A DNA stretch of 64,000 bases from an uncultured Mycoplasmatota bacterium. Its GTDB lineage: Bacteria; Bacillota_I; Bacilli_A; RF39; UBA660. A model generated the notes under the pieces. The model did no database searches, was not told where the DNA came from, and saw only the letters and a list, made by a program, of their open reading frames with translations. A program made the position numbers and the translations under genes. The DNA is taken from positions 18,969-82,968 of the forward strand of contig URNW01000004.1 in assembly GCA_900549285.1 (NCBI GenBank). The letters are read 5' to 3'. Below are positions 1 to 64,000 of this stretch, one piece after another. Positions within the stretch are counted from its first letter, which is position 1; each line of letters begins with the position of its first letter.

Positions 1-308
1 ATGATTAATTTTTTCTGTATTGGACTATCCGTATTGTTATATAAAATTTGTAGGTTTGATAAATATAATCCAATATCAACTGGACGATCAGCAATAATTA
101 ACCAAAATTCAAAACTAATAGAATTATAGAAATTTCTTAAATTACCAATTATAGCATTTTGTAAGCCTGGGTCTACTATAAATATGTTACGAGGATGTAC
201 TTTTATTCCTGTAACATATTCGCCACTTTCTAACTCTATCATTCCATTTAATATTTGTTTTATTGGTAACCAATCTTCGGTAAATGGAGAACTAGTTATC
301 TTCGCCAT
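1..308 (-). CDS. VirB4/TraE/TcpF-like T4SS ATPase, N-terminal fragment (gene continues past the left edge)
   Basis: Absent from the ORF track because it is open at the window edge. Minus-strand translation from ATG 308 gives MAKITSSPFTEDWLPIKQILNGMIELESGEYVTGIKVHPRNIFIVDPGLQNAIIGNLRNFYNSISFEFWLIIADRPVDIGLYLSNLQ. This fits the N-terminal pattern of Gram-positive VirB4-family ATPases. It overlaps the end of the PrgI-like ORF by 17 nt. Confidence 0.6.
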   Translation of the reverse strand, partial: MAKITSSPFTEDWLPIKQILNGMIELESGEYVTGIKVHPRNIFIVDPGLQNAIIGNLRNFYNSISFEFWLIIADRPVDIGLYLSNLQILYNNTDSPIQKKLI

Positions 309-600
309 TATGGCACCATCCTTTCCAATAATACTTTCTTCTATCACTAAAATAACTATAAATATTTACTATGAATTGTAAGACATTGTGATAATTTGGT
401 ACAGGCATTACAAGAAAGCCAGTTATTAACGCAGGTGCTAATACTAATAACATAATTCCCATATTAGCACTTTGGATTGTTAACAATAATATTAAAGTAA
501 TACCTACTCCCGAACCAAATAATATTAAGTCTATGGGAGTAAAAAAACCTAATATTAATTGAGATTTTTTAGAATTGGCAGGAATTAAATAATTATTCAC
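292..600 (-). CDS. PrgI/TcpE (VirB3-like) small membrane protein
   Basis: 102 aa. A short polar N-terminus is followed by two TM helices (LILGFFTPIDLILFGSGVGITLILLL and GIMLLVLAPALITGFLVM), then VLQFIVNIYSYFSDRRKYYWKG. This layout is typical of PrgI-family proteins, and the gene sits directly upstream of and overlaps the VirB4-like gene. Confidence 0.5.
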   Translation of the reverse strand: MNNYLIPANSKKSQLILGFFTPIDLILFGSGVGITLILLLTIQSANMGIMLLVLAPALITGFLVMPVPNYHNVLQFIVNIYSYFSDRRKYYWKGWCHNGEDN

Positions 601-664
601 ACTACTACCTCCTAATTTTACTTATTTATTATAACATATTTATTTTTAAAGGGATAGTGGTAAA

Positions 665-691
665 TAAAAAAGAAAGCAAAATTTTGCTCTC
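665..691 (-). terminator. intrinsic terminator after the Rpn-like gene
   Basis: Minus strand reads GAGAGCAAAATTTTGCTTTC, an 8-bp stem with a 4-nt loop, followed by a T run. Confidence 0.55.
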
Positions 692-693
692 TA

Positions 694-1500
694 TCAATTT
701 AAATTTTCTAATTCTTTAATGCTTAATCCTGTTGCTTTACTGATATCTTCTATTGCGATATTTAATTGAAGTAGGTTTTTAGCAGTTTTCATTTTTTCTT
801 CTTCTCTTGCATTTCTTTCTACATCATTAATTTTATCATATACATTTTTTATTTCTTCATCTGCTAGAAACTCTTCCATAAATTGTAATGCCCTTTCCAT
901 TACTTCATCTTCTTTGGCTTCTTCTCTCATTTCTTCTATCTCCTTCCCATTTATTATTTTTAACCATTTGATAAATCTTTTCTCTTCTTCATTATATACC
1001 TTTTCCTTGACTAAATCAAGCCGAATTAAGTACATCTCTAAACATTCATCTTTGATTACTCCATAATTTAATTTATTTACAAATCCATAATTATTAACCA
1101 AATAAAAATTATTATAGTGATAATTTCCTTTCATAAAATTTAACCCAATAGTCTTATGTATTTCTCTATACTTTTCTCCTCTTTCTAATTGACTTGAAAA
1201 TATTCTTGTTAAATATGATACACTTTTATTAAATTCTTCTTTTTGAAATTCTTTATACATCTCAATTGAAATAATCTTTCCTGTATTAGTATAAGCAAGA
1301 ATATCGCCGTAAAAAATCTTATTCTTATATTTTTTACCAAACATTTCTTTTTCTGTACTTGTTTTTAAGCCTCTAATTCTTTCCTCTTTTCCTATATATT
1401 CAAAAAATGAATTTAAGAAATCTTTTAATATTTCTTCTTTACTGAAAATATATTTAAAACATATATCATCAGTTAGTGTAACATTTATCTTAGTATTCAT
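694..1500 (-). CDS. PD-(D/E)XK nuclease family, Rpn-type recombination-promoting nuclease / putative transposase
   Basis: 268 aa. N-terminal LTDDICFKYIFSKEEILKDFLNSF, then YGDILAY...IISIEMYK (D...E.K core), an acidic coiled coil, and a C-terminal AKNLLQLNIAIEDISKATGLSIKELENL HTH-like tail. This is the usual PDDEXK_2/Rpn layout. Confidence 0.7.
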   Translation of the reverse strand: MNTKINVTLTDDICFKYIFSKEEILKDFLNSFFEYIGKEERIRGLKTSTEKEMFGKKYKNKIFYGDILAYTNTGKIISIEMYKEFQKEEFNKSVSYLTRIFSSQLERGEKYREIHKTIGLNFMKGNYHYNNFYLVNNYGFVNKLNYGVIKDECLEMYLIRLDLVKEKVYNEEEKRFIKWLKIINGKEIEEMREEAKEDEVMERALQFMEEFLADEEIKNVYDKINDVERNAREEEKMKTAKNLLQLNIAIEDISKATGLSIKELENLN

Positions 1501-1583
1501 AACAATTCCTCCCTTCCCTAAGAATAAATGTTATCTTATCATACTTCCTTGTCTTATTTTGTCAAACCGTGGAATTACAATTG

Positions 1584-1611
1584 AAAAAAGAAAGCTTATT
1601 TTTCACTTTCT
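1584..1611 (-). terminator. intrinsic terminator after the 188-aa gene
   Basis: Minus-strand stem AGAAAG/CTTTCT with an 11-nt loop, followed by a T run, 20 nt after the stop codon. Confidence 0.45.
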
Positions 1612-1630
1612 TATTTTTTTTGATTTCAAT

Positions 1631-2197
1631 TCATCTTTTTAAACTATCAATCGCTAGACGAGTATTAATTTCAGCTGTTCTTATTTCAATGTTGTCTTTT
1701 AGTACTTTTATTTTTTCACCAGCATTTGAATTTCCAAAGTTATCAATTTTGGAAATACCCGTTCTTTGAATAGCAAGTAAATGAGCATATTCTCTTAGCA
1801 AATTGTTGATAATCTGAATACAACTATGAATATAAGTTAAATAGACATTATCTGTTTCAGTAACTGCAAGAGCAATTATTCTGTTTTTTAATTGTTTTAA
1901 CTTTTCATAATATATTCTGGTTAGTTCTGCACTTTGATAGGCTCTTTCTTCTATTGGTAAACTCTTACTTTTTAATAAAGATTCGCTTATTATTTTTAAT
2001 AAATTAATTGGCATTTTTTCGCCATTATATTCTATTAACAATCTTGTATCTTCGCTTGCAAATTCAGCAATATATTCTTCTAATTTACTATCTATTAATG
2101 AGAACTGATCCTGAAATTTTTGATATGCATTTAATTCTTTTTTGTCATCATTTATACTACTATGTGCCCAATTTTTTAATTTATTCAATCTAAACAT
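1631..2197 (-). CDS. hypothetical coiled-coil protein of the T4SS-like cluster
   Basis: 188 aa with no TM segment, predicted helical. Its start overlaps the stop of the VirB6-like gene (TAATG), which indicates translational coupling. Confidence 0.5.
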   Translation of the reverse strand: MFRLNKLKNWAHSSINDDKKELNAYQKFQDQFSLIDSKLEEYIAEFASEDTRLLIEYNGEKMPINLLKIISESLLKSKSLPIEERAYQSAELTRIYYEKLKQLKNRIIALAVTETDNVYLTYIHSCIQIINNLLREYAHLLAIQRTGISKIDNFGNSNAGEKIKVLKDNIEIRTAEINTRLAIDSLKR

Positions 2198-4368
2198 TAT
2201 TTTTTATCTTTTCCTCCAGAACTAGCTTTTCTTCTCTCTTGTTCCATTTTAATATTTTCTTGAATTTTAGAAGATTGGCTTTCTAAGTAGTCAGAAAGTT
2301 TAGATACATTATCGGTTGTTAAATTTCCATTATATTTTTCTTTAATTTCTGGATCATTTTTAAAGCTCTGAACACTATCTAAGGCTTGATTAGCTACAAA
2401 TTTTTTCTGTACAATTTCATAAGCTGATTCTGTTTGATCTAGTGCAACCATTGCTTCATTTAAAATTCCCTTAGAGGCAGCAGATGAAAATTGAGCGTCA
2501 AATTCAGCAGCTTTAGAACGGTCTATTGATACTGCTGCTAAACCTTTTCCTATTGCTTTTATTTTTTGATTCATTTTACTTTCTAATGCTGCAGCAACTT
2601 TAGCATCTTCCACATCTCCAGAGCTTTTTAAAGTTTGAATCATTGCATCCAATTCACTTAAAGTGGTAGCTTGAGTTATTATAGCACGTGGCACTATTTT
2701 CTTTTCCATTATTGCTTTTCCATTTTCATCTTTTCGTCCGCTATCAACTTCTATTTCTTTTTCACCCAATGCATCATTTTCGCCATATTTAAATAAATAC
2801 TTTTTGTCTCTTACGAAACCTTCTGATGTTGATTTAACCGCTTTGGCATCTTTCACAAACTCATTTACTTGTTCTAGCATTTTTTGCTGTGCTTCAAAAC
2901 TTCCACTAGCCCATCCAATTGCATCATTCTTTTTATTATCAACCCATTGTGAGAGGTAGTTGCCCCAGCCACCTGCTGCTTCTCTCTTAGCGCGAGCTCC
3001 TAATGCGTTTGATGCTGCTGTTCCAGCAGCTTTTGGAATATCTCCAAATTTTTCGGTTTTTGCTCCTTGTCTTAATCCTCTAGCTCCTCCAGATAATCCA
3101 GCTAAAGCACCTCTTCCTAATCTGCGTGCCATTGGTTTATCTTTATCATTTACTACACTTCTAATAGCTGCAGTGGCTCCTCCGCCAAACATTGATGCCA
3201 TAGCACCTATTCCTTTTATTAAAGACTTACCGTATTTTCCACTATCAAGTCCTGTAATATCTTTTAATATTTGGGGTGCTTGTTTTACAAATAATATTAT
3301 ACCAATAATAATAAATACTTGTGCAAATAGATATACTGTAAAACTTGCATTGCCACTTATAAAACCGCCTCCAATTAACAATGTTGGCAAATTTTGAACT
3401 ACTAATTTTATTAATAAAATTGCAAAAAATAGAATGGCTAATCTAATAAAAACTTCCACATAAGTCGATAATGTTGCTTTAATCCAATTATTAAAAACCT
3501 TGTTTCCCTGTTCTCCTGGTATTATTCTTGATAAAATTGGCAATGGTGCAATCAACTGATAAACAGCTAATTTTACAGTTCGTATAGCTACATCAATACA
3601 ATATACCAATAAAACAAAGAATGTAAATGCCCCTGCAACTGTAGATATAATGAAATAGTAAGTTACATTTGACTCATGTGAGATACTATATGCAAAAGAT
3701 GATATACTTAAAAAATTGCCAGTTTCTAAGACTGATTCCCAAATACTGTCAAAATTATTATATCCCCCATTAACATTAACAAAGAAAGATACAACTGATA
3801 TCCATCCAATCGTGTTTTTGGTTGCTATTTCCACATTTGAGCAATCATATGTATAATCATTATTTTGTGTACAAAGATTATAATTTGGGTGTAAAAAAGC
3901 TTGCAAAAGATTTGCTGCAATTGTTATTCCTCCATCTTCTATTGTTTCTTCAGAAGTTTCACCAGTCTTATTAGAAGAAGTTCCCAATATAACTTTCCCT
4001 ATAGTATTTTCTGTCAAAATAGCAGTTTGAAATCTTGTAGCAAAAGAAAATATAGTAGGTACTAGTGCTATTAAAACAATTGATATAATTATATCTTTAA
4101 TAATATTTACTGGACCTTTTTTATTTTTTAAGGCATCATCTGGATTTACCATAGATTTCAAAAGAGAATATGCTACTAAAAAGAGTACTATTACTCCAAT
4201 TATGACATATATTCTATTAACTAAAGCATCAATCTCATAAGAATTATCCAAAATATCTATTTGGCATATCACTAAAATGATTTGATAAACCCAACTTATT
4301 AAAGAATAGATGATTCCATCTAAAAACAGTAAAATTCCTATAAAAAAGTTTGATATATTTTCTATCAT
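2197..4368 (-). CDS. polytopic membrane protein, VirB6/TrbL/TcpH-like, with long Gly/Ala/Lys-rich cytoplasmic tail
   Basis: 723 aa. About 7-8 hydrophobic helices lie in the first ~390 aa, including a large loop. The tail starts GGGATAAIRS...GRGALAGLSGGARGLRQGAK...AAGTAASNALGARAKREAAGGWG and continues as coiled coil. Size and layout resemble the VirB6-type channel proteins of Gram-positive conjugation systems. Confidence 0.45.
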   Translation of the reverse strand: MIENISNFFIGILLFLDGIIYSLISWVYQIILVICQIDILDNSYEIDALVNRIYVIIGVIVLFLVAYSLLKSMVNPDDALKNKKGPVNIIKDIIISIVLIALVPTIFSFATRFQTAILTENTIGKVILGTSSNKTGETSEETIEDGGITIAANLLQAFLHPNYNLCTQNNDYTYDCSNVEIATKNTIGWISVVSFFVNVNGGYNNFDSIWESVLETGNFLSISSFAYSISHESNVTYYFIISTVAGAFTFFVLLVYCIDVAIRTVKLAVYQLIAPLPILSRIIPGEQGNKVFNNWIKATLSTYVEVFIRLAILFFAILLIKLVVQNLPTLLIGGGFISGNASFTVYLFAQVFIIIGIILFVKQAPQILKDITGLDSGKYGKSLIKGIGAMASMFGGGATAAIRSVVNDKDKPMARRLGRGALAGLSGGARGLRQGAKTEKFGDIPKAAGTAASNALGARAKREAAGGWGNYLSQWVDNKKNDAIGWASGSFEAQQKMLEQVNEFVKDAKAVKSTSEGFVRDKKYLFKYGENDALGEKEIEVDSGRKDENGKAIMEKKIVPRAIITQATTLSELDAMIQTLKSSGDVEDAKVAAALESKMNQKIKAIGKGLAAVSIDRSKAAEFDAQFSSAASKGILNEAMVALDQTESAYEIVQKKFVANQALDSVQSFKNDPEIKEKYNGNLTTDNVSKLSDYLESQSSKIQENIKMEQERRKASSGGKDKK

Positions 4369-4393
4369 ATTACATCACCTCTAATCTTATACA

Positions 4394-5551
4394 TTAAACA
4401 TTTGTTCCTAAGCCACATGTTGCATCTGTACTTACAATACCTAATAAGTCAAAAATAAAATTAATTAAATTTGGTAAGAAAAATATTATAACCGCTATAA
4501 TTAAACGCTTAATCATATTCTGAGTTGCCTTTTTTATTGCATCATCTTTATTGGAAGCTACAGCTTTAGCAAAATCTATAATTGTTAAAACCAACAATAT
4601 TACTATTGCAGCGTATTTTAAGAACTGAAAGGCAAAATTTAAATAATATGCTGGATCATTTGAATCATGAATATAACCCAAATAACTATTGCATGAATTT
4701 AAATCTCCAAATTCTAAATTATTTTTAAATTCAACATAGGATGCTTCTAGATCTTCTTTGGTATAGCCCTGATCTTCCGCTTGATCAACTAATTGATTCT
4801 GCTCTAATTTAATTTTATTACACTCTTCGGCATTATAATCCTTTGATTCTTCATTACAATATTTTTCCATTTTATCAGTTGCTTCATTATATTGGTCTTG
4901 AACGTTGCTAGGCTTATTGTCAGTCACATCAACGTTATTGATTAAGGTCCCAGTATAATATTCTAGAGTATATAATTTTCCTGCCGTTCCGTCGTGATTA
5001 ACAGTGTTCCTTTTTGCAAATAATAAATCATATGTTGCTTGACAAGTGTCTACATTATAATCACCATAGTTATTTCCACAAGCATATAAGTCATATGTTG
5101 TTTCTACTTTTTTATTTATAAAACCCGTTTCAACAGTGTACTCCATAATATATATTTTTGATGGACATATTAATGCTTTATCCTCACTTGTTACTACTTC
5201 ATCTTCTTTTTGCATGATTATGGCTTCTGTCCAATATAAATATGGCGATTCCATTCCAGCAATAGGAGTATTCCAATTTACATAATGATCTATTGAATCA
5301 TATTCATAAGAAAAAATTTCTTTTTGAGTATTGTCATTATATAAAGAAAAATAATCAATGTCGCCTAAAGATGGTATCCCCGTTCCAAGTCCAATATAAT
5401 CAACTGCTAAGTAATTTCGCCAGCTTGAGTCACCCGTAGAATGGGAAACAGTGTCTTGATAAATACAGCTTCTTGTAGCCATTTCTGCTGCTTGTACATT
5501 AATGGTTCCAATAGAAAATAATATTATAAAGAGGATCAAATATTTCCTCAT
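4394..5551 (-). CDS. secreted Cys-containing protein with C-terminal pilin-like (VirB2/TrbC-type) two-helix hairpin
   Basis: 385 aa. Signal peptide MRKYLILFIILFSIGTINVQA, a ~280-aa ectodomain with 7 Cys, then FLKYAAIVILLVLTIIDFAKAVASNKDDAIKKATQNMIKRLIIAVIIFFLPNLINFIFDLLG. The C-terminal module is paralogous to that of 5553-6398. Confidence 0.5.
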   Translation of the reverse strand: MRKYLILFIILFSIGTINVQAAEMATRSCIYQDTVSHSTGDSSWRNYLAVDYIGLGTGIPSLGDIDYFSLYNDNTQKEIFSYEYDSIDHYVNWNTPIAGMESPYLYWTEAIIMQKEDEVVTSEDKALICPSKIYIMEYTVETGFINKKVETTYDLYACGNNYGDYNVDTCQATYDLLFAKRNTVNHDGTAGKLYTLEYYTGTLINNVDVTDNKPSNVQDQYNEATDKMEKYCNEESKDYNAEECNKIKLEQNQLVDQAEDQGYTKEDLEASYVEFKNNLEFGDLNSCNSYLGYIHDSNDPAYYLNFAFQFLKYAAIVILLVLTIIDFAKAVASNKDDAIKKATQNMIKRLIIAVIIFFLPNLINFIFDLLGIVSTDATCGLGTNV

Positions 5552-5552
5552 T

Positions 5553-6398
5553 CTAATCCACCAACTTTCTACATGAATCGTCTGTTGGTTCTAACATACA
5601 ATGAGTACATCTAGCAAACGTTCCATTGTTTTTATTATAGATATCATCTCCGCCTATTAAATCTACAACAAAATTTAATAAAGTGGGAATAAAGAAAATA
5701 ATAATTCCTGCTATTATACGCATTACCAAAGTTTTAGCAGATTTTTTTATTTCATCATCTTTATTTGCTAACATTGCTTTACCAAAGTCAATACTTCCAA
5801 AAACTATTAGTATAATTGGAATTAATATTTTTAAAAAATAAAATATCCAGCCTAAAGTTGTAAATACTCCCTCTACTGGTCCACTACAAAAAGTATTTGC
5901 ATCAAATTCTGTTTCATCTTCTGTATTAGTAGGAGTAGATCCTGTTCCTGTTCCACTTGAGCTTTTTAAGCTAAAGGGAGTACATCCTTTATAAAGATAT
6001 GCTCCTGAAATTTCATTTAATGTTGAGCAAATACTATCATCTGCTATTCCATAAACATCTACTTGTGGATATCCTACCATCATAGCTATTTTAATAGATT
6101 TTACTTGATTACAATCTACTTTACCATCTGAATCTAAAAAATCTTGATACTTCAATTTGCTTATATTCTCTTCACTTGCATTAGAAACTGTTCCATTCTT
6201 ATATGTTTTATAACTTACTTGAGTAGCATCTTTAAATCCACATTTTAAATCATCTGTGATACTACATTCATATGTAAATGTTTTTTGACTACCACTTACA
6301 GACATAGTTGTACTGTAGGTACATACTTCTGCTGAGACCGCTTTTAAAGATATAAAACTTATTATAAAGACAAATAACAAATACTTTAAGCTCCTCAT
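5553..6398 (-). CDS. secreted Cys-rich protein with C-terminal pilin-like (VirB2/TrbC-type) two-helix hairpin
   Basis: 281 aa. Signal peptide MRSLKYLLFVFIISFISLKAVSA, an ectodomain with 7 Cys, and a Ser/Gly/Thr linker. Then FLKILIPIILIVFGSIDFGKAMLANKDDEIKKSAKTLVMRIIAGIIIFFIPTLLNFVVDLIGG and a tail with 3 further Cys. Confidence 0.5.
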   Translation of the reverse strand: MRSLKYLLFVFIISFISLKAVSAEVCTYSTTMSVSGSQKTFTYECSITDDLKCGFKDATQVSYKTYKNGTVSNASEENISKLKYQDFLDSDGKVDCNQVKSIKIAMMVGYPQVDVYGIADDSICSTLNEISGAYLYKGCTPFSLKSSSGTGTGSTPTNTEDETEFDANTFCSGPVEGVFTTLGWIFYFLKILIPIILIVFGSIDFGKAMLANKDDEIKKSAKTLVMRIIAGIIIFFIPTLLNFVVDLIGGDDIYNKNNGTFARCTHCMLEPTDDSCRKLVD

Positions 6399-6540
6399 AA
6401 ACTCCTCCTATATGTATATAAAAATATCTATTTAAAATTAATCAATCTAATTATAACATTGTTTGACATAAAAAAAAAGAATTTTATTGCTTAATTCTCA
6501 ATTTAGAGTATATAATATAATAAAGTTTTGAGGTGAATTT

Positions 6541-7914
6541 ATGAAAAAGAAAATTAAAGAATATCAAACAATTCATTTAATTGGTATAGGTGGAGCTAGT
6601 ATGTATGCAATTGCTGCTATGCTTAAAAATGATGGCAAACATGTTACTGGTAGTGATATGCAAGAATCAGAGCATACTAAATATTTAGAAAGTATTGGTA
6701 TTTCCATTACTATTGGACATAATATTGATGTTATTAAAAATGCCGATTTAGTGATTTATACAGCAGCAATTAGTGATGATGATCCTGAGCTTAGTTATGC
6801 AAGAGCAAATCATATTGAAACTGTTGATCGTTCTATTTTTTTAGGAGAATATACGAAAAATTATGAAAATTTAATTTGTATTAGTGGAACTCATGGTAAA
6901 AGTACTACTACTAGTATGCTTGCATCTATTTTTTTAGAAGCTAATTATAATCCAACTATTCATATTGGGGCTTCTTTAAAAAAAATAAAGGGAAATTATT
7001 ATATTGGTAATAAAAAATATTTTATTTTGGAAGCATGTGAATATGTAGATTCTTTTCTTCATTTTCATCCTACAAGTGAAATTATTTTAAATATTGATAA
7101 TGATCATCTTGATTATTTTAAAAATATAGAAAATATAAAAAAATCCTTTCAAAAATATATTAATTTATTACCAAAGAATGGCTTTTTAGTCATAAATAAT
7201 GATGATATTAACATAAAGGATTTAGATATTCATCATAAAAATGTTTTAACTTATGGAATTCAAAATCATGCTAATATCATGGCTAAAAATATTCAATATT
7301 CTAGTTTAGGATTCCCTACTTTTGATGTTTATTACAATGATGAATACTACGATACAATTACTTTAAATGTTCTTGGAAAGCATAATATTATGAATGCCTT
7401 AGCAGTTATCTTAATGAGTATGAATTATCAAATTGATAAAAGCATTATTAAAAAAGCTTTAAAAGAATTTACTGGTGTGGGTAGAAGATTTGAGTATCTT
7501 GGTGAATATAAAAAAGCTCATTTCTTTGATGACTTTGCTCACCATCCAACAGAAATTGCTTCCACATATGAATCTAGTAAAGCGATTAAGCATCATCAAT
7601 CTTGGGCAGTTTTTCAATCTCATACTTATAGTAGAACTTATGAACATTTACAAGAATTTGCAGATATATTAAGTAAATTTGATCATATTATTATTTGCGA
7701 TATTTACCCTGCACGTGAAAAAAATATTTGGAATGTAAAAGAAGAAGATTTGGTTAATTTAATTAAAGAAAAGAATACCCATGTTATACATATTCCTACT
7801 TATGAACAAATTACTCAGTACTTAAAAGAAAATATAGAACCTGATGATTTAGTTATTACAGTTGGAGCTGGTCCTATTAATCAAGTTGCTCAAATGATTT
7901 TAAATAAAAATTAG
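6541..7914 (+). CDS. murC: UDP-N-acetylmuramate--L-alanine ligase
   Basis: 457 aa. Motifs IHLIGIGGASMYAIAAML, ISGTHGKSTTTSM and DDFAHHPTE match the MurC pattern. An SD (GAGGTGA) precedes the ATG. Confidence 0.93.
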   Translation: MKKKIKEYQTIHLIGIGGASMYAIAAMLKNDGKHVTGSDMQESEHTKYLESIGISITIGHNIDVIKNADLVIYTAAISDDDPELSYARANHIETVDRSIFLGEYTKNYENLICISGTHGKSTTTSMLASIFLEANYNPTIHIGASLKKIKGNYYIGNKKYFILEACEYVDSFLHFHPTSEIILNIDNDHLDYFKNIENIKKSFQKYINLLPKNGFLVINNDDINIKDLDIHHKNVLTYGIQNHANIMAKNIQYSSLGFPTFDVYYNDEYYDTITLNVLGKHNIMNALAVILMSMNYQIDKSIIKKALKEFTGVGRRFEYLGEYKKAHFFDDFAHHPTEIASTYESSKAIKHHQSWAVFQSHTYSRTYEHLQEFADILSKFDHIIICDIYPAREKNIWNVKEEDLVNLIKEKNTHVIHIPTYEQITQYLKENIEPDDLVITVGAGPINQVAQMILNKN

Positions 7915-7936
7915 ATATTTTAGTAATAAGAATTTT

Positions 7937-7957
7937 GAACCATTTAGGTTCTTTTTT
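7937..7957 (+). terminator. murC intrinsic terminator
   Basis: GAACC-ATTTA-GGTTC followed by TTTTTT. Confidence 0.6.
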
Positions 7958-8228
7958 ATTAGCAATATGTACTTTGATTTTGAACTTTCATCACATAATA
8001 TAAAATTTTAGCTATGGATTTAATTTCTCATTTAAATTATCTGCTGTTATTTTCTTCATCTAGTTCGTTTGACTATCTATTATTAATTAAAAAAAGAAAC
8101 TTATTTTCTATCTCTAAGTTCCTCTATTTCTTCAACATATTTCTTAACCCATTATTAAGATTTCATCTCTTTTAGCTATCTTTTTTCTTTCTTCATAGCT
8201 TTTTGTCGTGATAAATCTGATCTATAAA

Positions 8229-9221
8229 TTAGTCTAAATTGGTTAAATATTTTTTATAATTATTTAAAACATTCAAAAAAGCTTCTTCTGTTTTGGTTTT
8301 ACAAATTAAATCTTTATAGTATTTTGCTTCTGGTAGTCCTTTTATATAGGCTAAAGCATGAGTTCTGATTTCTAATAATGCTAATTTTTCATTTTTATCT
8401 TCCTTTAAAAGTTTATAATGTCTTTCTATCATTTCAATTTTATCTAGTCGTGTTGGTTTATCAATTAATATGCCATGTTCTAAATATTCTTTACATTCTT
8501 TAAAAATCCAAGGATTACCAATCGCTCCTCGCCCAATCATTACGGCATCACAACCTGTATATTCAAGCATTTCTTTAGCTTTTTCTCTACTTGTTACATC
8601 CCCATTTCCAATAACAGGGATAGAAACAGATGCTTTTACTTGTTTTATAATATCCCAATTTGCTTTACCACTATAACCTTGGGCTCTAGTTCTAGCATGA
8701 ATAGCAATGGCACTTGCTCCTGCACTTTCACAAACTTTTGCTACCTCACAAGCATTTATATGCTCTTCATCCCAGCCACTTCTTATTTTAACTGTTACTG
8801 GAACAGATACAGCATTTACTACTGCACTAACAATTTCTTTGATTTTGTTAGGATCTTTTAATAGTGCACTTCCCGCTTGGGCTCTTAGAGCAACTTTCGG
8901 AACAGGGCATCCCATATTTATATCAATTATATCTGGATGCATTTGTTCTTCTACTATTTTTGCTGAGGCCACAAAAGAGGCAATATCACTACCAAATATT
9001 TGTTGAGCAATAGGTCGCTCACTTTCACTCATTTTTAATAATTCTAGAGTTTTGCTATTTTTATACATTAAAGCATTTGAACTTACCATTTCAGCATAAA
9101 TCAATCCTGCTCCCATACTTTTTACTATTTTCCGATATGAAGTATTTGAAATACCTGCCATAGGAGCTAAAACTAATCTACTAGGAATTAAAACGTCTTT
9201 AATGTAAAAGCTATTTTTCAA
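8229..9221 (-). CDS. dusB: tRNA-dihydrouridine synthase
   Basis: 330 aa. LAPMAGISNTSYRKI, DINMGCPV and a TIM-barrel Dus pattern. Confidence 0.9.
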   Translation of the reverse strand: MKNSFYIKDVLIPSRLVLAPMAGISNTSYRKIVKSMGAGLIYAEMVSSNALMYKNSKTLELLKMSESERPIAQQIFGSDIASFVASAKIVEEQMHPDIIDINMGCPVPKVALRAQAGSALLKDPNKIKEIVSAVVNAVSVPVTVKIRSGWDEEHINACEVAKVCESAGASAIAIHARTRAQGYSGKANWDIIKQVKASVSIPVIGNGDVTSREKAKEMLEYTGCDAVMIGRGAIGNPWIFKECKEYLEHGILIDKPTRLDKIEMIERHYKLLKEDKNEKLALLEIRTHALAYIKGLPEAKYYKDLICKTKTEEAFLNVLNNYKKYLTNLD

Positions 9222-9780
9222 TTTCTACCTCATCACCTGTTTTTAGAAGGAAACAATTCGCATCATCTTTATCAATATGAATTTCATAAAAGCCATTATC
9301 GCTTACTTTAACAAAAGCTTCCATGATTCCCCCTTTATCATTATCAATTATTAATTTTACTAAATCTTCATTTTTTAAGCCTAATTCTTTGGCTTTTTGA
9401 GGATTCATATGAACATGTCTTTCTGCTTGAATACATGCATCATGGAGGGTTACTTCTCCTTTTGGACCAACAATAGTAATTGTCTCACTATCTTCTAAAT
9501 CACCACTTTGACGTACAGGAGGATTTAAACCTAATACATAAGCATCTGATTTTGATATTTCTACTTGATTATATTTTCTTAATGGACCAATTAATCTAAC
9601 ATTAGGTATTTCTGCTTTTTCGGTCTTTAAAGTTACTGTTTGAAAAGAAGCAAATTCTCCTATCTGATTTAAAGGCCTTTTTATACTTAAAGGTTCATCA
9701 AATAATTGATCATAAACCTCTTTAGTTAAATGTAAATGTCTATTACTCACTGCTATTTTTCCTGTTATTCTTTCTTTCAT
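9211..9780 (-). CDS. pduL: phosphate propanoyl/acetyl-transferase PduL
   Basis: 189 aa with two PduL repeats (VSNRHLHLT and ERHVHMN). Confidence 0.85.
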   Translation of the reverse strand: MKERITGKIAVSNRHLHLTKEVYDQLFDEPLSIKRPLNQIGEFASFQTVTLKTEKAEIPNVRLIGPLRKYNQVEISKSDAYVLGLNPPVRQSGDLEDSETITIVGPKGEVTLHDACIQAERHVHMNPQKAKELGLKNEDLVKLIIDNDKGGIMEAFVKVSDNGFYEIHIDKDDANCFLLKTGDEVEIEK

Positions 9781-9874
9781 TTTATCACTCTTTTCTGATA
9801 TCTATTTTACCATTTTTTAAAGAAAAAAAGAAGATTAATTTTAATTCTTCTAAATTCTTTTGTAAACGAAATTT

Positions 9875-11341
9875 TTAATTTTTTAAATTCTTTTTAATAT
9901 CTTCAATCACATCTAATTCACTAAAATAATACTTTACTCCTTTAACATCTTGATATTCTTCATGACCTTTCCCAACCAAAAGAATCAAATCTCCTTCTTG
10001 AGCATTTTTACAAGCATATTTTATTGCATCAGCTCGATCAGTTATTTCAATATACTTCGCACCTACTTTATCTAACCCTACTTTAATATCATTATTAATA
10101 CTACTAATTTCTTCAAATCTTGGATTATCCATTGTAATAATACTAAAATCACTGGCACCCCCAATAATTTCTCCAAGATTATATCTTCTTTCTTTGGGAC
10201 GATTTCCTCCACCGCCAAAAACACTAATTAATCTTTGAGGTTTATAGGCTCGTAATGTTTTTACCAAACATTTCATGCCATCTTCTGTATGAGCATGATC
10301 AATTAATACTTTATATTTGGGGGTTACTAAAGCAATTTCCATGCGACCTCTTACTTTTATTTTTTCTAAAGCATCTTTCGCTTTTTTTATGTCTACTCCT
10401 AATTTATAGCATACAAGAATGGCACATATAGAGTTATAAATGTTAAATTCTCCTGGCATACCTGTTTTAAAATTTTCTTTTATTAATCCTTCTGTTTTAA
10501 ATTCAGTACCAAAAAATTCAGTATTATTAATTAAATGAACTTCTGTTACTTTTAAATCAGCATTATTCTTGATTCCATAGGTTGTAATTGGTTCTTTTAC
10601 GCCTTTTAATACCTCATCTAAGTATAGAGAATCACTATTACTAATAATCTCCTTACTATTTAAAAACATTTTATTTTTACATGATACATATTCTTCATGA
10701 GAAGCATGTTCATTGGGGCCAATATGATCACTTGTTACATTTGTAAGTACACCAATATCAAATATCATACCTGCTAGACGATTCATTTTAAAGGCTTGAC
10801 TTGATGCTTCCATTACAACATGTGTAATACCATTATCAAGCATCTGCCTAAAAGCTGCTTGAATTTCATATGATTCAGGAGTTGTATTATTGGTTTCTAT
10901 CACTTTATTTTTATATTTTATTCCTTGACTACCAATTAATCCACATTCTATATTAGAAAAGGCAAGCATATCCCTAATCATATGAGTTGTTGTAGTTTTT
11001 CCTGTTGTTCCTGTAACTGCGATTAATTTCAATTTAGATTGAGGATGATCAAAATAATTCATAGACATATATGATAAAGCAATTCTTGTGTCATCTACTT
11101 TAATTACCGTTACATCTTCATTTATTTCTAACAATTTTGAAATAATAATTACTTTAGCACCATTTTTGATGGCATCTAAGATATAATCATGACCATCATT
11201 GGTAGATCCTATTAAAGCAACATAGATATCATTTTCTTTTACTTTACGACTATCATATTTTATATCTTCTATTTCTATGTCTTCTCTACCTTTTAAAGTT
11301 TTATGATATACCCCATTTAAAATATTTTTTAAATTTGTCAT
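9875..11341 (-). CDS. murE: UDP-N-acetylmuramoyl-L-alanyl-D-glutamate--2,6-diaminopimelate ligase
   Basis: GTTGKTTTTHM P-loop. The DNPR motif (MDNPRFE) is usually linked to meso-DAP specificity. The ORF track starts at 11353, but that ATG lies inside the SD (ATGGAGGTAAAAATG), so I prefer ATG 11341. Confidence 0.9.
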   Translation of the reverse strand: MTNLKNILNGVYHKTLKGREDIEIEDIKYDSRKVKENDIYVALIGSTNDGHDYILDAIKNGAKVIIISKLLEINEDVTVIKVDDTRIALSYMSMNYFDHPQSKLKLIAVTGTTGKTTTTHMIRDMLAFSNIECGLIGSQGIKYKNKVIETNNTTPESYEIQAAFRQMLDNGITHVVMEASSQAFKMNRLAGMIFDIGVLTNVTSDHIGPNEHASHEEYVSCKNKMFLNSKEIISNSDSLYLDEVLKGVKEPITTYGIKNNADLKVTEVHLINNTEFFGTEFKTEGLIKENFKTGMPGEFNIYNSICAILVCYKLGVDIKKAKDALEKIKVRGRMEIALVTPKYKVLIDHAHTEDGMKCLVKTLRAYKPQRLISVFGGGGNRPKERRYNLGEIIGGASDFSIITMDNPRFEEISSINNDIKVGLDKVGAKYIEITDRADAIKYACKNAQEGDLILLVGKGHEEYQDVKGVKYYFSELDVIEDIKKNLKN

Positions 11342-11358
11342 TTTTACCTCCATTTAGG

Positions 11359-12213
11359 TTATTTTTTTTCTATTATATGAGAAACATCTATTTCACTTTC
11401 GAATACGAAATTACTTGGTCCTTTCATGAAAAGTTCACCATTTTCAGCATATTCAATTTCAAGTATTCCTCCTATTTGCTCTACTTTACATTTTCTATTC
11501 GTTAGGCCTAGGAGGCTTGCTATTACTACAGCTGTAGAACACCCTGTTCCACAACCAATTGTTTCACCAGTTCCTCTTTCCCATTCTCTTATTTTAATGT
11601 AGTTTTTATTTACGATTTCGGCAAAAGTTACATTGGTTCTATTTGGAAAGATTTCCCGATTATTTTCTATAGCAGGGCCAAAACTTGCTACATCAAAATT
11701 CATGACGTCATCAACAAATAAAACGGTATGAGGATTTCCCCAAGATAAACTACTTAATTTAAAAGTTTGATCTAATATCTTAACTTCTTCTAAAATAAAT
11801 TTATCCTTCTTTGTATTTACAGGAATCTTTTTTGAATCAAATATTGGTTTGGAAATATTAGCACGAATATTACTAACCTTACCATCTGTAACTTCTAATT
11901 CTAAAGTTTTAATTCCACCTAAAGTTTCAACTTTTAGGGTTGTCTTATCTGTTAATTTATGATCATATACATATTTACCCACACTGCGAATTGCATTGCC
12001 ACACATTTCAGCTTCTGTTCCATCAGGATTAAAAATACGCATTTTAAAGTCTGCTAACTTGCTTGGACAAATCAAAACCATTCCATCACTCCCTATTCCA
12101 AAATGACGGTCTGATACAAAACGAGCTAATTCATTTAAATTATCTAATTTTTGGTTTATGGCATCTATATATACATAATCATTACCATAAGCTTGCATTT
12201 TTGTAAATCTCAT
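11359..12213 (-). CDS. dapF: diaminopimelate epimerase
   Basis: 284 aa. MQAYGNDYVYID, catalytic Cys in MCGNAIRS and a second in GCGTGCSTA. Confidence 0.92.
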   Translation of the reverse strand: MRFTKMQAYGNDYVYIDAINQKLDNLNELARFVSDRHFGIGSDGMVLICPSKLADFKMRIFNPDGTEAEMCGNAIRSVGKYVYDHKLTDKTTLKVETLGGIKTLELEVTDGKVSNIRANISKPIFDSKKIPVNTKKDKFILEEVKILDQTFKLSSLSWGNPHTVLFVDDVMNFDVASFGPAIENNREIFPNRTNVTFAEIVNKNYIKIREWERGTGETIGCGTGCSTAVVIASLLGLTNRKCKVEQIGGILEIEYAENGELFMKGPSNFVFESEIDVSHIIEKK

Positions 12214-12221
12214 AGATCCTC

Positions 12222-13400
12222 CTATTCTAAAGCTTGAGCTAAATCATTAATGATATCTTCAGCATCTTCAATCCCTACTGATAATCTAAGCAAACGATCA
12301 TTGATACCTAATTTTAATCTTTCTTCTTCTGGTACTTCATGATGGGTTACTACTACAGGGTAACAAATTAAACTCTCTACTCCTCCTAGGCTACCTGCAA
12401 AAATAATCATATTTAACTTCTCTAATACTTTTAAAGCGGTTTCTTTTGTGTCTACCTCAAAAGATAATAAACCACCAAAGCCTGTTGATTGCTTTATTGT
12501 AGTTTTATAATCTTTATGATCTTTAAAGCCTGTAAAATATACTTTTGTTACTTTAGGATGATTTCTTAAAAATTCAGCTACTTTAATAGCATTTTCATTA
12601 TGTCTTTGCATTCTTATCTCTAAAGTTTTTAAGCCTCTTAAAGTTAACCAAGCATTTAATGGAGCTAAGCATGCTCCTTGATAAGTTAAAAAGGCACGCA
12701 TTGGAGAAAAGTATTCATCTGTTTTTGTAATTACAAAACCTGCCATAGTATCGTTGTGTCCTTCTAAATATTTCGTTCCACTATGAATTACGATATCTGC
12801 CCCTAATGTTAATGGCTTTTGATAATATGGTGTTAATAAGGTATTATCAACGACAACAATAATCCCTTTTTCCTTCGCTATTTTAGATATTTCAGCTATA
12901 TCTGTTACTTTCATAGTTGGATTAGTAGGGGACTCAATAAATACCATTTTTGTATTTTCTTTTATACTACTCTTAAATAATTCTAAATCACTTAAATCAA
13001 CAAATTCTGTTTCGATTCCTCTTTCTCTTAATTCAGTCTTAGCTATTTCATAAGTTCCCCCATAAATATCATCTGATAATATTAAATGATCTTTGTTTTT
13101 TAAAAGACTAAATACACACATAACAGCAGCCATTCCACTTGATAAAGCTAAAGCATGCTCTCCTTCTTCTAATATGGCTAGAGTTCGTTCTAATTCCTCT
13201 ACTGTTGGATTTTGAAGTCTCGTATAATCATATCCATAAGAATCTTGTAAAGCTCTAAAACGAAACGTTGCTGTTTGGAATATTGGAAAACTTACTGATC
13301 CTGTAAAGGGATCATGTCCTACTGCTCCATGTACAACTTTTGATCCTATTTTTAATTCTTCCTTTTTATCATATTCTTGATAGTTTGTAAATTTTTTCAT
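12222..13400 (-). CDS. Cys/Met-metabolism PLP-dependent enzyme (cystathionine beta-lyase/gamma-synthase family)
   Basis: 392 aa. YTRLQNPT and HSGTKYLEGHND (PLP lysine). Confidence 0.85.
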   Translation of the reverse strand: MKKFTNYQEYDKKEELKIGSKVVHGAVGHDPFTGSVSFPIFQTATFRFRALQDSYGYDYTRLQNPTVEELERTLAILEEGEHALALSSGMAAVMCVFSLLKNKDHLILSDDIYGGTYEIAKTELRERGIETEFVDLSDLELFKSSIKENTKMVFIESPTNPTMKVTDIAEISKIAKEKGIIVVVDNTLLTPYYQKPLTLGADIVIHSGTKYLEGHNDTMAGFVITKTDEYFSPMRAFLTYQGACLAPLNAWLTLRGLKTLEIRMQRHNENAIKVAEFLRNHPKVTKVYFTGFKDHKDYKTTIKQSTGFGGLLSFEVDTKETALKVLEKLNMIIFAGSLGGVESLICYPVVVTHHEVPEEERLKLGINDRLLRLSVGIEDAEDIINDLAQALE

Positions 13401-13520
13401 TATGAACCTCCTTATACAAACAATTATCTAATTTTAGTATAACATTTAGTAAAAAAATGTCAATAAAACTAGGTTTTACTTTACATTAAAACATATGAAA
13501 AAAGAAGTTATTTATTATTA

Positions 13521-14090
13521 TTACTTCTTATTTATTATTTCAAACAGTTTATTAATCTCATTATATGCTTCATTAAAATTATCCATTGCTATTTCATAAA
13601 CTTTTGTATTTTTTAACTTCTTTATATCACGAATTAAACTTTTATACATATTTTGTTGATTAACACTATTTTCTAAACTAAAATTTTGATAGTTATGATG
13701 TTCTCTATTTAATCTTATTTTATATATATTTACATCTTTCAAATATAAAGAAATATAATGAATATCATAATTTAAGTTTTCTAACATTTTTAATAGTTCA
13801 TTATATACATCATCAAAACTATATTCTTTATATCCTAGTTTACAATATACTTGTTCTGTAAAAAAAGTTCGATCAAAAACTAAATTAATATTGCTATTTT
13901 CAATTTCTTTCATATATTTCAATAAAGCATAATACATTTCTTTGCTTTTTATTTTTCCTTGTTCTGTTTTATCAGCTTGTCCTGATAGACGATAAAGATT
14001 TGATGCTGGAATATTTTCTCTTAAATAGTTTACTAAGTGTGTTTTCCCACATCCTTGTGGTCCTTCAACAATAATACATTGTGCTTTCAT
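13521..14090 (-). CDS. P-loop NMP-kinase-like protein (thymidylate-kinase-like, divergent)
   Basis: 189 aa. Walker A in IIVEGPQGCGKTHL. FDRTFFTEQVY resembles the Tmk DR..S.aYQ motif. No closer assignment is possible by eye. Confidence 0.4.
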   Translation of the reverse strand: MKAQCIIVEGPQGCGKTHLVNYLRENIPASNLYRLSGQADKTEQGKIKSKEMYYALLKYMKEIENSNINLVFDRTFFTEQVYCKLGYKEYSFDDVYNELLKMLENLNYDIHYISLYLKDVNIYKIRLNREHHNYQNFSLENSVNQQNMYKSLIRDIKKLKNTKVYEIAMDNFNEAYNEINKLFEIINKK

Positions 14091-14141
14091 TATTTTATTC
14101 TCCTATATCTTACATATTTATAATTCATTTTTTCTTTTTTC

Positions 14142-14225
14142 TTATTCTTTTTCCGTTAGTAATTTTATTTGTGTCTCTTTTCCAGAACAATCTGTTCCCT
14201 CAATTACGATTAATTTCCCTTTCAT
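14142..14225 (-). pseudogene. tmk: 27-codon remnant of thymidylate kinase N-terminus
   Basis: Minus-strand ATG at 14225, 4 nt after the ThyX-like stop, encodes MKGKLIVIEGTDCSGKETQIKLLTEKE-stop. This is a near-textbook Tmk start including the P-loop, but it ends after 27 codons. Confidence 0.6.
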
Positions 14226-14228
14226 AAT

Positions 14229-15536
14229 TTAAAATTTCCTTCTTATTCTTGGATGTCCGCATGGACTTGGGCACTTATAATCTGGATACATACATCTTAG
14301 CTTATTAATGTATGGCTTTAATCTTTCCGCTAATTCTGTTTTTCCTTCTTTTAAAAGTCCTTCATAAATATCTGGTAACATTACATTTGTAAACATATCT
14401 TCTGTTTCTAAAAATGCTCTATCGCATGCTCTTTCTTTCCCCACATAATTTACTAAATGTTTTAACGGACCATTAGCATTTACTTTAACTATTTTACCTT
14501 GAGGATAAAATTTATTAACTTTTAAAATATCGTTCAACCATTCCTTCGTTAAGTCTTCTTTTCCACTTAATAAAAGTGGTATATAGAATTTTTCTTCTTC
14601 TAAAGATGGGGTAGACATTTCATAATTGATAGTTCTATGACGGTGAAATTGGGCAAGGCTAGCTAAAGATATTTCCATATTATAACTAAATGCTACTCCG
14701 TATTCATTTGGCATACCTATTCCTGAAAATCTATTCCGTTCAGCAAATAAAGATAAATCTATTTCTTTATTATTTTTATATAATAAATCTTCACTTTCAT
14801 TTCTAGCTAATTTAGGACATAAATCATAGACATCTTTTTCTGTTAATAAAACATCAATATCTTTTAATCCTTGAATGAATTCTTTTAAATATGGTATTAA
14901 TAATTTTTCAAAATCATTTTGTGGACTCTCTATAATTCTTTGCATATATAAGCATAGCTTATTTATTTGAGCAAAAGGTACCGTGTAAGTTAATGTTGTT
15001 GGCATAAATACACTAACCATGTATCTAGCATTTTCTTGAGCTATCTTTTTTATTGCACTTGCTGCTTTCTTATTTGTTTTTTCTTCCGTATCTCCTTTGT
15101 TAAATTTCTTAAAAAAGTCTAGATATTCATGATTTAATATTTTAATAAAAATATTTAACCACTTATCATATAATTCTACTTCTAAATCACTAATATATTC
15201 ATTTGGTTTTACTTCTGTATATCTAAGTGATCTTTCATCAGCAGCATATTGATGTTCGTTGTTAAGAATCATACATAAAATTTTAGGAATTCCAACAATT
15301 TCTAATGATACCTGTGGTTGTTCACTTGGCGAAGTATGATCACTTATAATTGTATTTATTCCTCTTTCAATTATACGCTCTTCTGTTTCTGTTTCGCGTA
15401 TCATCACTGGTGTTATTTCGCCTTCTTTAAAACATACTGCTGCTTTAATTCCAGCATCATATAGTGCTTTCTTTTTATCAAATCTCTTTTTATTCTTTGT
15501 CAAAAATCCAGAGTTTGGATCTAATGTGATTTTCAA
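14229..15536 (-). CDS. tandem-domain ThyX-like (flavin-dependent thymidylate synthase family) protein
   Basis: 435 aa. The N half has DHTSPSEQ...ILNNEHQYAADERSLRYT and ENARYMVSVFMPT, ThyX-like but with RHR replaced by NNE. The C half has SLAQFHRHRTINYEMS, with RHR present but S.RY missing. Confidence 0.5.
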   Translation of the reverse strand: MKITLDPNSGFLTKNKKRFDKKKALYDAGIKAAVCFKEGEITPVMIRETETEERIIERGINTIISDHTSPSEQPQVSLEIVGIPKILCMILNNEHQYAADERSLRYTEVKPNEYISDLEVELYDKWLNIFIKILNHEYLDFFKKFNKGDTEEKTNKKAASAIKKIAQENARYMVSVFMPTTLTYTVPFAQINKLCLYMQRIIESPQNDFEKLLIPYLKEFIQGLKDIDVLLTEKDVYDLCPKLARNESEDLLYKNNKEIDLSLFAERNRFSGIGMPNEYGVAFSYNMEISLASLAQFHRHRTINYEMSTPSLEEEKFYIPLLLSGKEDLTKEWLNDILKVNKFYPQGKIVKVNANGPLKHLVNYVGKERACDRAFLETEDMFTNVMLPDIYEGLLKEGKTELAERLKPYINKLRCMYPDYKCPSPCGHPRIRRKF

Positions 15537-15568
15537 TGTACTTCTTCCTTTCTAGTTTTTATTATAGC

Positions 15569-15599
15569 AAAAAAGATATAGACATTCTATATCTTTTTT
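15569..15599. terminator. bidirectional hairpin terminator between clpC and the thyX-like gene
   Basis: AAAAAA-GATATAG-ACATT-CTATATC-TTTTTT. Confidence 0.6.
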
Positions 15600-15650
15600 C
15601 ATTTTATATTCTTCAAATTTAACATGCTTAGAAAATTGCAATTTTTAAAT

Positions 15651-17789
15651 TTAATTTTCTATTTTTAATTTATACTTATCAATTATTTTATTTAAATAAC
15701 GAAAGCCATATTTCTCATATGATGTATCTTTTAGTAATTTTTCGTACTCTAAATTTTCATCTTGTATTTTTTCTTTTAAATAACTTAGGGCTTGTTCTTT
15801 AGTTAGAGCATTAAATTCAATTATATCATCAAATCTTCCTAAAAATTCTTCACTAAAGTATTCCGTTAGATTGTCTTTTTTGGTATCTAAAAATCCAACG
15901 AAATTATTTTTATAAGCATTAGATGTCATAATAATTAAAGTATGAGAAAAGTCTATTTCTTCTCCGTGAGCATCATGAATTGTTCCTTCATCCATAATTT
16001 GTAAAAATAAATTCATTACACTTGGATGGGCTTTTTCTAATTCATCTACTAAAATAATAGAATATGGGTTATATTTTACTTCTTTCAATATAAATGAATC
16101 ATTATATCCTATATATCCACCATGTGTACCAATTAATTTACTTAATGAAGAAGAATCTTTATATTCACTCATATCTAATCGAATAAAATGATTGCCTGTT
16201 ATTTTACTAATTAATTTTACACTTGATGTTTTTCCTATACCACTTGGACCTATTAATAATAATTTAGTTTGATGTTCTTTCTCATAAAATAATTTTAAGT
16301 TCTCTATTAATTTATTTAATGGTTCTTCTTCATATAAAATATTTATAAATAATTCTTTTTTTAGTTTTTCTAATATTTCTTTTTTATTAACAAATAAAGG
16401 AATATTACTTTTCGCTTCAATTACTCTTAATATATCTTCTTTTGTAATACTATCATTTTTACTTTCTTTTATGGATTTTATTTTACTTTCTAATTCACTT
16501 ATTTTTAAACATATATCTAAAGCTTTATTAAACTTATTTTCTAAAACACTTTTTTCTTTTAACTTTGTTAGTTCTTTTAGCTTTTTTTCTACTTCTATTA
16601 ATTCATCTTTTTGTAAATTTTTTCTTTTTACATAAGCACATACACTATCTAATAAATCAATTGTTTTATCTGGATTCTTTTTTGTAAATAAATATTTATT
16701 TGCTAAAAAGGTCATGTCTTCTATATTTTCATTTGTTATCTTTATATTATGATGATGTTCATAAGTTTCTTTTAATCCCTTTAATATTTCTTTTGTTTCT
16801 TCTAAAGTTGGTTCTTTTATTAAAATAGTTTCAAATCTTCTTTCTAAAGCTTTATCTTTCGATATAAAACGTTCATATTCTTCTGTTGTCGTGGCTCCAA
16901 TTACTTTTATTTCTCCTCTTGCTAAATAAGGTTTTAAAATATCTCCTGCATTAATTGCTCCTTCTGCTCCTCCTGCATTTACCATAGTATGAATTTCATC
17001 TATAAATAAAATAATATTTTTATTTTTTATAATTTCTTTAATAATTTTAGTCAATCTTTCTTCAAATTCTCCACGATACTTTGTACCACTTACTAAATCT
17101 CCCATGGGTAAATCTATAATTTTTTTATTTAATAAAATCATAGGTACTTCTTTATTTTTAATTCTTCTAGCTAATTCTTCAACAATAGCGGTCTTTCCTA
17201 CTCCAGCTGGGCCTATTAAAAGAGGATTACACTTTTTTTTCCGCATTAAAACTTCTATTACACTATTAATCTCTTTATCTCTTCCTATTACTTTATCAAA
17301 ATTATTTGTCAAATCATTTAATACTCTCCCTACAGTCATTACTTCTAGTTTTTCCCCTTTTATATTTTGAGGCTTTATTTTTAATTCGTCATATAAGTCA
17401 TCTAAATTGATGTTCATTCCAATCATGATACGAATGGCTATTCCTTCTCCTTCTTCTAACATAGCTAGTAAGAGATGACTTTCTGTTACAACTCCTTTAT
17501 TATTTTCTTTTGCATCACTTAATGCGTTTGATAAAACTCTTTTTAGTAATGGCGTATAAAGATTTACATCTATATTTTTTTTAGGTATTCCTACTATATC
17601 AATTAATTCTTGTTTAAATTTTTTGTATGTTAATCCTATTTCTTCTAAACGATCTTTTATTTCACTGTTATTTTTTAATATAGCTAGTAATAAATGTTCG
17701 CTACCTACATAGGGATGCGATAATAGTTTTCTTTCTTCTTCTGCATCTTTTAAAATTTTACTTCCTATAAATCCAAAGTTATTAAACAT
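15651..17789 (-). CDS. clpC: ATP-dependent Clp protease ATP-binding subunit ClpC
   Basis: Two Clp_N repeats (GSEHLLLAIL and TESHLLLAML). Two AAA modules ([15 protein letters not shown] / ILFIDEIHT and GPSGIGKTSSV / IILVDELEKAH). A short coiled-coil M-domain and a VGF ClpP loop. I prefer ATG 17789 (SD GGAGG 6 nt upstream) over the track start 17807. Confidence 0.88.
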   Translation of the reverse strand: MFNNFGFIGSKILKDAEEERKLLSHPYVGSEHLLLAILKNNSEIKDRLEEIGLTYKKFKQELIDIVGIPKKNIDVNLYTPLLKRVLSNALSDAKENNKGVVTESHLLLAMLEEGEGIAIRIMIGMNINLDDLYDELKIKPQNIKGEKLEVMTVGRVLNDLTNNFDKVIGRDKEINSVIEVLMRKKKCNPLLIGPAGVGKTAIVEELARRIKNKEVPMILLNKKIIDLPMGDLVSGTKYRGEFEERLTKIIKEIIKNKNIILFIDEIHTMVNAGGAEGAINAGDILKPYLARGEIKVIGATTTEEYERFISKDKALERRFETILIKEPTLEETKEILKGLKETYEHHHNIKITNENIEDMTFLANKYLFTKKNPDKTIDLLDSVCAYVKRKNLQKDELIEVEKKLKELTKLKEKSVLENKFNKALDICLKISELESKIKSIKESKNDSITKEDILRVIEAKSNIPLFVNKKEILEKLKKELFINILYEEEPLNKLIENLKLFYEKEHQTKLLLIGPSGIGKTSSVKLISKITGNHFIRLDMSEYKDSSSLSKLIGTHGGYIGYNDSFILKEVKYNPYSIILVDELEKAHPSVMNLFLQIMDEGTIHDAHGEEIDFSHTLIIMTSNAYKNNFVGFLDTKKDNLTEYFSEEFLGRFDDIIEFNALTKEQALSYLKEKIQDENLEYEKLLKDTSYEKYGFRYLNKIIDKYKLKIEN

Positions 17790-17853
17790 AAAGTGCCTCC
17801 ATTTCATTCTATTCTAATGATGGAAAAAAAAGACCAACTTTATTCAAGTTTGG

Positions 17854-18321
17854 CTAATCTTTATTAATAAAATGAAAAATAGATTGATCTTTTAAATGCT
17901 TAAATACAAGGGATGGCTCTACTTTTGATTTTTTTAATTCACTTTCTTCTATCCAGTAAAATTTAGCTTTTTTCTTTTCTTCTAAATTTATGATAGAAGT
18001 TTGTTTATATACTTCAGGATTTTTAAACTTTAATTCATGAATGATTAGGATTTCATGATAAGGACTATTTGTATAGCGAGATGTAAAAAAATTTTCTAAT
18101 ATGCCAATTGTTCTTACATATTCTGTCTTTTCGTTTATCTCTTCTAATATTTCCCTTTTTATTGCTGTTATACTATCTTCTCCTAATTTACATCTACCCC
18201 CTATTAAGCCATAGTAGTCTACTTCTGAATTTTTTTCTACTAATAATTTATCTTGATATCTAATAATAGCCGCTACACGATAATTAAAAGTAAAGTCGTT
18301 TTCTTTAAAATTGATATCCAC
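17854..18321 (-). CDS. NUDIX hydrolase
   Basis: 155 aa with Nudix box GGRCKLGEDSITAIKREILEEI. Confidence 0.8.
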   Translation of the reverse strand: MDINFKENDFTFNYRVAAIIRYQDKLLVEKNSEVDYYGLIGGRCKLGEDSITAIKREILEEINEKTEYVRTIGILENFFTSRYTNSPYHEILIIHELKFKNPEVYKQTSIINLEEKKKAKFYWIEESELKKSKVEPSLVFKHLKDQSIFHFINKD

Positions 18322-18374
18322 TTCATAGCCTCCTTTTCTCTATTAAATTATATATCAAATAGAAAAGAAATCAA

Positions 18375-19784
18375 TTATTTGTTATTGATTTCTTCAATTT
18401 TTAAAAAGTTGGTTAAACGAATATTATTCGTTGCAGGTAGACCGCCTGTAATAATAATCTTATCTTCATTTTCTAATTTAAAATAGTTTATAGCTTTTTC
18501 TTTTACTAATTCAACTAATTTATCTGTATCATCCATTAATGGAACTAGTGTAGTATAAACACCATAATTTAGTGCTAAACTTCTTGCTACTTCTTTAGTA
18601 GTACAAGTTGCTAAAATAGGACATTTTGGACGGAAATTACTGATCATACGTGTACTATAGCCACTAATTGCTTCGGCTACAATTGCTTTTACATCTACAT
18701 AATTTGTTAAATCTACTGCACTTCTAGCTATACACTCTGTTCTACCTATTTTTCCCAAATAGCCAAAATGATTTTCACTATGTTCTTCGGCATCCTGAGC
18801 AATACTTGCCATGTATTCAACTGTTTTTATTGGATATGCTCCTACTGTTGTTTCGCCACTTAACATAACCGCATCTGTTCCATCTAGTACTGCATTTGCA
18901 ACATCTGTAACTTCAGCACGAGTTGGACGAGAATTCTTTTTCATACTTTCTAACATTTCTGTTGCAACAATACAAAATTTTCCATGTTCTCTTGCCTTTT
19001 TAATGATTAACTTTTGATATACTGGTAAAAGGGAAATTGATATTTCTTCTCCAAGATCACCACGAGCTACCATTACACCATCACTTACACTTAAAATTTC
19101 ATCTAAATTATCAATCCCTGTTTTACTTTCAATTTTAGAAACAATTTTAATATTACTATTTTGTTCATCTATTATTTTTCTAGCTTCTAAGACATCCTCT
19201 TTCGTTGAGACAAAAGATAATGCTAAAAAGTCTCCATTATTTTGACAAGCATAAATAATATCTTCTTTATCTACTTCACTAATAAATGGAATATCTAGTT
19301 TTACACCAGGTGCAAATAAACTCTTTTTACTCTTTAATATTCCTCCATTTATTACTTTACAAGTAACACCATCTTGTTCTTTTTTTATTACTTCAATTTT
19401 CATAAGGCCATTTTCTAATTGAATGATACTTCCAACTTCTAAACTATCTAATGCTTCAGGATGATTGACACTAAAGCGTTCATTATTTCCAATTACATTT
19501 TCTTTAACAACTCGAATTGTATTTCCAGGAATTAAGTTAATTCCCTCTTCTATTGCTTCTCCACTTCTAAACTCTGGTCCTTTCGTATCATACATTAAAC
19601 CAACATGGCAGTTTTCTTCTTCATTTATCCATGCTACTAAGTCGCGTACTGTTTCTCTTTCCTCAATTGTTGCATGAGAAAAATTTACTCTTGCTACATT
19701 CATTCCAACATGAACTAATTCTTTAAATATTTCTTTTTTATTTGTAGCGGGTCCTATACTACATACAATTTTCGTCTTTTTCAT
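18375..19784 (-). CDS. pyk: pyruvate kinase
   Basis: 469 aa. KIVCSIGPA, MNVARVNFSHA and MVARGDLGEEI. Confidence 0.95.
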   Translation of the reverse strand: MKKTKIVCSIGPATNKKEIFKELVHVGMNVARVNFSHATIEERETVRDLVAWINEEENCHVGLMYDTKGPEFRSGEAIEEGINLIPGNTIRVVKENVIGNNERFSVNHPEALDSLEVGSIIQLENGLMKIEVIKKEQDGVTCKVINGGILKSKKSLFAPGVKLDIPFISEVDKEDIIYACQNNGDFLALSFVSTKEDVLEARKIIDEQNSNIKIVSKIESKTGIDNLDEILSVSDGVMVARGDLGEEISISLLPVYQKLIIKKAREHGKFCIVATEMLESMKKNSRPTRAEVTDVANAVLDGTDAVMLSGETTVGAYPIKTVEYMASIAQDAEEHSENHFGYLGKIGRTECIARSAVDLTNYVDVKAIVAEAISGYSTRMISNFRPKCPILATCTTKEVARSLALNYGVYTTLVPLMDDTDKLVELVKEKAINYFKLENEDKIIITGGLPATNNIRLTNFLKIEEINNK

Positions 19785-19868
19785 TAAAAATCCCCTCTCC
19801 TCAACGTACAGACTATCATTTTACTACAAAATTTAACAAAAATAAAGACAAAGTTACATTTTCTTTGT

Positions 19869-20411
19869 CTATACTAATGGATTATACTTTTTAAAATCAG
19901 GTTTTTTCATTTGATTTTGTTTCTTTTCACTTAATTTTTGCATTAGGGTTGTAAAAATAAGAACCATGATGGATATTATTAATATGGCGGGAGTTAATAA
20001 GCGATTTAATATTGATCCTAGAGTAGGAATTACTTGTATCACTGTTCCAACAATTAAATCTTTTTCTAATACTTCCTCTTTATTTTCTTTTAATATTGTT
20101 ATATTTTTTTCTTCTACAGCTTTTACTTTTCCCAAATTCATATTAGAACCATCTTTAAAAAAGACTATGCTTCCTTCATTGGGAGATTTATTTAGATCAA
20201 TTAAAACGAAATCACCCTTTTTTAGGTCTAATAATTCATGATAGTCTGTAATATTTACATAGGAATATCCTAAAAAAGAAAAATAATCTTCTTTTTGAAT
20301 CTTTTCTAAAATTATATTTAATAGATTTATCACAATAATCATTATTAATAATATATTTATTACTCCTATTATTTTTTCTAACATAAAAATTACTGCTTTT
20401 AATATTTTCAT
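19869..20411 (-). CDS. membrane protein with SipW/ER-type signal-peptidase-like layout (motifs divergent)
   Basis: 180 aa. N-terminal TM, KKGDFVLID...GSIVFF beta core, and C-terminal TM, as in S26B peptidases. The canonical SGSMEP and THR motifs are not recognisable; GYSYV and LGKVKAV occupy roughly those positions. Confidence 0.3.
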   Translation of the reverse strand: MKILKAVIFMLEKIIGVINILLIMIIVINLLNIILEKIQKEDYFSFLGYSYVNITDYHELLDLKKGDFVLIDLNKSPNEGSIVFFKDGSNMNLGKVKAVEEKNITILKENKEEVLEKDLIVGTVIQVIPTLGSILNRLLTPAILIISIMVLIFTTLMQKLSEKKQNQMKKPDFKKYNPLV

Positions 20412-20528
20412 ACTTACACCTTACTATTATTATAAAATAGTAAAATTTTAGTTGGATCTTTTTTTACTTATTTTTACATTTTATTTACGCACCCCATAGA
20501 AAAATGCTCAATGTATTTTCGATAATTT

Positions 20529-20837
20529 TTAAGTTTCGGGGTCTAGTATAACTTTTATCTTTTCTTTTATTTTATTTATATCTGATTCTAATAATATTTC
20601 TTCTATTTTGGTTTTTGTCTCATAATTATGCAATATTGTTTCATATTCTTCTAATTTTTCTATGGCACTTTTTAAAGTCTTTCCTACACTACTTTTACTA
20701 ATATTTTTATTATCAGCAATTTCTTGTAAAGATAAATCTTCTATATAATAGTATGCAAATGTTTCTTGCTCTGTTTTAGTTAATAAGTCTTTATATATAT
20801 CAAATAAAGAATTCAAATATTCCCTATTTTCCATCAT
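20529..20837 (-). CDS. ylxM: YlxM/UPF0122 putative DNA-binding protein
   Basis: 102 aa. LFDIYKDLLTKTEQETFAYYYIEDLSLQEIADNKNISKSSV is a sigma-region-4-like HTH. The gene lies immediately after ftsY, as in Bacillus. Confidence 0.8.
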   Translation of the reverse strand: MMENREYLNSLFDIYKDLLTKTEQETFAYYYIEDLSLQEIADNKNISKSSVGKTLKSAIEKLEEYETILHNYETKTKIEEILLESDINKIKEKIKVILDPET

Positions 20838-21813
20838 CTATCATATCCTTAAATAAACCATAAATATAATTTTCAATGTCAAATGGCTTTAAATCTTCCA
20901 TTTTTTCACCTAAACCAATAAATTTTACGGGAATGTTTACACTTTCTTTAATCGCTAGAACAATTCCACCCTTAGCTGTTCCATCTAGTTTAGTTAAAAC
21001 AATTCCAGTAATATTGGTTATTTCTTTAAAAGAAGAAGCTTGTAATATGCCATTTTGACCAGTAGAAGCATCTATTACAAGAAGTGTTTCTTGAGGAGCA
21101 CCATCAATATGAGTAGCAATTACCTTATTTATTTTTTCTAATTCTTTCATTAAATTTACTTTATTTTGAAGGCGACCTGCGGTGTCAATTAGAACAATAT
21201 CAATATTATGCTCTTTTGCCATTACTAATCCATCATAAATAACACCTGCTGGATCAGTATTTTCTTTACCATAAAACAAAGAACCTGTTTTTGATGCCCA
21301 TTCTTTTAATTGGGGTACAGCACCTGCTCTAAAAGTATCCCCCGCAATCATCATGATACTCTTTCCTTCTTTTTTATATTTATAGGCTAATTTTGCTATA
21401 GTAGTAGTTTTACCTACTCCATTAACACCTACCATTAGAATAACAGTGGGTCCATTCGGATTTATATTAATTTTATCACTTAGTGATTCCCCACTAACAT
21501 AAATAATAAATAATTCATCCACTATTACTTCTTGTAAATATTTGGTATCAGTAATATTTTCTTTTTTTACTCTAGCTTTTAGGCGATCAATAAAGTCCAT
21601 AACTGTATTTACACCAATATCAGCCATAATTAAAATACTTTCTAATTCTTCAAAATATTCTTCACTTACTTTTGTATATTTATGTCCTAAAACACTTAAT
21701 TCATTTACAAATTCTTTTCGTGTCTTTTCAAGACCTTTTTCATAAGTTACAATATCCTCTTTATGTTCTTCTTTCTTAGTAAAAACATTTTTAAATTTTG
21801 CAAATAATCCCAT
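20824..21813 (-). CDS. ftsY: signal recognition particle receptor FtsY
   Basis: 329 aa. GVNGVGKTTTIAKLA, DTAGRL and TKLDGTAKGG. Confidence 0.95.
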   Translation of the reverse strand: MGLFAKFKNVFTKKEEHKEDIVTYEKGLEKTRKEFVNELSVLGHKYTKVSEEYFEELESILIMADIGVNTVMDFIDRLKARVKKENITDTKYLQEVIVDELFIIYVSGESLSDKININPNGPTVILMVGVNGVGKTTTIAKLAYKYKKEGKSIMMIAGDTFRAGAVPQLKEWASKTGSLFYGKENTDPAGVIYDGLVMAKEHNIDIVLIDTAGRLQNKVNLMKELEKINKVIATHIDGAPQETLLVIDASTGQNGILQASSFKEITNITGIVLTKLDGTAKGGIVLAIKESVNIPVKFIGLGEKMEDLKPFDIENYIYGLFKDMIDDGK

Positions 21814-21814
21814 G

Positions 21815-22072
21815 TTATCCTCTCTTTATTTCTGATGATAAATCATTTTGTAATTTCATTTTATTCATTAAATAAGTTACATTTTCATCTGAATTTACGC
21901 ATACTACTTTGGCATTTAACAAAATTTTTCTAAAATCATTTAGAGTTTCTTCAGATATTAATTTTATTTCAATCATTTTTTCATATAATTCATAATATTT
22001 TTTCCATTCTTCTAGTTTAATCATTTCGTTAGCTAAACGGTTATATACTTTTTCTAAAATATCACTTTTCAT
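21815..22072 (-). CDS. hypothetical small helical protein
   Basis: ORF-track 100-aa frame. I prefer ATG 22072, preceded by AAAGGAGGAATTT, which gives 85 aa. Confidence 0.4.
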   Translation of the reverse strand: MKSDILEKVYNRLANEMIKLEEWKKYYELYEKMIEIKLISEETLNDFRKILLNAKVVCVNSDENVTYLMNKMKLQNDLSSEIKRG

Positions 22073-22242
22073 AAATTCCTCCTTTATCATTATACTTAAA
22101 AGGATTTTCTTTGTCAAACTTCTTTATAGAATACTACTTTTATATTTTGGCTTATATAATTTTTTTATTTTCCATGACATTTAGGAGAATAATTATTTGC
22201 ATAAATAACATTCATACGTTATAATTATAATGGTGAAGTAAG

Positions 22243-24471
22243 ATGGCAAAGAAGAAAAAAACAAAAAATAGTGAAGCAGAAAAAATTGGATTTAGTGCTG
22301 AACTTACTGGTCTTATATTAATATTAATTGGTATTATTGGTTTTGGATTTGGACCTGTTGGATCTATTATTAAGAAATTTGCAATGTTTTTGGTTGGAGG
22401 ATGGGCTTGGATTTTTTTATTAATCTTTATTCTTGTTTTAGGAATTTACATGTTAGTAAAAAGAAATTTACCCAAATTTTTAAATCAAAAATTAGTCGGA
22501 TTATATGTAATTATTATTGTTGTTTTAGTAGCTAGTCATTTTGGATTTATTGCCAAATGTGATGGAGCTAGTGATATTTTTAAATCTACAATTGATCAGT
22601 ATATGGAAAGAATTTCAACCATTGGATCAAATACCGCTTTATTTACTAGTGGAGATGCTTCCATTGAAATTGGAGGAGGAATCATTGGAGCTATATTTTC
22701 TATTGGTCTTAGTAGTTTATTTGGTCTTACAGGTACTAAGATTGTTTGTGTTATTTTAGCTCTATTTGGTTTTATTTTATTTTTCAATATTACTCTTGTT
22801 GATATTCTTCAAAAGATTAAGTCATTCTTTAGCAAATTTAAAAATTCTATGCCTAAAGAGAAACCTATTAAAGAAGCAGAATATCAATATGAAGAAGATC
22901 AAGAATTTGAAGAAAAGAAAAACGATAAAATTATTATTACAAGCATGGAAGAATTAAAAACCATGAAAGAACCGCAAAAAGAAAATTTAGATACGAATAA
23001 AGAAACAATATATGAAGCTAACAGTAATTATGTACTTCCTCCTCTTTCTTTATTAGATAATATTAGTCAACCTAAAAAGAATCCTGCTTCTAATAATTAT
23101 ATAAGGAGTAATAAAGAGAATTTAGAAAGAGTGTTAAAAGATTTCCAAATCAATGGTACTGTAGTTGAAATTCATATTGGTCCTGCAGTTACACAATTTG
23201 AAGTAAAAGTTCCAAGTGGTACTAAAGTTAGTCGAATTGTTGGTATTAATAAAGAAATAGCCTTAGCATTAGCAGCAAAAGATGTTAGAATTCAAGCGCC
23301 TATTCCAGGAAAAAGCACCATTGGAATAGAAATACCTAATCCAAGTATTAGTGCTGTTAAATTTAAAGAAGTTCTTGCTCATGAGTCAAAAGCTATGAGT
23401 GATGCTAAAATTGTTGTGGCTTTAGGAAAAGATATTATGGGTAGACCTCAACTTGCTGATTTATCTAAAATGCCCCATCTTTTAATCGCAGGTTCTACTG
23501 GTTCTGGTAAATCTGTTTGTACGAATACTATGATTTGTTCTATTTTAATGCGTTACAAACCTGATGAAGTAAAATTAATGCTTGTGGATCCTAAAAAGGT
23601 AGAATTATCAAATTATAATGGTGTTCCTCACCTTCTTTGTCCAGTAGTTAGTGATCCTAAAAAAGCTAGTATTGCTTTACAAAAGTTAGTAGCAGAAATG
23701 GATAAACGTTATGATATGTTTAGTGATGCTAATGTTAAGAATATAGCTGGATATAATGATTGGATTACAAAAGAAAATAAAAATAATGGTACTAATGTAG
23801 CTAAAATGCCATATATTGTTGCTATTATTGATGAACTTGCTGATTTAATGTTAGTTGCTTCTAAAGAAGTAGAAGATTCTATTATGCGAATTACTCAAAT
23901 GGCACGTGCTGCTGGAATTCATTTAATTGTTGCTACACAAAGACCTTCTACTGATGTTATTACTGGAGTTGTTAAAGCAAATATCCCTTCTCGTATTGCC
24001 TTTGCTGTTGCTTCTAATATTGATTCAAGAACTATTCTTGATATGAGTGGTGCTGAAAAGTTACTTGGTAAAGGTGATATGTTATATCTTCCTATGGGTG
24101 AAAATGTACCTATTCGTATTCAAGGTTGCTTTATTACAGATGATGAAATTAAAAGAATTATTGATTATGTATGTAAAGAACAAGTTGCTCATTATAGTGA
24201 AGATATGCAAAATTTAGATGCTACAGGTAATGGAATTCATGGACTTCCTAATGAAACTGAGGAATATGATGATCCTTTATATAATGAAATTGTAGAATTT
24301 GCAATTCAGACTGGTAAAGTAAGTACTAGTTTGTTACAGCGAAGATTTAGATTAGGATATAATCGAGCAGCCAGAGTGGTAGATTTGCTTGAGGAACGCG
24401 GTATTGTTGGCCCTCCTAATGGATCTAAACCAAGAGAAGTTTTAGTTAAATTAGATGACAAATCAGAATAA
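22243..24471 (+). CDS. ftsK: DNA translocase FtsK/SpoIIIE
   Basis: 742 aa. N-terminal TM helices, GSTGSGKSV, IIDELADLM, and a C-terminal gamma winged helix (LLQRRFRLGYNRAARVVDLLEERGIV). Confidence 0.95.
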   Translation: MAKKKKTKNSEAEKIGFSAELTGLILILIGIIGFGFGPVGSIIKKFAMFLVGGWAWIFLLIFILVLGIYMLVKRNLPKFLNQKLVGLYVIIIVVLVASHFGFIAKCDGASDIFKSTIDQYMERISTIGSNTALFTSGDASIEIGGGIIGAIFSIGLSSLFGLTGTKIVCVILALFGFILFFNITLVDILQKIKSFFSKFKNSMPKEKPIKEAEYQYEEDQEFEEKKNDKIIITSMEELKTMKEPQKENLDTNKETIYEANSNYVLPPLSLLDNISQPKKNPASNNYIRSNKENLERVLKDFQINGTVVEIHIGPAVTQFEVKVPSGTKVSRIVGINKEIALALAAKDVRIQAPIPGKSTIGIEIPNPSISAVKFKEVLAHESKAMSDAKIVVALGKDIMGRPQLADLSKMPHLLIAGSTGSGKSVCTNTMICSILMRYKPDEVKLMLVDPKKVELSNYNGVPHLLCPVVSDPKKASIALQKLVAEMDKRYDMFSDANVKNIAGYNDWITKENKNNGTNVAKMPYIVAIIDELADLMLVASKEVEDSIMRITQMARAAGIHLIVATQRPSTDVITGVVKANIPSRIAFAVASNIDSRTILDMSGAEKLLGKGDMLYLPMGENVPIRIQGCFITDDEIKRIIDYVCKEQVAHYSEDMQNLDATGNGIHGLPNETEEYDDPLYNEIVEFAIQTGKVSTSLLQRRFRLGYNRAARVVDLLEERGIVGPPNGSKPREVLVKLDDKSE

Positions 24472-24533
24472 AATTATGATTTACAAATAAGATTAGAATA
24501 TGATAGAATATAAGTAGTTAATGGAGGGATGTT

Positions 24534-25067
24534 ATGGCAAGTAATAAAATAAAATATAGAAATCAAACTTTAAAAAAGTATTTTATTGGACTTTGTATTA
24601 TATTAGCCATAATTTTTCTTGCGTTATATTTTCATAAGTGGCATACAGTAAAAGAACAAGAGAAATATTATGAGAGCTTTTTAGTCAGTACAAATACCAT
24701 TAGTTTAGAAATGACTGATATTAAGGAAATTCAATCAGTGTTATCTGAAACACCAAATTATTATTTCTTATATATTAGTTATACCAATGATGAAGATATT
24801 TATAACTTAGAAAAAGAATTAAAACCACTTATAGATGAATATCATTTACAAAATAGTTTTTACTTTTTAAATGTTACTGATTTTAAAGATACGAATCAAG
24901 ATTATAAAGATGATATTGCTGAGGCTTTAGAAATTGATAAAAATATTATTTCCAAAGTTCCGATTATTCTTTATTTTAAAGATGGAAAACTCGCTACTAA
25001 AAATGGTATATTTACTGCAGATCAATTTAAAGATTTATTAGAAACTCAAGATATTAAATCACAATAA
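24534..25067 (+). CDS. membrane-anchored hypothetical protein, possibly thioredoxin-like fold without CxxC
   Basis: 177 aa with one N-terminal TM. The tail VPIILYFKDGKL is reminiscent of a thioredoxin fold, but there are no Cys motifs. Confidence 0.3.
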   Translation: MASNKIKYRNQTLKKYFIGLCIILAIIFLALYFHKWHTVKEQEKYYESFLVSTNTISLEMTDIKEIQSVLSETPNYYFLYISYTNDEDIYNLEKELKPLIDEYHLQNSFYFLNVTDFKDTNQDYKDDIAEALEIDKNIISKVPIILYFKDGKLATKNGIFTADQFKDLLETQDIKSQ

Positions 25068-25084
25068 AAGGATTGTAATAGAAA

Positions 25085-25720
25085 TTACAGTCCTTTTATT
25101 TGACTTTTGTAATACTTACATTGTTCTTTTAGCAAACATTCCTTACATTTAGGATTCCTAGCGGTACAATGATATCTTCCAAATAAAACTAATTGATGAT
25201 GTAGTCTACTCCATTTGTTTTTAGGAAATTTCTTCATTAATTTTTGCTCAATTGTTGTTACAGAATCATTTTCTTTGGCTAAACCTAACCTAACTGATAC
25301 TCTACTTACATGTGTATCTACTGCTATAGCTGGTACATTATAAATATTTGAGAGAACAACATTACAAGTTTTTCTTCCTACTCCTGGTAGGCTTTCTAAA
25401 TATTCTCTATTATTGGGTACAATTCCATCATAATCCTTTAATAATCTAGTAGCTATTGATTTAATATAGCTAGCTTTTTTAGTATGAGAACCACATGGTC
25501 GTATAATATTTTCTATTTCTTTAATATCTGACTTTTCTATCCCTTTTAAATCATATTTATTAAATAATACCTCAGTAACCATATTGACTCTTTTATCAGT
25601 ACATTGGGCACTTAGAACCGTAGCAATTAAAAGTTCATAATCTTTTTTATAATTTAATTCACATCTAGCATCTGGATAATATTGATCTAATACTTTTATT
25701 ATTTCTTCACTCTTCATCAT
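25085..25720 (-). CDS. nth: endonuclease III
   Basis: 211 aa. HhH-GPD LPGVGRKTCNVV and a C-terminal 4Fe-4S Cys cluster CTARNPKCKECLLKEQC. Confidence 0.93.
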   Translation of the reverse strand: MMKSEEIIKVLDQYYPDARCELNYKKDYELLIATVLSAQCTDKRVNMVTEVLFNKYDLKGIEKSDIKEIENIIRPCGSHTKKASYIKSIATRLLKDYDGIVPNNREYLESLPGVGRKTCNVVLSNIYNVPAIAVDTHVSRVSVRLGLAKENDSVTTIEQKLMKKFPKNKWSRLHHQLVLFGRYHCTARNPKCKECLLKEQCKYYKSQIKGL

Positions 25721-26348
25721 CTAACCAGTTATAATCAAATAACTCTTTATCCTCCTTTTTTTGTTCTCTTTTTTCTAAATGATTTGTTACATCACTCATT
25801 TTTTTAAAACCCTTTTTATTCCATTCATATAATATTTTATCAATATATCTTAAATTTTTTACTCCATTATATACGGCTTCTTTTAAGGCACCAATTACTA
25901 GTTCTTCACTATAATTATGTTCTAACCAAGCATTAATAATTTCATATTCCATACTCGTTATGGGGCGACCAAATTCCTGTTCAAATTCGCTATAGATATC
26001 AGACTTTATTTCTTCTTTTTCATTTTTCTTTTTTTCTTCTATTACCAACATATAAAAATTATCTAAACTAACTTTTTCTATCATTCTACCTTCAATATCT
26101 TTTTCTGTTTTAATATCAATTAGTTTTTTAGATAATAAATTAGTAAAAACTTCATAAGCTTTGTCAGAGGTAATTCCTAAATTATTGCTTAATTCATCCA
26201 TGTTTAAGTAACTATTAAAGTCATTATCAAAATAAGTAAGCATTAAAAATTCCTCTAAAGTTAAATTTAATTCTAAAACTTTTTTTATAAATAAACTATT
26301 GGTAATATATTTTTTACTTTTCAGAATATCTAAATTCATTTTATCCAC
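25707..26348 (-). CDS. dnaD: DnaD-domain replication initiation protein
   Basis: 213 aa. EFEQEFGRPITSMEYEIINAW...RYIDKILYEW. The dnaD-nth order is as in Bacillus. Confidence 0.8.
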   Translation of the reverse strand: MDKMNLDILKSKKYITNSLFIKKVLELNLTLEEFLMLTYFDNDFNSYLNMDELSNNLGITSDKAYEVFTNLLSKKLIDIKTEKDIEGRMIEKVSLDNFYMLVIEEKKKNEKEEIKSDIYSEFEQEFGRPITSMEYEIINAWLEHNYSEELVIGALKEAVYNGVKNLRYIDKILYEWNKKGFKKMSDVTNHLEKREQKKEDKELFDYNWLDDEE

Positions 26349-27439
26349 TCACTTTTATGATCTTTTATATATTTTATAATATCACTGGTTTTATTTCTTA
26401 TTTTACCATTAATTATTAAATTTTCAAGGTCTTTTAAAATGATACTTACTGTTTTAGAATACTCAATATCTAATACTTTAATAATAGTTTCAGCTTTTAT
26501 GTTGATTTCTTTTTTATCATAAATTGGTAAATCTTTGTATATTTTGTTAATTGTTTTTTTGTCTATATTCAAAATTTCTCCCGCTACTTGAGATAAATAC
26601 AAACCATAATGATAAATCGTATATCTATCAATTGTTTTACTATTAATTATTCTTCTTAAAGCAGTTATATTATTTTTTTCCTCTTTAGTAAATGGTAAAT
26701 TCATATTAATCTTTAATTGAGCATACATTCCCTCTATATTTTTTATTGGTATAATATTTTTCCATTCATTTATTTCTAGTAAATCTAAAATACCTAGATC
26801 ATCTAAAAGACTTAATCCTTTTTTGACATTACTTGATAAAAGTATTTTATCTAATTCTTCTTTAATTCTGGTGTTTGATAAAGTTAGTATTAATTCGTTA
26901 TTTGCTTCTATGGCTTTATAAAAATTAGAATCTAAATTAAAATTTAGAATAGTTGCCAGACGAATCCCTCTTAATATTCTTAATGGATCTTCTTTAATTT
27001 TTTTTGTTTCATCTCCAATTATCCTTATTTTTAAAGCTCTTAAATCATCTATTCCCCCTACTAAATCAATTATTTCTCCTTTACTATTCATACATATAGC
27101 ATTAACCGTAAAATCACGTCTTTGTAAATCAGAAACTAAATTATTAATATAATTAAATTCTACAGGTTTTCTTCCTTTATATTTTATTTCTTCACGATAG
27201 GTAGTAATTTCAATATGATATTCTTTTATTTTAAAGTCTATTCCCCCTAAGTTTTTAGAGGAAGCATTAGGAAATATTGTTAATAATTCTTTTGGAGTAG
27301 CATTGGTACATATATCAATATCATATGAAGATATTCCTACTAATAAATCTCTGATATATCCTCCAACTACATAGGCTTCAAACCCTTTATTTTCAATTTT
27401 TGTTAAGATATTTTTAATTATTTTATTCAATCTTATCAC
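26336..27439 (-). CDS. cca: CCA tRNA nucleotidyltransferase
   Basis: 367 aa. VVGGYIRDLLVGISSYDIDICT and RRDFTVNA. Confidence 0.87.
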   Translation of the reverse strand: MIRLNKIIKNILTKIENKGFEAYVVGGYIRDLLVGISSYDIDICTNATPKELLTIFPNASSKNLGGIDFKIKEYHIEITTYREEIKYKGRKPVEFNYINNLVSDLQRRDFTVNAICMNSKGEIIDLVGGIDDLRALKIRIIGDETKKIKEDPLRILRGIRLATILNFNLDSNFYKAIEANNELILTLSNTRIKEELDKILLSSNVKKGLSLLDDLGILDLLEINEWKNIIPIKNIEGMYAQLKINMNLPFTKEEKNNITALRRIINSKTIDRYTIYHYGLYLSQVAGEILNIDKKTINKIYKDLPIYDKKEINIKAETIIKVLDIEYSKTVSIILKDLENLIINGKIRNKTSDIIKYIKDHKSEWIK

Positions 27440-27449
27440 CTATTTAATT

Positions 27450-28316
27450 TTATTTCTTAATTATTTTTTCATTAATATATTTTTCTACTTCCTGAACGAT
27501 ATTATTAAAATTATCAAAATCCACATTAAACCAAGTAATATCCATTTGATTATTAAACCAAGTGTATTGTCTTTTAGCATAATGTCTTGAATTCTTTTTG
27601 ATTAAATCTTTGGCTTCATCTAGGGTTATCTCTCCATCAAAATATCTAAATAACTCTTTGTATCCTATCGCAGTAGATAGTGCTTTAGAATTTATTTTTT
27701 GATCATAAAATAATCTTACTTCTTTTTCTAGTCCTTCATTAAACATTAAATCAACACGTTTATTAATTCGTTCGTAAAGCATGTTTCTTTCACAAGTAAG
27801 TCCTATATATATGGCGTTATATAATGGTTTAGCCGCAGGAATTTCTATGTTCTCTTTGTTTAAAAATCTGATTAATCTTTTCCGATTATGAAGATGAATA
27901 TTCATATTAGGATCCTTTTTTTTGGCTAGTTCATAAACTTCTTCATTTGTTAATTTATCATAACTCTTCATGGAATACTCTTCTTTATTAAATTCATAAC
28001 TATATAAACAGGCTTTTAGATAAAGACCTGTTCCTCCCACAAAAATAATGTTTTTATCTTGATTTTTTTCGATTATTTTACGAGCATCTTTTTGATAATC
28101 AAATACTGTATAATTTTCTTTCACATCCTTGATATCAAATAAATAATGAGGAATTCCTTCTTTTTCTTCTTCTTTAATTTTAGCTGTTCCTATATTCATT
28201 CCTATATATACCTGCATAGCATCTACATTTATAATTATTCCATTATATTTTTTGGCTAGTTCTACACTTAATTTGGTCTTTCCAACCCCTGTTGGTCCAA
28301 CGATACAAAGGATCAT
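27450..28316 (-). CDS. miaA: tRNA dimethylallyltransferase
   Basis: 288 aa. [16 protein letters not shown] and [10 protein letters not shown]. Confidence 0.93.
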
Positions 28317-28708
28317 TTTTGCTTCTCCTCTTTTAATAAATCACGAATTTCTTCTAATAATATTACATCTTCTGGCTTTTTTGGCTTCTCTTTTATTTCT
28401 TCTTTCTTTTTTAAATTACTAATTTTATTAATAAATTTAATTAATATAAATAAACAGAACGCTATAATTAAAAAGTTGATAATGCTTTCAATGAAAGCTC
28501 CATATTCAATTCTTGTATCTTTAAATGTAATAGCTAAATTTGAAAAGTCTACTCCCCCTAAAATCAATCCTAATATTGGGGTTAAAATATTATTTACAAG
28601 ACTTGTTACAATAGTAGAAAATGCTCCTCCTATTATTATACCAACCGCTAAATCGATAACGCTTCCTCTAGCAATAAATTTTTTAAATTCATGAATTGTG
28701 TTTTTCAT
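28313..28708 (-). CDS. mscL: large-conductance mechanosensitive channel
   Basis: 131 aa. [24 protein letters not shown]. Confidence 0.93.
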
Positions 28709-28770
28709 AATACCTCTTTTCTCTTTCTATTTTAGCATAAATTACTCATTAAAAAAAGTTAATCTTTCGA

Positions 28771-29904
28771 TTAACCTTCTTCATCTACATAAGTTGTTCC
28801 TTCAAAAAAAGGAATATTTTTATCACACCAATCTTTACTTGGCTCATTGCCACTTCCAAAACTCTCTGTCAAATCAATTAGTACTAGGCCATCATACCAT
28901 ACAGATGTCGTACTTTTATTATTGTTATAATCAAGACGCATTGGATAGGTATTCGTAGTAAAAGAAGAACGATTATTAACTGCTGATACAATATTCCATG
29001 AACCAGCAGAACCTAAAGATTGCCCTTCTACAAAGTTTGGTTCCGCAATAGGCCAGTAAAGTCCAGCACTTCCACTGGCACCTTCATGATAGACTTCATA
29101 TCTAGCATAATATTTATGAGTTGAATCTAAAGGAATTGAAACAGAATTTTGGGCTAGTATTTCAGGAGCACTGCTTGTCCCAGTTAATTTAATAGAAGTT
29201 GTTCCATATTTAGCATGAGCTGTATCAATTGTCCCTCCTGACCAAATATTACTTTTTTCAAAACTTGGATCTGTTATTAAATTTTTAAGCTCTATTTGAG
29301 GAGCTGTTGGAGTGCTATAAATGATTATTTCTGCTTCAAATTTTTGATTCATTACTTCATTTCCAGCACTTTCATCTATCCATAAATATAAATCATAATT
29401 TTTACTGGTATTTTGATTCGGTAAAATCCCTGTTTCTATAACATAAGATGCTTTTATATCTTTTTTAGTTATGCCACTTGGAAGATCTGATTCCTTTAAA
29501 GTGGTTAATTTGGTTGTATTTTGAGCATCCAATGAATAATTAATAAATGGTAATAATTGATCAGATGTTGTAGATAGAACATTTAAAATTATTTGATAAC
29601 CACTTCCTATATGACAATCATTATTTGAGATTGTAAAGGAATATGGAGTAATTTTTTTAAAAGCTTGAGTACTACTCATAGGATATCCTGTTATATTAAT
29701 TGAATTTTTATCTTGGAATTCAATATTATAGCAACTTGTATTTAACACATTTGTTCCTTCTTGTTTCGCATTAAAAGATAAATAAGCATACGTTATGCTA
29801 ATTGTAGCAATTACAACTACAACAATAGAAGATATAAGGAAAAGGATATATCTTTGGTTAGTTTTTAAAGATTTATGTTTTTTCTTTTTCAAGACGATCA
29901 CCAT
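28771..29904 (-). CDS. N-terminally anchored secreted protein: TasA/camelysin-like beta domain plus C-terminal CBM-like jelly-roll domain
   Basis: 377 aa. TM followed by ISITYAYLS, which resembles a SipW-type signal end. A core paralogous to 29980-30585 ends in DLYLWIDESAGNEVMNQKFEAEIIIY. The tail NLITDPSFEKSNIW...VWYDGLVLIDLTESFGSGNEP resembles carbohydrate-binding or receptor-binding modules. Confidence 0.35.
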   Translation of the reverse strand: MVIVLKKKKHKSLKTNQRYILFLISSIVVVVIATISITYAYLSFNAKQEGTNVLNTSCYNIEFQDKNSINITGYPMSSTQAFKKITPYSFTISNNDCHIGSGYQIILNVLSTTSDQLLPFINYSLDAQNTTKLTTLKESDLPSGITKKDIKASYVIETGILPNQNTSKNYDLYLWIDESAGNEVMNQKFEAEIIIYSTPTAPQIELKNLITDPSFEKSNIWSGGTIDTAHAKYGTTSIKLTGTSSAPEILAQNSVSIPLDSTHKYYARYEVYHEGASGSAGLYWPIAEPNFVEGQSLGSAGSWNIVSAVNNRSSFTTNTYPMRLDYNNNKSTTSVWYDGLVLIDLTESFGSGNEPSKDWCDKNIPFFEGTTYVDEEG

Positions 29905-29979
29905 ATCTTTACTACATCTATTATATAGTATTTTCTATTTTCTCACAAGTAGTAAAATAAAAAACTCCCTTTTAGGAAG

Positions 29980-30585
29980 TTACATATAATTATAAATTAG
30001 TACTTTACCAGTGAAGGTGTTTCCCATAATATCATTGCCAGCATTTTCATCTATCCATAAATATAGATTATAAGTTACAGATTCTCCTGGAGCAAGAGTA
30101 CCATCTATTAAATTATAAGTTGTATCTATATTATATTCACTTTTAATTGATCCTAAGTCATATGTTGAAGCAGTCGTTAACATTGCACTTGGATTTTCTT
30201 TACTTGTTGGACTTGTCTCATTTAACTTATATCTTAAACTTGGAGTTAGATTTGATATTGGACTCGTTAATGTGTTTAAGGTAACTTTATAATGAATTGG
30301 ATCTTTAGCATTAGATGTAGTACATGTATTTGTAATTGTAAATGTGTATGGTTTTACTTTTGATAAAGCTGTTTGTTCACTCATTGGATAAGCATAAGTT
30401 CCATTTGCATTCATAGTAATGGAATCACCATCTACGTAATTTACTTGAAAACATGTTGTTGTTATTTCATTAGGAGTTGTTTGTTTACTTGCCACTGAAT
30501 AATAAGAATAACTTGTTCCAATTGTAATTGTTACGAGTATCATAATTGTTAAAACTCCAAGAGTAATTTTATAACCACTTCTCAT
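29980..30585 (-). CDS. N-terminally anchored secreted protein, TasA/camelysin-like (weak)
   Basis: 201 aa. TM then GTSYSYYSVASK, a beta-rich core, and NLYLWIDENAGNDIMGNTFTGKVLIY. Tandem paralogue of 28771-29904. Confidence 0.35.
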   Translation of the reverse strand: MRSGYKITLGVLTIMILVTITIGTSYSYYSVASKQTTPNEITTTCFQVNYVDGDSITMNANGTYAYPMSEQTALSKVKPYTFTITNTCTTSNAKDPIHYKVTLNTLTSPISNLTPSLRYKLNETSPTSKENPSAMLTTASTYDLGSIKSEYNIDTTYNLIDGTLAPGESVTYNLYLWIDENAGNDIMGNTFTGKVLIYNYM

Positions 30586-30649
30586 ATTATCACCTATTTT
30601 ACTATTTATAATTATAAGATATTTTTGTCATTCCTACAAGTACTTTTTA

Positions 30650-32065
30650 CTAATTTTTAATAAATATTGCTTTTTTACCATCTAAGCTAAAACTTTTAGC
30701 ATCTGTTATTTCTACTGGTATTATTTTGCCAATATCTTGTGTTGCATCATTTATATTTACTAATTTCATAGTTTTAGTATAACCATATACTTTATCTTTT
30801 CCTTTTTCACTTGGGCCTAAAACTAATACTTCTTCTATTTTACCAATATACTCTTTATTATGAGATAAGCTATCAGCATTTATTAAATTATTTAATTCTT
30901 GTAATCTTTTTTCTTTTTCTTCTTTAGAAATATTATCTTTAATTTTAGAAGCAGGCGTTCCTTCTCTAGGAGAATAAATAAATGTAAAAGCTCCATCAAA
31001 TTTACATTCTTTTACTACTTCTAAAGTTTCTTTAAAATCTTCTTTGGTTTCATTAGGAAATCCTACTATGATATCTGTTGTAATACTAACATTTTTTATT
31101 TTTTCTTTTATTTTTTTATATAGTGTTAAATATTCTTCTTTTGTATAACGTCTTCCCATTAGTTTTAAAATTCTACTACTTCCACTTTGAAGAGGTAAAT
31201 GAATGTAAGGCATTATATTTTCATATTTTTGGATGACATCTATCATTTCATCTGTAAAATCCCAAGGATGAGAAGTTACAAAACGAATTCTTGGGATTCC
31301 TGTTTTAGCTACATCTTCTAGTAAACTCGCAAAATTATATTCTTCTTCTAAATCTTTTCCATAAGCATTTACATTTTGACCTAGTAAGGTTATTTCTAAA
31401 TAGCCTTCTTTTTTTAAATTTTCTATTTCTTTTATAATTTCTTCTTTTTTACGACTTCTTTGACGACCTCTTGTAAAAGGAACAATACAATATGTACAAA
31501 ATTTATCACATCCATACATAATATTTACCCATGCAGTATATTTAGAATCTCTTACATAATCCATATTTTCATAAACATTTCCTTCTATCGAATATACTTC
31601 AATTTGCCTGCTTTTACTTTCTTCTAAAATCATACTGCCTAAATCATTGATATTATGTGTGCCAAAAACAATATCTACAAAAGGATATTTTTCTTTTAAA
31701 AGCTTTGAGATTCCTTCTTCTTGAGGCATACAACCACCTATACAAATCATTAGCTCTGTTTTTTCTCTTTTTAAGTGCTTTAATCTTCCTAAAAAACCAA
31801 AGACTTTATCATGAGCATTTTCTCTTATTGCACATGTATTTAAGACAACAATATCAGCATTATTTACATCTTCTGTTTCTTTAAACCCTAAATTTTCTAA
31901 TATTCCTTTTATTTCTTCAGAATCATGAACATTCATTTGACAACCATAAGTTCTTATAAAATATTTTTTATCTTTAAACTTATCACTTTTGATATTTTTA
32001 GCATTTAAAAATTCTACTTTTTTATTTGTTCTTAAACGTGCTTGCTTCATATCTGGTAAATTCAT
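30650..32065 (-). CDS. miaB: tRNA-2-methylthio-N6-dimethylallyladenosine synthase
   Basis: 471 aa. YFIRTYGCQMNVHDSE and the radical-SAM motif CDKFCTYC, plus a TRAM tail. Confidence 0.93.
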   Translation of the reverse strand: MNLPDMKQARLRTNKKVEFLNAKNIKSDKFKDKKYFIRTYGCQMNVHDSEEIKGILENLGFKETEDVNNADIVVLNTCAIRENAHDKVFGFLGRLKHLKREKTELMICIGGCMPQEEGISKLLKEKYPFVDIVFGTHNINDLGSMILEESKSRQIEVYSIEGNVYENMDYVRDSKYTAWVNIMYGCDKFCTYCIVPFTRGRQRSRKKEEIIKEIENLKKEGYLEITLLGQNVNAYGKDLEEEYNFASLLEDVAKTGIPRIRFVTSHPWDFTDEMIDVIQKYENIMPYIHLPLQSGSSRILKLMGRRYTKEEYLTLYKKIKEKIKNVSITTDIIVGFPNETKEDFKETLEVVKECKFDGAFTFIYSPREGTPASKIKDNISKEEKEKRLQELNNLINADSLSHNKEYIGKIEEVLVLGPSEKGKDKVYGYTKTMKLVNINDATQDIGKIIPVEITDAKSFSLDGKKAIFIKN

Positions 32066-32192
32066 AATACACCATCCCTAAGTTATTATTATATCATGGT
32101 TCTTTTAGATTGTAAAAGAGAACGTAAGAATTAACTTACTTTAATTTGCCAAATCTTTGTACTTCTTTTATATTTTAAGATAAAAAACTATC

Positions 32193-32837
32193 TTATACTT
32201 TGTGGTAAGATAGTTTAATAATATAATATAATTTTAAAATTTCTTCATTAAAAGATCCGTTTATATCTTTTAAGATACTTTCATATATATATTCCATGTT
32301 ATCTACATTTTCTTTTTTATATTCATAATACAAATACTTTAATTTAGCTATTTCTTTTTCTTGATATAAATGATTGATTTCTAATAAAATTAATTTTTTA
32401 GCTTCACTTATTTGTCTTAGAGTATTATCTATTTGTAATTTCTCTATTATCTCATATTTTATATCAGTATCTTTCATTCCATAAATAATTTCTAAAACAT
32501 TTAATTCATCTTCTATTAATAATTTACTTCTATTCATGGTTAGTCCTTCTTTATTAAATTCTAGCGCTATTACATTTTTAGTATCTGTAAACAAGCAGGC
32601 ATATTCTATCCTTTTTATATTCTTTTTATCACTTACTAAGGTTTTATCATGAATACTATCTAAAAAATCTGATGATACTTTTATTTTATTACTAATTAAA
32701 TCGATAAAAGTTTTATGTTTTAACTTAATTAAAGGAATTTTTTTTAATAACTCTAGATTATCATAATCATTCCACTCATAAAAATCATATGCTTTATTTT
32801 CGCCCCAATTTAAAATTATGTCGTAATAATAATTCAT
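32193..32837 (-). CDS. YqhG-like (DUF3603-type) protein
   Basis: 214 aa. YYYDIILNWGENKAYDFYEWNDYDNLELLKKIPLIKL and CLFTDTKNVIALEF...NRSKLLIEDE match the YqhG pattern as I remember it. Confidence 0.45.
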   Translation of the reverse strand: MNYYYDIILNWGENKAYDFYEWNDYDNLELLKKIPLIKLKHKTFIDLISNKIKVSSDFLDSIHDKTLVSDKKNIKRIEYACLFTDTKNVIALEFNKEGLTMNRSKLLIEDELNVLEIIYGMKDTDIKYEIIEKLQIDNTLRQISEAKKLILLEINHLYQEKEIAKLKYLYYEYKKENVDNMEYIYESILKDINGSFNEEILKLYYIIKLSYHKV

Positions 32838-33036
32838 TCTTGATCCACCTTTCTAACGATATTCCTATTAAAGCAATTCCTATTACAAATAGCCACACTT
32901 CTACTCTTCTACTTATAAATTGAACAAATTCTATGAAACTATACCCAATTGTTAATAAATTAAGATAAATTATAATAAAAAATAGGCCAATACTAGTAAA
33001 TATGACACCAATTATGTAAAGTAATAATCGAAACAT
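32794..33036 (-). CDS. small membrane protein
   Basis: 80 aa with two or three TM helices. It overlaps the next gene by 44 nt. Confidence 0.4.
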   Translation of the reverse strand: MFRLLLYIIGVIFTSIGLFFIIIYLNLLTIGYSFIEFVQFISRRVEVWLFVIGIALIGISLERWIKNELLLRHNFKLGRK

Positions 33037-33093
33037 AGTAACTCCCCTATAATTTTATTTCTTAAATAAAAAAAATATTATATAATTAAATAG

Positions 33094-33915
33094 GTGATAA
33101 AATTGAACTATTTAATTTATATTATTTTAGGGATTATTCAGGGATTTACTGAACCGATTCCCGTATCTTCTAGTGGGCATATTTTTCTTTTTAAAAATAT
33201 TTTTAATACAGATATGTTTAATGATTTAAATTTTGAAATTGTGGCTAATTTTGGATCTTTTCTAGCTATTTTATTTATATTTAGAAAAGAAGTATGGGAA
33301 CTTTTAACAGCTTTTTTCTCTTATATTTTTAAGAAAGAGACAAGAGAAAAATATAAAAAGAAATTTAGGTACTGTATATATATTATTATTTCTACTATTC
33401 CAATTGGACTTGCTGGATTTTTATTTAAAGATTTTATTGAAGAAAAATTACAAAATATTACTATTTTAGGTTTTGCTTTCTTAATTACAGCTTTTATGCT
33501 TCTATTAGTTAAAAATAAAAATGGGAAAAAAGATGATGATGATATCACTTTAAAAGACGCTCTCATTATTGGTATATTACAAATTATAGCATTATTTCCT
33601 GGTATTAGTAGAAGTGGTACTACTTTAGTTCTTTGTTTACTGGTTGGTATGAGTAAAAATACAGCTTTAAAATATACTTTTATTTTATATTTTCCTATTA
33701 GTTTAGGAACTATGATTTTGGGAGTTAAAGATATTATGGAAGCTGGAAATTTAAGTAGCGTTGCTCTACCTTATTTTAGTGGATTATTAGCAGCATTAGT
33801 AGTTACATATTTTTCTTATCGCTGGCTTAGTAATGTTGTAAAGCGTGGTAATCTTTGGAAATTTAGCATTTATTGTGTATGTTTAGCCATATTTATCTTT
33901 ATTTATTTTAGATAA
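33094..33915 (+). CDS. uppP: undecaprenyl-diphosphate phosphatase
   Basis: 273 aa. QGFTEPIPVSSSGH and PGISRSGTT. Confidence 0.92.
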   Translation: MIKLNYLIYIILGIIQGFTEPIPVSSSGHIFLFKNIFNTDMFNDLNFEIVANFGSFLAILFIFRKEVWELLTAFFSYIFKKETREKYKKKFRYCIYIIISTIPIGLAGFLFKDFIEEKLQNITILGFAFLITAFMLLLVKNKNGKKDDDDITLKDALIIGILQIIALFPGISRSGTTLVLCLLVGMSKNTALKYTFILYFPISLGTMILGVKDIMEAGNLSSVALPYFSGLLAALVVTYFSYRWLSNVVKRGNLWKFSIYCVCLAIFIFIYFR

Positions 33916-34005
33916 AAAGCTTCACTTTATAGTGGAGCTTTTATCTTGTAAGCAAAATGATTTCATTTAAAAATTAGTTTGGCGTATAAAAAAGTGGTGA
34001 ACCAC

Positions 34006-34551
34006 TTAATTTTTAAATAATATAATATTAAATACTAATAAGACTGCTACATTAAAGGCATAACTAAATTGAAAACGTTCACATTCACCTATAGAAACGA
34101 TTAAGTCTGATGCACAAATTATCCATCCTTCTTTACTTTTGGGTTTAAATTCTTTAATACTTGCTTTTTCTTTTGGATTTATAAATGGGAAAATCTTTTT
34201 TATTAAAACATGATGGAACATATGAGTCTTAATGGCTTCTGCCTCTAATTCTGTTACATTAAAATATCTTTTGGCATTGCTAGCTGCTGTAACTGGATGT
34301 CTTAAATATGAATTTTCTGGGCTTTCTTTTCTAGTTCCGTAAAAGAAGTCATGCAAAAGTCCCGCTCTAGACACACTTTTTAAATCTGCTTTAAAATATC
34401 TTCCTAAACGATAACTTAATTTGGCTACTCTTAAAGAGTGCTCGTATTTACTTGTACCATGATGTAAATCTTTTTTTGTTTCTAAAAAATGTTCATTATT
34501 TAATATATCACACACATACTCATCAAACTCGCATTTTAAACGTTTTGTCAT
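34006..34551 (-). CDS. HD-domain phosphohydrolase
   Basis: 181 aa. HSLRVAKLS...AGLLHDFFY. Confidence 0.7.
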   Translation of the reverse strand: MTKRLKCEFDEYVCDILNNEHFLETKKDLHHGTSKYEHSLRVAKLSYRLGRYFKADLKSVSRAGLLHDFFYGTRKESPENSYLRHPVTAASNAKRYFNVTELEAEAIKTHMFHHVLIKKIFPFINPKEKASIKEFKPKSKEGWIICASDLIVSIGECERFQFSYAFNVAVLLVFNIILFKN

Positions 34552-34754
34552 CTTTTCAACTCCTACTTTTTACTTTGCGACTATTATTATTATAGTAAAT
34601 TATACTTCTTTTGTAAAGGATAAATGCTTAAATTTAATTGATAATTGTTCTATACTACTTTATATTTTAGGAAAAATTTATAAGCCAATAATTAATGATT
34701 TAATTATTATCTTTCCTCTAGTCGCATAGTTAATATTAGTTTTATTTACCCTTT

Positions 34755-34774
34755 AAAAAAGTCCTAAAAGGACT
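34755..34774 (-). terminator. candidate intrinsic terminator ~60 nt downstream of the orphan consensus promoter
   Basis: Minus strand reads AAGTCC-TTTTA-GGACTT followed by TTTT. The stem is short. Confidence 0.4.
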
Positions 34775-34823
34775 TATAAATTATGTTATTTACAACCCCC
34801 TAAATTGCTCATAACTATAGTTA

Positions 34824-34852
34824 ATTATAGCATATTTTCTTGTATTTGTCAA
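34824..34852 (-). promoter_or_regulatory. perfect consensus sigma-A promoter (TTGACA-N17-TATAAT with TGn)
   Basis: Minus strand reads TTGACA aatacaagaaaataTGc TATAAT. It lies just after the clpB terminator and ~270 nt upstream of the HD gene. Confidence 0.65.
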
Positions 34853-34864
34853 AAAGTGGACAAA

Positions 34865-34888
34865 TAAAAAAAGAAGCAATTATGCTTC
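34865..34888 (-). terminator. clpB intrinsic terminator
   Basis: Minus strand reads GAAGCA-TAAT-TGCTTC followed by T8. The stop codon lies in the loop. Confidence 0.7.
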
Positions 34889-36988
34889 CTTTAAAGTTAA
34901 ATGATCATCTTTTACATCTACTATAATGTTATCATTATATTTAATTTCATTTTTGATAATTTTATCTGCTAAAAGAGTTTCAATATTATGAGTAACATAT
35001 CTTTTAATTGGTCTTGCACCATAAGCTTCTTCATATGAATGTTCAATAATAAAATCTTTAGCTTCTTTTGTCAATTTTAAATGTAAATTAATATTTTTAA
35101 GCCTTGATTCTGTTTCATGAATGATCTTATCAAGAATACTATAAACAATATCTTTTCCTAAAGATTTGAATATGATAATTTCATCAATACGATTAATAAA
35201 TTCTGGACGGAATGTTCTTTTTAGTGCTTCCATTACTTTTGATTCACTATTTTTATCATTATCAAGAATGTATTCACTTCCTAAATTAGATGTCATAATA
35301 ATAATTGTATTTTTAAAATCAACTAATTTTCCTGTTGAATCTGTTATACGGCCATCATCTAATATTTGTAGTAAAATATTGAATACATCAGGATGAGCTT
35401 TTTCAATTTCATCAAATAACACTATACTATATGGATTTCTTCTAACTGCTTCTGTTAGCTCTCCTCCTTCATCATAACCAACATATCCTGGAGGAGCTCC
35501 AAGTAATCTCGATACATTAAAAGCTTCCATATATTCCGAACAATCTATTCTTACCATATGACGTTCATCATCAAATAATTCATAAGCTAAAGCTTTAGCT
35601 AATTCTGTTTTTCCTACTCCAGTTGGTCCCATAAAGATAAATGAGCCAATTGGACGATTAGGATCCTTAATTCCACTTCTAGCACGAATAATAGCATCAC
35701 TTACAACTTTTACTGCTTCATCTTGACCAATTACTCTTTTCTTTAGATTTGCTTCTAAACTTAATAGTTTTTCTTTTTCACCACTTACTAATTTTTGAAC
35801 TGGAATATTGGTCCATTTAGCAACAATTCTAGCAATATCTTCTTCTGTTACAGTATCACTTAACATTTGAGAATCTATTTTATGGCGTAAACTTTCAAGT
35901 TCTTGTTCTAAAGCTGGGATTGTTCCATGACGTAATCTAGCAGCTGTTTCTAAGTCATAATTATTTTCTGCTGTTTCTAATTTAAAACGAGCTTGATCTA
36001 ATTCTTCTTTTTTCTTATTAATATTATCGTTCAGACTTTTTTCTTCTTCCCATTTTTTTCGCATGGAAGACTCTTCCTCTTTTAATGTTTCTATTTCTTT
36101 TTCTAGTTCTTCCTTACGTTTCTTGGATAATTCATCTTTTTCTTTCTTGATTGCTTCTCTTTCAATTTCTAAACTCATAATTTTACGAGTTAATGTATCT
36201 AGTTCAGTTGGAACAGAAGCCATTTGCATCTTTATGGTAGCACATGCTTCGTCTACTAAATCAATTGCTTTATCTGGTAAAAAACGGTCTGTTATATAGC
36301 GATCACTAAGAGTTGCAGCACTAATTAAAGCATTGTCTTTAATATTGACACTATGGAATAATTCAAATTTTTCTTTTAAACCACGTAAGATTGTAATTGT
36401 GTCTTCTACATTGGGCTCACTTACTTGAATTTTTTGAAGTCTTCTTTCTAGGGCTCCATCTTTTTCAATGTATTTACGATATTCATTTAATGTTGTAGCA
36501 CCAATTAATCTTATCTCACCACGAGCAAGCATTGGTTTAAGCATATTCCCAGCATCCATTGCTCCTTCAGCTCCTGCACCTACAATCATATGAATTTCAT
36601 CTATAAATAAAATGATATCTCCATTAGAATCACTAATTTCTTTTAATACTTTTTTTAGACGCTCTTCAAATTCACCACGATATTTTGCTCCTGCAATTAA
36701 AGCTCCTAAATCTAAAGACCATATCCTTTTGCCTTTTAGAGTACTAGGAACATCTCCTTTCACAATACGAATAGCAAGACCTTCAACTATTGCCGTTTTA
36801 CCAACACCAGGTTCACCAATTAAAACGGGATTATTTTTTGTTTTTCTTGATAAAATACGAATAATACTACGGATTTCTTCATCACGACCAATAACAGGAT
36901 CAACTTTATTAAGTCTCACCGCTTCTGTTATATCACGGCCATATTTTTCTAAAACATTTTCGTTTTCTTCCTGCATATTTGGATACAT
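34880..36988 (-). CDS. clpB: ClpB disaggregase lacking the N-terminal domain
   Basis: 702 aa. It starts directly at [10 protein letters not shown]...[11 protein letters not shown]. Two AAA modules and a long M-domain coiled coil are present, and there is no VGF/IGF ClpP loop. The ~150-aa Clp_N domain of full-length ClpB is absent. Confidence 0.9.
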
Positions 36989-37031
36989 ATTAACACTTCC
37001 TTTCTTTTATATATATGTTATATCACAAAAA

Positions 37032-37058
37032 TTAGCACTTGTCAAGTGCAAGTGCTAA
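37032..37058. promoter_or_regulatory. CIRCE (HrcA operator) inverted repeat upstream of clpB
   Basis: TTAGCACTT-GTCAAGTGC-AAGTGCTAA against the consensus TTAGCACTC-N9-GAGTGCTAA. It lies 44 nt upstream of the clpB ATG. Confidence 0.85.
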
Positions 37059-38002
37059 TTTGTTTTTTTTATTTTAATACTGGATATCCATTTTCTCCTA
37101 ATTTCCAATTTAATAGTTGATATCCACTTAAAATCTCATCTATTTCACTTAAATTTATATTACTTATATTACTATTTAATGTATTAACAAAATTATTAGA
37201 TTTCATTTCACTATTACTCATTCTAGTTAAATTTATATTTGTATTATTGCTTCCACTTATATTATCTAAATAGTATGTATTTGATATATCAAATGTGCTT
37301 CCATCTAATAGGTACGTTATTCCATATGTATCATTATTGGAAACTATAGTGCCTATATTATAAATATTATTTAGATATAAATGATTTGCCCTATTATCAT
37401 CAAAATATACCAATGCTATTCCAGCAACTTTATAGGTGCCACTAGAAGTTACATCTCCAGCATTATAGGAATTTATAATTTTTGATGTACTTTCATTATT
37501 AATTAATCCTACTATACCCGCTGCTTGTTTTATACTTTTAACTTGTCCATTATTATAACTATTTAATATTATTGCTTCTGAATTATGATTATATCCAATT
37601 ATTCCTCCTACTGTTGTTCGGTATTCCGATTCTGATTTATCATTGGATAAAGAGGATACATTTCCAGTATTATAACTTTCATTAATAATAACTCTTCCCC
37701 CTGCTCTTAAAAATCCTAAAACACCTCCTGTTCTTAAACCATTTATTACTTCTCCAGTGTTATAAGATTGATAAATTATAGATTGTCCTTTTATATAGCC
37801 AATTAATCCACCTACACTAATTAAATTATCATATGCTTCTACAACTTCAGTCGATACTTTTCCAATATTATAACAATTATTAATTGTTGTTATGTTTGCT
37901 TCAGTATTATCCCTTCCCAATATGCCTCCAATATTATGACCAAGATTATTTACAATTATTCCTTCATTATAGCTATTTTCTACAGTTAAAATTCCTTCAT
38001 TT

Positions 38003-38009
38003 CCCCCCC
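38003..38009 (-). repeat. poly-G(7) homopolymer at the junction of the two long ORFs
   Basis: Plus-strand C7. With G7 the frame reads GTG GGG GGG AAA TGA. With G6 it reads VGGNEGILTVENSYNEGIIVNNLGHNIGGILGRDN and continues into ORF 37069-37920. Confidence 0.9.
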
Positions 38010-38926
38010 ACTAATCCTCCTGTATTATTTCCGTTACTAATACTTCCGCTATTATGACTACTTTTGATTGTAGTAGTACCCTGAGTCCATCCAATTATAC
38101 CTCCTGTACTATAGGTACTGCTTTTGCTAGTAATATTTGACTCATTATAACAATTTTCTATTGCAATATTGTATCCTCTGCCAACAATTCCTCCCAAATC
38201 TGATCTTATGTTAGTTTGAAAAATACCATCTACGCCTAAATTTTTAATGGTGGCATTCATTGCATATCCAAACAATCCTAAATAGGCTTTATCACTTTCT
38301 TCATTATAAATATATAGATTACTTATCTTTTTATTGTTTCCATCAAATATTCCTGAAAAATATCGTGATTCATCATTGTAATTACTATTTCCAATTGGAA
38401 TAAAACCACTTCCAGTTGTTAATTCTATTTTTAGCTCTTCTATTTTGCCATTGCCATTTATATCTCCATATGAAGTATTTGTATTATCTATATAGCTTTC
38501 CATATTTTGAAAATCTAAATTATTTTCTAGTCTAAAATAATTATCTTCATAAGTTATCCCATTATTTACAGCATTAGATAATGCTACTAAATCTTCTATA
38601 GTTTTTATTTTATAGGGATTTTCTGCTGTTCCTTTTCCTTCCCATGCTACATTAAAATATAAATAGCATTTTGTTTCTTCTAAAGTTACAGGCGTTACAC
38701 TTAATTCTTTAGTATTTACATTATAATTAATCGTTACATCTAATTTTTCATTTCCCTTTTTACAATAACTTTTCTCGCTATTAAATATATAACCAGCATT
38801 AGGAATTGTATCTGTTTTTGTGTATTCATTTCCTTCTTCAACATACATTCCTATTAAATTTTTACTTTGCAAAGTTTCTACACTAATTAATTTGTTTTCT
38901 TTGTTGATATCTCTTAATTTAAGATA

Positions 38927-38936
38927 CCCCCCCCCC
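38927..38936 (-). repeat. poly-G(10) homopolymer between the signal peptide and the mature protein
   Basis: Plus-strand C10, the longest G/C run in the window. Confidence 0.95.
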
Positions 38937-39011
38937 AACTACTATTAATAGTGCTGTTGAGAGGATTATAATCTTCTTTTTCATTTTATTTTCTCCTCTA
39001 TTCTATTATTA

Positions 39012-39040
39012 TTTATATCATATTATTGAAGATTTTTCAA
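39012..39040 (-). promoter_or_regulatory. candidate sigma-A promoter of the GLUG-repeat gene
   Basis: Minus strand reads TTGAAA-N17-TATAAA, 27 nt upstream of ATG 38984, followed by SD AGGAGA. Confidence 0.5.
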
Positions 39041-39091
39041 TATTGCTTTTTATTTTTATATGTAATTAAAATAAGCTCCCTTTACGAAAGC

Positions 39092-39817
39092 TTATTTTAT
39101 AATAGATTCTAAACCTAATTTAATCATATCATTTAATTTTGTTTGTCTTTCTTCTGGACTTAATACAACGTCTGAATATTTAGAATCTGATACTGTCATA
39201 AGGGTAGTTGCTTCTACATTCATAGTATTGGCAACATGACATACACCAAATCCTTCCATTTCTTCTCCAAGAATTTCATATTCGCTTGGAATACGCTCTA
39301 GAACTCTATCATAATCAATATATGGGCCAAAAACATCCATGGTTGTAGTCATACCATAATGTAAATTAATATTTAATTCTCTAGCAGTACTTAAAATAAC
39401 TTTATTTAGATTTTCATTTGCCTCTACTACATTTCCTACATAATTATTATATGTATAAGCAAAATTAGATTCTGAATAAATTTCTTTTGTAAGAATAACA
39501 TCACCAACATCTGCTTTAGGACTTACGGCTCCGCATGTTCCAATTCTAATGATTCTTTTTACATGAAAGAAATGAATTAATTCAAATACATAAATACTAG
39601 CACTAGGCATGCCCATTCCATGAGCCATTACAGTAATTTTTTTCCCTTTATATGTTCCTGTATATCCTGACATATTTCTTATGTTTGTAACTAGTTTCGC
39701 ATTTTCTAGAAAATTATCTGCTATATATTTAGCCCTTAATGGGTCTCCTGGCATTAATACTAATTCTCCAATATCTGCTTTTGCTTCAATATGAATTGGT
39801 TCTTCTCCAATAAACAT
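39092..39817 (-). CDS. deoD: purine nucleoside phosphorylase, DeoD type
   Basis: 241 aa. LMPGDPLRAKYIA, GHGMGMPS and EMEGFG. Confidence 0.9.
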   Translation of the reverse strand: MFIGEEPIHIEAKADIGELVLMPGDPLRAKYIADNFLENAKLVTNIRNMSGYTGTYKGKKITVMAHGMGMPSASIYVFELIHFFHVKRIIRIGTCGAVSPKADVGDVILTKEIYSESNFAYTYNNYVGNVVEANENLNKVILSTARELNINLHYGMTTTMDVFGPYIDYDRVLERIPSEYEILGEEMEGFGVCHVANTMNVEATTLMTVSDSKYSDVVLSPEERQTKLNDMIKLGLESIIK

Positions 39818-39871
39818 AACATCACCTATTATAATATTATCATATCTTGAGAAAAAAATTAATTCCTAAAA

Positions 39872-40390
39872 TTATTTCTTTACACTTCTTTGTAATAACA
39901 ATTTATCTTCTCTTAAACTATCTCTATATAGAGAACTATTTAGTTCTTCTAAATGTTTTTCGAAACATTCTCCTTCATTATTTTTCATTAAATTGTATAG
40001 ATTAGCTTTAATAGATCCGCTTATTTGAAGTTTTGATAATATTTTCCATAAAAACTCTGGATCTTCTTCATAGATTGTTAATAAATCTATTTCATATAAA
40101 TAACTTAAATAAACTAAATATGTGGATAATCGTAAATTATTTTTTTCATAGGGTATAATTAAATCTTCTACTGGTACTATTAAATGAGCATTACGAGTTA
40201 AATATAAATCATTTAATCCTAGACTTTTTAGGGTTAGACTTTTATTTTCTAATTCTTTTATGTCTTGTTCTAATAATAAAATATGTAATAATTTTACTTT
40301 TGTTTTTAGAAGTCTTTTTTCTTCTATAAATTGTTTTAAAGTTATTCCTTCTAACTTTTCTTTACTTGTTATTACATTTTTTTCATTCAT
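39872..40390 (-). CDS. hypothetical protein
   Basis: 172-aa helical ORF with no recognisable motif. Confidence 0.4.
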   Translation of the reverse strand: MNEKNVITSKEKLEGITLKQFIEEKRLLKTKVKLLHILLLEQDIKELENKSLTLKSLGLNDLYLTRNAHLIVPVEDLIIPYEKNNLRLSTYLVYLSYLYEIDLLTIYEEDPEFLWKILSKLQISGSIKANLYNLMKNNEGECFEKHLEELNSSLYRDSLREDKLLLQRSVKK

Positions 40391-40436
40391 TAAAAAAACC
40401 TCTCTTTCTTATAAGAGAAGTTTATGTATTATTTTT

Positions 40437-41669
40437 TTATTTATGCATTAAATCATTTTCTATTTTCATTAAACGATTATATTTAGCTATTCTTTCCCCT
40501 CTTGACATAGATCCTGTTTTAATAAAAGGAATGGATAGCCCAACAGCAAAATCAGCAATAAAGGTGTCTTCTGTTTCTCCACTTCTATGAGATATGATCA
40601 TTTTATAATTGTTCTTACGAGCTAAAATAATAGTTTTAATCATTTCTGTTACTGTTCCAATTTGATTGGCTTTTAAAAGAATGGCATTTCCTGCTTTTAA
40701 ATTAATTCCTTTTTCTAAATATTTAGCATTAGTAACAAAATAATCGTCTCCTACTAGCATAATTTTTTCACCAATAAATTTAGTTAATACTGCTAAGGAT
40801 TCAAAATCATTTTCTTCAAATGGATCTTCAATACTAATAATAGGATATTTATTAACAAGAGTAATATAATACTTAATTAATTCATCACTTGTTAGATCCT
40901 GTTTATCTATTCTATAAGTTTTTGTTTCTTTATTATATAATTCACTAGCTGCTATATCTAAAGCAATAAATACCTCTATTCCTGGTTTATAGCCGCTTTT
41001 TTCTATTGCTTCCATAATTAAATCTAAAGCTAAATTATTATATTCTAAGTTGGGAGCAAATCCACCTTCATCCCCAACACTGGTAGCTAGTCCTTGTTCT
41101 TTTAAAATATCTTTTAAAGTATGAAAGATCTCACTTGCTACTCTTACACGATTAGACATTCCCTTTATAGTTGGAACAATCATAAATTCTTGAATATCTA
41201 AATTATTGTCAGCATGAACACCACCGTTAATTACATTTACCATTGGTAGTGGCATACTTACTCTTCCTCCACTCAAATAAGCATATAATTCTTTATTCTC
41301 ACTTTTAGCAGAAGCTTTAATGCTTGCTAGCGATACAGCAAGAGTAGCATTGGCACCTAAATTACTTTTATTTTCTGTTCCATCTAAATTGATCAACAAT
41401 TTATCAATCATAACTTGTTCTAATTCTTTTCCGATTAAATTATCTTTAATAATTGTATTAATATTATTAACTGCTTTTAGTACACCTTTTTTATGATATC
41501 TTTTATCATTGTCTCTTAATTCTAAAGCTTCTTTTGAACCAGTTGATGCTCCACTTGGTACAGAAGCCGTAGCAGTTATTCCATTATCTAAATAAATTGT
41601 AGCTTCTACAGTAGGATTTCCTCTACTATCTAAAATTTCTCTTCCTACTAAGTCAATAATTTTTGGCAT
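40437..41669 (-). CDS. eno: enolase
   Basis: GREILDSRGNPTVE, SHRSGETED. I prefer ATG 41669 (SD AGGTGA) over the track GTG at 41678, which lies inside the SD. Confidence 0.95.
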   Translation of the reverse strand: MPKIIDLVGREILDSRGNPTVEATIYLDNGITATASVPSGASTGSKEALELRDNDKRYHKKGVLKAVNNINTIIKDNLIGKELEQVMIDKLLINLDGTENKSNLGANATLAVSLASIKASAKSENKELYAYLSGGRVSMPLPMVNVINGGVHADNNLDIQEFMIVPTIKGMSNRVRVASEIFHTLKDILKEQGLATSVGDEGGFAPNLEYNNLALDLIMEAIEKSGYKPGIEVFIALDIAASELYNKETKTYRIDKQDLTSDELIKYYITLVNKYPIISIEDPFEENDFESLAVLTKFIGEKIMLVGDDYFVTNAKYLEKGINLKAGNAILLKANQIGTVTEMIKTIILARKNNYKMIISHRSGETEDTFIADFAVGLSIPFIKTGSMSRGERIAKYNRLMKIENDLMHK

Positions 41670-41783
41670 TTTTATCACCTACTTCCTTATAAGTATACCA
41701 AATTTAAGCCTTTCTTATCAATCTTTTTACATATTCTATTATTATTTTTTGACTAAACTTTACTATTTTGTTACAATGTATTT

Positions 41784-42797
41784 ATGGTGAATAGAATGAA
41801 TGATATCAATTATATAAAAATTAGTATTCCAAATTTACTTCATAATATTAAGACTTTTAAAAATGATTATTCTTATTGTATTATGGATGTTAGTAATAAT
41901 GCTTTTTTCCATGGTATGTATTTAATTAAATATTTAACTCATGAAATTGATTATTTATATGTTTCTCATTTCTATGATTTGCAACTTATTCGTAAATATA
42001 ATCAATCTATACCAGTTATTTATGGTGGAGATATTACTTTAGATAATATTTTTGATTTAATTATCCATAATGCTATTGTTGTTATTAGAGACTTGCAATT
42101 ATTAAAACAAATTAAAGAGTTAAATATCAAAGATTCTTTATCTTTTCTTTTTGAGATTGATCCTAGTGGTATATATGGGATTGATAATAAAGAATGTATT
42201 TTAGATTATTTAGAGTGGAATCATCCATCTTTTAATCTATTAGGTATTATTGCTCGAATTAAAGAAGAAGATGAAAAATTTCTATCCATTATAAAGCCTC
42301 TTTCTAATTTGAAACTAGTTATTTTAAATCATGAGGGAAATAAAAAGAGATTTAATCATTCCAATGCTATTAGGCTTGATCAATCTATTTATGGTATTAA
42401 TATGTATCCAAAAAGGATATTAAAAAGAAATATTCCTGTTTATCAACAAGCTTTTACCTTATGTTCTAAAGTTTCAACCATAAAAAAAATAAGTCATCAT
42501 AAAAAAATAAAATTTATTGCGATTATTCCATTTGGATATGATCACGGAATGAGTAATCATATTAAATATATTTATATAGAAAATGCTTTGTATCCTGTTT
42601 TTCATATTACAAATGAATTTACAGAAATTTTGGTAGATGAATCTATCGAAAAAGATATGAATGTTGAAATTACTTCTTCTAATAATCCTTTAGAAAATTA
42701 TTTTCCATCACAAACTTTAAATTATTTTGCTTTATTTCATTTAAATATTCCCATAGTTTTTGATGATTATATTTTAGAAAAAACGTTAATTTATTAA
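41784..42797 (+). CDS. alanine-racemase-fold protein lacking the catalytic lysine (probable pseudoenzyme or new activity)
   Basis: 337 aa. CIMDVSNNAFFHG aligns to the Alr motif avVKANAYGHG with K replaced by S. IIPFGYDHG corresponds to iPiGYADG. The SYG tyrosine region is not recognisable. Confidence 0.45.
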   Translation: MVNRMNDINYIKISIPNLLHNIKTFKNDYSYCIMDVSNNAFFHGMYLIKYLTHEIDYLYVSHFYDLQLIRKYNQSIPVIYGGDITLDNIFDLIIHNAIVVIRDLQLLKQIKELNIKDSLSFLFEIDPSGIYGIDNKECILDYLEWNHPSFNLLGIIARIKEEDEKFLSIIKPLSNLKLVILNHEGNKKRFNHSNAIRLDQSIYGINMYPKRILKRNIPVYQQAFTLCSKVSTIKKISHHKKIKFIAIIPFGYDHGMSNHIKYIYIENALYPVFHITNEFTEILVDESIEKDMNVEITSSNNPLENYFPSQTLNYFALFHLNIPIVFDDYILEKTLIY

Positions 42798-42814
42798 AAA
42801 AGATGTCAAAAGTT

Positions 42815-42843
42815 ATTGACATCTTTCTTTATTAATGATATAT
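42815..42843 (+). promoter_or_regulatory. tRNA operon promoter
   Basis: TTGACA-N17-TATTAT with TGn upstream of the -10 box, 21 nt before tRNA-Val. The -35 box lies within the hairpin GATGTCAA...TTGACATC that follows the previous gene. Confidence 0.6.
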
Positions 42844-42864
42844 TAAATTACGTCAATGGCGAAT

Positions 42865-42941
42865 GGGCGCTTAGCTCAGTTGGTTAGAGCACCTGCCTTA
42901 CAAGCAGGGGGTCATAGGTTCGAGTCCTATAGCGCCCACCA
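42865..42941 (+). tRNA. tRNA-Val (anticodon TAC), CCA encoded
   Basis: Cloverleaf readable by eye. Acceptor GGGCGCT/AGCGCCC, anticodon loop CTTACAA, T-loop GGTTCGAGTCC. Confidence 0.9.
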
Positions 42942-42953
42942 TTTTATTTTTTT

Positions 42954-43029
42954 GCCGACATAGCGTAACTGGCAGCGCAACTGACTTGTAATCAGTAGGT
43001 TGGGGGTTCGACTCCCTCTGTCGGCACCA
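42954..43029 (+). tRNA. tRNA-Thr (anticodon TGT), CCA encoded
   Basis: Acceptor GCCGACA/TGTCGGC. The anticodon arm ACTGA-CTTGTAA-TCAGT matches Bacillus tRNA-Thr(UGU). Confidence 0.9.
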
Positions 43030-43038
43030 TTAAATTAT

Positions 43039-43122
43039 GGGGAGATAGCGAAGTGGTCAAACGCGGCAGACTGTAAATCTGTTCCTTCGGGTTCCATGGT
43101 TCAAATCCATGTCTCCCCACCA
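43039..43122 (+). tRNA. tRNA-Tyr (anticodon GTA), long variable arm, CCA encoded
   Basis: Acceptor GGGGAGA/TCTCCCC, anticodon loop CTGTAAA, variable arm TCCTTCGGG. Confidence 0.9.
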
Positions 43123-43131
43123 CTTAATTAT

Positions 43132-43207
43132 TGCCTCGTAGCCAAGTGGTAAGGCATCAGACTTTGACTCTGACATTCCGCTGGTTCGAACCCAGCCGAG
43201 GCAGCCA
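43132..43207 (+). tRNA. tRNA-Gln (anticodon TTG), CCA encoded
   Basis: Acceptor TGCCTCG/CGAGGCA, anticodon loop CTTTGAC. Confidence 0.9.
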
Positions 43208-43212
43208 TACTT

Positions 43213-43288
43213 GGTTCGCTAGCTCAGTAGGTAGAGCATTTGACTTTTAATCAAAGGGTCCCGGGTTCGAATCCCGGGCGAGCCACCA
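43213..43288 (+). tRNA. tRNA-Lys (anticodon TTT), CCA encoded
   Basis: Acceptor GGTTCGC/GCGAGCC, anticodon loop CTTTTAA. Confidence 0.9.
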
Positions 43289-43302
43289 TTTTAGTTTATA
43301 AA

Positions 43303-43324
43303 AGTCCTATTTTTAGGGCTTTTT
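43303..43324 (+). terminator. tRNA operon terminator
   Basis: AGTCCTA-TTTT-TAGGGCT followed by TTTT. Confidence 0.6.
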
Positions 43325-43350
43325 ATTATTTTATAATTATTGGCAAATAA

Positions 43351-43381
43351 AAAGTATGCTAGCATAAGCTAGCATATTTTT
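43351..43381. terminator. bidirectional hairpin terminator
   Basis: ATGCTAGC-ATAA-GCTAGCAT flanked by an A run and a T run. It serves the convergent gene 43395-44624. Confidence 0.65.
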
Positions 43382-43394
43382 TATAAAATGTATT

Positions 43395-44624
43395 TTAAAT
43401 TTTACTTTGGTATATACTTTTAATGGCATTTACTACAGCAATTTTACCATAATTATACGTTACTCCTCCTTGTTGATAAGCGATAAATGGCACTCTCAGA
43501 GGTCCATCACAAGATAATTCTATACTAGATCCTTGAGTAAATGAACCACTTGCCATAATAATTTCATCCTCATATCCTGGCATTGGGGATGGTATTGGTA
43601 AAACTTTAGAGTCTATTGGAGAATACTTTTGAATTTCTTGAACGTATTTTATTAGTAAATCTCTATCTTTAAAAGTGATTGCTTCTACTATATCGGCTCT
43701 ATTTTCATTATATCTTGGTGATACTTCAAAGCCTAATTTTTCTAGTAGATAAGAAGTTAAAACACTGGTTTTAAGACTAGATGCTACTACACTAGGGGCA
43801 AAATATAATCCCTGTAAAATACTTTTATTTGCTCCTAGACTTGGTCCTACATCAATTCCCTCTCCTGGTAAATTCAATCTTTCAGCACATAAATTAATTA
43901 GTTTCTCATCTCCACAAATATAGGCACCATTAGATGCTAATGATCCTCCTAAATTCTTAATTAAAGACCCTACTATAATATTTGCTCCTACTTCTAGAGG
44001 AGATGTTTTTTCTACCATCTCACAATAACAGTTATCAATCATAATGATTACATTTGAATCAATTTTTCGTATCTCTTTTATCACTTCTTCAATCTCTTTT
44101 ATTAAAATACTTTTTCGTGTGGAATATCCCCTGCTTCTTTGTATTTCAATTACTTTTATTTTTTTCTCTTTTATCTTTTTTATAATACTGGGAATATCAA
44201 AATGATTGTCTATTAAATCTATTTGTTCATAGTTAATTTTAAAACTTTTTAGTGAACTAGGATTTTCTTTAATCCCAATTACTTCATGTAAGGTATCATA
44301 TGGTAACCCTGTAATAGAAAGCATGGTATCACCAGGACGTAGTAAAGCAAAAAGGGTTGTTGATAAAGCATGAGAACCACTAATAAACTGATTCCTTACT
44401 AAAGCTTTTTCTCCTTTTAGAACATGGGCGAAAACTCGTTCAATAGCATCTCTTCCAATATCATTATAACCATATCCTGTTGTCATATTAAAATGAGCTT
44501 CATTTATATTTTCTTTGTGAAAAGCTTCTAAAACTAACTTGCTAAAATAAGTTTCCGTTTCATCTATTTCATTATAAATCTCTTTACAATCTTTTTCTGC
44601 CTCTTTTAGTAATTCTTCTATCAT
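43395..44624 (-). CDS. methionine gamma-lyase family protein (YnbB / aluminium-resistance family)
   Basis: 409 aa. TGYGYNDIGRDAIERVFAHV...FISGSHALS. Confidence 0.7.
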   Translation of the reverse strand: MIEELLKEAEKDCKEIYNEIDETETYFSKLVLEAFHKENINEAHFNMTTGYGYNDIGRDAIERVFAHVLKGEKALVRNQFISGSHALSTTLFALLRPGDTMLSITGLPYDTLHEVIGIKENPSSLKSFKINYEQIDLIDNHFDIPSIIKKIKEKKIKVIEIQRSRGYSTRKSILIKEIEEVIKEIRKIDSNVIIMIDNCYCEMVEKTSPLEVGANIIVGSLIKNLGGSLASNGAYICGDEKLINLCAERLNLPGEGIDVGPSLGANKSILQGLYFAPSVVASSLKTSVLTSYLLEKLGFEVSPRYNENRADIVEAITFKDRDLLIKYVQEIQKYSPIDSKVLPIPSPMPGYEDEIIMASGSFTQGSSIELSCDGPLRVPFIAYQQGGVTYNYGKIAVVNAIKSIYQSKI

Positions 44625-44658
44625 ATTTTTAACCTCCTTTAAATATTTTTATAAAGAA

Positions 44659-45372
44659 CTAATTTCTATTTCCTCCATCCACTCTAATCACAGAACTATT
44701 AATATAACTGGCATCATCACTGGCAAGAAAAAAAACAACCTTAGCTATTTCCTCAGGATTCGCAAAACGATTTAATAATATTTTTTTGGTTTCTTCTAAG
44801 CGATATTCTTCATCTAATTCTTTATTCATTTCAGTATTTATCCATCCTGGAGCTACTGTATTTACTCTTATATTAGGAGCATATTCTATTGCTAAATTTT
44901 TTGTTAATGATATTACTCCTGCTTTTGATGCATCATAATCTAAACCATAAGGATAATATGTATCTATCCCATTCGTTGAAGAAATATTAATGATACTTCC
45001 TTTTTTCATAATTTTATGACCATATTTGCAAACTAAAAAAGTTCCTATTAAATTTACATCTAAAATCTTTTGAAATGTTTCTTTATTCTTAGCATCTACT
45101 TCACTATCTAAAGATATTCCTGCATTATTAATTATAATATCAATATGTCCCTGTTCCTTTTTTATTTTTTCAATCATTTCTTCTACTTCAATTTCATTTG
45201 ATACATCACATTTTATTGGAATGGCATTTGAATATTTTGCACATAAACTTTCAGCTTCTTTTTTACTACTATAAAAATTTACATATACAATATCTTTATT
45301 CTCTAAAAAAAGGGTTGCTATAGAAGCTCCTAGTCCTCTTGATGATCCTGTTACTAAAACAACTCTATTCAT
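44659..45372 (-). CDS. SDR family oxidoreductase (FabG-like)
   Basis: VLVTGSSRGLG, NNAG and Y...K (YDASKAG). I prefer ATG 45372 (SD AGGTGA) over the track start 45393. Confidence 0.85.
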   Translation of the reverse strand: MNRVVLVTGSSRGLGASIATLFLENKDIVYVNFYSSKKEAESLCAKYSNAIPIKCDVSNEIEVEEMIEKIKKEQGHIDIIINNAGISLDSEVDAKNKETFQKILDVNLIGTFLVCKYGHKIMKKGSIINISSTNGIDTYYPYGLDYDASKAGVISLTKNLAIEYAPNIRVNTVAPGWINTEMNKELDEEYRLEETKKILLNRFANPEEIAKVVFFLASDDASYINSSVIRVDGGNRN

Positions 45373-45376
45373 ATTA

Positions 45377-46615
45377 TCACCTGCTAAGTTCATTATTATA
45401 TACTAAAGTATTGATGATTTCTACTGTTTTCTTTTCGCTTCCTAAATAATATTCTAAATTAATTGATCCCCTTTCCCCTAAATCTAAATAACTAAAAACA
45501 TTTTCTAAATACATGGAATCTCCATGATTTTTATTTTGTTCTTCATAATATCGATTAATTAAATCTCTAGCTTTTATAGCATTTTCATCTGTAAAGTAAT
45601 CTTCTTTATTTAAACCATAATAATCACAAGCAATACCTAAAGCAAACTCTCCTTGATTATAAGAAAACAGACCTAATATTAGACTATCAAATTTATCTAT
45701 ACATGTTCTTAAATAGGCTAAACCAACTTTTATATTACCATCTGGTGTATCTAATAGTTCCTTTGTAATTTCAAATGTTTCATATTCTCCAGTAAATCCT
45801 TCATTATTGTAAATTGGAACCGTCATGGTTTGACCAACAAATAAACTATAAGTGATCTGACATACATTTTCACATACGCCATTTTTTATATTGGGTCTTT
45901 CTTGGGTAATTTGGGCACATGCCAAATCATAAGGGATTCCATATCTAGTACAATATTTAAGAATTGAATCTTTAAAATACATTTCTGTTTCTTCTAACTT
46001 AGTGGTGTTAGTATCTATACGATTACTTTCAGTGCGATCTTTAAAAGCTAGTTTTACGGCGAAGTCTGCTTGATTTTCTATAGTTGGTTCTAATGAAAAT
46101 TCTTTTAAGTTAGCTTTTGGTACTTCTTTTAAGTTCATCTCATAATTTATGTTGGGTAATGTTGCTATTTTATCTGATTTTGATAACTCTTTATTCATCA
46201 TGCCCGCTAACAGAGAAATACTGAGTGAAACACTTAATGTTCCTGCAATAATTGCTTTTGGCATTCTTTTACTTTTGATTCTATTTACATGTTTGGACTT
46301 TTTTATTTCTGTTATGTTTTTTGGTTCTATAAAACGTTTAATTCTATTTAATAACTTAAAAAAGTAGTGATCATAAGAATCTTGTTGCATTAAAAATATT
46401 TTAGTATTATCAATTACTAAAGAAAAATTATTTTCAAAAGCAATTTCCATTACTTTGTCATTATCTATAATATTTTTTATCTTATTTTCAGTTATTTTAG
46501 ATAGAAGTGTTATAATTTCTTTTTCGTTTAGGCTTATGTAATTGATGCGATCATTTTCATATTTATAAGCATAATATCTCCGTCCATTATTATAATCAAT
46601 ATAGAATTTATTCAT
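45377..46615 (-). CDS. membrane-anchored protein with possible lytic-transglycosylase-like C-terminal domain
   Basis: One TM (AIIAGTLSVSLSISLLAGMM). The C-terminal half has CAQITQERP...CQIT...LFSYNQGEF, which is loosely SLT-like. I prefer ATG 46615. Confidence 0.3.
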   Translation of the reverse strand: MNKFYIDYNNGRRYYAYKYENDRINYISLNEKEIITLLSKITENKIKNIIDNDKVMEIAFENNFSLVIDNTKIFLMQQDSYDHYFFKLLNRIKRFIEPKNITEIKKSKHVNRIKSKRMPKAIIAGTLSVSLSISLLAGMMNKELSKSDKIATLPNINYEMNLKEVPKANLKEFSLEPTIENQADFAVKLAFKDRTESNRIDTNTTKLEETEMYFKDSILKYCTRYGIPYDLACAQITQERPNIKNGVCENVCQITYSLFVGQTMTVPIYNNEGFTGEYETFEITKELLDTPDGNIKVGLAYLRTCIDKFDSLILGLFSYNQGEFALGIACDYYGLNKEDYFTDENAIKARDLINRYYEEQNKNHGDSMYLENVFSYLDLGERGSINLEYYLGSEKKTVEIINTLVYNNELSR

Positions 46616-46856
46616 TTTTTTCACCCATTTTTTCTTCAATTACCTTATCAATCATATCATACTCAGCACTAGATAAATCATTATTAATAATATATTTATC
46701 ATCTACTATTTCATAGGAAGATGCAAGTAAATCATCATCTACTAAATACACAATATAATTTTTGCTAAAATAATAATCAAAATGAGTAAACAAAAAGGTT
46801 GCTTTTATTTTATTTCCTTCTATATCTTCTAAAATCATTTTATTCATAGTTATCAC
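46608..46856 (-). CDS. DUF1292-like small acidic protein
   Basis: 82 aa. LEDIEGNKIKATFLFTHFD...YIVYLVDDD...AEYDMIDKVIEE. Confidence 0.5.
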   Translation of the reverse strand: MITMNKMILEDIEGNKIKATFLFTHFDYYFSKNYIVYLVDDDLLASSYEIVDDKYIINNDLSSAEYDMIDKVIEEKMGEKNE

Positions 46857-46944
46857 TCTATTCTATTATAATTATAAAGGTTTTTCTTCATTTATGCTAG
46901 TAAAGATATAAAAAAACGTATATAAAAAGTCAACTTTTTGTTGA

Positions 46945-47205
46945 CTATTTTTTGGTTACAATTAGTTTCATAGCAGTTTTATCTTCACCATTAATTACTA
47001 CATCATTAAAGGCGGGAATTACTACTAAATTATCCCCACTAGGTGCTACAAATCCTCTTGCAATGGCAATTCCTTTAATTGCTTGATTTAAAGATCCAGC
47101 CCCAATTGTTTGAATTTCTACATTTCCTTTTTCTCGAAATATATTCGCAATCGCTCCTGCTACTTTACTAGGGTTAGATTTACTAGATACTTTTAATATT
47201 TCCAT
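46945..47205 (-). CDS. spoVS: stage V sporulation protein S family
   Basis: 86 aa. MEILKVSSKSNPSKVAGAIA...IQTIGAGSLNQAIKGIAIARGF. Confidence 0.9.
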   Translation of the reverse strand: MEILKVSSKSNPSKVAGAIANIFREKGNVEIQTIGAGSLNQAIKGIAIARGFVAPSGDNLVVIPAFNDVVINGEDKTAMKLIVTKK

Positions 47206-47252
47206 ATATTTTTCCTCAACTTTCTAATTAAGTATATGAAAATATTATGATA

Positions 47253-47609
47253 TTATTCTTCTAAATTAATATCTTCATAAGAACCTAAATCATACACAAT
47301 ATAACCTAACTTTAAAAGTTTTTCTGCTGCTATTTTGCTACGTCTACCACTTTTGCAATAAACAAATAGAATTGTGTCTTTATCAAAAGTAGTAAGCTCA
47401 TTTATTTCATCATAAGGAAGATTAAAAGCGTCAGGTATATGTCCTTCTTTGTATTCTTCTCTTGTTCTTACATCTAATATTTGATATTTAGAATTTTCTT
47501 TCATAATTTCTAAAGCTTCTTCACTATCAATTTTTTCATATGTTGCTTTGGGTGCACTAGAACAGCCGAGCAAAAGAAAACACGCTACTAAGATTATTAT
47601 TCGTTTCAT
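47253..47609 (-). CDS. rhodanese-domain lipoprotein
   Basis: 118 aa. Lipobox LLLGCSS, DVRTREEYKEGHIP, active-site CKSGRRS. Confidence 0.85.
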   Translation of the reverse strand: MKRIIILVACFLLLGCSSAPKATYEKIDSEEALEIMKENSKYQILDVRTREEYKEGHIPDAFNLPYDEINELTTFDKDTILFVYCKSGRRSKIAAEKLLKLGYIVYDLGSYEDINLEE

Positions 47610-48472
47610 AATTTATTTTCCCATCTTGCATAAATTCCACACGGTAATATTAAATTAGAATCCTTTACTGGTAAGCCTAATTCATCACTACTAATTAGCC
47701 CCTTATATTTATTATTTATTCGTAAATATAAGATATCTTCTAAAACCGTTTTGGATAAACCTGTCGTATAAGAATTAATTAAAAATAAAAGAGGCTCTTT
47801 GCTTAATAGTTCACTTGCATCTTTTATTAAATCATCTAAATCGGTCTCAATATTCCATACTTCACTTTTGGCACCTCTACCAAATGAAGGGGGATCCATT
47901 ATAATGATATCATATTTATTTTCCCTGCGGATTTCCCTTTTTACGAATTTTCTTACATCATCTACTAAAAATCTTACTTGCTTATCTTCTAAGTGATTTA
48001 ACTTTACATTTTCTTTTGCCCAATCAATCATTCCTCTTGAAGAATCTACATGAATTACACTTGCTCCTTCTTTTAGGGCAGCAATTGTAGCAGCTCCTGT
48101 ATATGCAAATAAATTTAATACTTTAATCTCTCTTTTTGATTCTTTTATTTTTTGGCGAATTAGATTCCAATTATAGGCTTGCTCTGGAAACAAACCTGTA
48201 TGTTTAAATCCCATTAATTTTAAATTAAATTTTAAATCTTGATAAGTGATTGTCCAAGATGTAGGAATACTTTTTTTAATGCTCCACTTGCCTCCACCTG
48301 TATTGCTTCGATCATAAATTGCATGAGCTTTACTCCAGTCTTCTTTCTGTTCTTTTTCCCATATCACTTGAGGATCTGGACGATTTAAAATTATCCCATT
48401 CCATGACTCTAATTTTTTTCCTTTATTTAAATCTAAAATTTGATATTCTAAAAAATCTGTTACTAGTTTCAT
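47606..48472 (-). CDS. class I SAM-dependent (RlmI/RlmK-like) methyltransferase
   Basis: 288 aa. VLNLFAYTGAATIAA and IIMDPPSFGRG. Confidence 0.7.
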   Translation of the reverse strand: MKLVTDFLEYQILDLNKGKKLESWNGIILNRPDPQVIWEKEQKEDWSKAHAIYDRSNTGGGKWSIKKSIPTSWTITYQDLKFNLKLMGFKHTGLFPEQAYNWNLIRQKIKESKREIKVLNLFAYTGAATIAALKEGASVIHVDSSRGMIDWAKENVKLNHLEDKQVRFLVDDVRKFVKREIRRENKYDIIIMDPPSFGRGAKSEVWNIETDLDDLIKDASELLSKEPLLFLINSYTTGLSKTVLEDILYLRINNKYKGLISSDELGLPVKDSNLILPCGIYARWENKL

Positions 48473-48993
48473 ACATTCTTCTCCATTAAATACATTGCGA
48501 TAGGATCCACTACATCTAAAAGCCCATTTATGAAGAAAAAGAAGCCAATTATAATTGTTTGAACTGATGGTTCATAATATAAGTTAATGCTAGTTAGTAA
48601 CCCTGATGTTAAGAAAGTAAATAAAATAAATATTCTTAATATCCACATTTTATTTTTTCTGTCATGGTAAAAATCGGCTTTTTTAAGTTTAATTAAACAC
48701 ATTAGTGCCATCCATATTAATAATATTAAGACAATATTTTTAGTGTTTAATTCTACTAAAAATAAACTAATAAGTGCTCCTAAAGATATTAAACAAGTAT
48801 ATAAACTCTCTAAATCTTTTTCTTTTAATATCAAGATAAATTGCAATAATTTAAATAGAGCATAGAACCCAAATATTACTTTTAAAATAAAGCCTAAATC
48901 ATTTATTTTAAATGTTGGTAAAACAAGAATAACTGCCGCTAGTAACATGAGTAATAAGCCTGTAATTAAATCTACTAATTCTTTTTTCTTCAT
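48469..48993 (-). CDS. polytopic membrane protein
   Basis: 174 aa with about 6 TM helices. Its stop overlaps the next gene start by 4 nt. Confidence 0.5.
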   Translation of the reverse strand: MKKKELVDLITGLLLMLLAAVILVLPTFKINDLGFILKVIFGFYALFKLLQFILILKEKDLESLYTCLISLGALISLFLVELNTKNIVLILLIWMALMCLIKLKKADFYHDRKNKMWILRIFILFTFLTSGLLTSINLYYEPSVQTIIIGFFFFINGLLDVVDPIAMYLMEKNV

Positions 48994-49090
48994 AACACAC
49001 CTCTAAGTTATTATAACATAAAGATTAAAATATTTGAACTTGAAAAAAAGAACTATTACTTAAAAAGTTCAATCATTTATAATACTTTAA

Positions 49091-49369
49091 TTATAATAAA
49101 TATTCTTTTAAATCTATACAATACAATTCTAGAGTATGATTTTCTATTTTTAAATGATTTATACCACTTGCATAATAAAATTCTTTTATCTTCTTTTTAT
49201 CAAGTTCATAAATCAGTTCATATTTAGGCTTATATGCACTCGTTACGATTGGTGCAACTCTAAAAAGTATTCTATTAATATCTTGAAATAGAAGCAATCT
49301 TTGATTAGTTATACACATAGCTAAAATAAATTCATTATTATCTGCGTGAACTGTGATATTTTCTAACAT
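49091..49369 (-). CDS. hypothetical small protein (possibly bacterial PH-like)
   Basis: 92-aa ORF. A TTGAAA-N17-TATGAT promoter-like sequence lies upstream. Confidence 0.35.
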   Translation of the reverse strand: MLENITVHADNNEFILAMCITNQRLLLFQDINRILFRVAPIVTSAYKPKYELIYELDKKKIKEFYYASGINHLKIENHTLELYCIDLKEYLL

Positions 49370-49537
49370 AATTAGTATTTCCTCATTAGGTTGTAAATTA
49401 ATAATTTCTAGATTTATAATGTTACATCAACTCCTCAATCTAAAGTTTAAATAACATACTGTATTGATAGTTTAATCATACCATATCTTTTATATCCTTT
49501 CAAGTTAGCAATAAATATTTTTTATAAATTAGGATTT

Positions 49538-49568
49538 AAAAAATTCAGATTAATTTTCTGAATTTTTT
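49538..49568 (-). terminator. terminator of the ABC exporter operon
   Basis: AATTCAGA-N7-TCTGAATT flanked by A and T runs, abutting the stop codon. Confidence 0.65.
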
Positions 49569-51371
49569 TTATGAAACTTTTTCAAACTGAGAATTATATA
49601 TCTTAGCATAAAAACCATTTTTAGCGAGTAATTCTTCATGATGTCCAACCTCTACTATATCTCCTTCATTCATAACCAATATTAAATCAGCATTTCTAAT
49701 AGTGGATAATCTATGAGCAATAATAAATGAGGTTCTTCCTTCCATTACTTTATCCATAGCTTGACTGATTAACTCTTCAGTACGAGTATCAACATTGCTT
49801 GTCGCTTCATCTAAAATTAAAATTTTGGGATTGGCTAGTATTGCTCTAGCAATTGTTAGTAATTGTTTTTGCCCTCCACTTATATTGCTTGTTTCTTCAT
49901 TTATAATAGAATTATAACCTTCTGGTAATGTTCTAATAAAAAAGTCCGCACTAGCCGTTTTAGCTGCATCTATTACTTCTTTATCAGAAGCGTTTAAATT
50001 TCCATAACGTAAATTGTCCAAAATTGTGCCATTAAATAGCCACGTATCTTGAAGTACCATGGCAAACGCACTTTCATATTCACTACGTTTATAATCTTTA
50101 ATATTCACACCATCTAAAAGAATTTCTCCACCATTTAATTCATAAAAACGCATTAATAATTTAACTACGGTGGTTTTTCCTGCTCCTGTTGGTCCAACTA
50201 TGGCAATCTTCTCTCCACTTTTTACTAAAGCATTAAAATCTTTAATAATCATTTTATCTTTAGTATAACCAAATTTTACATGTTTAAATTCAATATTTCC
50301 TTTAACTTTTTCACATGAAATTGTTCCTTCATCAACATATTCTTCTTGTTCTAAAAATGTAAATACTCTTTCACTAGCGGCGATCATACTTTGAATTAAA
50401 TTAGAAATCTGAGCAAGACTAGCAATTGGATTAGTAAAATTACGTGAATATTGGATAAAACTTTGAATGTTACCAATTGTAATCTTACCATTTATAGCAA
50501 AAATAGCTCCTAATATGGCAATGATTGTATAATTTAGATTAGCAACAAAATTCATGATGGGATGCATTAGTCCAGATAAAAACTGTGCTTTAAATCCAGC
50601 AACACACAATTTTTCGTTATCTTGATTAAAATTTTGCATAGATTTTTCTTCTGCATTAAAAGCTTTTATTACGGTATGCCCACTAATGATTTCTTCTACT
50701 TCTCCATCTACACTTCCTAAATAGTTTTGTTGATTCATAAAGTATTTTTGGCTCTTACTTACAATAATCATTACAATTATACCTGCTATTGGTAAAATTA
50801 AAGCTGTAATAATTGCTAATGTAAAATTAATGGTACACATCATAACAAAGATACCTATAAGTGTTACTATAGATGATATTAATTGTGTAGCTGATTGATT
50901 TAAATTTAACTGTAATGTATCAATATCATTTGTAATAATAGATAAAATATCACCTGTATTTTGTTTATCATAATAATTCATTGGCATCTTATTTAATTTA
51001 TGAGATATTCTTTTTCTTAATTTATAGCTTGCTCTTTGGGCTACATGAGTCATAATTAAATTTTGAATATAATTAAATAAAGCACTTATTATATAAAGTA
51101 TTGCTAAACATATTAGGATAGATTTTATTGCATTAAAATTAATAGTTCCTGTACCATTTATTTTGGCAATAATACCATTATATATTTTTGTTGTAGCATT
51201 TCCTAATATCTTTGGGGATATAATAGCAAATATTGTACTTCCTATTGCAAATAAGAAAGCTATGATGATTAGAATTTTATATTCTGATATAATTTTTAAA
51301 AACTTTTTTAATGTTCCTTTAAAGTCCGTTGCCTTATCAACAGCTTTAGGTCCTCCCATTTTTCCTGCCAT
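49569..51371 (-). CDS. ABC exporter, fused permease/ATPase half-transporter
   Basis: 600 aa. Six TM helices, then GPTGAGKTT, SGGQKQLLTIARA and ILILDEATS. Confidence 0.9.
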   Translation of the reverse strand: MAGKMGGPKAVDKATDFKGTLKKFLKIISEYKILIIIAFLFAIGSTIFAIISPKILGNATTKIYNGIIAKINGTGTINFNAIKSILICLAILYIISALFNYIQNLIMTHVAQRASYKLRKRISHKLNKMPMNYYDKQNTGDILSIITNDIDTLQLNLNQSATQLISSIVTLIGIFVMMCTINFTLAIITALILPIAGIIVMIIVSKSQKYFMNQQNYLGSVDGEVEEIISGHTVIKAFNAEEKSMQNFNQDNEKLCVAGFKAQFLSGLMHPIMNFVANLNYTIIAILGAIFAINGKITIGNIQSFIQYSRNFTNPIASLAQISNLIQSMIAASERVFTFLEQEEYVDEGTISCEKVKGNIEFKHVKFGYTKDKMIIKDFNALVKSGEKIAIVGPTGAGKTTVVKLLMRFYELNGGEILLDGVNIKDYKRSEYESAFAMVLQDTWLFNGTILDNLRYGNLNASDKEVIDAAKTASADFFIRTLPEGYNSIINEETSNISGGQKQLLTIARAILANPKILILDEATSNVDTRTEELISQAMDKVMEGRTSFIIAHRLSTIRNADLILVMNEGDIVEVGHHEELLAKNGFYAKIYNSQFEKVS

Positions 51372-53590
51372 TAAAGTTCCTCCTCCTTTAATTGCGATAA
51401 AGCAATTTCTTTATATATTTTACAAGATTTTAAAAGCTCTTTATGCGTACCACTTCCCACTATTTCGCCTTCATTTAAAACAATAATATTATCAGCATTC
51501 ATAATTGTACTAATTCTTTGAGCCACAATTAATACGGTTGCATCTTTAGCATGTTTAAATAAAGCTTTTCTTAGGGCTGCATCTGTTTTAAAATCAAGGG
51601 CACTAAAAGAATCATCAAAAATATATATTTCAGGATTCTTGGCTATGGCTCTAGCTATAGATAAACGTTGTTTTTGCCCTCCGCTGACATTTGTTCCACC
51701 TTGGGAAATTTCACTTTCAAATTTATCTTTTTTCGCATCAATGAATTCTAGAGATTGACTTACTTTAGCAGCATTTAACATTTCTTCTTCGGTTAAATTA
51801 TCATTTCCTAGCATTAGATTTGATTTTATTGTACCACTAAATAACATTCCCTTTTGAGGTACATAGCCAATTCGATTTCTTAGTTCAACTATAGATGATT
51901 CTTTAATGTTGATTCCATCAACATATATTTCACCACTTGTAGCATCAAAAAATCTTGGTATTAGATTCACTAAAGTAGATTTCCCTGATCCTGTCGAACC
52001 AATAAAAGCCGTTGTTGTTCCTGGTGTGGCTTTAAAGCTTATATTCTTTAGCATAGCTTCATCAGCATCTGAATATTTAAAACTTACATTTTTAAATTCT
52101 ACTATACCCTTTTTTTCTTCTTTAAATGCTAAAGGATTCTCTGGTTCAACAATAGAAATCTCCTTTTTTAGAATTTCTCTAATTCTTTTTAGTGATACTA
52201 AAGCTCTTGGCATCATAACTGAAACTAAAGATATCATTAAAAATGACATAATTATTTGCATAGTATAAGTGATAAATGCTAAAAGTGTACCGACTTGAAG
52301 AGTTCCTAAATCAATTTGCTCTGCTCCATACCAAACAATTAAAATACTTATAATATTCATAACAAGCATCATGCTTGGCATCATAATTCCCATTAAACGA
52401 TTTACAAATAGGTTGGTTTTAGTTAATTTGATATTAGCTTTATCAAATCTTTCTTCTTCATATTTTTCTGTTCCAAATGTTCTTATAACTGGCATACCTG
52501 TGATGATTTCTCTAGATACTAAATTCATCTTATCTATTAGTTTTTGCATACTTTTAAACTTTGGCATTGCAAAACCAAATAAAATACCAATTAAAACAAA
52601 AATCAAAATTAAAGCAATTCCAATAATCCAATTTAAAGGATTATCACTTACTTTAATGAATGCTCCAACTCCCATAATAGGAGCAAAAACTACAATTCTA
52701 AGTAACATGATAAAAAACATTTTTATTTGTTCAATGTCATTTGTTGCTCTTGTAATTAAACTGGATGCTCCAAATTCTTTAAATTCAACAGAAGAAAAAG
52801 CCATGATTTTTTTTACAACTTTATTTCTTAAAACATAGCCAATTTTAGAGGCTAATTTGGCAACTAAGAAGCCAACAATAACTGCAATCACCATTCCTAT
52901 TCCTGCAATAGAAAGCATGGTTAATCCTTTATTTATAATATAATTTATTTGATATTGATTCATATCCATACCAATTTCATTGTAAATACTTTTAATTCCA
53001 GAAATAGCATATTGATCTAATACCATATTATCCATACTCTTTATAGATTGCTCAATAGAACTTATTACAGTATTAAAAGTTTCTTCATCTAATTTTAATA
53101 CTTCATCTAAAAGTGTACTTCCCTCTGGTATTTGTAAATTTAAACTTTTAGCGATATTTTCATTATTCGTATAAAGCATGGTTGTAATTAGTAATGGTAC
53201 TTTAATTTCTTCTTCAACTATTTTTCTTTCTTCTTCTGTTAAATCATTTAATAAATACAGATCTTCTTCTTTTATTAACGGATATTGCTTTCCAAGCTCT
53301 TCTAAATCTTGATTACTTAAATTTTCACTTACAAAAAGATCATAACTTGCCATTATAGCTGATGATTCTTTACTAATTTTAGCAATCCCGTTAAACATTT
53401 TGGTTGTAAGTACCTCTGGAAGAGTATTATCAATTCCTCCTTGTTGAATTCCATTATTAATAATATCGGACGTATAACTAGGTAATTCAAGATCACATAG
53501 TGCTTGAACTACTAATAAGGCTATAACCGCAATTATTGGAATTATAAATGTTAAAAATATGTTTTGTTTTTTCAAAAAAAATCCCTCCAA
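51371..53590 (-). CDS. ABC exporter half-transporter with ~190-aa extracytoplasmic insert after TM1
   Basis: 739 aa. GSTGSGKST, SGGQKQRLSIARA and IYIFDDSFS. A long polar segment lies between TM1 and TM2. It is coupled (1-nt overlap) to 49569-51371, consistent with a heterodimeric pair. Confidence 0.88.
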   Translation of the reverse strand: MEGFFLKKQNIFLTFIIPIIAVIALLVVQALCDLELPSYTSDIINNGIQQGGIDNTLPEVLTTKMFNGIAKISKESSAIMASYDLFVSENLSNQDLEELGKQYPLIKEEDLYLLNDLTEEERKIVEEEIKVPLLITTMLYTNNENIAKSLNLQIPEGSTLLDEVLKLDEETFNTVISSIEQSIKSMDNMVLDQYAISGIKSIYNEIGMDMNQYQINYIINKGLTMLSIAGIGMVIAVIVGFLVAKLASKIGYVLRNKVVKKIMAFSSVEFKEFGASSLITRATNDIEQIKMFFIMLLRIVVFAPIMGVGAFIKVSDNPLNWIIGIALILIFVLIGILFGFAMPKFKSMQKLIDKMNLVSREIITGMPVIRTFGTEKYEEERFDKANIKLTKTNLFVNRLMGIMMPSMMLVMNIISILIVWYGAEQIDLGTLQVGTLLAFITYTMQIIMSFLMISLVSVMMPRALVSLKRIREILKKEISIVEPENPLAFKEEKKGIVEFKNVSFKYSDADEAMLKNISFKATPGTTTAFIGSTGSGKSTLVNLIPRFFDATSGEIYVDGINIKESSIVELRNRIGYVPQKGMLFSGTIKSNLMLGNDNLTEEEMLNAAKVSQSLEFIDAKKDKFESEISQGGTNVSGGQKQRLSIARAIAKNPEIYIFDDSFSALDFKTDAALRKALFKHAKDATVLIVAQRISTIMNADNIIVLNEGEIVGSGTHKELLKSCKIYKEIALSQLKEEEL

Positions 53591-53698
53591 TATATTTTAT
53601 TTGTGGTATGTCTAATTATATCATTAATTCATTTAATTGTTAATTAAAAATTAGTTTTATCTTCGTTTAATATATGTTAAAATTAAAGTGGTGATAAT

Positions 53699-54019
53699 AT
53701 GAAAGATTATATTGATCAATATATTTTAGAACTAGAAAAAAAATTAGATCGTAAAGAGCTTGATAAAACTTTATTAGATGAGGTTTTAATTAAAATTGAT
53801 TTCTTTAATAAAGAAAGAATCATTCACCTTCTTATTACTCTATTTTATGCTTTATTTGCTATTTTATTTATTTGTCATATTAAAGAATCTATCATTTATT
53901 TAATTTTTGCTTTCTTTATGATTTGCTTTTTAATTCCTTATATTATTCATTATTTTCGTTTAGAAGCTCGAGTACAATATCTTTATAAACTTTATGATAA
54001 AATAAAAATTCAGATTTAA
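53699..54019 (+). CDS. small membrane protein
   Basis: 106 aa with two TM helices. Confidence 0.4.
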   Translation: MKDYIDQYILELEKKLDRKELDKTLLDEVLIKIDFFNKERIIHLLITLFYALFAILFICHIKESIIYLIFAFFMICFLIPYIIHYFRLEARVQYLYKLYDKIKIQI

Positions 54020-54045
54020 TCTCTGAATTTTCTTTTACTGCTATA

Positions 54046-54318
54046 TTAGTTTAAAGCATCTTTTAATTTGCTTCCAGCCTTGAATGAAGCTACAGTCTTA
54101 GCAGGAATTTTAATTGCTTCTTTAGTTAAAGGATTAATTCCTTCACGTGCAGCACGTTTTTTAGCACTAAATGTTCCAAAACCAACTAAAGTTACTTTTC
54201 CTTCTTTCTTTAGTCCTGTTTGGATTCCCTCTAATAAAGCATCTAATACGCGTCCTACTTCAGCTTTTGATACTTCAGCTTTAGCAGCAGCAAATTCTAC
54301 TAATTCAGTTCTTGACAT
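54046..54318 (-). CDS. hup: HU family DNA-binding protein
   Basis: 90 aa. MSRTELVEFAA...LVGFGTFSAKKRAAREGINPLTKEAIKIPA. Confidence 0.95.
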   Translation of the reverse strand: MSRTELVEFAAAKAEVSKAEVGRVLDALLEGIQTGLKKEGKVTLVGFGTFSAKKRAAREGINPLTKEAIKIPAKTVASFKAGSKLKDALN

Positions 54319-54492
54319 TAATACTTACCTCCCAACTCAAAAACTAAAATTTATAAGGTCTTTACCTTACATAATAACATTATCAAAAAAAGCCCCTAAA
54401 ATCAAGGCTTTTTTTACTTTTTTCTCTAGATTTTTTCTTTAAAAAAACGATTTTACTCAAGTTTGACAAAATAAAAACCTAAAATTAGATTT

Positions 54493-55383
54493 TTATTCGC
54501 TCTTTCTTGCTGGTAAATCTATCTTTTTAGGTAATTCTATTTTTTCTTTTGGTACTTCTCTTATTGGTTCCCTTACATAAACAGAACTAAATGTCTCTGG
54601 TTTCTTTACAGGGCTTTTTTCTGTTATTTCATTTATTGGGGTTACTGTAATCTCTTCATATTTTTTACTATCTTTTTCTAGTTCATCTAGTTCTTTGGAA
54701 ATTGATTTTGCTAAAGCATCAAAATCAATATTTGGTACTTTTATTTTTTCTGTTTCTAATTTCTTTGTTGGATTATAATACGTATTAATAACAGGCTCTT
54801 CATTAATTTGTAATTTAGGAGTTTCCTCATTAATTATTGGTTTTATTACAGGCTCTACTACATTATGAACTGGGCTATCATTAATCGGTATTTTAGGTTG
54901 ATCTAATTCTACTTTTTCTACCTCACTATGAACTGGCTCTTCTTTTATTATTGGAACTGGTTCTATTTTTGGGGTATTTATTACTGGCTCTTCAATTCTT
55001 AAATTTTCTACAAATTCATTTTCATTGTTATCATGTTGATTTAAATCATTTGATTCATTTACAGGTGGAACTGGCATAACTGGAGTAATAGGTTCGATTG
55101 GTGTTACCACATTTGGTTCTATTCCTGTTTTTACTGGTTCAACATCTAAGTTTATAGGAGCTACTGGCTCTGGATTTATAGGTATTTCTACTGGTGTAGA
55201 CTTGCTAGTTTCCTTAAATGTATCATTTGCTTCTAATTTTTGCGTTTCTTCTAACTTTCTTTTCTTTTCATCTTTTTTACCAAAAAATAAGACAATTAAA
55301 AACGCTACTACTAAAAATGCAATAACTGCAAATAAACCAATACCAAAATAATTACTACTATATAATTTATCAAGGAAATTCAT
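54493..55383 (-). CDS. membrane-anchored Pro/Glu/Val-rich repeat protein
   Basis: I prefer ATG 55383 (SD AAGGTGG) over the track TTG at 55440. One TM is followed by KKDEKKRK and then degenerate EPV/PI repeats. Confidence 0.5.
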   Translation of the reverse strand: MNFLDKLYSSNYFGIGLFAVIAFLVVAFLIVLFFGKKDEKKRKLEETQKLEANDTFKETSKSTPVEIPINPEPVAPINLDVEPVKTGIEPNVVTPIEPITPVMPVPPVNESNDLNQHDNNENEFVENLRIEEPVINTPKIEPVPIIKEEPVHSEVEKVELDQPKIPINDSPVHNVVEPVIKPIINEETPKLQINEEPVINTYYNPTKKLETEKIKVPNIDFDALAKSISKELDELEKDSKKYEEITVTPINEITEKSPVKKPETFSSVYVREPIREVPKEKIELPKKIDLPARKSE

Positions 55384-55522
55384 CCCGACACCACCTTTTA
55401 TTCTACTTATTAGTCTATCATATCTATATGCGAAAATCAAGAAAAAATGTAAAGTTTTTTGCTTTACATAACTTTACATTTTAAAATTAATTCTATTTTC
55501 TTTTAGTAACTTTAATTAATAT

Positions 55523-56872
55523 TTAAATTTCATATGGTGTTGAGGAAGTGCCATTTCCACTTTTTATTGTTACATCACTAGCTATATTAATGACTGGGCG
55601 AATGCCAAAATTACTATTTACCCAATAGGTTGCATGGTTACCAAAAAGCCATCCAGATACATTTACTGAAAATACACTAGCACTTCCATTATTAAATTGA
55701 TATGGAGATAATGTCCAATAAGATTGCTGGGTATATAGATAATAGTTTTTATTATTTTCTCCTACCATTCCACCAGCTAAAGCAACCTCATCAGCAGTAA
55801 TTAGTCCAATTGGATATTTTAATGATTTATTACCATTATTACTATTAATTATTGTATATAAATCATCTCTTTGATTGCAGACGATATTTGGAGAAGCATT
55901 ACTATTATTTTGTCCATTATATAATTTGATATATGCCCCATAATATGTTATAGTTTTCCCGTTTCCACCACTAGATATTGTTCCTGTATTGTCTTTATAT
56001 GCAGTTCTATCTGCACAGAAGCCTGCTTCTGTATTAATGTACTCTTCATAACCTTTTAAATTTGTCTCATACCAATTATCCAATACTTGCTTAATTGTAC
56101 TATCATTGATATTTGCGTGGGTTTCTTCATAACTACTACTTCCAGTTTTTCCATACATATATCCGACATAAGCATTATCATTATATAAATTGTTAAATGC
56201 ACTCGTCCCTATTTGTGTACTTTCACCTGTTATTGCTGGTCCACTTTCTTCATTTCCTGAATAGATTAGTCTTATACTTCCATCACCATTAATTCTGATG
56301 ATTCGCCAATAGAATCCTGCAAATTTTACCCAGTTATTGGTTACTGCCCCTCTAAAATAGTAACTTTCTCCCCAGTCATCCTCTGTTTTATATACTCCTT
56401 CATTCGTTGTTGCTACCTGACTAAAATCTGGTGTTCCACTTTTAATTTGATTGTCTCTTTTGATGGCATCTGCTAATAATATTTTTTGCTCATCAAAATA
56501 CAAGTAACATTTTGTTCCTTTCGTAGTCAGAGGTCTTATAGTTAAATTTTTAGTATTCATATCATAAGTGATCGTTATATCTTGTTTTTCTTCCCCTATT
56601 TTGCAATAGCTTTCCTCTTCATTTAGAGTATATCCTGAATCTGGTATTTGATCTGTCTTTGTGTAACTACTACCATCTTCAATATATACACCAATTAAAT
56701 TTGAAGCTGATAGTTCATAGTTGATTATTCCATTTACTAGTGGGATAGATTCTGTATTTTTAAACTTTGCTTTAGTAAACGTAAGTATTATGGTACTAAT
56801 TATTGATACTAATACTACAGCTATTACAATATTTCTTTTTAAATGACTTTTCTTTAAAGTTTCTATTTCCAT
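55523..56872 (-). CDS. N-terminally anchored surface protein, paralogous in its first domain to the GLUG-repeat gene
   Basis: 449 aa. NLIGVYIEDGSSYTKTDQIPDSGYTLNEEESYCKIGEEKQDITITYDMNTKNLTIRPL...TKCYLYF matches NLIGMYVEEGNEYTKTDTIPNAGYIFNSEKSYCKKGNEKLDVTINYNVNTKELSVTPV...TKCYLYF of 37997-38938. The C-terminal domain contains FYWRIIRINGDGSIRLIY...GIRPVINI. Confidence 0.6.
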   Translation of the reverse strand: MEIETLKKSHLKRNIVIAVVLVSIISTIILTFTKAKFKNTESIPLVNGIINYELSASNLIGVYIEDGSSYTKTDQIPDSGYTLNEEESYCKIGEEKQDITITYDMNTKNLTIRPLTTKGTKCYLYFDEQKILLADAIKRDNQIKSGTPDFSQVATTNEGVYKTEDDWGESYYFRGAVTNNWVKFAGFYWRIIRINGDGSIRLIYSGNEESGPAITGESTQIGTSAFNNLYNDNAYVGYMYGKTGSSSYEETHANINDSTIKQVLDNWYETNLKGYEEYINTEAGFCADRTAYKDNTGTISSGGNGKTITYYGAYIKLYNGQNNSNASPNIVCNQRDDLYTIINSNNGNKSLKYPIGLITADEVALAGGMVGENNKNYYLYTQQSYWTLSPYQFNNGSASVFSVNVSGWLFGNHATYWVNSNFGIRPVINIASDVTIKSGNGTSSTPYEI

Positions 56873-57067
56873 ATTATTACTCCTAACATGATGCTAGGCT
56901 TCATTTTAAAATACATTAAGATAATCTATCATATATCTATGATAACTTTCCTAGCTTATAGTTAAATTATAAATATAGCTAGATTAAAAGTCAAGAAAAA
57001 TATCGGCATATTAGCCAATAAATATTTTTTCTAATTGATAAATGCGACAATTAAAGCGGTGAATAAT

Positions 57068-57523
57068 ATGAATTATAGTAACAAATTAAGATCAATTAGA
57101 ACCTCTGAACTTTTAAGTCAAGAACAGGTTGCAGAATATTTAAATATAAATAGAAGTACATATAAAGAATATGAATTACAAAATAGTATCATTCCTTCTA
57201 AATATCTAGGAAAACTAAGTAATATTTTAAATGTATCAATTGACTATATATTTAATTTTACTGAAATCAAAAGATATCATGATAATAGCAATAATATCAA
57301 CAAAGAAAAGTCTGGCTCAAGACTCAAAGAAATTAGAAAGGAAAATAAGCTTACTCAAACTAAACTTGCTACCATACTTAATACTACTCAATCAGTTATT
57401 GCTGATTATGAAAAAGGGAGATATTTAATTGCTACACCTTTTCTTTATACCATATGTAAAAAATATCATATTTCTGCTGATTATCTATTAGGAAAAACAG
57501 ATGAGCCAAAATATTTAAAATAA
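57068..57523 (+). CDS. transcriptional regulator with two tandem XRE-type HTH domains
   Basis: LRSIRTSELLSQEQVAEYLNINRSTYKEYE and LKEIRKENKLTQTKLATILNTTQSVIADYE. I prefer ATG 57068 over the track start 57035. Confidence 0.8.
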   Translation: MNYSNKLRSIRTSELLSQEQVAEYLNINRSTYKEYELQNSIIPSKYLGKLSNILNVSIDYIFNFTEIKRYHDNSNNINKEKSGSRLKEIRKENKLTQTKLATILNTTQSVIADYEKGRYLIATPFLYTICKKYHISADYLLGKTDEPKYLK

Positions 57524-57683
57524 TTTTTTATTTTAGTTGTAGTTTATATGAAAAAAACACTAACCTCAAGGATAGTGTCCATTAATAAAATAATCATCAT
57601 CCATTCAGCAAAAAGCACTTATGGATTTAATATAATTCTGATACTTTTTTTCATACTATATTTTTTTTGAATAAATGCTAGTA

Positions 57684-57893
57684 TTACATAAATTTATTCA
57701 TTTCTCTCATCACTTGATTTACTTGTTTTTTACTTGGTTTTCTTCCCATACTTGACATCATTACTTCGATCATTTTTTCATTGATTGGAGGATTTTTCTT
57801 TAAATATTTTTGCATAAAATATTTAGCTAAAAAGAAGCCAATTAGTAAACCAACAATTAAGCCTATTACACACCATAAAATCTGTGCCCACAT
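57684..57893 (-). CDS. yneF: YneF/UPF0154 family membrane protein
   Basis: 69 aa. One TM followed by [29 protein letters not shown]. Confidence 0.8.
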
Positions 57894-57936
57894 AAATATT
57901 TCACCTCATTCATATTTTACTATAAAACAATTCTTT

Positions 57937-58356
57937 TTACAAGCGAACTAGTTCATTTAGCCAAAAATAATCTTTGTTTTTAAAATCACATACAAATAAA
58001 TTTTTCATACTATTTAATTCTGTTAAAAAACTTGGTTTTAAGATATTACTTTCTAATAACAAAAATGCTTTATTTACTATTAAACATGAATCTTCAGGAA
58101 TGTATTTATTTTGAATGCGGTGGATATTATGAAATTTAGAATAGAAATCATTACCTTTACATTCATTAAAAATTAGATTATTAATACGACTTTTATCAAA
58201 TGGAGATACAATTTGCATAAATAAATCATAGGCTACACTTACATCACTTGTATCAAAACTATGTATATCTTCCATAGTTTTAAATAAATGATAAGGGTTA
58301 TTTTTCATTAAATTATAAAAGTTTTTATTAATATTAAAAATATAGAATGTACGCAT
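57937..58356 (-). CDS. hypothetical protein
   Basis: ORF-track frame. I prefer ATG 58356 (SD AGGTGA). Confidence 0.4.
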   Translation of the reverse strand: MRTFYIFNINKNFYNLMKNNPYHLFKTMEDIHSFDTSDVSVAYDLFMQIVSPFDKSRINNLIFNECKGNDFYSKFHNIHRIQNKYIPEDSCLIVNKAFLLLESNILKPSFLTELNSMKNLFVCDFKNKDYFWLNELVRL

Positions 58357-58429
58357 TTTTATCACCTGAAATTATCTTAGCATGTTCTTTGGGCGAATTT
58401 TGTCGAATGGTGTAATACTTTAAAAAAAA

Positions 58430-61030
58430 TTAAACACCTGTTTTTAAATGATGACGTCTTAAAAATATTTTTCTTATAAAATCAATTGGAAATACTGATG
58501 ATGCTAAGAGAAGAACTATAAAAAATTCATTAGCTTTTAATCCATATGTCCGAAATAAATCTCCCCCATGATATATTAAATAAATTTGCACACTTATAAT
58601 AAAAAGTATAATAGCAATAAATACTTTATTTTTTCTTAAATTAGCTAAAATATTAATTCTTTCACTTCGGGCATTAAAGGCATTAAAAATACCAATAAAG
58701 ATAAATAAAGCAAAATAAGCGGTCATTAAATATTTATAATTTTCTCCTACCCGAATAAATTCCCTTATGATAGGTAATTTTAAAAATAATATGCATATAA
58801 TGGCAGAATATAATCCTGTGAATAATACTTCACCAATCATATATGAATTAATAATTGGTTCACTTTTAGGTTTGGGTGGCTCATACATATAACTTTTTAG
58901 AGCAGGTTCAAATGAAAATGCTAAACCTGAGAAAGTATCCATAATCATGTTTAACCATAACATTTGAATAATGGTAATCGGTGTATTAATACCAATAAAT
59001 GGACCAATAATGGATAATATGAGAGCACACATATTTACTGTTAGCTGATAAATAATAAATTTTCGTATACTTTTAAATATAGTTCTTCCATATAAAATAG
59101 CTTTACTTATAGATAAAATATTATCATCTAATATAACTATATCTGCTGCTTCTTTTGCAACTTCGGTTCCACTACCCATAGCAAAACCAACATTTGCTTT
59201 TTTTAAAGCAGGGGCATCATTTACACCGTCTCCTGTCATTCCTACTACTAGATCCATCTCTTCTAATATTTTTACAAGTCGGGATTTATCTGTTGGTAAG
59301 GCTCTTGCTACAACTTTCAAATTACCAATTATTTTTTTTATTTCCTCATCTGTTAATTTATTTAATTCTTCACTGGTTAGTACTAAATCTTCTTTATCTA
59401 GTAGCCCCACATCCTTGGCTATAGTTGTTGCTGTTTCTTTGGCATCCCCTGTTATCATAATCATATTAATGCCAGCACTTCTAATTAGGCTTACTCCTTC
59501 TTTGGCTTCTTCTCTTAATTCATCTTTTATTGCTACTAAACCTACAAAAACTAAATTTTCTAATGTTTTTTTATTTTTGGTATAACATAGAGCTAAAACT
59601 CTTATTCCTTTTTTGGTTAATCCTTCTGCAATATTAGATAGACTTTTATGATTTATTAATAATTTTTCTTCACCATATTGATTTAAATAATAGTTAATAT
59701 TAGGTAATAGTTTTTCTATTGCCCCTTTTATATAAGTAATATTATTATCTAGAAGTGTAGCACTATATTTTTCTTTACTATCAAATGGTATTTTATCTAT
59801 TATTCTTCTTTTAATTGTTATATCTTCATCTATAAATTTTAAACATGCTCGATCAGTTCCGTTTCCACCAAAAACCTCACCTACTTCATTTTTTTTGCTA
59901 TCATTATTATAATAAAGTGATTGATAAACTTGTTCATAATATTTTGGATTTTGTTTTAACATTTTAATATTTTTATAATGAATATTATCCGCACTAATAA
60001 TCTCACTTACTTCTAATTTTCCCTTGGTTAAAGTTCCTGTTTTATCTGTTAAAAGTACATTAATACTTCCTGCTGTTTCTATTCCTACTAACTTTCTTAC
60101 TAATACATTACTTTTTAACATTCGCTTCATATTACTTGATAACACTAAAGTAATCATCATAGGAAGTCCTTCTGGTACAGCAACTACAATAATTGTTACA
60201 CTTAATGTTAAAGCATAAATTAAATGATCCATCATTACTCTAAAGTCAGTTAAAGTATTCATTATTAAATGAGGATCGAATTTATTATCAATTACAATTA
60301 CAGAAAACAAATAGGAAAAAGTTACTAAAAATGCTCCACAATAACCAATTTTACTAATAAATTTAGCTAATCCCTGTAATCTTAATTTTAATGGAGATGT
60401 TGGAGCACTTTCCGCTACTTCTTTGGCTAAAGCTCCATAAAGAGTTTTATCTCCTACTTCACATACTAGCATATAGGCATCTCCACTATAAACTACTGAT
60501 CCACGATATAATTTATGAGAATCTTGTAAATTCTTGCTATTAATAGGAGGATATTTTTTAGCTTCTTTCGTCTCTCCATTTAAACTAGATTCATCTACAC
60601 GTAATTCTCCTTTTAATAAATATCCATCTGCTGGTACTCGATCACCGCTTTGTAAGACAATTATATCATTTTTTACTACATCTTCTAATGGTATTTCTGT
60701 TACTTTGCCATTTCTTAATGCTTTTACTAAAATTTTTGAACTTTCTTCTTGAAGTCTTCTAAATGCGGCTTCACTTCCATATTCTGATATGGTAGATATA
60801 AAAGATGCCAGAAATATAGCAATTAATATACCTAATGTTTCAAAATAATTTGAATCCTGAAACAAAAATACTACTTTAATTGCCAGAGCAATTAGTAAAA
60901 TTTTAATGATTGGATCTCCTAATGATTCTAATAATAATTTTAAGAATCCTTTACTTTTTACATTCGTAATACTATTTGTTCCATATTTTTTTCTATTTAT
61001 TTCTACTTCTTCATTATTAAGACCATGCAT
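58430..61030 (-). CDS. P-type cation (Ca2+-type, P2) transporting ATPase
   Basis: 866 aa. DKTGTLT, TGDGVNDAPALK, and PEGLP in TM4. Confidence 0.88.
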   Translation of the reverse strand: MHGLNNEEVEINRKKYGTNSITNVKSKGFLKLLLESLGDPIIKILLIALAIKVVFLFQDSNYFETLGILIAIFLASFISTISEYGSEAAFRRLQEESSKILVKALRNGKVTEIPLEDVVKNDIIVLQSGDRVPADGYLLKGELRVDESSLNGETKEAKKYPPINSKNLQDSHKLYRGSVVYSGDAYMLVCEVGDKTLYGALAKEVAESAPTSPLKLRLQGLAKFISKIGYCGAFLVTFSYLFSVIVIDNKFDPHLIMNTLTDFRVMMDHLIYALTLSVTIIVVAVPEGLPMMITLVLSSNMKRMLKSNVLVRKLVGIETAGSINVLLTDKTGTLTKGKLEVSEIISADNIHYKNIKMLKQNPKYYEQVYQSLYYNNDSKKNEVGEVFGGNGTDRACLKFIDEDITIKRRIIDKIPFDSKEKYSATLLDNNITYIKGAIEKLLPNINYYLNQYGEEKLLINHKSLSNIAEGLTKKGIRVLALCYTKNKKTLENLVFVGLVAIKDELREEAKEGVSLIRSAGINMIMITGDAKETATTIAKDVGLLDKEDLVLTSEELNKLTDEEIKKIIGNLKVVARALPTDKSRLVKILEEMDLVVGMTGDGVNDAPALKKANVGFAMGSGTEVAKEAADIVILDDNILSISKAILYGRTIFKSIRKFIIYQLTVNMCALILSIIGPFIGINTPITIIQMLWLNMIMDTFSGLAFSFEPALKSYMYEPPKPKSEPIINSYMIGEVLFTGLYSAIICILFLKLPIIREFIRVGENYKYLMTAYFALFIFIGIFNAFNARSERINILANLRKNKVFIAIILFIISVQIYLIYHGGDLFRTYGLKANEFFIVLLLASSVFPIDFIRKIFLRRHHLKTGV

Positions 61031-61076
61031 ATTATCCTCCTAGATAAAATATATGTTCTAATTAAAAAAAGTAGCA

Positions 61077-62417
61077 CTATATTTTGGCTACATTCTTTTT
61101 TGGAGACTCATCATAAAGCATTTTATTTATGTATCTTTGATAAGCTATATAAAATAAATTTAGAGAGATTGGAATATTATTTTGAATGAAAAAAGCTAAA
61201 ATTTCTTTTTTTTCTTCTTCACTTGGAATACTACTCCAAGGATCACTTCTAAAATATTTTTGTTTTAAGATTACTTCAGGGCTAACTTGGGTTATTCTAT
61301 TATTCATAAAGAAAGTTTGAATCATATTTTGAAATTCTTCAGGAACTTGACTTATATAGTTTATTATTTTTAATGGAGGAACTTGTATTTCTAAATAATA
61401 ATCTAATATATCAAATTGTCGATCGTGATAACCATTTTTTAAATAATCTACTAATTTTAGTATACTTTTACTTACATCTATTATACCAAAATATAGTTGA
61501 TTTAATTTTGGATCATACATTCTAACTATCTGTAAAATTTCATTTATATTATCTGGTAATTCTAGGGGCTTTTCACTATAAATTATTCTTGTTAAAATCA
61601 TTTTAGCTTCATTTAATTCTTCTAAAGAATATTTTTTAAAAGAACTGTCTAAGCGAGTAGATCTCATTAGTTCTACTACTTTTTGATATCTTGTTAAAAT
61701 TTGCTTTTCTATTTCTTTTATATCTACTTTTTCTAGTTTATATACACCTAAAAATTTTCTTATATATTCTGGATAAAATAATCGCAAAGTTAATTTGTTT
61801 TTATTTATATATTTTACTATTTCTTCTATTGGAATATCCGATAGTAGCATGTTACATAATTTATAAAATTTAGATTTTTTAAAATTATTTAAAGATTTTT
61901 TTGATTCTGATAAGTTATTTTTTAAAATATTATTTAATGTTTCTTTCCTTTTTTTTGTTAATTTTTTATCGCAAAAGTATTGATAAAATTTTTTTATTTG
62001 CTCTACTGACAAATTATACTTTTTAGGAATGACTTCTAAAGCTTCATTATTTTTTAGTAATTCTAAGTATACACTTCTACCTATAAATAATACAATATTT
62101 TCAAATGCTTGTTGCTCTACTTTATTCGCCTTATTTTCATAATACCACTGAACTAACAAATAATCTTCAGGTTTTTTTAATGAAAAATTTATAAAATCTC
62201 CAAAAATTTCACGGGCTTTTATTTGTTTTAATAATTCTATAAATTCAGATTCCTCTTCTTTTAATTCTTCTACCATATATCTTCTTATTACTTCTAATAA
62301 TTCATCATAGCTTAATTGATAATCTTCAGATATCATTTCTAAGCAAGGCTTATACCACCTTATTTTTTCACATTTTTGATATATTTCTTGTAGTTGCATA
62401 AATACCTTCTTTCTCAT
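61077..62417 (-). CDS. hypothetical helical protein
   Basis: 446-aa ORF with no TM segment and no motif I recognise. Confidence 0.4.
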   Translation of the reverse strand: MRKKVFMQLQEIYQKCEKIRWYKPCLEMISEDYQLSYDELLEVIRRYMVEELKEEESEFIELLKQIKAREIFGDFINFSLKKPEDYLLVQWYYENKANKVEQQAFENIVLFIGRSVYLELLKNNEALEVIPKKYNLSVEQIKKFYQYFCDKKLTKKRKETLNNILKNNLSESKKSLNNFKKSKFYKLCNMLLSDIPIEEIVKYINKNKLTLRLFYPEYIRKFLGVYKLEKVDIKEIEKQILTRYQKVVELMRSTRLDSSFKKYSLEELNEAKMILTRIIYSEKPLELPDNINEILQIVRMYDPKLNQLYFGIIDVSKSILKLVDYLKNGYHDRQFDILDYYLEIQVPPLKIINYISQVPEEFQNMIQTFFMNNRITQVSPEVILKQKYFRSDPWSSIPSEEEKKEILAFFIQNNIPISLNLFYIAYQRYINKMLYDESPKKNVAKI

Positions 62418-62510
62418 GACTAGCTAGGTATTATAGCATTTTTTCTTTTCTATGTAAATAAAACCCTTTACAAAAAGTTTTATTTTTCTTACAATTATTT
62501 TGGTGATTAT

Positions 62511-63422
62511 ATGTTTTCCTATACTCTTGATAATAAAAGATATCATACATTAAATTACTTTTTTAGAAATAAATTTAAATCTAAAGTATTTAAAGTTGCT
62601 TTAAATGCTGGATTTTCTTGTCCTAATTATAAAACAGGTGGCTGTATTTATTGTAATCATGGAAGTGGTAATCATTATGAAAAAATGGGATTATTAGAAC
62701 AATTTGATTTAGTAAAAATTCCTTTAGAAAAGAAATGGCCTAATGCAAAATATATAGCTTATTTTCAAGCGAATACGAATACTTATGCTCCTATTACGGT
62801 TTTAAAAGAAAAATATGAGCAAGTTTTAACTATTCCAAATGTAATTGGACTTGATATTGCTACTCGGAGTGATGCTTTAAATGAGGAAATATTAGATTAT
62901 TTAAGTGAATTAAATAAAAGAACTTTCCTTATGGTAGAACTGGGACTTCAATCTATGCATGAAGATACTCTAAAGTTTATTAATCGTGGCCATGATTTAC
63001 AAAATTTTATAGATGCTATACAAGAATTAAAGAAGAGAAATATCTTTGTTGTTGTACATATTATTAATGGATTTCCTAATGAATCAAAGGATATGATGAT
63101 TGAAACTGTAAAATTTTTAAATCAATTGGGGATTGATGGAATTAAAATTCATATGTTATATATTAGTAAAAATACTCCTTTAGCTAAGCAATATGAAAAA
63201 CAGCCTTTTCCTCTTTTAACGAAAGAGGAATATATTCAAATTGTTTGTGAGCAATTAGAATATTTAAATCCTAATATTGTGGTGATGAGAATCACGGGAG
63301 ATCCCTTGAAAGAAGAATTAATTGCTCCATCATGGTTAGTAAAAAAATTTTGTGTTTTAAATGATATTGATAAAGAAATGAAAAAAAGAGATATTTATCA
63401 GGGAGATAAAATTATTCCTTGA
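62511..63422 (+). CDS. radical SAM protein, TIGR01212 (YtqA-like) family
   Basis: 303 aa. ALNAGFSCPNYKTGGCIYCN and a Radical_SAM_C-type tail. Confidence 0.8.
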   Translation: MFSYTLDNKRYHTLNYFFRNKFKSKVFKVALNAGFSCPNYKTGGCIYCNHGSGNHYEKMGLLEQFDLVKIPLEKKWPNAKYIAYFQANTNTYAPITVLKEKYEQVLTIPNVIGLDIATRSDALNEEILDYLSELNKRTFLMVELGLQSMHEDTLKFINRGHDLQNFIDAIQELKKRNIFVVVHIINGFPNESKDMMIETVKFLNQLGIDGIKIHMLYISKNTPLAKQYEKQPFPLLTKEEYIQIVCEQLEYLNPNIVVMRITGDPLKEELIAPSWLVKKFCVLNDIDKEMKKRDIYQGDKIIP

Positions 63423-64000
63423 TGATATCTCTTATTTTGTTTTTTAATCTTTGAATGGTATTATCTATTTGCTTTTCATTTTTTCCTGTTAATAACATGA
63501 TTGTACTACGATCTATATCATTTTTTAATAGATTAAATATCTCTAGTTCCGCTACAGATAAGTTTTGTTCTATTTTCTTTATTAATTCTTCATAATCTTC
63601 TTTTAAAGTTAAACTATATAAAGGGTCTGTTTTTTCATCACTGATCATATCTTTTAATGTTAATCCTTCTTCATAATCATAATCTAGTGAATAAAAAGAA
63701 TTTAACAACTTGGCTTTTTCACCACTATATTTTTTGATTACTTTTTTTATTCTTCTATCTACACATAGAGTAATAAATGTCGATAATTTTACTTTTTTTT
63801 GGGTATCAAAAGAATGAATAGCATCACTAAAGGCATATAGAGCTTCTTGTTCTAGTTCATACTTATCAATATTCAACGTTAAAGCAACACTGTAATACTT
63901 TCTCATTAAAATATCTATAATATATTTATATTTTTCATATATTTTATTTTTAGCTTCTTCATTATTTTGTAATGCTAGCTTAATTAATTCTTCTTCTTCC
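63412..64000 (-). CDS. sigma-70 family RNA polymerase sigma factor (5' end beyond the right edge)
   Basis: The frame stays open upstream of the track start to the window edge (EEEELIKLALQNNEEAKNKIYEKYKYIIDILMRKYY...). It has a region-2-like segment and a region-4 HTH (LSVAELEIFNLL...TGKNEKQIDNTIQRLKNKI). It overlaps the convergent gene by 11 nt. Confidence 0.6.
   Translation of the reverse strand, partial: EEEELIKLALQNNEEAKNKIYEKYKYIIDILMRKYYSVALTLNIDKYELEQEALYAFSDAIHSFDTQKKVKLSTFITLCVDRRIKKVIKKYSGEKAKLLNSFYSLDYDYEEGLTLKDMISDEKTDPLYSLTLKEDYEELIKKIEQNLSVAELEIFNLLKNDIDRSTIMLLTGKNEKQIDNTIQRLKNKIRDIIKE

Follow-up and report, generated by a model that had tools for sequence, protein, structure and literature searches.

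A chromosomal gene cluster, most of which lies on a 64,000-nucleotide stretch of DNA (the window) from an RF39 bacterium, is likely (probability about 0.72) to encode a resident, vertically inherited, minimal apparatus of RF39 gut bacteria that resembles a type IV secretion system (T4SS) and probably no longer serves ordinary conjugation. The gene set itself is shown: two Sec-exported, hairpin-anchored surface proteins, a VirB6-like protein, a small coupled protein, a VirB3-like protein and a split VirB4. The function is inferred, without experiment or expression data. The host is an RF39 species near Mycoplasma sp. CAG:776, whose genome is the closest carrier of the module. The features are as follows (window positions, strand):

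5553-6398, minus: pil281 (281 aa), secreted surface protein
4394-5551, minus: pil385 (385 aa), second secreted hairpin protein, paralogous to pil281
2197-4368, minus: VirB6-like polytopic membrane protein (723 aa)
1631-2197, minus: cc188 (188 aa), small helical soluble protein
694-1500, minus: Rpn-family PD-(D/E)XK nuclease / putative transposase gene (268 aa), an insertion outside the apparatus
292-600, minus: VirB3/TcpE/PrgI-like two-TM protein (102 aa)
1-308, minus: B4N, first 102 codons of a 183-aa protein, the gene extending 246 bp past the window's left edge
wholly outside the window, just left of its edge, after B4N: VirB4 ATPase (595 aa)
6541-7914, plus: murC (TIGR01082, 437 bits), 142 bp from the first cluster gene

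An earlier note, made from the sequence alone, had listed the minus-strand ORFs of the cluster in this order, and all of them, pil281 included, were found where it had placed them. Evidence from profiles, structures and synteny supports its T4SS reading. Its further claims, that the cluster starts ~140 bp from murC with similar AT-richness and that no relaxase, coupling protein, integrase or att repeat is visible in the window, also held. The GC content of the window is 0.23-0.32 without a compositional break at the cluster, and none of the four mobility features was detected in the 64 kb or in the 10 kb to the left; flanking repeats were only AT-rich chance matches. The view that the window shows merely the edge of a cluster failed in part: 6 of the 8 apparatus genes are inside it. 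Leftward extension revealed that the cluster runs only ~2.3 kb further and ends after the VirB4 ATPase, followed by a collagen-like gene, guanylate kinase (gmk) and a glycosyltransferase, with no VirD4, relaxase or integrase.

Composition of the apparatus

Both pil281 and pil385 have signal-peptide-like N termini (…KAVSA/EV, …NVQA/AE) and two hydrophobic helices near the C terminus, with a KDDxIKK loop between them. Behind its signal peptide, pil281 has a Cys-containing beta-rich ectodomain and a low-complexity linker; a VirB2-type two-helix membrane hairpin follows, and the protein ends in a CxxC…C tail. Its AF2 model reached a pLDDT of 81, and the ectodomain yielded no PDB fold match and no recognisable adhesin fold. 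A 45-sequence alignment of pil281 revealed a highly conserved hairpin and a variable ectodomain. pil385 (omega 0.2-0.43) shares the C-terminal hairpin, which weakly matches Mbov_0396 and MMCAP2_0566, but its ectodomain is larger and different, and it can be aligned to pil281 and its orthologues in the hairpin only. The earlier description of two secreted pilin-hairpin proteins held, with sub-threshold support from PF18895 (T4SS_pilin): pil281 matched at E 6.4e-5, under the cut-off, and the best match among the hairpin proteins was 8e-6. No solved pilin was found by sequence with the hairpin profile. Whether a polymerised pilus is formed is uncertain, because the hairpin proteins bear heads of 150-300 aa, unlike classical small pilins.

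The 723-aa protein, described earlier as VirB6/TrbL/TcpH-like, was confirmed as VirB6-like by profiles and Foldseek. Its N-terminal hairpin is pilin-like and an extracellular loop contains two invariant Cys; there is also a segment rich in Gly/Ala, and the C-terminal domain of 225 aa is well folded. NF045848 (MMCAP2_0566) was matched by 22 of 44 homologues (best 7e-15), as was pLS20_p028 (22/44; best 2.5e-8), while Mbov_0396 was matched by 11 of the 44. No precomputed Pfam domain was present in the 120 homologues listed of 283 found. The AF2 model (pLDDT 79) resembled R388 TrwI/VirB6 with a Foldseek probability of 0.85-0.96 and a TM of 0.44-0.48, at E-values of only 0.2-0.8. We conclude from the family matches and the R388 fold likeness that a VirB6-like polytopic channel protein is present, the Foldseek E-values being weak.

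The proposed coupling of the 188-aa protein was also confirmed, since the cc188 gene shares base 2197 with the VirB6-like gene in an ATGA-type overlap. The position of cc188 is conserved and its sequence evolves fast (positional orthologues of 172-277 aa in both clades described below); no Pfam or NCBIfam profile matched it. One natural strain has cc188 deleted, so not every gene is indispensable. The locus shows a 1.4-kb deletion polymorphism.

The inserted nuclease gene claimed earlier indeed belongs to the Rpn / PDDEXK_2 recombination-promoting nuclease family, above curated cut-offs (PF12784, 86.8 bits vs 27.4; TIGR01784, 70 bits vs 52.1). It has its own promoter-like site (1565-1538) and terminator-like hairpin (692-671), and it is missing from most related genomes, CAG:776 retaining only a remnant. 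Thus, it is a species-specific insertion between the cluster halves and not part of the apparatus.

The claim of a VirB4-like ATPase that crosses the left edge and overlaps the PrgI-like gene held only partly. The edge-crossing ORF is B4N alone, a 183-aa TrsD-like N-domain starting at 308; this ORF makes the 17-nt overlap with the 102-aa gene, and the separate 595-aa ATPase ORF follows with a TAATG overlap. VirB4 is thus encoded by two coupled ORFs. B4N matched PF26593 (TraC-like) and positions 104-276 of NCBIfam NF045975 (VirB4_plasma; E 2.7e-13), and the ATPase matched NF045975 at E 1e-105 (354 bits). This model is an equivalog for the Mbov_0397 family ICE conjugal transfer ATPase, with a cut-off of 590 bits. 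Membership was not met, since the best piece scored 354 bits and no single fused polypeptide exists; three separate ORFs cover its positions 2-96, 104-276 and 294-891. The ATPase also matched the VirB4 structure 4ag5 (PDB; E 2.5e-56) and CD1110 (173 bits), but CedD only at E 2.5e-11, weaker than several conjugative VirB4 families. The nearest named VirB4 outgroups, at ~30-33% identity, are from Erysipelotrichales, a Mycoplasmatota plasmid and Desulfocucumis. The split is general: B4N was a separate ORF in 14 of 14 loci with ORFs listed and a separate adjacent tblastn match in 80 of 80 genomes. With Walker A (GTSGSGKST) and Walker B (MMVDEAH) intact, a VirB4-family ATPase as required by a monoderm (MPF-FATA-like) T4SS is present.

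For the PrgI/VirB3-like protein, the earlier assignment is plausible but tentative, the family matches all being under the Pfam gathering scores. The window protein matched TcpE at E 1e-3 and PrgI at E 0.12; among its orthologues, 12/14 matched TcpE (best 1e-5) and 8/14 PrgI. Furthermore, it aligned with positions 2-96 of the fused mycoplasma VirB3-VirB4 model (E 0.003), and its N-terminal IPANSKKS motif is invariant. The assignment agrees with its topology, its size and its place in the cluster. The exact 102-aa sequence occurs in 555 blocks of public assemblies.

Distribution, two clades and vertical descent

No fewer than 572 species-level genomes (gut MAGs of "Bacilli/Tenericutes") were found to contain the B3–B4N–B4C module. 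Of these species representatives, the best 80 (all gut MAGs) were fetched; each contained the module, and the order pilin-B6-B3-B4N-B4C was conserved. They fall into clade A, to which the window belongs (29 species), and the sister clade B (51 species). VirD4 was encoded downstream of the cluster in 27/30 clade-B loci (290 bits vs a CD1115 cut-off of 250) but in 0/13 clade-A loci (within 7-10 kb). In clade B, SpoIID+CHAP or M23+lysozyme proteins directly follow virB4, and besides this peptidoglycan hydrolase the fuller form of the cluster encodes VirD4, a protein of 233-291 aa and additional small membrane proteins. Even the full clade-B clusters showed no relaxase, and no integrase/DDE recombinase or relaxase domain (Pfam/NCBIfam) was found in the window, its left flank or the clade-B clusters. 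We conclude that the window's clade lost the wall hydrolase, VirD4 and the other fuller-form genes at this locus. This applies to the locus only: neither a type IV coupling protein (VirD4/TcpA), absent from the window, the 10 kb to its left and the 13 clade-A loci, nor a VirB1-like peptidoglycan hydrolase, absent from the window's cluster, nor a relaxase can be excluded elsewhere in the genome. An SLT-domain protein is encoded elsewhere in the window (45377-46639).

When relatives were compared, the adjacency of the cluster to murC proved to be specific to one clade. In one genome, pil-B6-cc188 and B3-B4 are ~9 kb apart with murG, murB and ftsQ between them; in another, a VCA0040-like gene and nusG flank an isolated B3-B4 trio. 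The window contains the clade-B downstream flank, BacA-DUF3603, at ~32-34.5 kb, but no T4SS accompanies it there. Six near-identical strains and the 80 species all retain intact apparatus ORFs. IS200, RelB and Rpn fragments were observed near the locus in one relative.

Divergence was compared between virB4 and murC in the same genome pairs. Synonymous divergence of virB4 (pS 0.42-0.67) was as high as that of murC (0.37-0.60), whereas dN was 0.014-0.063 vs 0.07-0.23, so that VirB4 protein changes 3–5 times slower than MurC. Omega was 0.02-0.06 for virB4, 0.12-0.31 for murC and 0.2-0.5 for the VirB6-like and pilin-like genes; these values are approximate, because synonymous sites are near saturation (pS about 0.5-0.7). 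The same ranking was obtained in clade B relative to rmuC and VirD4, and the surface proteins of the apparatus diverge fast. Since virB4 has a synonymous divergence similar to that of murC together with slower protein change, the apparatus is vertically inherited, its ATPase being under stronger purifying selection than neighbouring housekeeping genes. Slower change than in MurC also implies that the machine is probably important. Left-flank content, dN/dS and the synteny seen in 80 species decide between the two alternatives left by the earlier note: the end of an ICE is rejected, and an apparatus that is long-resident and possibly repurposed is supported.

Relation to known systems

The closest sequence relatives are in mycoplasma ICEs (ICEA of M. 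agalactiae and the M. bovis ICE; CDS15/16/17). A likeness to them had been suggested in the earlier note and held, as the best-scoring family models were all mycoplasma ICE ones: Mbov_0395 (pilin-like), Mbov_0396/MMCAP2_0566 (TM protein) and Mbov_0397 (VirB4_plasma) are counterparts of the module and score best for its hairpin proteins, VirB6-like protein and VirB4 pieces. The order hairpin, polytopic, VirB3/VirB4 would also be the same, as inferred from consecutive locus tags in the family names, and both hosts are in lineages related to Mollicutes within Bacilli. However, scores are far under equivalog cut-offs (VirB4, 354 vs 590 bits), the mycoplasma VirB3-VirB4 is one fused protein of ~894 positions instead of three ORFs, and the RF39 cluster lacks the ICE's DDE transposase, VirD4 (CDS5), CDS14-type lipoprotein and mobility. 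The RF39 host also differs in having sporulation genes and a cell wall. For ICEA genes, an absence of homologues outside Mollicutes has been reported (PMC6030558).

By analogy, the closest functional counterpart may be the T4SS of Patescibacteria/Saccharibacteria (Southlakia epibionticum SEML1_0006-0019), which is chromosomal and relaxase-less, has a split TrsD/VirB4 and VirB2-like arrays, and is essential for epibiotic growth (PMC12102498, PMC10633639, PMC12857230). The RF39 cluster meets this architecture, with PF18895 sub-threshold: both systems are related to the monoderm (MPF-FATA) class and have a TrsD-like N-domain gene beside virB4, a PrgI-like VirB3 (putative in RF39), a VirB6 and divergent VirB2-like hairpin arrays (PF18895). 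The Patescibacteria peptidase/lysozyme gene comes immediately after virB4, an arrangement shared with the RF39 sister clade, and both groups of hosts are genome-reduced and without nucleotide synthesis. In contrast, RF39 belongs to Bacillota and not to the Patescibacteria phylum, the hairpin proteins of the window have large ectodomains, and its clade has no hydrolase at the locus. Moreover, essentiality is known only for S. epibionticum; in uncultured RF39, strong purifying selection alone is shown.

In the staphylococcal pGO1/pSK41 trs operon, too, VirB4 is in two parts, a TrsD-like N-domain protein and a TrsE-like ATPase, with the VirB3-like TrsC in front of them. TrsD is homologous to the VirB4 N terminus (PMC12102498). 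The trs gene order is TrsC-TrsD-TrsE-…-TrsG-…-TrsK, and that of the RF39 sister clade (VirB3, N-domain, ATPase, hydrolase, …, VirD4) is the same. Unlike the RF39 cluster, trs is plasmid-borne and conjugative, has a relaxase and no VirB2-like hairpin proteins, and its VirB6 analogue is located elsewhere in the operon. H. pylori ComB and archaeal Ced/Ted import DNA without VirD4, using VirB2-like and VirB6-like proteins, (VirB3) and a VirB4-like ATPase. Their minimal set without coupling protein or relaxase is the composition of the window's clade. This likeness is one of functional analogy alone. ComB acts across an outer membrane, and no specific sequence affinity to ComB/Ced was apparent.

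Proposed function and alternatives

In the reading that we prefer, a two-piece VirB4 hexamer, tethered by VirB3 beneath the VirB6 channel, would pull the hairpin proteins out of the membrane and build a short surface stalk or fibre, the variable heads of which would touch another cell. Without a coupling protein, the machine would no longer serve relaxase-led conjugation; more likely, it would move a substrate that needs no coupling protein. Such a substrate may be imported (DNA or another macromolecule, in the manner of ComB or Ced) or exchanged in a contact-dependent way, for which the essential Patescibacteria T4SS offers a proposed parallel. Both routes would suit RF39, because these bacteria, which include CAG-776, are reported to lack de novo nucleotide synthesis (PMC13155120).

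An unlikely alternative is that the apparatus is still a DNA-conjugation pore, with coupling protein, relaxase and hydrolase acting in trans from elsewhere in the chromosome, so that RF39 cells would pass DNA to one another by chromosomal or distributive transfer, much as in mycoplasma chromosomal transfer. In its favor, the nearest family models are mycoplasma ICE conjugation proteins, VirD4 lies beside the cluster in 27/30 sister-clade genomes, T4CP genes are often far from virB4 in other systems (PMC12102498), and the window encodes the SLT-domain protein. Against it stand the absence of VirD4 from the 13 clade-A loci (within 7-10 kb) and from the window and the 10 kb to its left, and the lack of a relaxase even in full clade-B clusters. 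Moreover, VirD4 and the hydrolase were lost together with four to five further genes, which argues for a change of function rather than relocation.

We also consider it improbable that the apparatus is a protein-export or surface-display device without any nucleic acid, in which VirB4, VirB3 and VirB6 only insert, extract and display the hairpin-anchored ectodomains as adhesins, or export protein cargo. T4SSs that export proteins without VirD4 are known (Ptl and Brucella VirB; PMC12102498), and for the Saccharibacteria system export or a different role is suggested by Wang et al. The ectodomains are paralogous, depend on Sec, are rich in Cys and evolve fast, all of which adhesins under diversifying pressure should show. 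However, no candidate cargo or effector gene was found in the cluster, and the ectodomain has no recognisable adhesin fold. This device overlaps our preferred reading, and sequence alone cannot separate the two.

A decaying remnant or end of an ICE, kept by chance beside murC, would fit the missing T4SS components (VirD4, hydrolase), the inserted Rpn gene, the 1.4-kb deletion polymorphism and the IS200, RelB and Rpn fragments in a relative, but is all but excluded by apparatus ORFs intact throughout the six strains and 80 species, a VirB4 omega below that of murC at saturated synonymous sites, the absence of integrase, att site and compositional break, and conserved synteny with core genes across species.

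A bolder version of the preferred reading, which taken as a whole we regard as doubtful, would make the RF39 apparatus an (almost) essential organelle for cell contact in bacteria that live host-dependently or as epibionts. It would share homology with the Patescibacteria T4SS, VirB2-like hairpin proteins included, possibly as its monoderm source or sister, and in the VirD4-less clade it would import DNA, nucleotides or further macromolecules for cells without de novo nucleotide synthesis.

Widespread in the human and animal gut, RF39 bacteria are genome-reduced and uncultured, and to our knowledge it is not known how they obtain what they cannot make. No paper linking RF39 with VirB4 or a T4SS was found in the literature searched. 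A recent T4SS review names Patescibacteria as the only exception to the absence of VirB2-type subunits from Gram-positive T4SSs, and it presents the Saccharibacteria system as the first T4SS for which essentiality was shown (PMC12857230). If our reading is true, an order-wide, vertically inherited, relaxase-less Bacillota T4SS with VirB2-like hairpin arrays, whose VirB4 is more conserved than MurC, would provide a second and independent case, and the 'orphan' mycoplasma ICE machinery would gain a chromosomal relative. The loci would then form a natural series, from the full set through clusters without VirD4 and hydrolase to split loci, showing which parts are kept once conjugation is dropped. 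Dependence of RF39 on cell contact would become askable, with surface proteins to label and an ATPase to inhibit.

Genes of the cluster and their assignment

All minus-strand ORFs that the earlier note had listed at the left end of the window were confirmed. They lie next to murC as follows.

6541-7914, plus strand: murC (TIGR01082, 437 bits)
5553-6398, minus strand: 281-aa ORF, pil281, a secreted protein with a VirB2-like C-terminal hairpin
4394-5551, minus strand: 385-aa ORF, pil385, a second secreted hairpin protein
2197-4368, minus strand: 723-aa ORF, B6, VirB6-like
1631-2197, minus strand: 188-aa ORF, cc188, a helical protein sharing base 2197 with the B6 gene
694-1500, minus strand: 268-aa ORF, rpn, an Rpn/PDDEXK_2 nuclease
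292-600, minus strand: 102-aa ORF, B3, TcpE/PrgI-like
from 308 off the left edge, minus strand: ORF B4N

The GC content was 0.23-0.32 throughout, without a break at the cluster, and the remainder of the window contained housekeeping genes throughout. An exact-sequence look-up returned no record for B6 or for a ClpC-like protein.

Direct HMM matches of the apparatus proteins in the window were weak, yet all pointed the same way. In Pfam, B3 matched TcpE (E 1e-3) and PrgI (E 0.12), and PF18895 (T4SS_pilin) was matched by pil281 and B6. Scans of whole orthologue sets firmed up these single-protein assignments: TcpE was matched by 12 of 14 VirB3-like orthologues, T4SS_pilin by 7 of 30 hairpin proteins, and MMCAP2_0566 (best 7e-15) and pLS20_p028 (best 2.5e-8) by 22 of 44 B6 homologues. 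Furthermore, each T4SS-like gene matched an NCBIfam family of mycoplasma ICEs (VirB4_plasma/Mbov_0397, MMCAP2_0566, Mbov_0396 or the pilin-like Mbov_0395).

Structure prediction was also used. The only meaningful PDB matches of the AlphaFold2 model of B6 (pLDDT 79) were R388 TrwI/VirB6 chains, with probabilities of 0.85-0.96 and TM-scores of 0.44-0.48 but weak E-values; searching the PDB with the sequences of this family gave only coiled-coil noise. The pil281 model (pLDDT 81) comprised a signal helix, a beta-rich ectodomain modelled with confidence, a disordered linker and a long hairpin of two helices. In an alignment of 45 homologues the ectodomain was variable, while the hairpin was nearly invariant (…GWVFFILKILIPIILIVFGSIDFGKA…KDDEIKKSAK…IAGIIIFFIPT…) and was accompanied by a CxxC…C tail. 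A Foldseek search with the pil281 model found no PDB fold match for the ectodomain (best E 1.2), and the hairpin sequence profile retrieved no pilin from the PDB, its only matches being spurious ones to GPCR transmembrane regions.

The exact B3 protein was found in 555 blocks of public assemblies, and six metagenome contigs, 99.9-100% identical to the window across the aligned cluster region, extend the cluster leftwards. There, the edge-crossing ORF is a 183-aa protein (PF26593, TraC-like) corresponding to the VirB4 N-terminal domain. It is followed, with a TAATG overlap, by a 595-aa ATPase ORF (B4C, virB4) with intact Walker A and Walker B motifs. The ATPase matched the VirB4 C-domain structure 4ag5 (E 2.5e-56); its top family was NF045975 VirB4_plasma (354 bits, E 1e-105), followed by CD1110 (173 bits). 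B3, B4N and B4C cover positions 2-96, 104-276 and 294-891, respectively, of the fused mycoplasma VirB3-VirB4 model (894 positions). Thus, the T4SS assignment and the likeness to mycoplasma ICEs, both proposed from sequence alone, were supported, and the channel proteins of these ICEs are the nearest relatives by sequence. Nevertheless, the cluster fails the equivalog cut-offs and differs from a mycoplasma ICE in having no fused VirB3-VirB4, DDE transposase or mobility.

The cluster stops directly after the ATPase and is followed by a collagen-like/BclA-like gene on the opposite strand, a guanylate kinase gene, a glycosyltransferase gene and others. Among the loci fetched from public assemblies (L-numbers), L001, which is near-identical to the window, and L002 carry collagen-like (GPT-repeat) genes with a BclA_C-type domain after the ATPase (L001 12959-13732 and 14626-15506; L002 12959-13894). 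Their length differs among strains (257 versus 311 aa), and one L001 copy is broken into 112 + 141 aa. These genes resemble those for exosporium or adhesin-type surface proteins.

A resident cluster in two clades

The earlier note had left open whether the cluster was the end of an ICE or a long-resident, possibly repurposed apparatus. The second alternative was supported. Its genes are interspersed with core genes: in CANQBY010000002.1, approximately 9 kb containing genes for a tRNA methyltransferase, spoIIP, murG, murB, ftsQ and queH lies between pil-B6-cc189 and B3-B4N-B4C, and in the relative L011 the trio B3-B4N-B4C (96% identical) is found on its own, flanked by a VCA0040-like gene and nusG, amid gpr, spoIIP, ffh and ftsA. 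The ICE alternative was rejected. Neither the left flank nor the rest of the window contained a relaxase, coupling protein or integrase, and a search for repeats on either side of the cluster and within it revealed no att-like repeats, only AT-rich chance matches and collagen-gene repeats.

Recent horizontal spread could in principle explain the 92-98% VirB4 identity. It was rejected, because in comparisons of the window species with 21 other genomes virB4 had diverged at synonymous sites (proportion of differences 0.42-0.67) no less than murC (0.37-0.60) and dus. The dN of the ATPase was 0.014-0.063 versus 0.07-0.23 for murC, and omega values were 0.02-0.06 (ATPase), 0.12-0.31 (murC) and 0.2-0.5 (B6 and the hairpin proteins). 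Synonymous sites were close to saturation, so omega is approximate; the dN ranking within the same genome pairs is robust. A candidate for a TcpA-type coupling protein, the FtsK/SpoIIIE gene at 22243-24471, was dismissed, as its 4TM, alpha and gamma domains are those of housekeeping FtsK.

Close homologues of the ATPase, 594-595 aa in length, number in the thousands, and relatives were found in at least 572 species-representative genomes; the best 80 of these are without exception gut MAGs, with the label Bacilli, Tenericutes or Mycoplasmatota. The nearest relative (98% identity) is from Mycoplasma sp. CAG:776; CAG-776 is a genus of order RF39, family UBA660 (PMC13155120). After clustering at 50%, the best full-length relative was a single representative at 69% identity, followed by two at 44-46% (583-585 aa, also split); the remaining full-length relatives were at ≤35%, and several short fragments at 60-84% were also listed. 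Among the named outgroups, at approximately 30-33% identity, are Thomasclavelia, Coprobacillus, Solobacterium and a Mycoplasmatota plasmid.

By tblastn synteny, two clades were told apart. Clade A, which includes the window, comprises 29 species with an ATPase ≥91% identical to that of the window, and its gene set is limited to pilin-like genes, B6, a small gene, B3, B4N and B4C. Of the 13 loci with sufficient flank, none had VirD4 downstream; murC and dus were upstream in 11 of 18, and in 7 of 18 the 8.5-10 kb upstream contained no B6.

In clade B (51 species, ATPase 80-87% identical), the cluster is larger: it encodes four small proteins with a single TM helix each, a conserved protein of 331 aa, 2-4 hairpin proteins, B6, B3, B4N and B4C. 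Downstream, it goes on with a wall hydrolase (SpoIID+CHAP or M23+lysozyme), a protein of 233-291 aa and, in 27 of 30 loci, VirD4 (290 bits, exceeding the CD1115 cut-off). Beyond VirD4, the chromosomal genes (rhodanese, rmuC, bacA, yuzI, DUF3603) are conserved. No relaxase or integrase was seen in the clade B clusters, and here too the conservation of the ATPase exceeds that of the adjacent rmuC and of VirD4.

At the start of the clade B cluster (L087 1939-4449; also L039, L045, L089 and others), the four small proteins have shared N-termini, for example MKEATGELNMTV… or MREAIGGSW…, and then one TM helix; the 331-aa protein encoded after them is soluble (64-71% identity). None of the five matched any family. 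Conceivably, they form an extra pseudopilin-like module that was lost from clade A.

In the window, genes for an HD-domain protein, BacA and DUF3603 (approximately 32193-34551) are arranged as they are after VirD4-rhodanese-RmuC in clade B, with no T4SS adjoining. We infer from this synteny that the region is probably the ancestral T4SS site, now empty, approximately 28 kb from the present cluster, and hence that the clade A cluster occupies a different, derived position adjoining murC.

Insertions and deletions between B6 and B3

The 268-aa nuclease is a clear Rpn/PDDEXK_2 match exceeding both curated cut-offs, and its gene has its own promoter-like site (11/12 matches) and a terminator-like hairpin. 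A promoter scan found sites no more numerous than in shuffled sequence and was uninformative except for those bracketing rpn. The gene is missing from most relatives, and CAG:776 has only a remnant. Furthermore, one natural metagenome strain (L003), otherwise 99.9% identical, has a 1417-bp deletion of window positions 810-2226 (junction at L003 9793-9807, with approximately 15 bp of microhomology) that eliminates the final codons of B6, the entire cc188 gene and the greater part of rpn. In another relative (L093), a RelB antitoxin gene occupies the gap. The patchy rpn, this deletion and the RelB gene together indicate that the B6-B3 gap is a tolerated insertion site and that cc188 is not strictly required.

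Two 20-nt terminator-like sequences, 85% identical, bracket the Rpn insertion at 666-685 (after rpn) and 1584-1603 (after cc188), corresponding to L001 9916-9935 and 8998-9017. They may represent a duplicated terminator or a target site. Rpn-family genes recur around the cluster locus: L093, from a related species, has IS200-type (Y1_Tnp) and Rpn genes upstream of murC and Rpn C-terminal fragments after virB4, in addition to its RelB gene (2837-4302, 11385-11624, 14895-15636).

Comparison with known systems and putative function

By architecture and biology, the nearest system is the T4SS of Patescibacteria, although a relation between the VirB4 sequences is not established. That T4SS is chromosomal, relaxase-less and MPF-FATA-derived, has TrsD beside VirB4, PrgI, VirB6, arrays of divergent PF18895 pilins and a peptidase/lysozyme after virB4, and is essential in S. 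epibionticum (PMC12102498, PMC10633639). We consider it likely that the RF39 cluster is the Bacillota counterpart of such a chromosomal, co-opted monoderm T4SS, further reduced in that VirD4 and a hydrolase are absent from the locus. Its function is inferred, and a distant VirD4 or relaxase elsewhere in the genome is not excluded. According to a 2025 review, no VirB2 subunits are known from Gram-positive T4SSs apart from those of Patescibacteria (PMC12857230). Our literature search found no paper tying RF39 to VirB4 or a T4SS.

The following working model rests on analogy with solved T4SSs (R388) and on the literature; nothing bears directly on function. VirB3 would anchor the hexameric VirB4, here two polypeptides, under the VirB6 channel, and VirB4 would dislocate the VirB2-type hairpin proteins from the membrane to build a stalk or short fibre. 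The hairpin proteins bear large, fast-evolving, disulfide-capable heads, which would make a contact surface toward another cell. Classical relaxase-led export is unlikely, because the window's clade has no nearby coupling protein, relaxase or dedicated hydrolase. Among T4SS relatives without VirD4, some import DNA (ComB, Ced) and others act on protein substrates (Ptl, Brucella VirB). A role in uptake or exchange is attractive, given that RF39 reportedly lacks de novo nucleotide synthesis (PMC13155120), but is unproven.

The gene at 45377-46639, adjoining spoVS, encodes a protein of 420 aa that ends in an SLT lytic-transglycosylase domain (E 1.8e-5). It might stand in for the absent VirB1-like hydrolase or be merely a sporulation or cell-wall enzyme. 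Some RF39 reportedly keep sporulation and a thin wall, and the fetched RF39 genomes are consistent with this, containing gpr, spoIIP, spoVS and a SpoIID-domain hydrolase (L011 2965-4747; L094 5958-6869; clade B hydrolase L087 11852-13867).

Five clustered tRNA genes are located on the plus strand at 42865-43285. Finally, a 435-aa protein is encoded at 14229-15536; its sole Pfam match is a ThyX (Thy1) domain at residues 32-187, leaving approximately 250 residues without assignment. It is interesting because the lineage is said to be without de novo nucleotide synthesis.

Follow-up and report, generated by a model that had tools for sequence, protein, structure and literature searches.

The stretch of DNA analysed here (the window, 64 kb from an uncultured Mycoplasmatota bacterium) contains a run of seven G residues, tract 2, in the middle of a gene for a GLUG-repeat protein, and the leader of the same gene carries a run of ten G residues, tract 1. 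The question raised by this locus is whether tract 2 is a switch, a lesion in a gene that is being lost, or an error of sequencing or assembly. The initial annotation had proposed that the G7 run splits the gene, with the upstream reading frame ending in ...GGLVGGK-stop, and the sequence and its frames agree with this. The minus strand reads GGA GGA TTA GTG GGG GGG AAA TGA at this site, and the TGA that closes the upstream ORF (37997-37999) is a product of the G7 frame. Tract 2, which occupies codons V325-G326-G327 of the repaired protein, lies about 920 bp from tract 1. The coordinates of these and the other features are collected in Table 1.

The gene was re-translated with all combinations of tract lengths. 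A single stop-free ORF was obtained only with tract 1 at 9 or 12 and tract 2 at 6 or 9, where the frame continues through ...GGLVGGNEGILTVENSYNEG... to the stop at 37069 and encodes 637-639 aa; the expectation that G6 or G9 fuses both ORFs into one protein of about 637 aa was borne out in this way. When tract 1 was out of frame a stop was encountered at codon 21-23, and when tract 2 was out of frame at codon 328-333, as G5, G7 or G8 each bring a stop 1-5 codons on. With tract 1 in frame, the predicted products are 328 aa for G7, 332 aa for G8 and 637 aa for G6. The downstream ORF had been described as opening directly after the stop codon. This is true of the in-frame continuation, which starts at the tract, but not of the listed ORF, which begins at a TTG located 26 codons past the premature stop. 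The 283-aa downstream ORF was rejected as a separate gene, because the GGAGG located 4 nt upstream of its TTG, which might pass for a ribosome-binding site, is part of a Gly-Gly coding sequence, and because its product is predicted to lack a signal sequence. The predicted fold is also unbroken across the junction, and for this reason too the ORF was not taken as an independent gene.

Table 1. Features of the locus, tract alleles read in metagenome contigs, and number of contigs per predicted state (tract 1, tract 2)
Feature	Position, contig or count	Strand	Remarks
Whole gene	37069-38984	-	637 aa at tract 1 = G9, tract 2 = G6
Tract 1, G10 homopolymer	38927-38936	-	codes for signal anchor (Gly17-19); in frame at G9 or G12
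Tract 2, G7 homopolymer	38003-38009	- (C7 on + strand)	read from window sequence
Leader mini-ORF, G10 frame	38919-38984	-	MKKKIIILSTALLIVVGGGVS-stop; first stop is codon 22
N-terminal-half ORF	37997-38938	-	313 aa; TTG start inside tract 1
C-terminal-half ORF	37069-37920	-	283 aa from TTG
Promoter-like element TTGAAA-17 nt-TATAAA	39012-39040	-	TG at -15/-14; read from sequence
Ribosome-binding site AGAGGAG	38993-38999	-	3' of promoter-like element
Intrinsic-terminator-like hairpin and T run	37029-37061	-	immediately past stop codon
Cargo paralogue, 449 aa	55523-56872	-	breakpoint near 56701
Cluster of five tRNA genes	42865-43285	+
Leader A at recU cargo	L119:3898-4290		G10; strain of window's species
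Leader A at recU cargo	L090:5809-6195		G9; species about 87% identical
Tract 2 = G6	L081/L104, L087, L105-L114		at least 12 samples; DNA read
Tract 2 = G8	L101-L103		3 samples; DNA read
Tract 2 = G7	every other locus		DNA read
Tract 1 = G7	L115-L118		DNA read
Tract 1 = G8	L091, L094, L095		DNA read
Tract 1 = G9	L080, L087		DNA read
Tract 1 = G10	majority of loci		DNA read
Tract 1 = G11	L092		DNA read
Tract 1 = G4AG6, interrupted	L093:2044-2054		sequence GGGGAGGGGGG
State (10,7)	98+2 contigs
State (10,6)	16 contigs
State (9,7)	12+6 contigs
State (8 or 11,7)	22+2 contigs
State (7,7)	6+2 contigs
State (8 or 11,6)	3 contigs
State (10,8)	2 contigs
State (9,8)	1 contig

The repaired protein matched the Pfam family Glug (PF07581) in five stretches, with a score of 37.9 bits against a cut-off of 20.5. 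An AlphaFold2 model based on 47 homologues (pLDDT 91.9, pTM 0.88) presented an N-terminal transmembrane helix (aa 3-24), a beta-sandwich (44-112), a right-handed GLUG beta-helix (~120-590) and a C-terminal helical cap, with the tract-2 codons inside a confident strand (E325-335; block pLDDT 96-99). The top Foldseek matches were 3n6z (E 3e-7), 7uvk and 6xja; the same chains were matched by the sequence profile, and the parallel beta-helix fold is like that of solved GLUG domains. According to the model, therefore, the gene encodes a surface protein with a membrane anchor and a GLUG beta-helix as its core, and a transmembrane anchor with a surface beta-helix is the type of protein that is usually phase-varied. 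The peptide at the junction, NNTGGLVGGN-5 residues-L.VENS (NNTGGLVGG-N-E-G-I-L-T-V-E-N-S), agrees without a gap with the consensus of the 47 homologues, which indicates that G6 is the ancestral coding length.

Glug repeats and this fold are common among GLUG beta-helices, such as BACOVA_03286 (PDB 3n6z) and the N-terminal domains of streptococcal and Gemella IgA1 proteases (6xja, 7uvk). Unlike these, the present protein has neither an M26 peptidase domain nor an LPXTG motif, and it has an N-terminal transmembrane anchor and a small N-terminal beta-sandwich that is shared with non-GLUG paralogues. An identity as an IgA1 protease (M26) was considered and rejected, as the PDB matches span only the beta-helix part of the proteases; Pfam gave Glug only, with no Peptidase_M26 domain, and NCBIfam gave no family.

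The locus was found in public assemblies by exact look-up of the DeoD and ClpB proteins, and the tracts were read directly in the DNA of the human-gut metagenome contigs retrieved; tract states were also obtained by exact-sequence cluster look-up, and the contig counts per state by exact-sequence look-up of the predicted products. More than 25 independent human-gut metagenome assemblies had 0-2 SNPs over 5-14 kb, an identity to the window of 99.96-100%, and most had no SNPs across the 5-7 kb around the gene. The contigs retrieved through DeoD and ClpB showed this identity over 10-14 kb. Such extreme clonality across several studies and cohorts is not usual in gut commensals and restricts the phylogenetic tests that can be applied. 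A SNP phylogeny was considered as a means to detect reversals at tract 2, but with zero SNPs over 5-7 kb at most loci it carries no information and was rejected.

Tract 2 was present as G6, G7 and G8 on assemblies that were otherwise identical, in line with the proposal that one GLUG gene carries a second length-variable homopolymer. The out-of-frame G7 was found in approximately 88% of contigs. As in the window, the commonest state in public assemblies was OFF at both tracts. The exact 313-aa protein of the N-terminal half was found on 98 contigs. The exact C-terminal ORF, which depends on tract 2 being out of frame, was found on 186. A single example of the fully in-frame (9,6) allele was seen, at the edge of contig L087, and the complete 637-aa product was not on record by exact-protein look-up in public assemblies. 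A scan of JGI and ENA metagenomes with a variable-gap pattern gave one match, L114, in state (10,6). The interruption of tract 1 in L093 is expected to stabilise the tract out of frame.

Four expression states had been predicted from two independent tracts. The four genotypes, (10,7), (9,7), (10,6) and (9,6), all occur, but these probably correspond to three phenotypes, for reasons discussed below. Among the samples, SAMEA14101848 was in state (9,7), SAMEA14101325 in (9,6), SAMEA14101072 in (8,7), SAMEA14100540 in (10,8) and ERR11478410 in (10,6). As all four gametes of (9/10) x (6/7) were present on one SNP background, there must have been recurrent mutation or recombination at the locus. No association between the states of the two tracts was detected (Fisher p = 0.14-0.48), a result of little power which fits independence; about 2 fully ON contigs were expected among approximately 173, and 0-1 were observed. 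Recurrence at tract 1 alone, together with two events at tract 2 (7->6 and 7->8), is sufficient to explain the matrix of tract 1 by tract 2 lengths, and the number of mutational events strictly needed at tract 2 is at least 2. Since approximately 8 SNP events were counted in ~6 kb against at least 2 events at a 7-nt site, tract 2 is orders of magnitude more mutable than the background. The locus thus presents two features of a contingency locus, namely a repeat inside an ORF that alters the frame, and length polymorphism with conserved flanks.

Tract 1 belongs to a conserved cassette, leader A, which comprises a promoter-like element (TTGAAA-17-TATAAA), a ribosome-binding site and the coding sequence for MK(K/R)K(V)IILSTALLIVVGGGYLKL, together with the poly-G run, and which extends in the window from 38927-38936 upstream to ~39043. 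The promoter-like element was absent from the output of a consensus scan, which demands a T as the sixth base of the -10 hexamer; L090 and L119 have kept the same element and ribosome-binding site ahead of their leader-A genes. The gene's own promoter-like element and ribosome-binding site, together with the terminator hairpin, indicate that the GLUG gene is monocistronic, between deoD and clpB. A non-GLUG cargo gene beside recU likewise begins with leader A, in which the tract flanks are identical; the protein cluster of this cargo includes 'Mycoplasma sp. CAG:776'. This recU-linked cargo was recorded in frame (407/408 aa) on ~51 contigs versus out of frame (393 aa) on ~113 contigs, so that both forms are common.

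In L119, the cargo downstream of leader A (G10) is 99.8% identical to window positions 51523-56701, with other upstream neighbours (recU, PBP and a sigma factor). The corresponding paralogue in the window (55523-56872) has a tract-free leader B, a beta-sandwich that is 48% identical to aa 5-111 of the GLUG protein, and a C-terminal domain that is weakly DUF6273-like. Leader B also heads the GLUG orthologue P0001. The presence of leaders A and B on differing cargos across strains and species indicates that leaders and cargos are shuffled and that the poly-G leader is maintained across species. The arrangement of these sequences indicates that leaders and flanks were swapped through recombination within the gene, with an inversion between paralogues as a possible route. 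In one short contig, L097 (positions 100-260; SRR20550323), an MKRKVIIL-type leader, the recU-linked variant, is joined to the body of the GLUG gene; the joint reflects a genuine exchange of leaders or else a de Bruijn-graph chimera formed via the shared leader repeat.

The tracts stand out from the rest of the window, which has a G+C content of 27%: no other run of G or C in the 64 kb reaches 6, the next longest being 5, and the tracts are built of rare codons, GGG making up 8% of Gly codons and GTG 5.6% of Val codons. In synonymous recoding, a G run of at least 6 appeared in the gene body in 9.3% of trials, a run of at least 9 in the leader in 0.12%, and both together in 0.015% (1.5e-4). Tract 2 alone is thus mildly improbable by chance, and the tract pair is very improbable. 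Given that ~9% of recodings of this protein, which is rich in Gly-Gly, contain a G6 run by chance, selection for mutability is not required to explain tract 2, although such selection is plausible. The initial annotation had counted against a switch any orthologue that keeps the frame without a tract. P0001, the closest orthologue, which is 50% identical, is such a case, as it keeps the same frame and NNTGGLVGGN via GTA GGT GGC; this makes tract 2 lineage-specific, but it does not follow that the run is inert. In GTDB representative genomes a close orthologue was not found, the best having 38% identity.

It could be argued that tract 2 is truly G6 everywhere and that G7 results from homopolymer over-calling, as poly-G is troublesome on some platforms, each tract of the window is exactly one G above its ON length, and many Logan contigs begin 7 nt upstream of tract 1. 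This is very improbable. Well over 100 contigs from various assemblers and studies have G7 as their consensus (SPAdes, MEGAHIT, Logan, scaffolded and long-read-like assemblies), and G6 and G8 were called too, the calls being discrete and the lengths departing from the mode in both directions. Indels relative to the window were found solely at the two tracts, with the exception of one long-read-like contig (L081/L104), and all 23 A/T runs of at least 7 were invariant among assemblies in the 17 kb compared (window 28880-45817), those of 7-9 being identical between assemblies. No other long ORF of the window is broken. The caution that had been raised about systematic over-calling is therefore refuted: the majority allele G7 is genuine, as are the minority alleles G6 and G8. 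Equally improbable is that G7 is read to full length through programmed +1 ribosomal frameshifting or transcriptional slippage. The P-site tRNA-Gly could re-pair perfectly one base forward on the G run, an identical +1 correction is needed at both tracts, and a stop codon lies two codons past the tract. Against this, the pairing of a slippery motif with a stimulator that defines a programmed frameshift site was not found in the sequence GGG GGG AAA TGA, where a canonical stimulator is lacking and the A-site codon after the run is AAA rather than a stop or rare codon. Transcriptional slippage is known mainly from A/T runs of at least 9; two inefficient events in succession would be required; and recoding would be unnecessary given that G6 alleles exist in the DNA.

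The more serious alternative is recent pseudogenisation at a mutational hotspot, in which a young clonal species underwent G6->G7 once and ->G8 once, the G6 alleles being ancestral survivors. The gene would then be dying, and tract 2 would have no adaptive or reversible switching. The high proportion of G7, the modal genotype being OFF at both tracts, the minimum of 2 events at tract 2, the orthologue P0001 without a tract and the 9% chance of such a run are all in favour of this explanation, and the intact downstream frame of 309 codons says nothing against it because the population is too clonal (0-2 SNPs per 7 kb). However, three alleles were found at a single 7-nt site as compared to about one SNP per kb-scale locus across samples, which argues that tract 2 mutates fast enough to revert. 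In addition, G6 was present on at least 4 SNP backgrounds (none; 34440 C>A; 35461 G>C; 38976/37248) and with three classes of tract 1, and the poly-G run of tract 1 lies in a leader cassette that is conserved across species and genes, which argues that the locus is managed by slippage and not abandoned. Pseudogenisation is therefore considered rather unlikely, though it deserves more weight than the two explanations above.

The reading that we favour, and consider probable, is that the gene is a slipped-strand simple-sequence-repeat contingency locus with two poly-G tracts in series. Slippage is suggested at both tracts by length changes that are exclusive, bidirectional and of single units. 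Slipped-strand mispairing at replication would add or remove a G. Tract 1 would be ON at G9 and OFF at G7, G8, G10 and G11, and would set whether anything is made; tract 2, in the middle of the beta-helix, would be ON at G6 and OFF at G7 and G8, and would determine whether the full 637 aa or an anchored stub of 328 aa (G7) or 332 aa (G8), missing the distal rungs and the cap, is produced. As the full-length product requires both tracts to be in frame, the arrangement would act as an AND gate. With tract 1 OFF, the ribosome would halt after 21 codons. The TTG 'start' within tract 1 has no ribosome-binding site, so tract 2 would be phenotypically masked, and the four genotype classes would give three likely phenotypes (none, anchored stub and full length).

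Judged on the sequences, switching at tract 2 may be adaptive and reversible, including within a lineage, and we infer an effect on the level of the protein; any benefit might be escape from IgA or phage. The 328-aa stub would consist of the transmembrane helix, the beta-sandwich and the first rungs of the beta-helix. A bolder extension, which we regard as quite unlikely, is a deliberate three-state display (none, a 328-aa stub with antigenic or binding properties of its own, and the full helix) driven by a portable poly-G leader that is moved by recombination from one surface-protein gene to another and from species to species. If true, this would amount to modular phase variation of the surface proteome in one lineage of uncultured gut Bacillota.

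Many of the Logan contigs break close to tract 1: L103, L106-L111 and L113 start exactly 7 nt upstream of it, and the scaffold L100 starts inside it. Within-sample heterogeneity of the tract, a drop in coverage at poly-G or the leader repeat may explain these starts. The use of the contig breaks as evidence of such heterogeneity was dropped, because the leader repeat shared with paralogues can alone break de Bruijn graphs. In the exceptional contig L081/L104 (228 kb), three single-base insertions were found within 21 nt of clpB (window 35522-35543). Together they restore the frame, giving a 703-aa product, and represent a real micro-variant or a local assembly error.

Phase variation by slippage is textbook knowledge in Campylobacter, Neisseria, Haemophilus, Helicobacter and Mycoplasma, and the switching known from gut commensals is mostly DNA inversion. 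To our knowledge, slippage phase variation has hardly been documented in uncultured gut Bacillota, although these account for a large share of the human gut flora. The mechanism is thus ordinary and already known, and it is the host lineage that is under-explored. In Campylobacter jejuni, intragenic poly-G loci reportedly include capA (Cj0628/Cj0629) and Cj0031/Cj0032, and split ORFs of the capA type are the closest match for tract 2. As in C. jejuni, the phasome of which has been surveyed (PMC6321876, PMC8437040), a poly-G run lies within the coding region of a surface or host-interaction gene in an AT-rich bacterium of the gut, a change of one base leaves two annotated ORFs in place of the gene, and tract lengths vary between otherwise near-identical genomes. 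The present case differs in its uncultured, walled Bacillota host, in a tract of G6-G8 compared with the usual G8-G13, and in that the gene carries two such tracts.

The closest match for tract 1 is pilC of Neisseria, where a poly-G run in the signal-peptide codons is said to phase-vary the surface protein PilC by frameshift; PilC has one tract, whereas here a second tract in the middle of the gene would add a truncation state. Control of one adhesin gene by two slippage-prone tracts, with combinatorial states, has been described for SabA of Helicobacter pylori (PMC2715451). In sabA these are a promoter T run, which tunes transcription, and a 5' CT repeat, whereas here both are intragenic G runs that act on the frame. 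A frameshifting homopolymer within a gene body is reportedly found in Mycobacterium tuberculosis, in the 7C tract of glpK. Homopolymer variants of ESX-1 are convergent among clinical genomes of the same species (PMC11898584). These cases are a precedent for frequent frameshifts at a 7-nt G/C run in a gene body; unlike the present locus, they concern metabolic or secretion genes of a high-G+C host and their reversibility was shown experimentally. A precedent within the Bacillota is provided by the loss-of-function switches at simple sequence repeats in Staphylococcus aureus, established by population genomics (bioRxiv 10.1101/2025.07.08.663602; review PMC7911514). Those switches were likewise inferred from recurrent changes in tract length among many genomes, from isolates of a cultured pathogen in contrast to the metagenome assemblies of an uncultured commensal used here. 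Our literature search found no papers joining the GLUG motif with phase variation, or two homopolymeric tracts with phase-variable genes, and multi-tract genes were not found by term search in a 2025 review of phase variation.

In this surface-protein gene, the differences between hosts lie only in the lengths of two G runs and are visible from public metagenome assemblies. The locus is a concrete candidate for immune or phage evasion in an uncultured gut Bacillota, and it shows that genes called 'split' or 'pseudo' in metagenome-assembled genomes may be live switches where the break lies at a G run. Look-ups of exact proteins and contigs can be used to phase-type contingency loci without reads.

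The window encodes Mur ligases (6541-7914 and 9875-11353), which indicates that the organism has a cell wall and is a peptidoglycan-bearing, low-G+C member of the Bacillota. Sporulation genes (SpoIIGA, a sigma factor, YabP and YqfD) were found in the related species represented by L090 (1017-2497; 10961-12387). Given the Mur ligases in the window and the sporulation genes in its relative, the database label 'Mycoplasma sp. CAG:776' for that relative is a misnomer.

Follow-up and report, generated by a model that had tools for sequence, protein, structure and literature searches.

SSR contingency loci are textbook material for a handful of pathogens. For Neisseria pilC, Jonsson et al. reportedly described, in 1991, a poly-G tract in the region coding for the signal peptide. 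Among the mycoplasmas, M. hyorhinis vlp carries poly-A in the promoter spacer, and M. hominis vaa and M. fermentans p78 carry poly-A in the 5′ coding region. Further SSR switches in promoter spacers are the (TA)n of H. influenzae hifA/hifB, the poly-G of N. meningitidis porA and the poly-C of N. meningitidis opc. For Campylobacter jejuni, two reviews describe both intragenic and intergenic poly-G/C contingency loci (PMC8355987, PMC8437040). Phase variation of mycoplasma lipoproteins is listed in a 2025 review, which also leaves open why genomes with many phase-variable loci seem restricted to pathogens, or whether this reflects database bias (PMC11868660). Here we report, from public metagenome assemblies, an uncultured lineage of commensal gut bacteria in which several genes, in several species, have this design.

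We analysed a 64-kb stretch of DNA with a GC content of 27.2% (hereafter the window) and counted all of its homopolymers. Two G/C runs exceed 5 nt, a G10 and a G7, and both lie within one gene on the minus strand. The count confirms an earlier note on this DNA, which had placed a G10 (C10 on the plus strand) at this site and had set every other G/C run at 5 nt or less apart from a G7 in the same gene. The note had also judged the G10 unlikely to be a product of chance, and the iid expectation agrees, with 6e-4 G/C runs of ≥10 nt per 64 kb; for runs of ≥7 nt it is 0.16. There are no other notable tandem repeats within the 64-kb window. The gene that hosts the two tracts has 637 codons if repaired, from the ATG at 38984 to the stop at 37069 (Table 1). 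On the minus strand, the sequence at the first tract reads ...ATTAATAGTAGTT-G10-TATCTTAAATTAAG..., and the second tract sits 927 nt downstream of the first.

Table 1 Features of the two-tract gene, and its tract-free paralogue in the window
Feature	Position	Strand	Basis
Putative sigma-70-type promoter: TTGAAA (39040-39035), 17-nt spacer, TATAAA (39017-39012)	39012-39040	minus	direct reading
Shine-Dalgarno (SD) GAGGAGA, 7 nt upstream of ATG 38984-38982	38992-38998	minus	reading; GAGGAG in contigs L111, L114-L116
Leader ORF as assembled, 21 codons, MKKKIIILSTALLIVVGGGVS-stop; the extra G ends it early	38919-38984	minus	translation
Tract 1, poly-G, G10 here (OFF)	38927-38936	minus (C10 on plus)	direct reading, homopolymer count
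Body part 1, 313-codon ORF in the +1 frame, ending GGLVGGK-stop at tract 2	37997-38938	minus	ORF list
Tract 2, poly-G, G7 here (OFF), within the conserved NNTGGLVGG motif	38003-38009	minus	direct reading, count
Body part 2, third frame: remaining beta-helix and C-terminal domain	37069-38002	minus	ORF, homology, model
Intrinsic-terminator-like hairpin and T run just past the stop codon	37029-37061	minus	terminator scan
Intact 449-aa paralogue with tract-free leader; common part is the N-terminal ~120-aa domain only	55523-56872	minus	

The two tracts divide the gene into three pieces in three frames. The leader ORF encodes an N-terminal membrane-anchor helix, which AlphaFold places at residues 2-25 of the repaired protein. 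Body part 1 holds a small beta domain and the first third of a GLUG beta-helix, and it lies out of frame with the ATG, exactly as had been claimed. Within body part 2, the mechanical ORF spans 37069-37920 (283 aa). In silico, an ORF of 637-639 codons requires G9 or G12 at tract 1 and, in addition, G6 or G9 at tract 2, and every other combination of tract lengths runs into a stop at 21-23 or 328-333 codons. Each tract in the window copy has one G too many. The copy is OFF at both, so two slippage events would be needed for the full protein. The earlier note had expected 9 or 12 G to yield an in-frame product of ~637 aa; this change does join the leader to the 313-codon body, but the second frameshift at the G7 remains. 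Across its two junctions the repaired product reads ...LLIVVGGGYLK... and ...TGGLVGGNEGILTVENSYNEGIIVNNLGHNIGGILGR. The three consecutive GGG codons at tract 1 have no second instance in the window, where GGG makes up 7.8% of Gly codons. We rejected an alternative genetic code with TGA as Trp, since the neighbouring genes are long intact ORFs under table 11 and TGA as a sense codon would not join the frames.

The signals around the gene are those of a separate transcription unit. A consensus promoter scan of the window returned 18 sites against 18.1 expected, a chance level in AT-rich DNA, and the TTGAAA-N17-TATAAA promoter proposed in the earlier note is missing from its matches. Its sequences are nevertheless present, as is the SD, and both hexamers and their 17-nt spacing are conserved in three other genes that bear the same leader (contigs L111/L114/L115 and L116). 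The putative promoter gains support from this conservation, because the sequence of the spacer diverges between the genes while the hexamers and their distance do not. Terminator-like sites are more frequent than chance (2 found, 0.2 expected). Since one such hairpin lies directly 3′ of the stop codon, the gene appears to be its own transcription unit between deoD and clpB. Rfam found five tRNAs in the window and nothing else. The contigs that carry the locus originate from human-gut metagenomes, and the DeoD encoded next to the gene has a 90% cluster-mate with the annotation 'Mycoplasma sp. CAG:776'. This sequence similarity points to an uncultured, Mycoplasma-related member of the human-gut Bacilli, close to 'Mycoplasma sp. 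CAG:776', as the host; background on the uncultured Mycoplasma-related gut orders of Bacilli is given in PMC10868615.

Assemblies of the locus were gathered by looking up the exact DeoD protein, together with further look-ups, and comprised, from different studies, scaffold-type (SPAdes-style) assemblies as well as contigs of MEGAHIT and Logan. Runs that contain the locus include ERR11478410, ERR11477665, ERR11564106, SRR6339484 and SRR20550322/SRR20550323, together with those underlying ERZ28616269 and ERZ28618258. Read in the DNA, tract 1 has 7, 8, 9, 10 or 11 G and tract 2 has 6, 7 or 8 G. Tract 1 is G7 in L108-L110, G8 in L096/L099/L100, G9 in L001 and L103-L107, G10 in L002-L015 and G11 in L097/L098. 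Tract 2 is G6 in L006-L015, and the combined states are G10/G6 in L002 and G10/G7 in L003 and L004. The flanks are 99.9-100% identical between independent human-gut assemblies, and the figure for the 12.7 kb of flank compared is 99.96-100%. Over 12.7 kb, the sole difference between L001 and the window is a G9 in place of the G10. The ~119 kb aligned contain 21 mismatches, of which two low-quality contigs account for 16, and the indels outside the tracts come to a 3-insertion patch in clpB of contig_16098 (= L002 = L006) and three gaps in the poor contig L102. The lengths vary while the flanks stay constant, and the tracts thus mutate orders of magnitude faster than the surrounding DNA. We hold the hypermutability of the tracts with high confidence. 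The earlier note had named a uniform G9, meaning an assembly error, and an invariant G10 joined by further lesions as the outcomes that would speak against a switch. We observed neither of them: many independent assemblies, produced by different assemblers, show the same G10, and tract 1 ranges from 7 to 11 G between near-identical genomes.

We then counted each state by exact-protein matches among the cluster members listed. The commonest state there is G10/G7 (98 contigs). The others are G8 or G11 with G7 (22 contigs), G9/G7 (12 + 6, on two SNP backgrounds), G10/G6 (16), G7/G7 (6 + 2, again on two SNP backgrounds), G8 or G11 with G6 (3), G10/G8 (2) and G9/G8 (a single contig). The C-terminal fragment that marks tract 2 as OFF is encoded by 186 contigs. 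Among ~15 billion catalogued proteins there is no G9/G6 product, the form in frame at both tracts, with the gene itself on about 170-190 contigs, and the G12/G7 and G12/G6 products are absent from the same collection. The lack of any contig with both tracts ON among ~180 matches independence of the two tracts, under which about 2 would be expected. Tract 1 is in frame in only ~11% of contigs and tract 2 in ~10%, where random lengths would give 1/3. At the consensus level ON is not favoured, and the state in nature is mostly OFF.

Among the samples listed, none was found to hold two tract states. We considered contig breaks as a sign of heterogeneity within samples, as many Logan contigs begin 7 nt before tract 1 and one SPAdes contig ends 12 nt after it, and rejected them. 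The breaks arise because the leader is repeated: genes that share it diverge 14 nt after the tract (G vs A), and at k=31 the break falls at this point of divergence.

The leader is a module of promoter, SD, anchor helix and poly-G that heads at least three other gene bodies. The second gene (P0094 cluster) adjoins recU and differs from the window gene in its C-terminal domain. It starts with the same promoter and SD, the sequence MKRK(V)IILSTALLIVV, the poly-G and YLKL. Among the members listed, its ON form of 407-408 aa is present on 51 contigs, its OFF form, a 393-aa protein that starts MGGGYLKL, on 113 contigs and a further form of 326 aa on 9 contigs. ON and OFF forms occur on each of two SNP alleles (P0173/P0174 and P0175/P0176), which suggests that the length changes in this gene were repeated. 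In the DNA, the tract of gene 2 is G9 in L111 and L115 and G10 in L114. The tract of gene 3 is G10 in L116 and G9 in L124, and that of gene 4 is G10 in L120 and G11 in L123. Comparison of the leader genes gives 95-100% identity over the 40 nt around the tract, and identity falls to 50-80% in the flanks. One of these contigs, L116, is 99.4% identical to positions 56698-55123 of the window, which is the locus of the 449-aa paralogue. In L116, the poly-G leader and an upstream recU replace the tract-free MEIETLKK leader and the divergent HTH gene that the window has at this site.

We also looked at more distant members of the family in a scan of species-representative genomes, which gave 80 loci, mostly from rabbit-gut 'uncultured Bacilli' MAGs with many paralogues each and with a best segment identity of ≤47%. 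These related loci, 458 kb in all, contain 16 G runs of ≥8 nt and no C runs of >6 nt. Without exception, these 16 runs are on the sense strand and at the 5′ ends of family genes. Thirteen are placed between a -35 box (TTGACT or TTGACA) and a -10 box (TATAAT or TATACT); in 12 of them both boxes are visible and the spacer measures 15-17 nt, according to whether it holds G8 or G9, and the thirteenth (L059) begins at a contig end, in the TTGACT-G8 arrangement also seen in L023. The other three are located in the N-terminal coding region (G8 in L016, G10 in L045 and L067), and one G more or less restores a long ORF there (703 aa in L016). In a further 19 paralogues the promoter spacer holds (TA)6-11, and all but one of these paralogues have (TA)7-11; the repeat follows a -35-like box and itself completes the -10. 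(AG)8-12 is present at some 'Clostridium sp.' MAG loci. Six paralogues of one MAG show a tandem duplication of 41 nt in the anchor region, and their ORF is restored once one unit is taken out. Such strand- and position-specific recurrence of varied repeats in one family is hard to explain without selection for switchable expression.

To characterize the product, we compared the repaired 637-aa protein with sequence and structure collections. It matches Pfam GLUG (PF07581) with 37.9 bits against a cut-off of 20.5 (E 1.7e-9). GLUG is the sole Pfam match, and NCBIfam gave none. Homologues number in the hundreds; the best are full-length proteins of 660-690 aa with 40-50% identity, and their alignment spans both tracts. 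The NNTGGLVG at tract 2 is a conserved motif among the homologues, and the GGG at the position of tract 1 is absent from all those aligned. An AlphaFold model built on the homologue alignment (pLDDT 87, pTM 0.82) places, after the anchor helix, a small beta domain at residues 44-112 and a long beta-helix at 209-588. Foldseek matches (E 4e-6 to 7e-4) and PDB profile matches identify a GLUG beta-helix (PDB 6xja, 7uvk and 3n6z), namely the GLUG domain of streptococcal and Gemella IgA1 proteases and Bacteroides ovatus BACOVA_03286. The beta-helix is common to the window protein and the IgA1 proteases, but the window protein is without a protease domain or LPXTG and has a different N-terminal domain. 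We rejected an IgA1 protease (M26 zinc metalloprotease), as Pfam and NCBIfam find no catalytic domain and the PDB matches are confined to the beta-helix; the likeness is that of a surface beta-helix, not of an IgA protease.

The earlier note had placed the G10 at the junction of a signal peptide and a mature protein. In the model, however, helix 2-25 is continuous and the N-terminus looks like an uncleaved membrane-anchor helix rather than a demonstrated cleaved signal peptide, with tract 1 encoding GGG inside the helix or at its end. A bacterial lipoprotein was likewise rejected, since the signal region has no lipobox and the repaired protein has no Cys before residue 74. Based on the model, the product is best described as a predicted N-terminally membrane-anchored beta-helix surface protein, possibly an adhesin.

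Together, these data suggest that the locus is probably a slipped-strand contingency, or phase-variable, switch, with the second tract as a second lock. The earlier note had recognized this layout from the window, and it is now supported by the tract polymorphism, by the ON and OFF forms of the sister gene and by the SSRs in relatives. Slipped-strand mispairing during replication would add or remove G at tract 1. With 9 (or 12) G, the ATG at 38984 would be in frame with the body, and with 7, 8, 10 or 11 G translation would stop after ~21 codons and no anchored protein would be made. Tract 2, which is in frame at G6, would act as a second and independent frame switch. The leader would serve as a module common to several surface-protein genes, and the poly-G or (TA)n repeats in the promoter spacers of the wider family would serve the same purpose. 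We infer that slippage causes the length changes and that these are reversible within one lineage. The ON form would be expressed and exposed at the surface, and the selective benefit would presumably be bet-hedging against immunity or phage or between niches.

The main rival is a decaying pseudogene, in which the gene is off and no longer under selection and the tracts slip neutrally. We consider this less likely than a switch, but partial decay of this copy is a serious alternative. The double frameshift, the failure to find the full ON product and in-frame fractions of ~10% per tract, below the 1/3 of random lengths, speak for decay, and the L125 lineage (2 contigs) carries a CGA-to-TGA nonsense mutation at 38365 that is compatible with relaxed constraint. 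This mutation is the only substitution in 3.5 kb. Against decay, the modal allele is otherwise intact, with no lesions besides the two tracts in the promoter, SD, leader or either half of the ORF. The earlier note had argued from these intact signals in the same way; this holds for the modal allele, but the argument left the frameshift at the G7 uncounted and does not extend to the L125 nonsense mutation. Strain divergence is <1e-4, so the absence of decay has little power either way. Also against a pseudogene, the tracts in every contig read are free of interruptions by point mutation despite the AT-biased composition, and no part of the leader is better conserved across the four genes than the tract region. 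In addition, the sister genes with a single tract are ON in ~30% of contigs, and in other species, too, family genes bear SSRs at their 5′ ends.

Recoding would treat G10/G7 as the functional form, with slippage of RNA polymerase or ribosomal +1 frameshifting restoring the frame in some molecules. In its favour, transcriptional slippage is known to occur at long homopolymers, the modal state is G10/G7 and the same one-base correction is needed at both tracts. Yet near-identical genomes differ in whether their allele of either tract is in frame or out of frame, so the out-of-frame layout is not conserved. Two independent corrections would be required per molecule, and the run has no stimulatory stop or rare codon beside it (GUA UCU UAA follows). 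The variation in the DNA already accounts for the pattern, and recoding, which is itself compatible with a slipped-strand switch, is very improbable as the explanation in its own right. Least credible of all is an error of sequencing or assembly at homopolymers, with a true gene that is an intact G9/G6 and an artefactual extra G at each tract. Errors do arise easily at homopolymers, and each tract exceeds its in-frame length by exactly one G. But G10/G7 was recovered in 98 contigs, which stem from many studies and from three kinds of assembler, and G9/G6 never; the short tract 2 (6-8 nt) varies too; none of the 18 A/T runs of 7-8 nt in the compared region changes across the ~119 kb aligned; and a single study and pipeline (SAYO22-1) alone holds G7, G8, G9 and G11 at tract 1.

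There is in our judgement an even chance that the data as a whole reflect a multi-locus SSR 'phasome', run by uncultured, Mycoplasma-related commensal Bacilli of mammalian guts on TM-anchored beta-helix surface proteins. As part of this, the human-gut species may recombine a portable leader cassette onto different bodies, which can replace a tract-free leader linked to a regulator, and one gene may carry a two-tract lock. Sister lineages may have independently recruited poly-G and (TA)n repeats in promoter spacers, (AG)n and the 41-nt tandem duplication. If this is true, a widespread commensal clade would generally rely on stochastic surface variation of the kind known from pathogens, and this could be read directly from metagenomes. 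The locus provides a testable case and a candidate family of variable surface antigens or adhesins for organisms that cannot yet be cultivated. It also carries a warning, namely that a 'pseudogene' divided by a G run in such a MAG may be a gene in its OFF state rather than the result of decay or assembly errors. In full-text literature searches we found no published link of RF39-type Bacilli or GLUG proteins to phase variation.

Neisseria pilC matches the window gene in layout, with a G run inside an N-terminal export signal whose length sets the frame of the mature part. The window gene differs in its host, a Mycoplasma-related commensal of Gram-positive descent, in its GLUG beta-helix family, in the second tract within the body and in a leader module common to several genes. 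Campylobacter resembles the host in having a low-GC genome, in which rare G/C homopolymers of ~8-11 nt are concentrated in genes for surface structures and set ON or OFF by frameshift. The phylum and the genes differ, and switching rates have been measured in Campylobacter, whereas the window locus is known by polymorphism between samples only. Mismatch repair, which Campylobacter and Mycoplasma lack, may be missing from the host as well.

The mycoplasmas belong to a related lineage (Bacilli/Mollicutes) and have multigene surface families with a homopolymer in the promoter spacer or early in the ORF. The earlier note had drawn on them as an analogy; the homopolymer switches are indeed comparable, but the relationship is phylogenetically close rather than remote. 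In contrast to the mycoplasma switches, the tracts here are poly-G and not poly-A, the proteins are TM-anchored beta-helices and not lipoproteins, and the organisms are uncultured gut commensals with genetic code 11. The likeness to hif, porA and opc concerns the promoters of the relatives and not the window gene, with G8-G9 or (TA)7-11 and spacers of 15-17 nt; those relatives are MAGs of uncultured Bacilli and Clostridia from the guts of rabbits and other hosts, known from sequence alone. In conclusion, the mechanism is classical. What is new, as far as we have checked, is its presence in this lineage and gene family, with a portable leader and a two-tract lock, and its readability from public metagenomes.

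In related genomes, repeats at the 5' ends of family genes also lie in promoters. Paralogues in rabbit-gut Bacilli MAGs carry tracts of G8-G9 between TTGACT or TTGACA and TATAAT or TATACT, about 50 nt upstream of the family-gene ATG, and the length of the tract sets the spacer at 15-17 nt. Up to five promoters of this kind occur within a single MAG, Lapin-027__bin69. We also observed (TA)6-11 upstream of family genes (all but one of these repeats being (TA)7-11), where the repeat separates a -35-like box (TTGCAA, TTGAA or TTGACT) from a -10 element that it completes itself. The spacer measures 17 nt with (TA)10 and 15 nt with (TA)9.

Two further kinds of repeat were found at the starts of family genes. 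In MAGs labelled 'Clostridium sp.' or Clostridia, (AG)8-12 is located at or just inside the 5' end (loci L071, L072, L079 and L095), and in L079 it falls within the N-terminal coding region. In six paralogues of the MAG Lapin-012__bin21, 41 nt within the region coding for the signal anchor are duplicated in tandem, which breaks the frame. The full ORF is regained if one unit is deleted, and a paralogue at position 2756 of locus L055 carries just one unit. Judged from these sequences, the duplication may act as a duplication/deletion switch.

Repeat-associated and other features in the window and in loci of related MAGs
Feature	Location	Strand
Poly-G promoter spacers	L019, L021, L023, L025, L026, L035, L036, L059, L060, L064	
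(TA)n promoter spacers	L017, L018, L022, L030, L033, L037-L040, L051, L052, L056, L057, L076, L083, L084	
41-nt tandem duplication sites	L032 (2864, 5137), L053 2864, L055 35, L063 2768, L069 2822	
Five-tRNA-gene cluster	window 42865-43285	+

Around the GLUG gene, the window locus is extremely clonal: positions 33092-45817 are 99.96-100% identical over 12.7 kb to human-gut contigs L001-L007, which come from assemblies of separate studies and cohorts. One of these contigs, contig_16098, which is entered both as L002 and as L006, carries one SNP and, in addition, three insertions of a single base each inside a 22-nt stretch of clpB (window 35523-35543). The insertions fall outside homopolymers, and the resulting ClpB of 703 aa has a short recoded patch. 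In a lineage with tract lengths G8/G7, two contigs (L125) show a C-to-T change at window 38365 that turns CGA into a TGA nonsense codon inside the GLUG gene, and this is the sole substitution in 3.5 kb.

Many contigs start 7 nt before tract 1 (L008-L013, L015) or end just after it (L005). We rejected these breaks as a sign of tract heterogeneity, since they are explained by the leader, a repeat also present in other genes, whose sequences diverge 14 nt after the tract.

The paralogue at 55523-56872 (-) and its counterpart in human-gut contig L116 (1-2054) have gene bodies that are 99.4% identical and represent one locus in two forms. The window form has a leader without a tract (MEIETLKKSHLKRN...) and adjoins a divergent HTH gene (57035-57523); the L116 form has a poly-G leader (G10) and adjoins recU. 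By this comparison, strains appear to have swapped the 5' module of the locus.

Some family members (L030, L037, L051, L057, L083 and L084) start with MKNKKGFTLVEL, a prepilin-type N-terminal methylation motif, and PF07963 is likewise listed for the proteins P0048 and P0065. Together, these features hint at a possible display of some family members on type IV pilus-like fibres.
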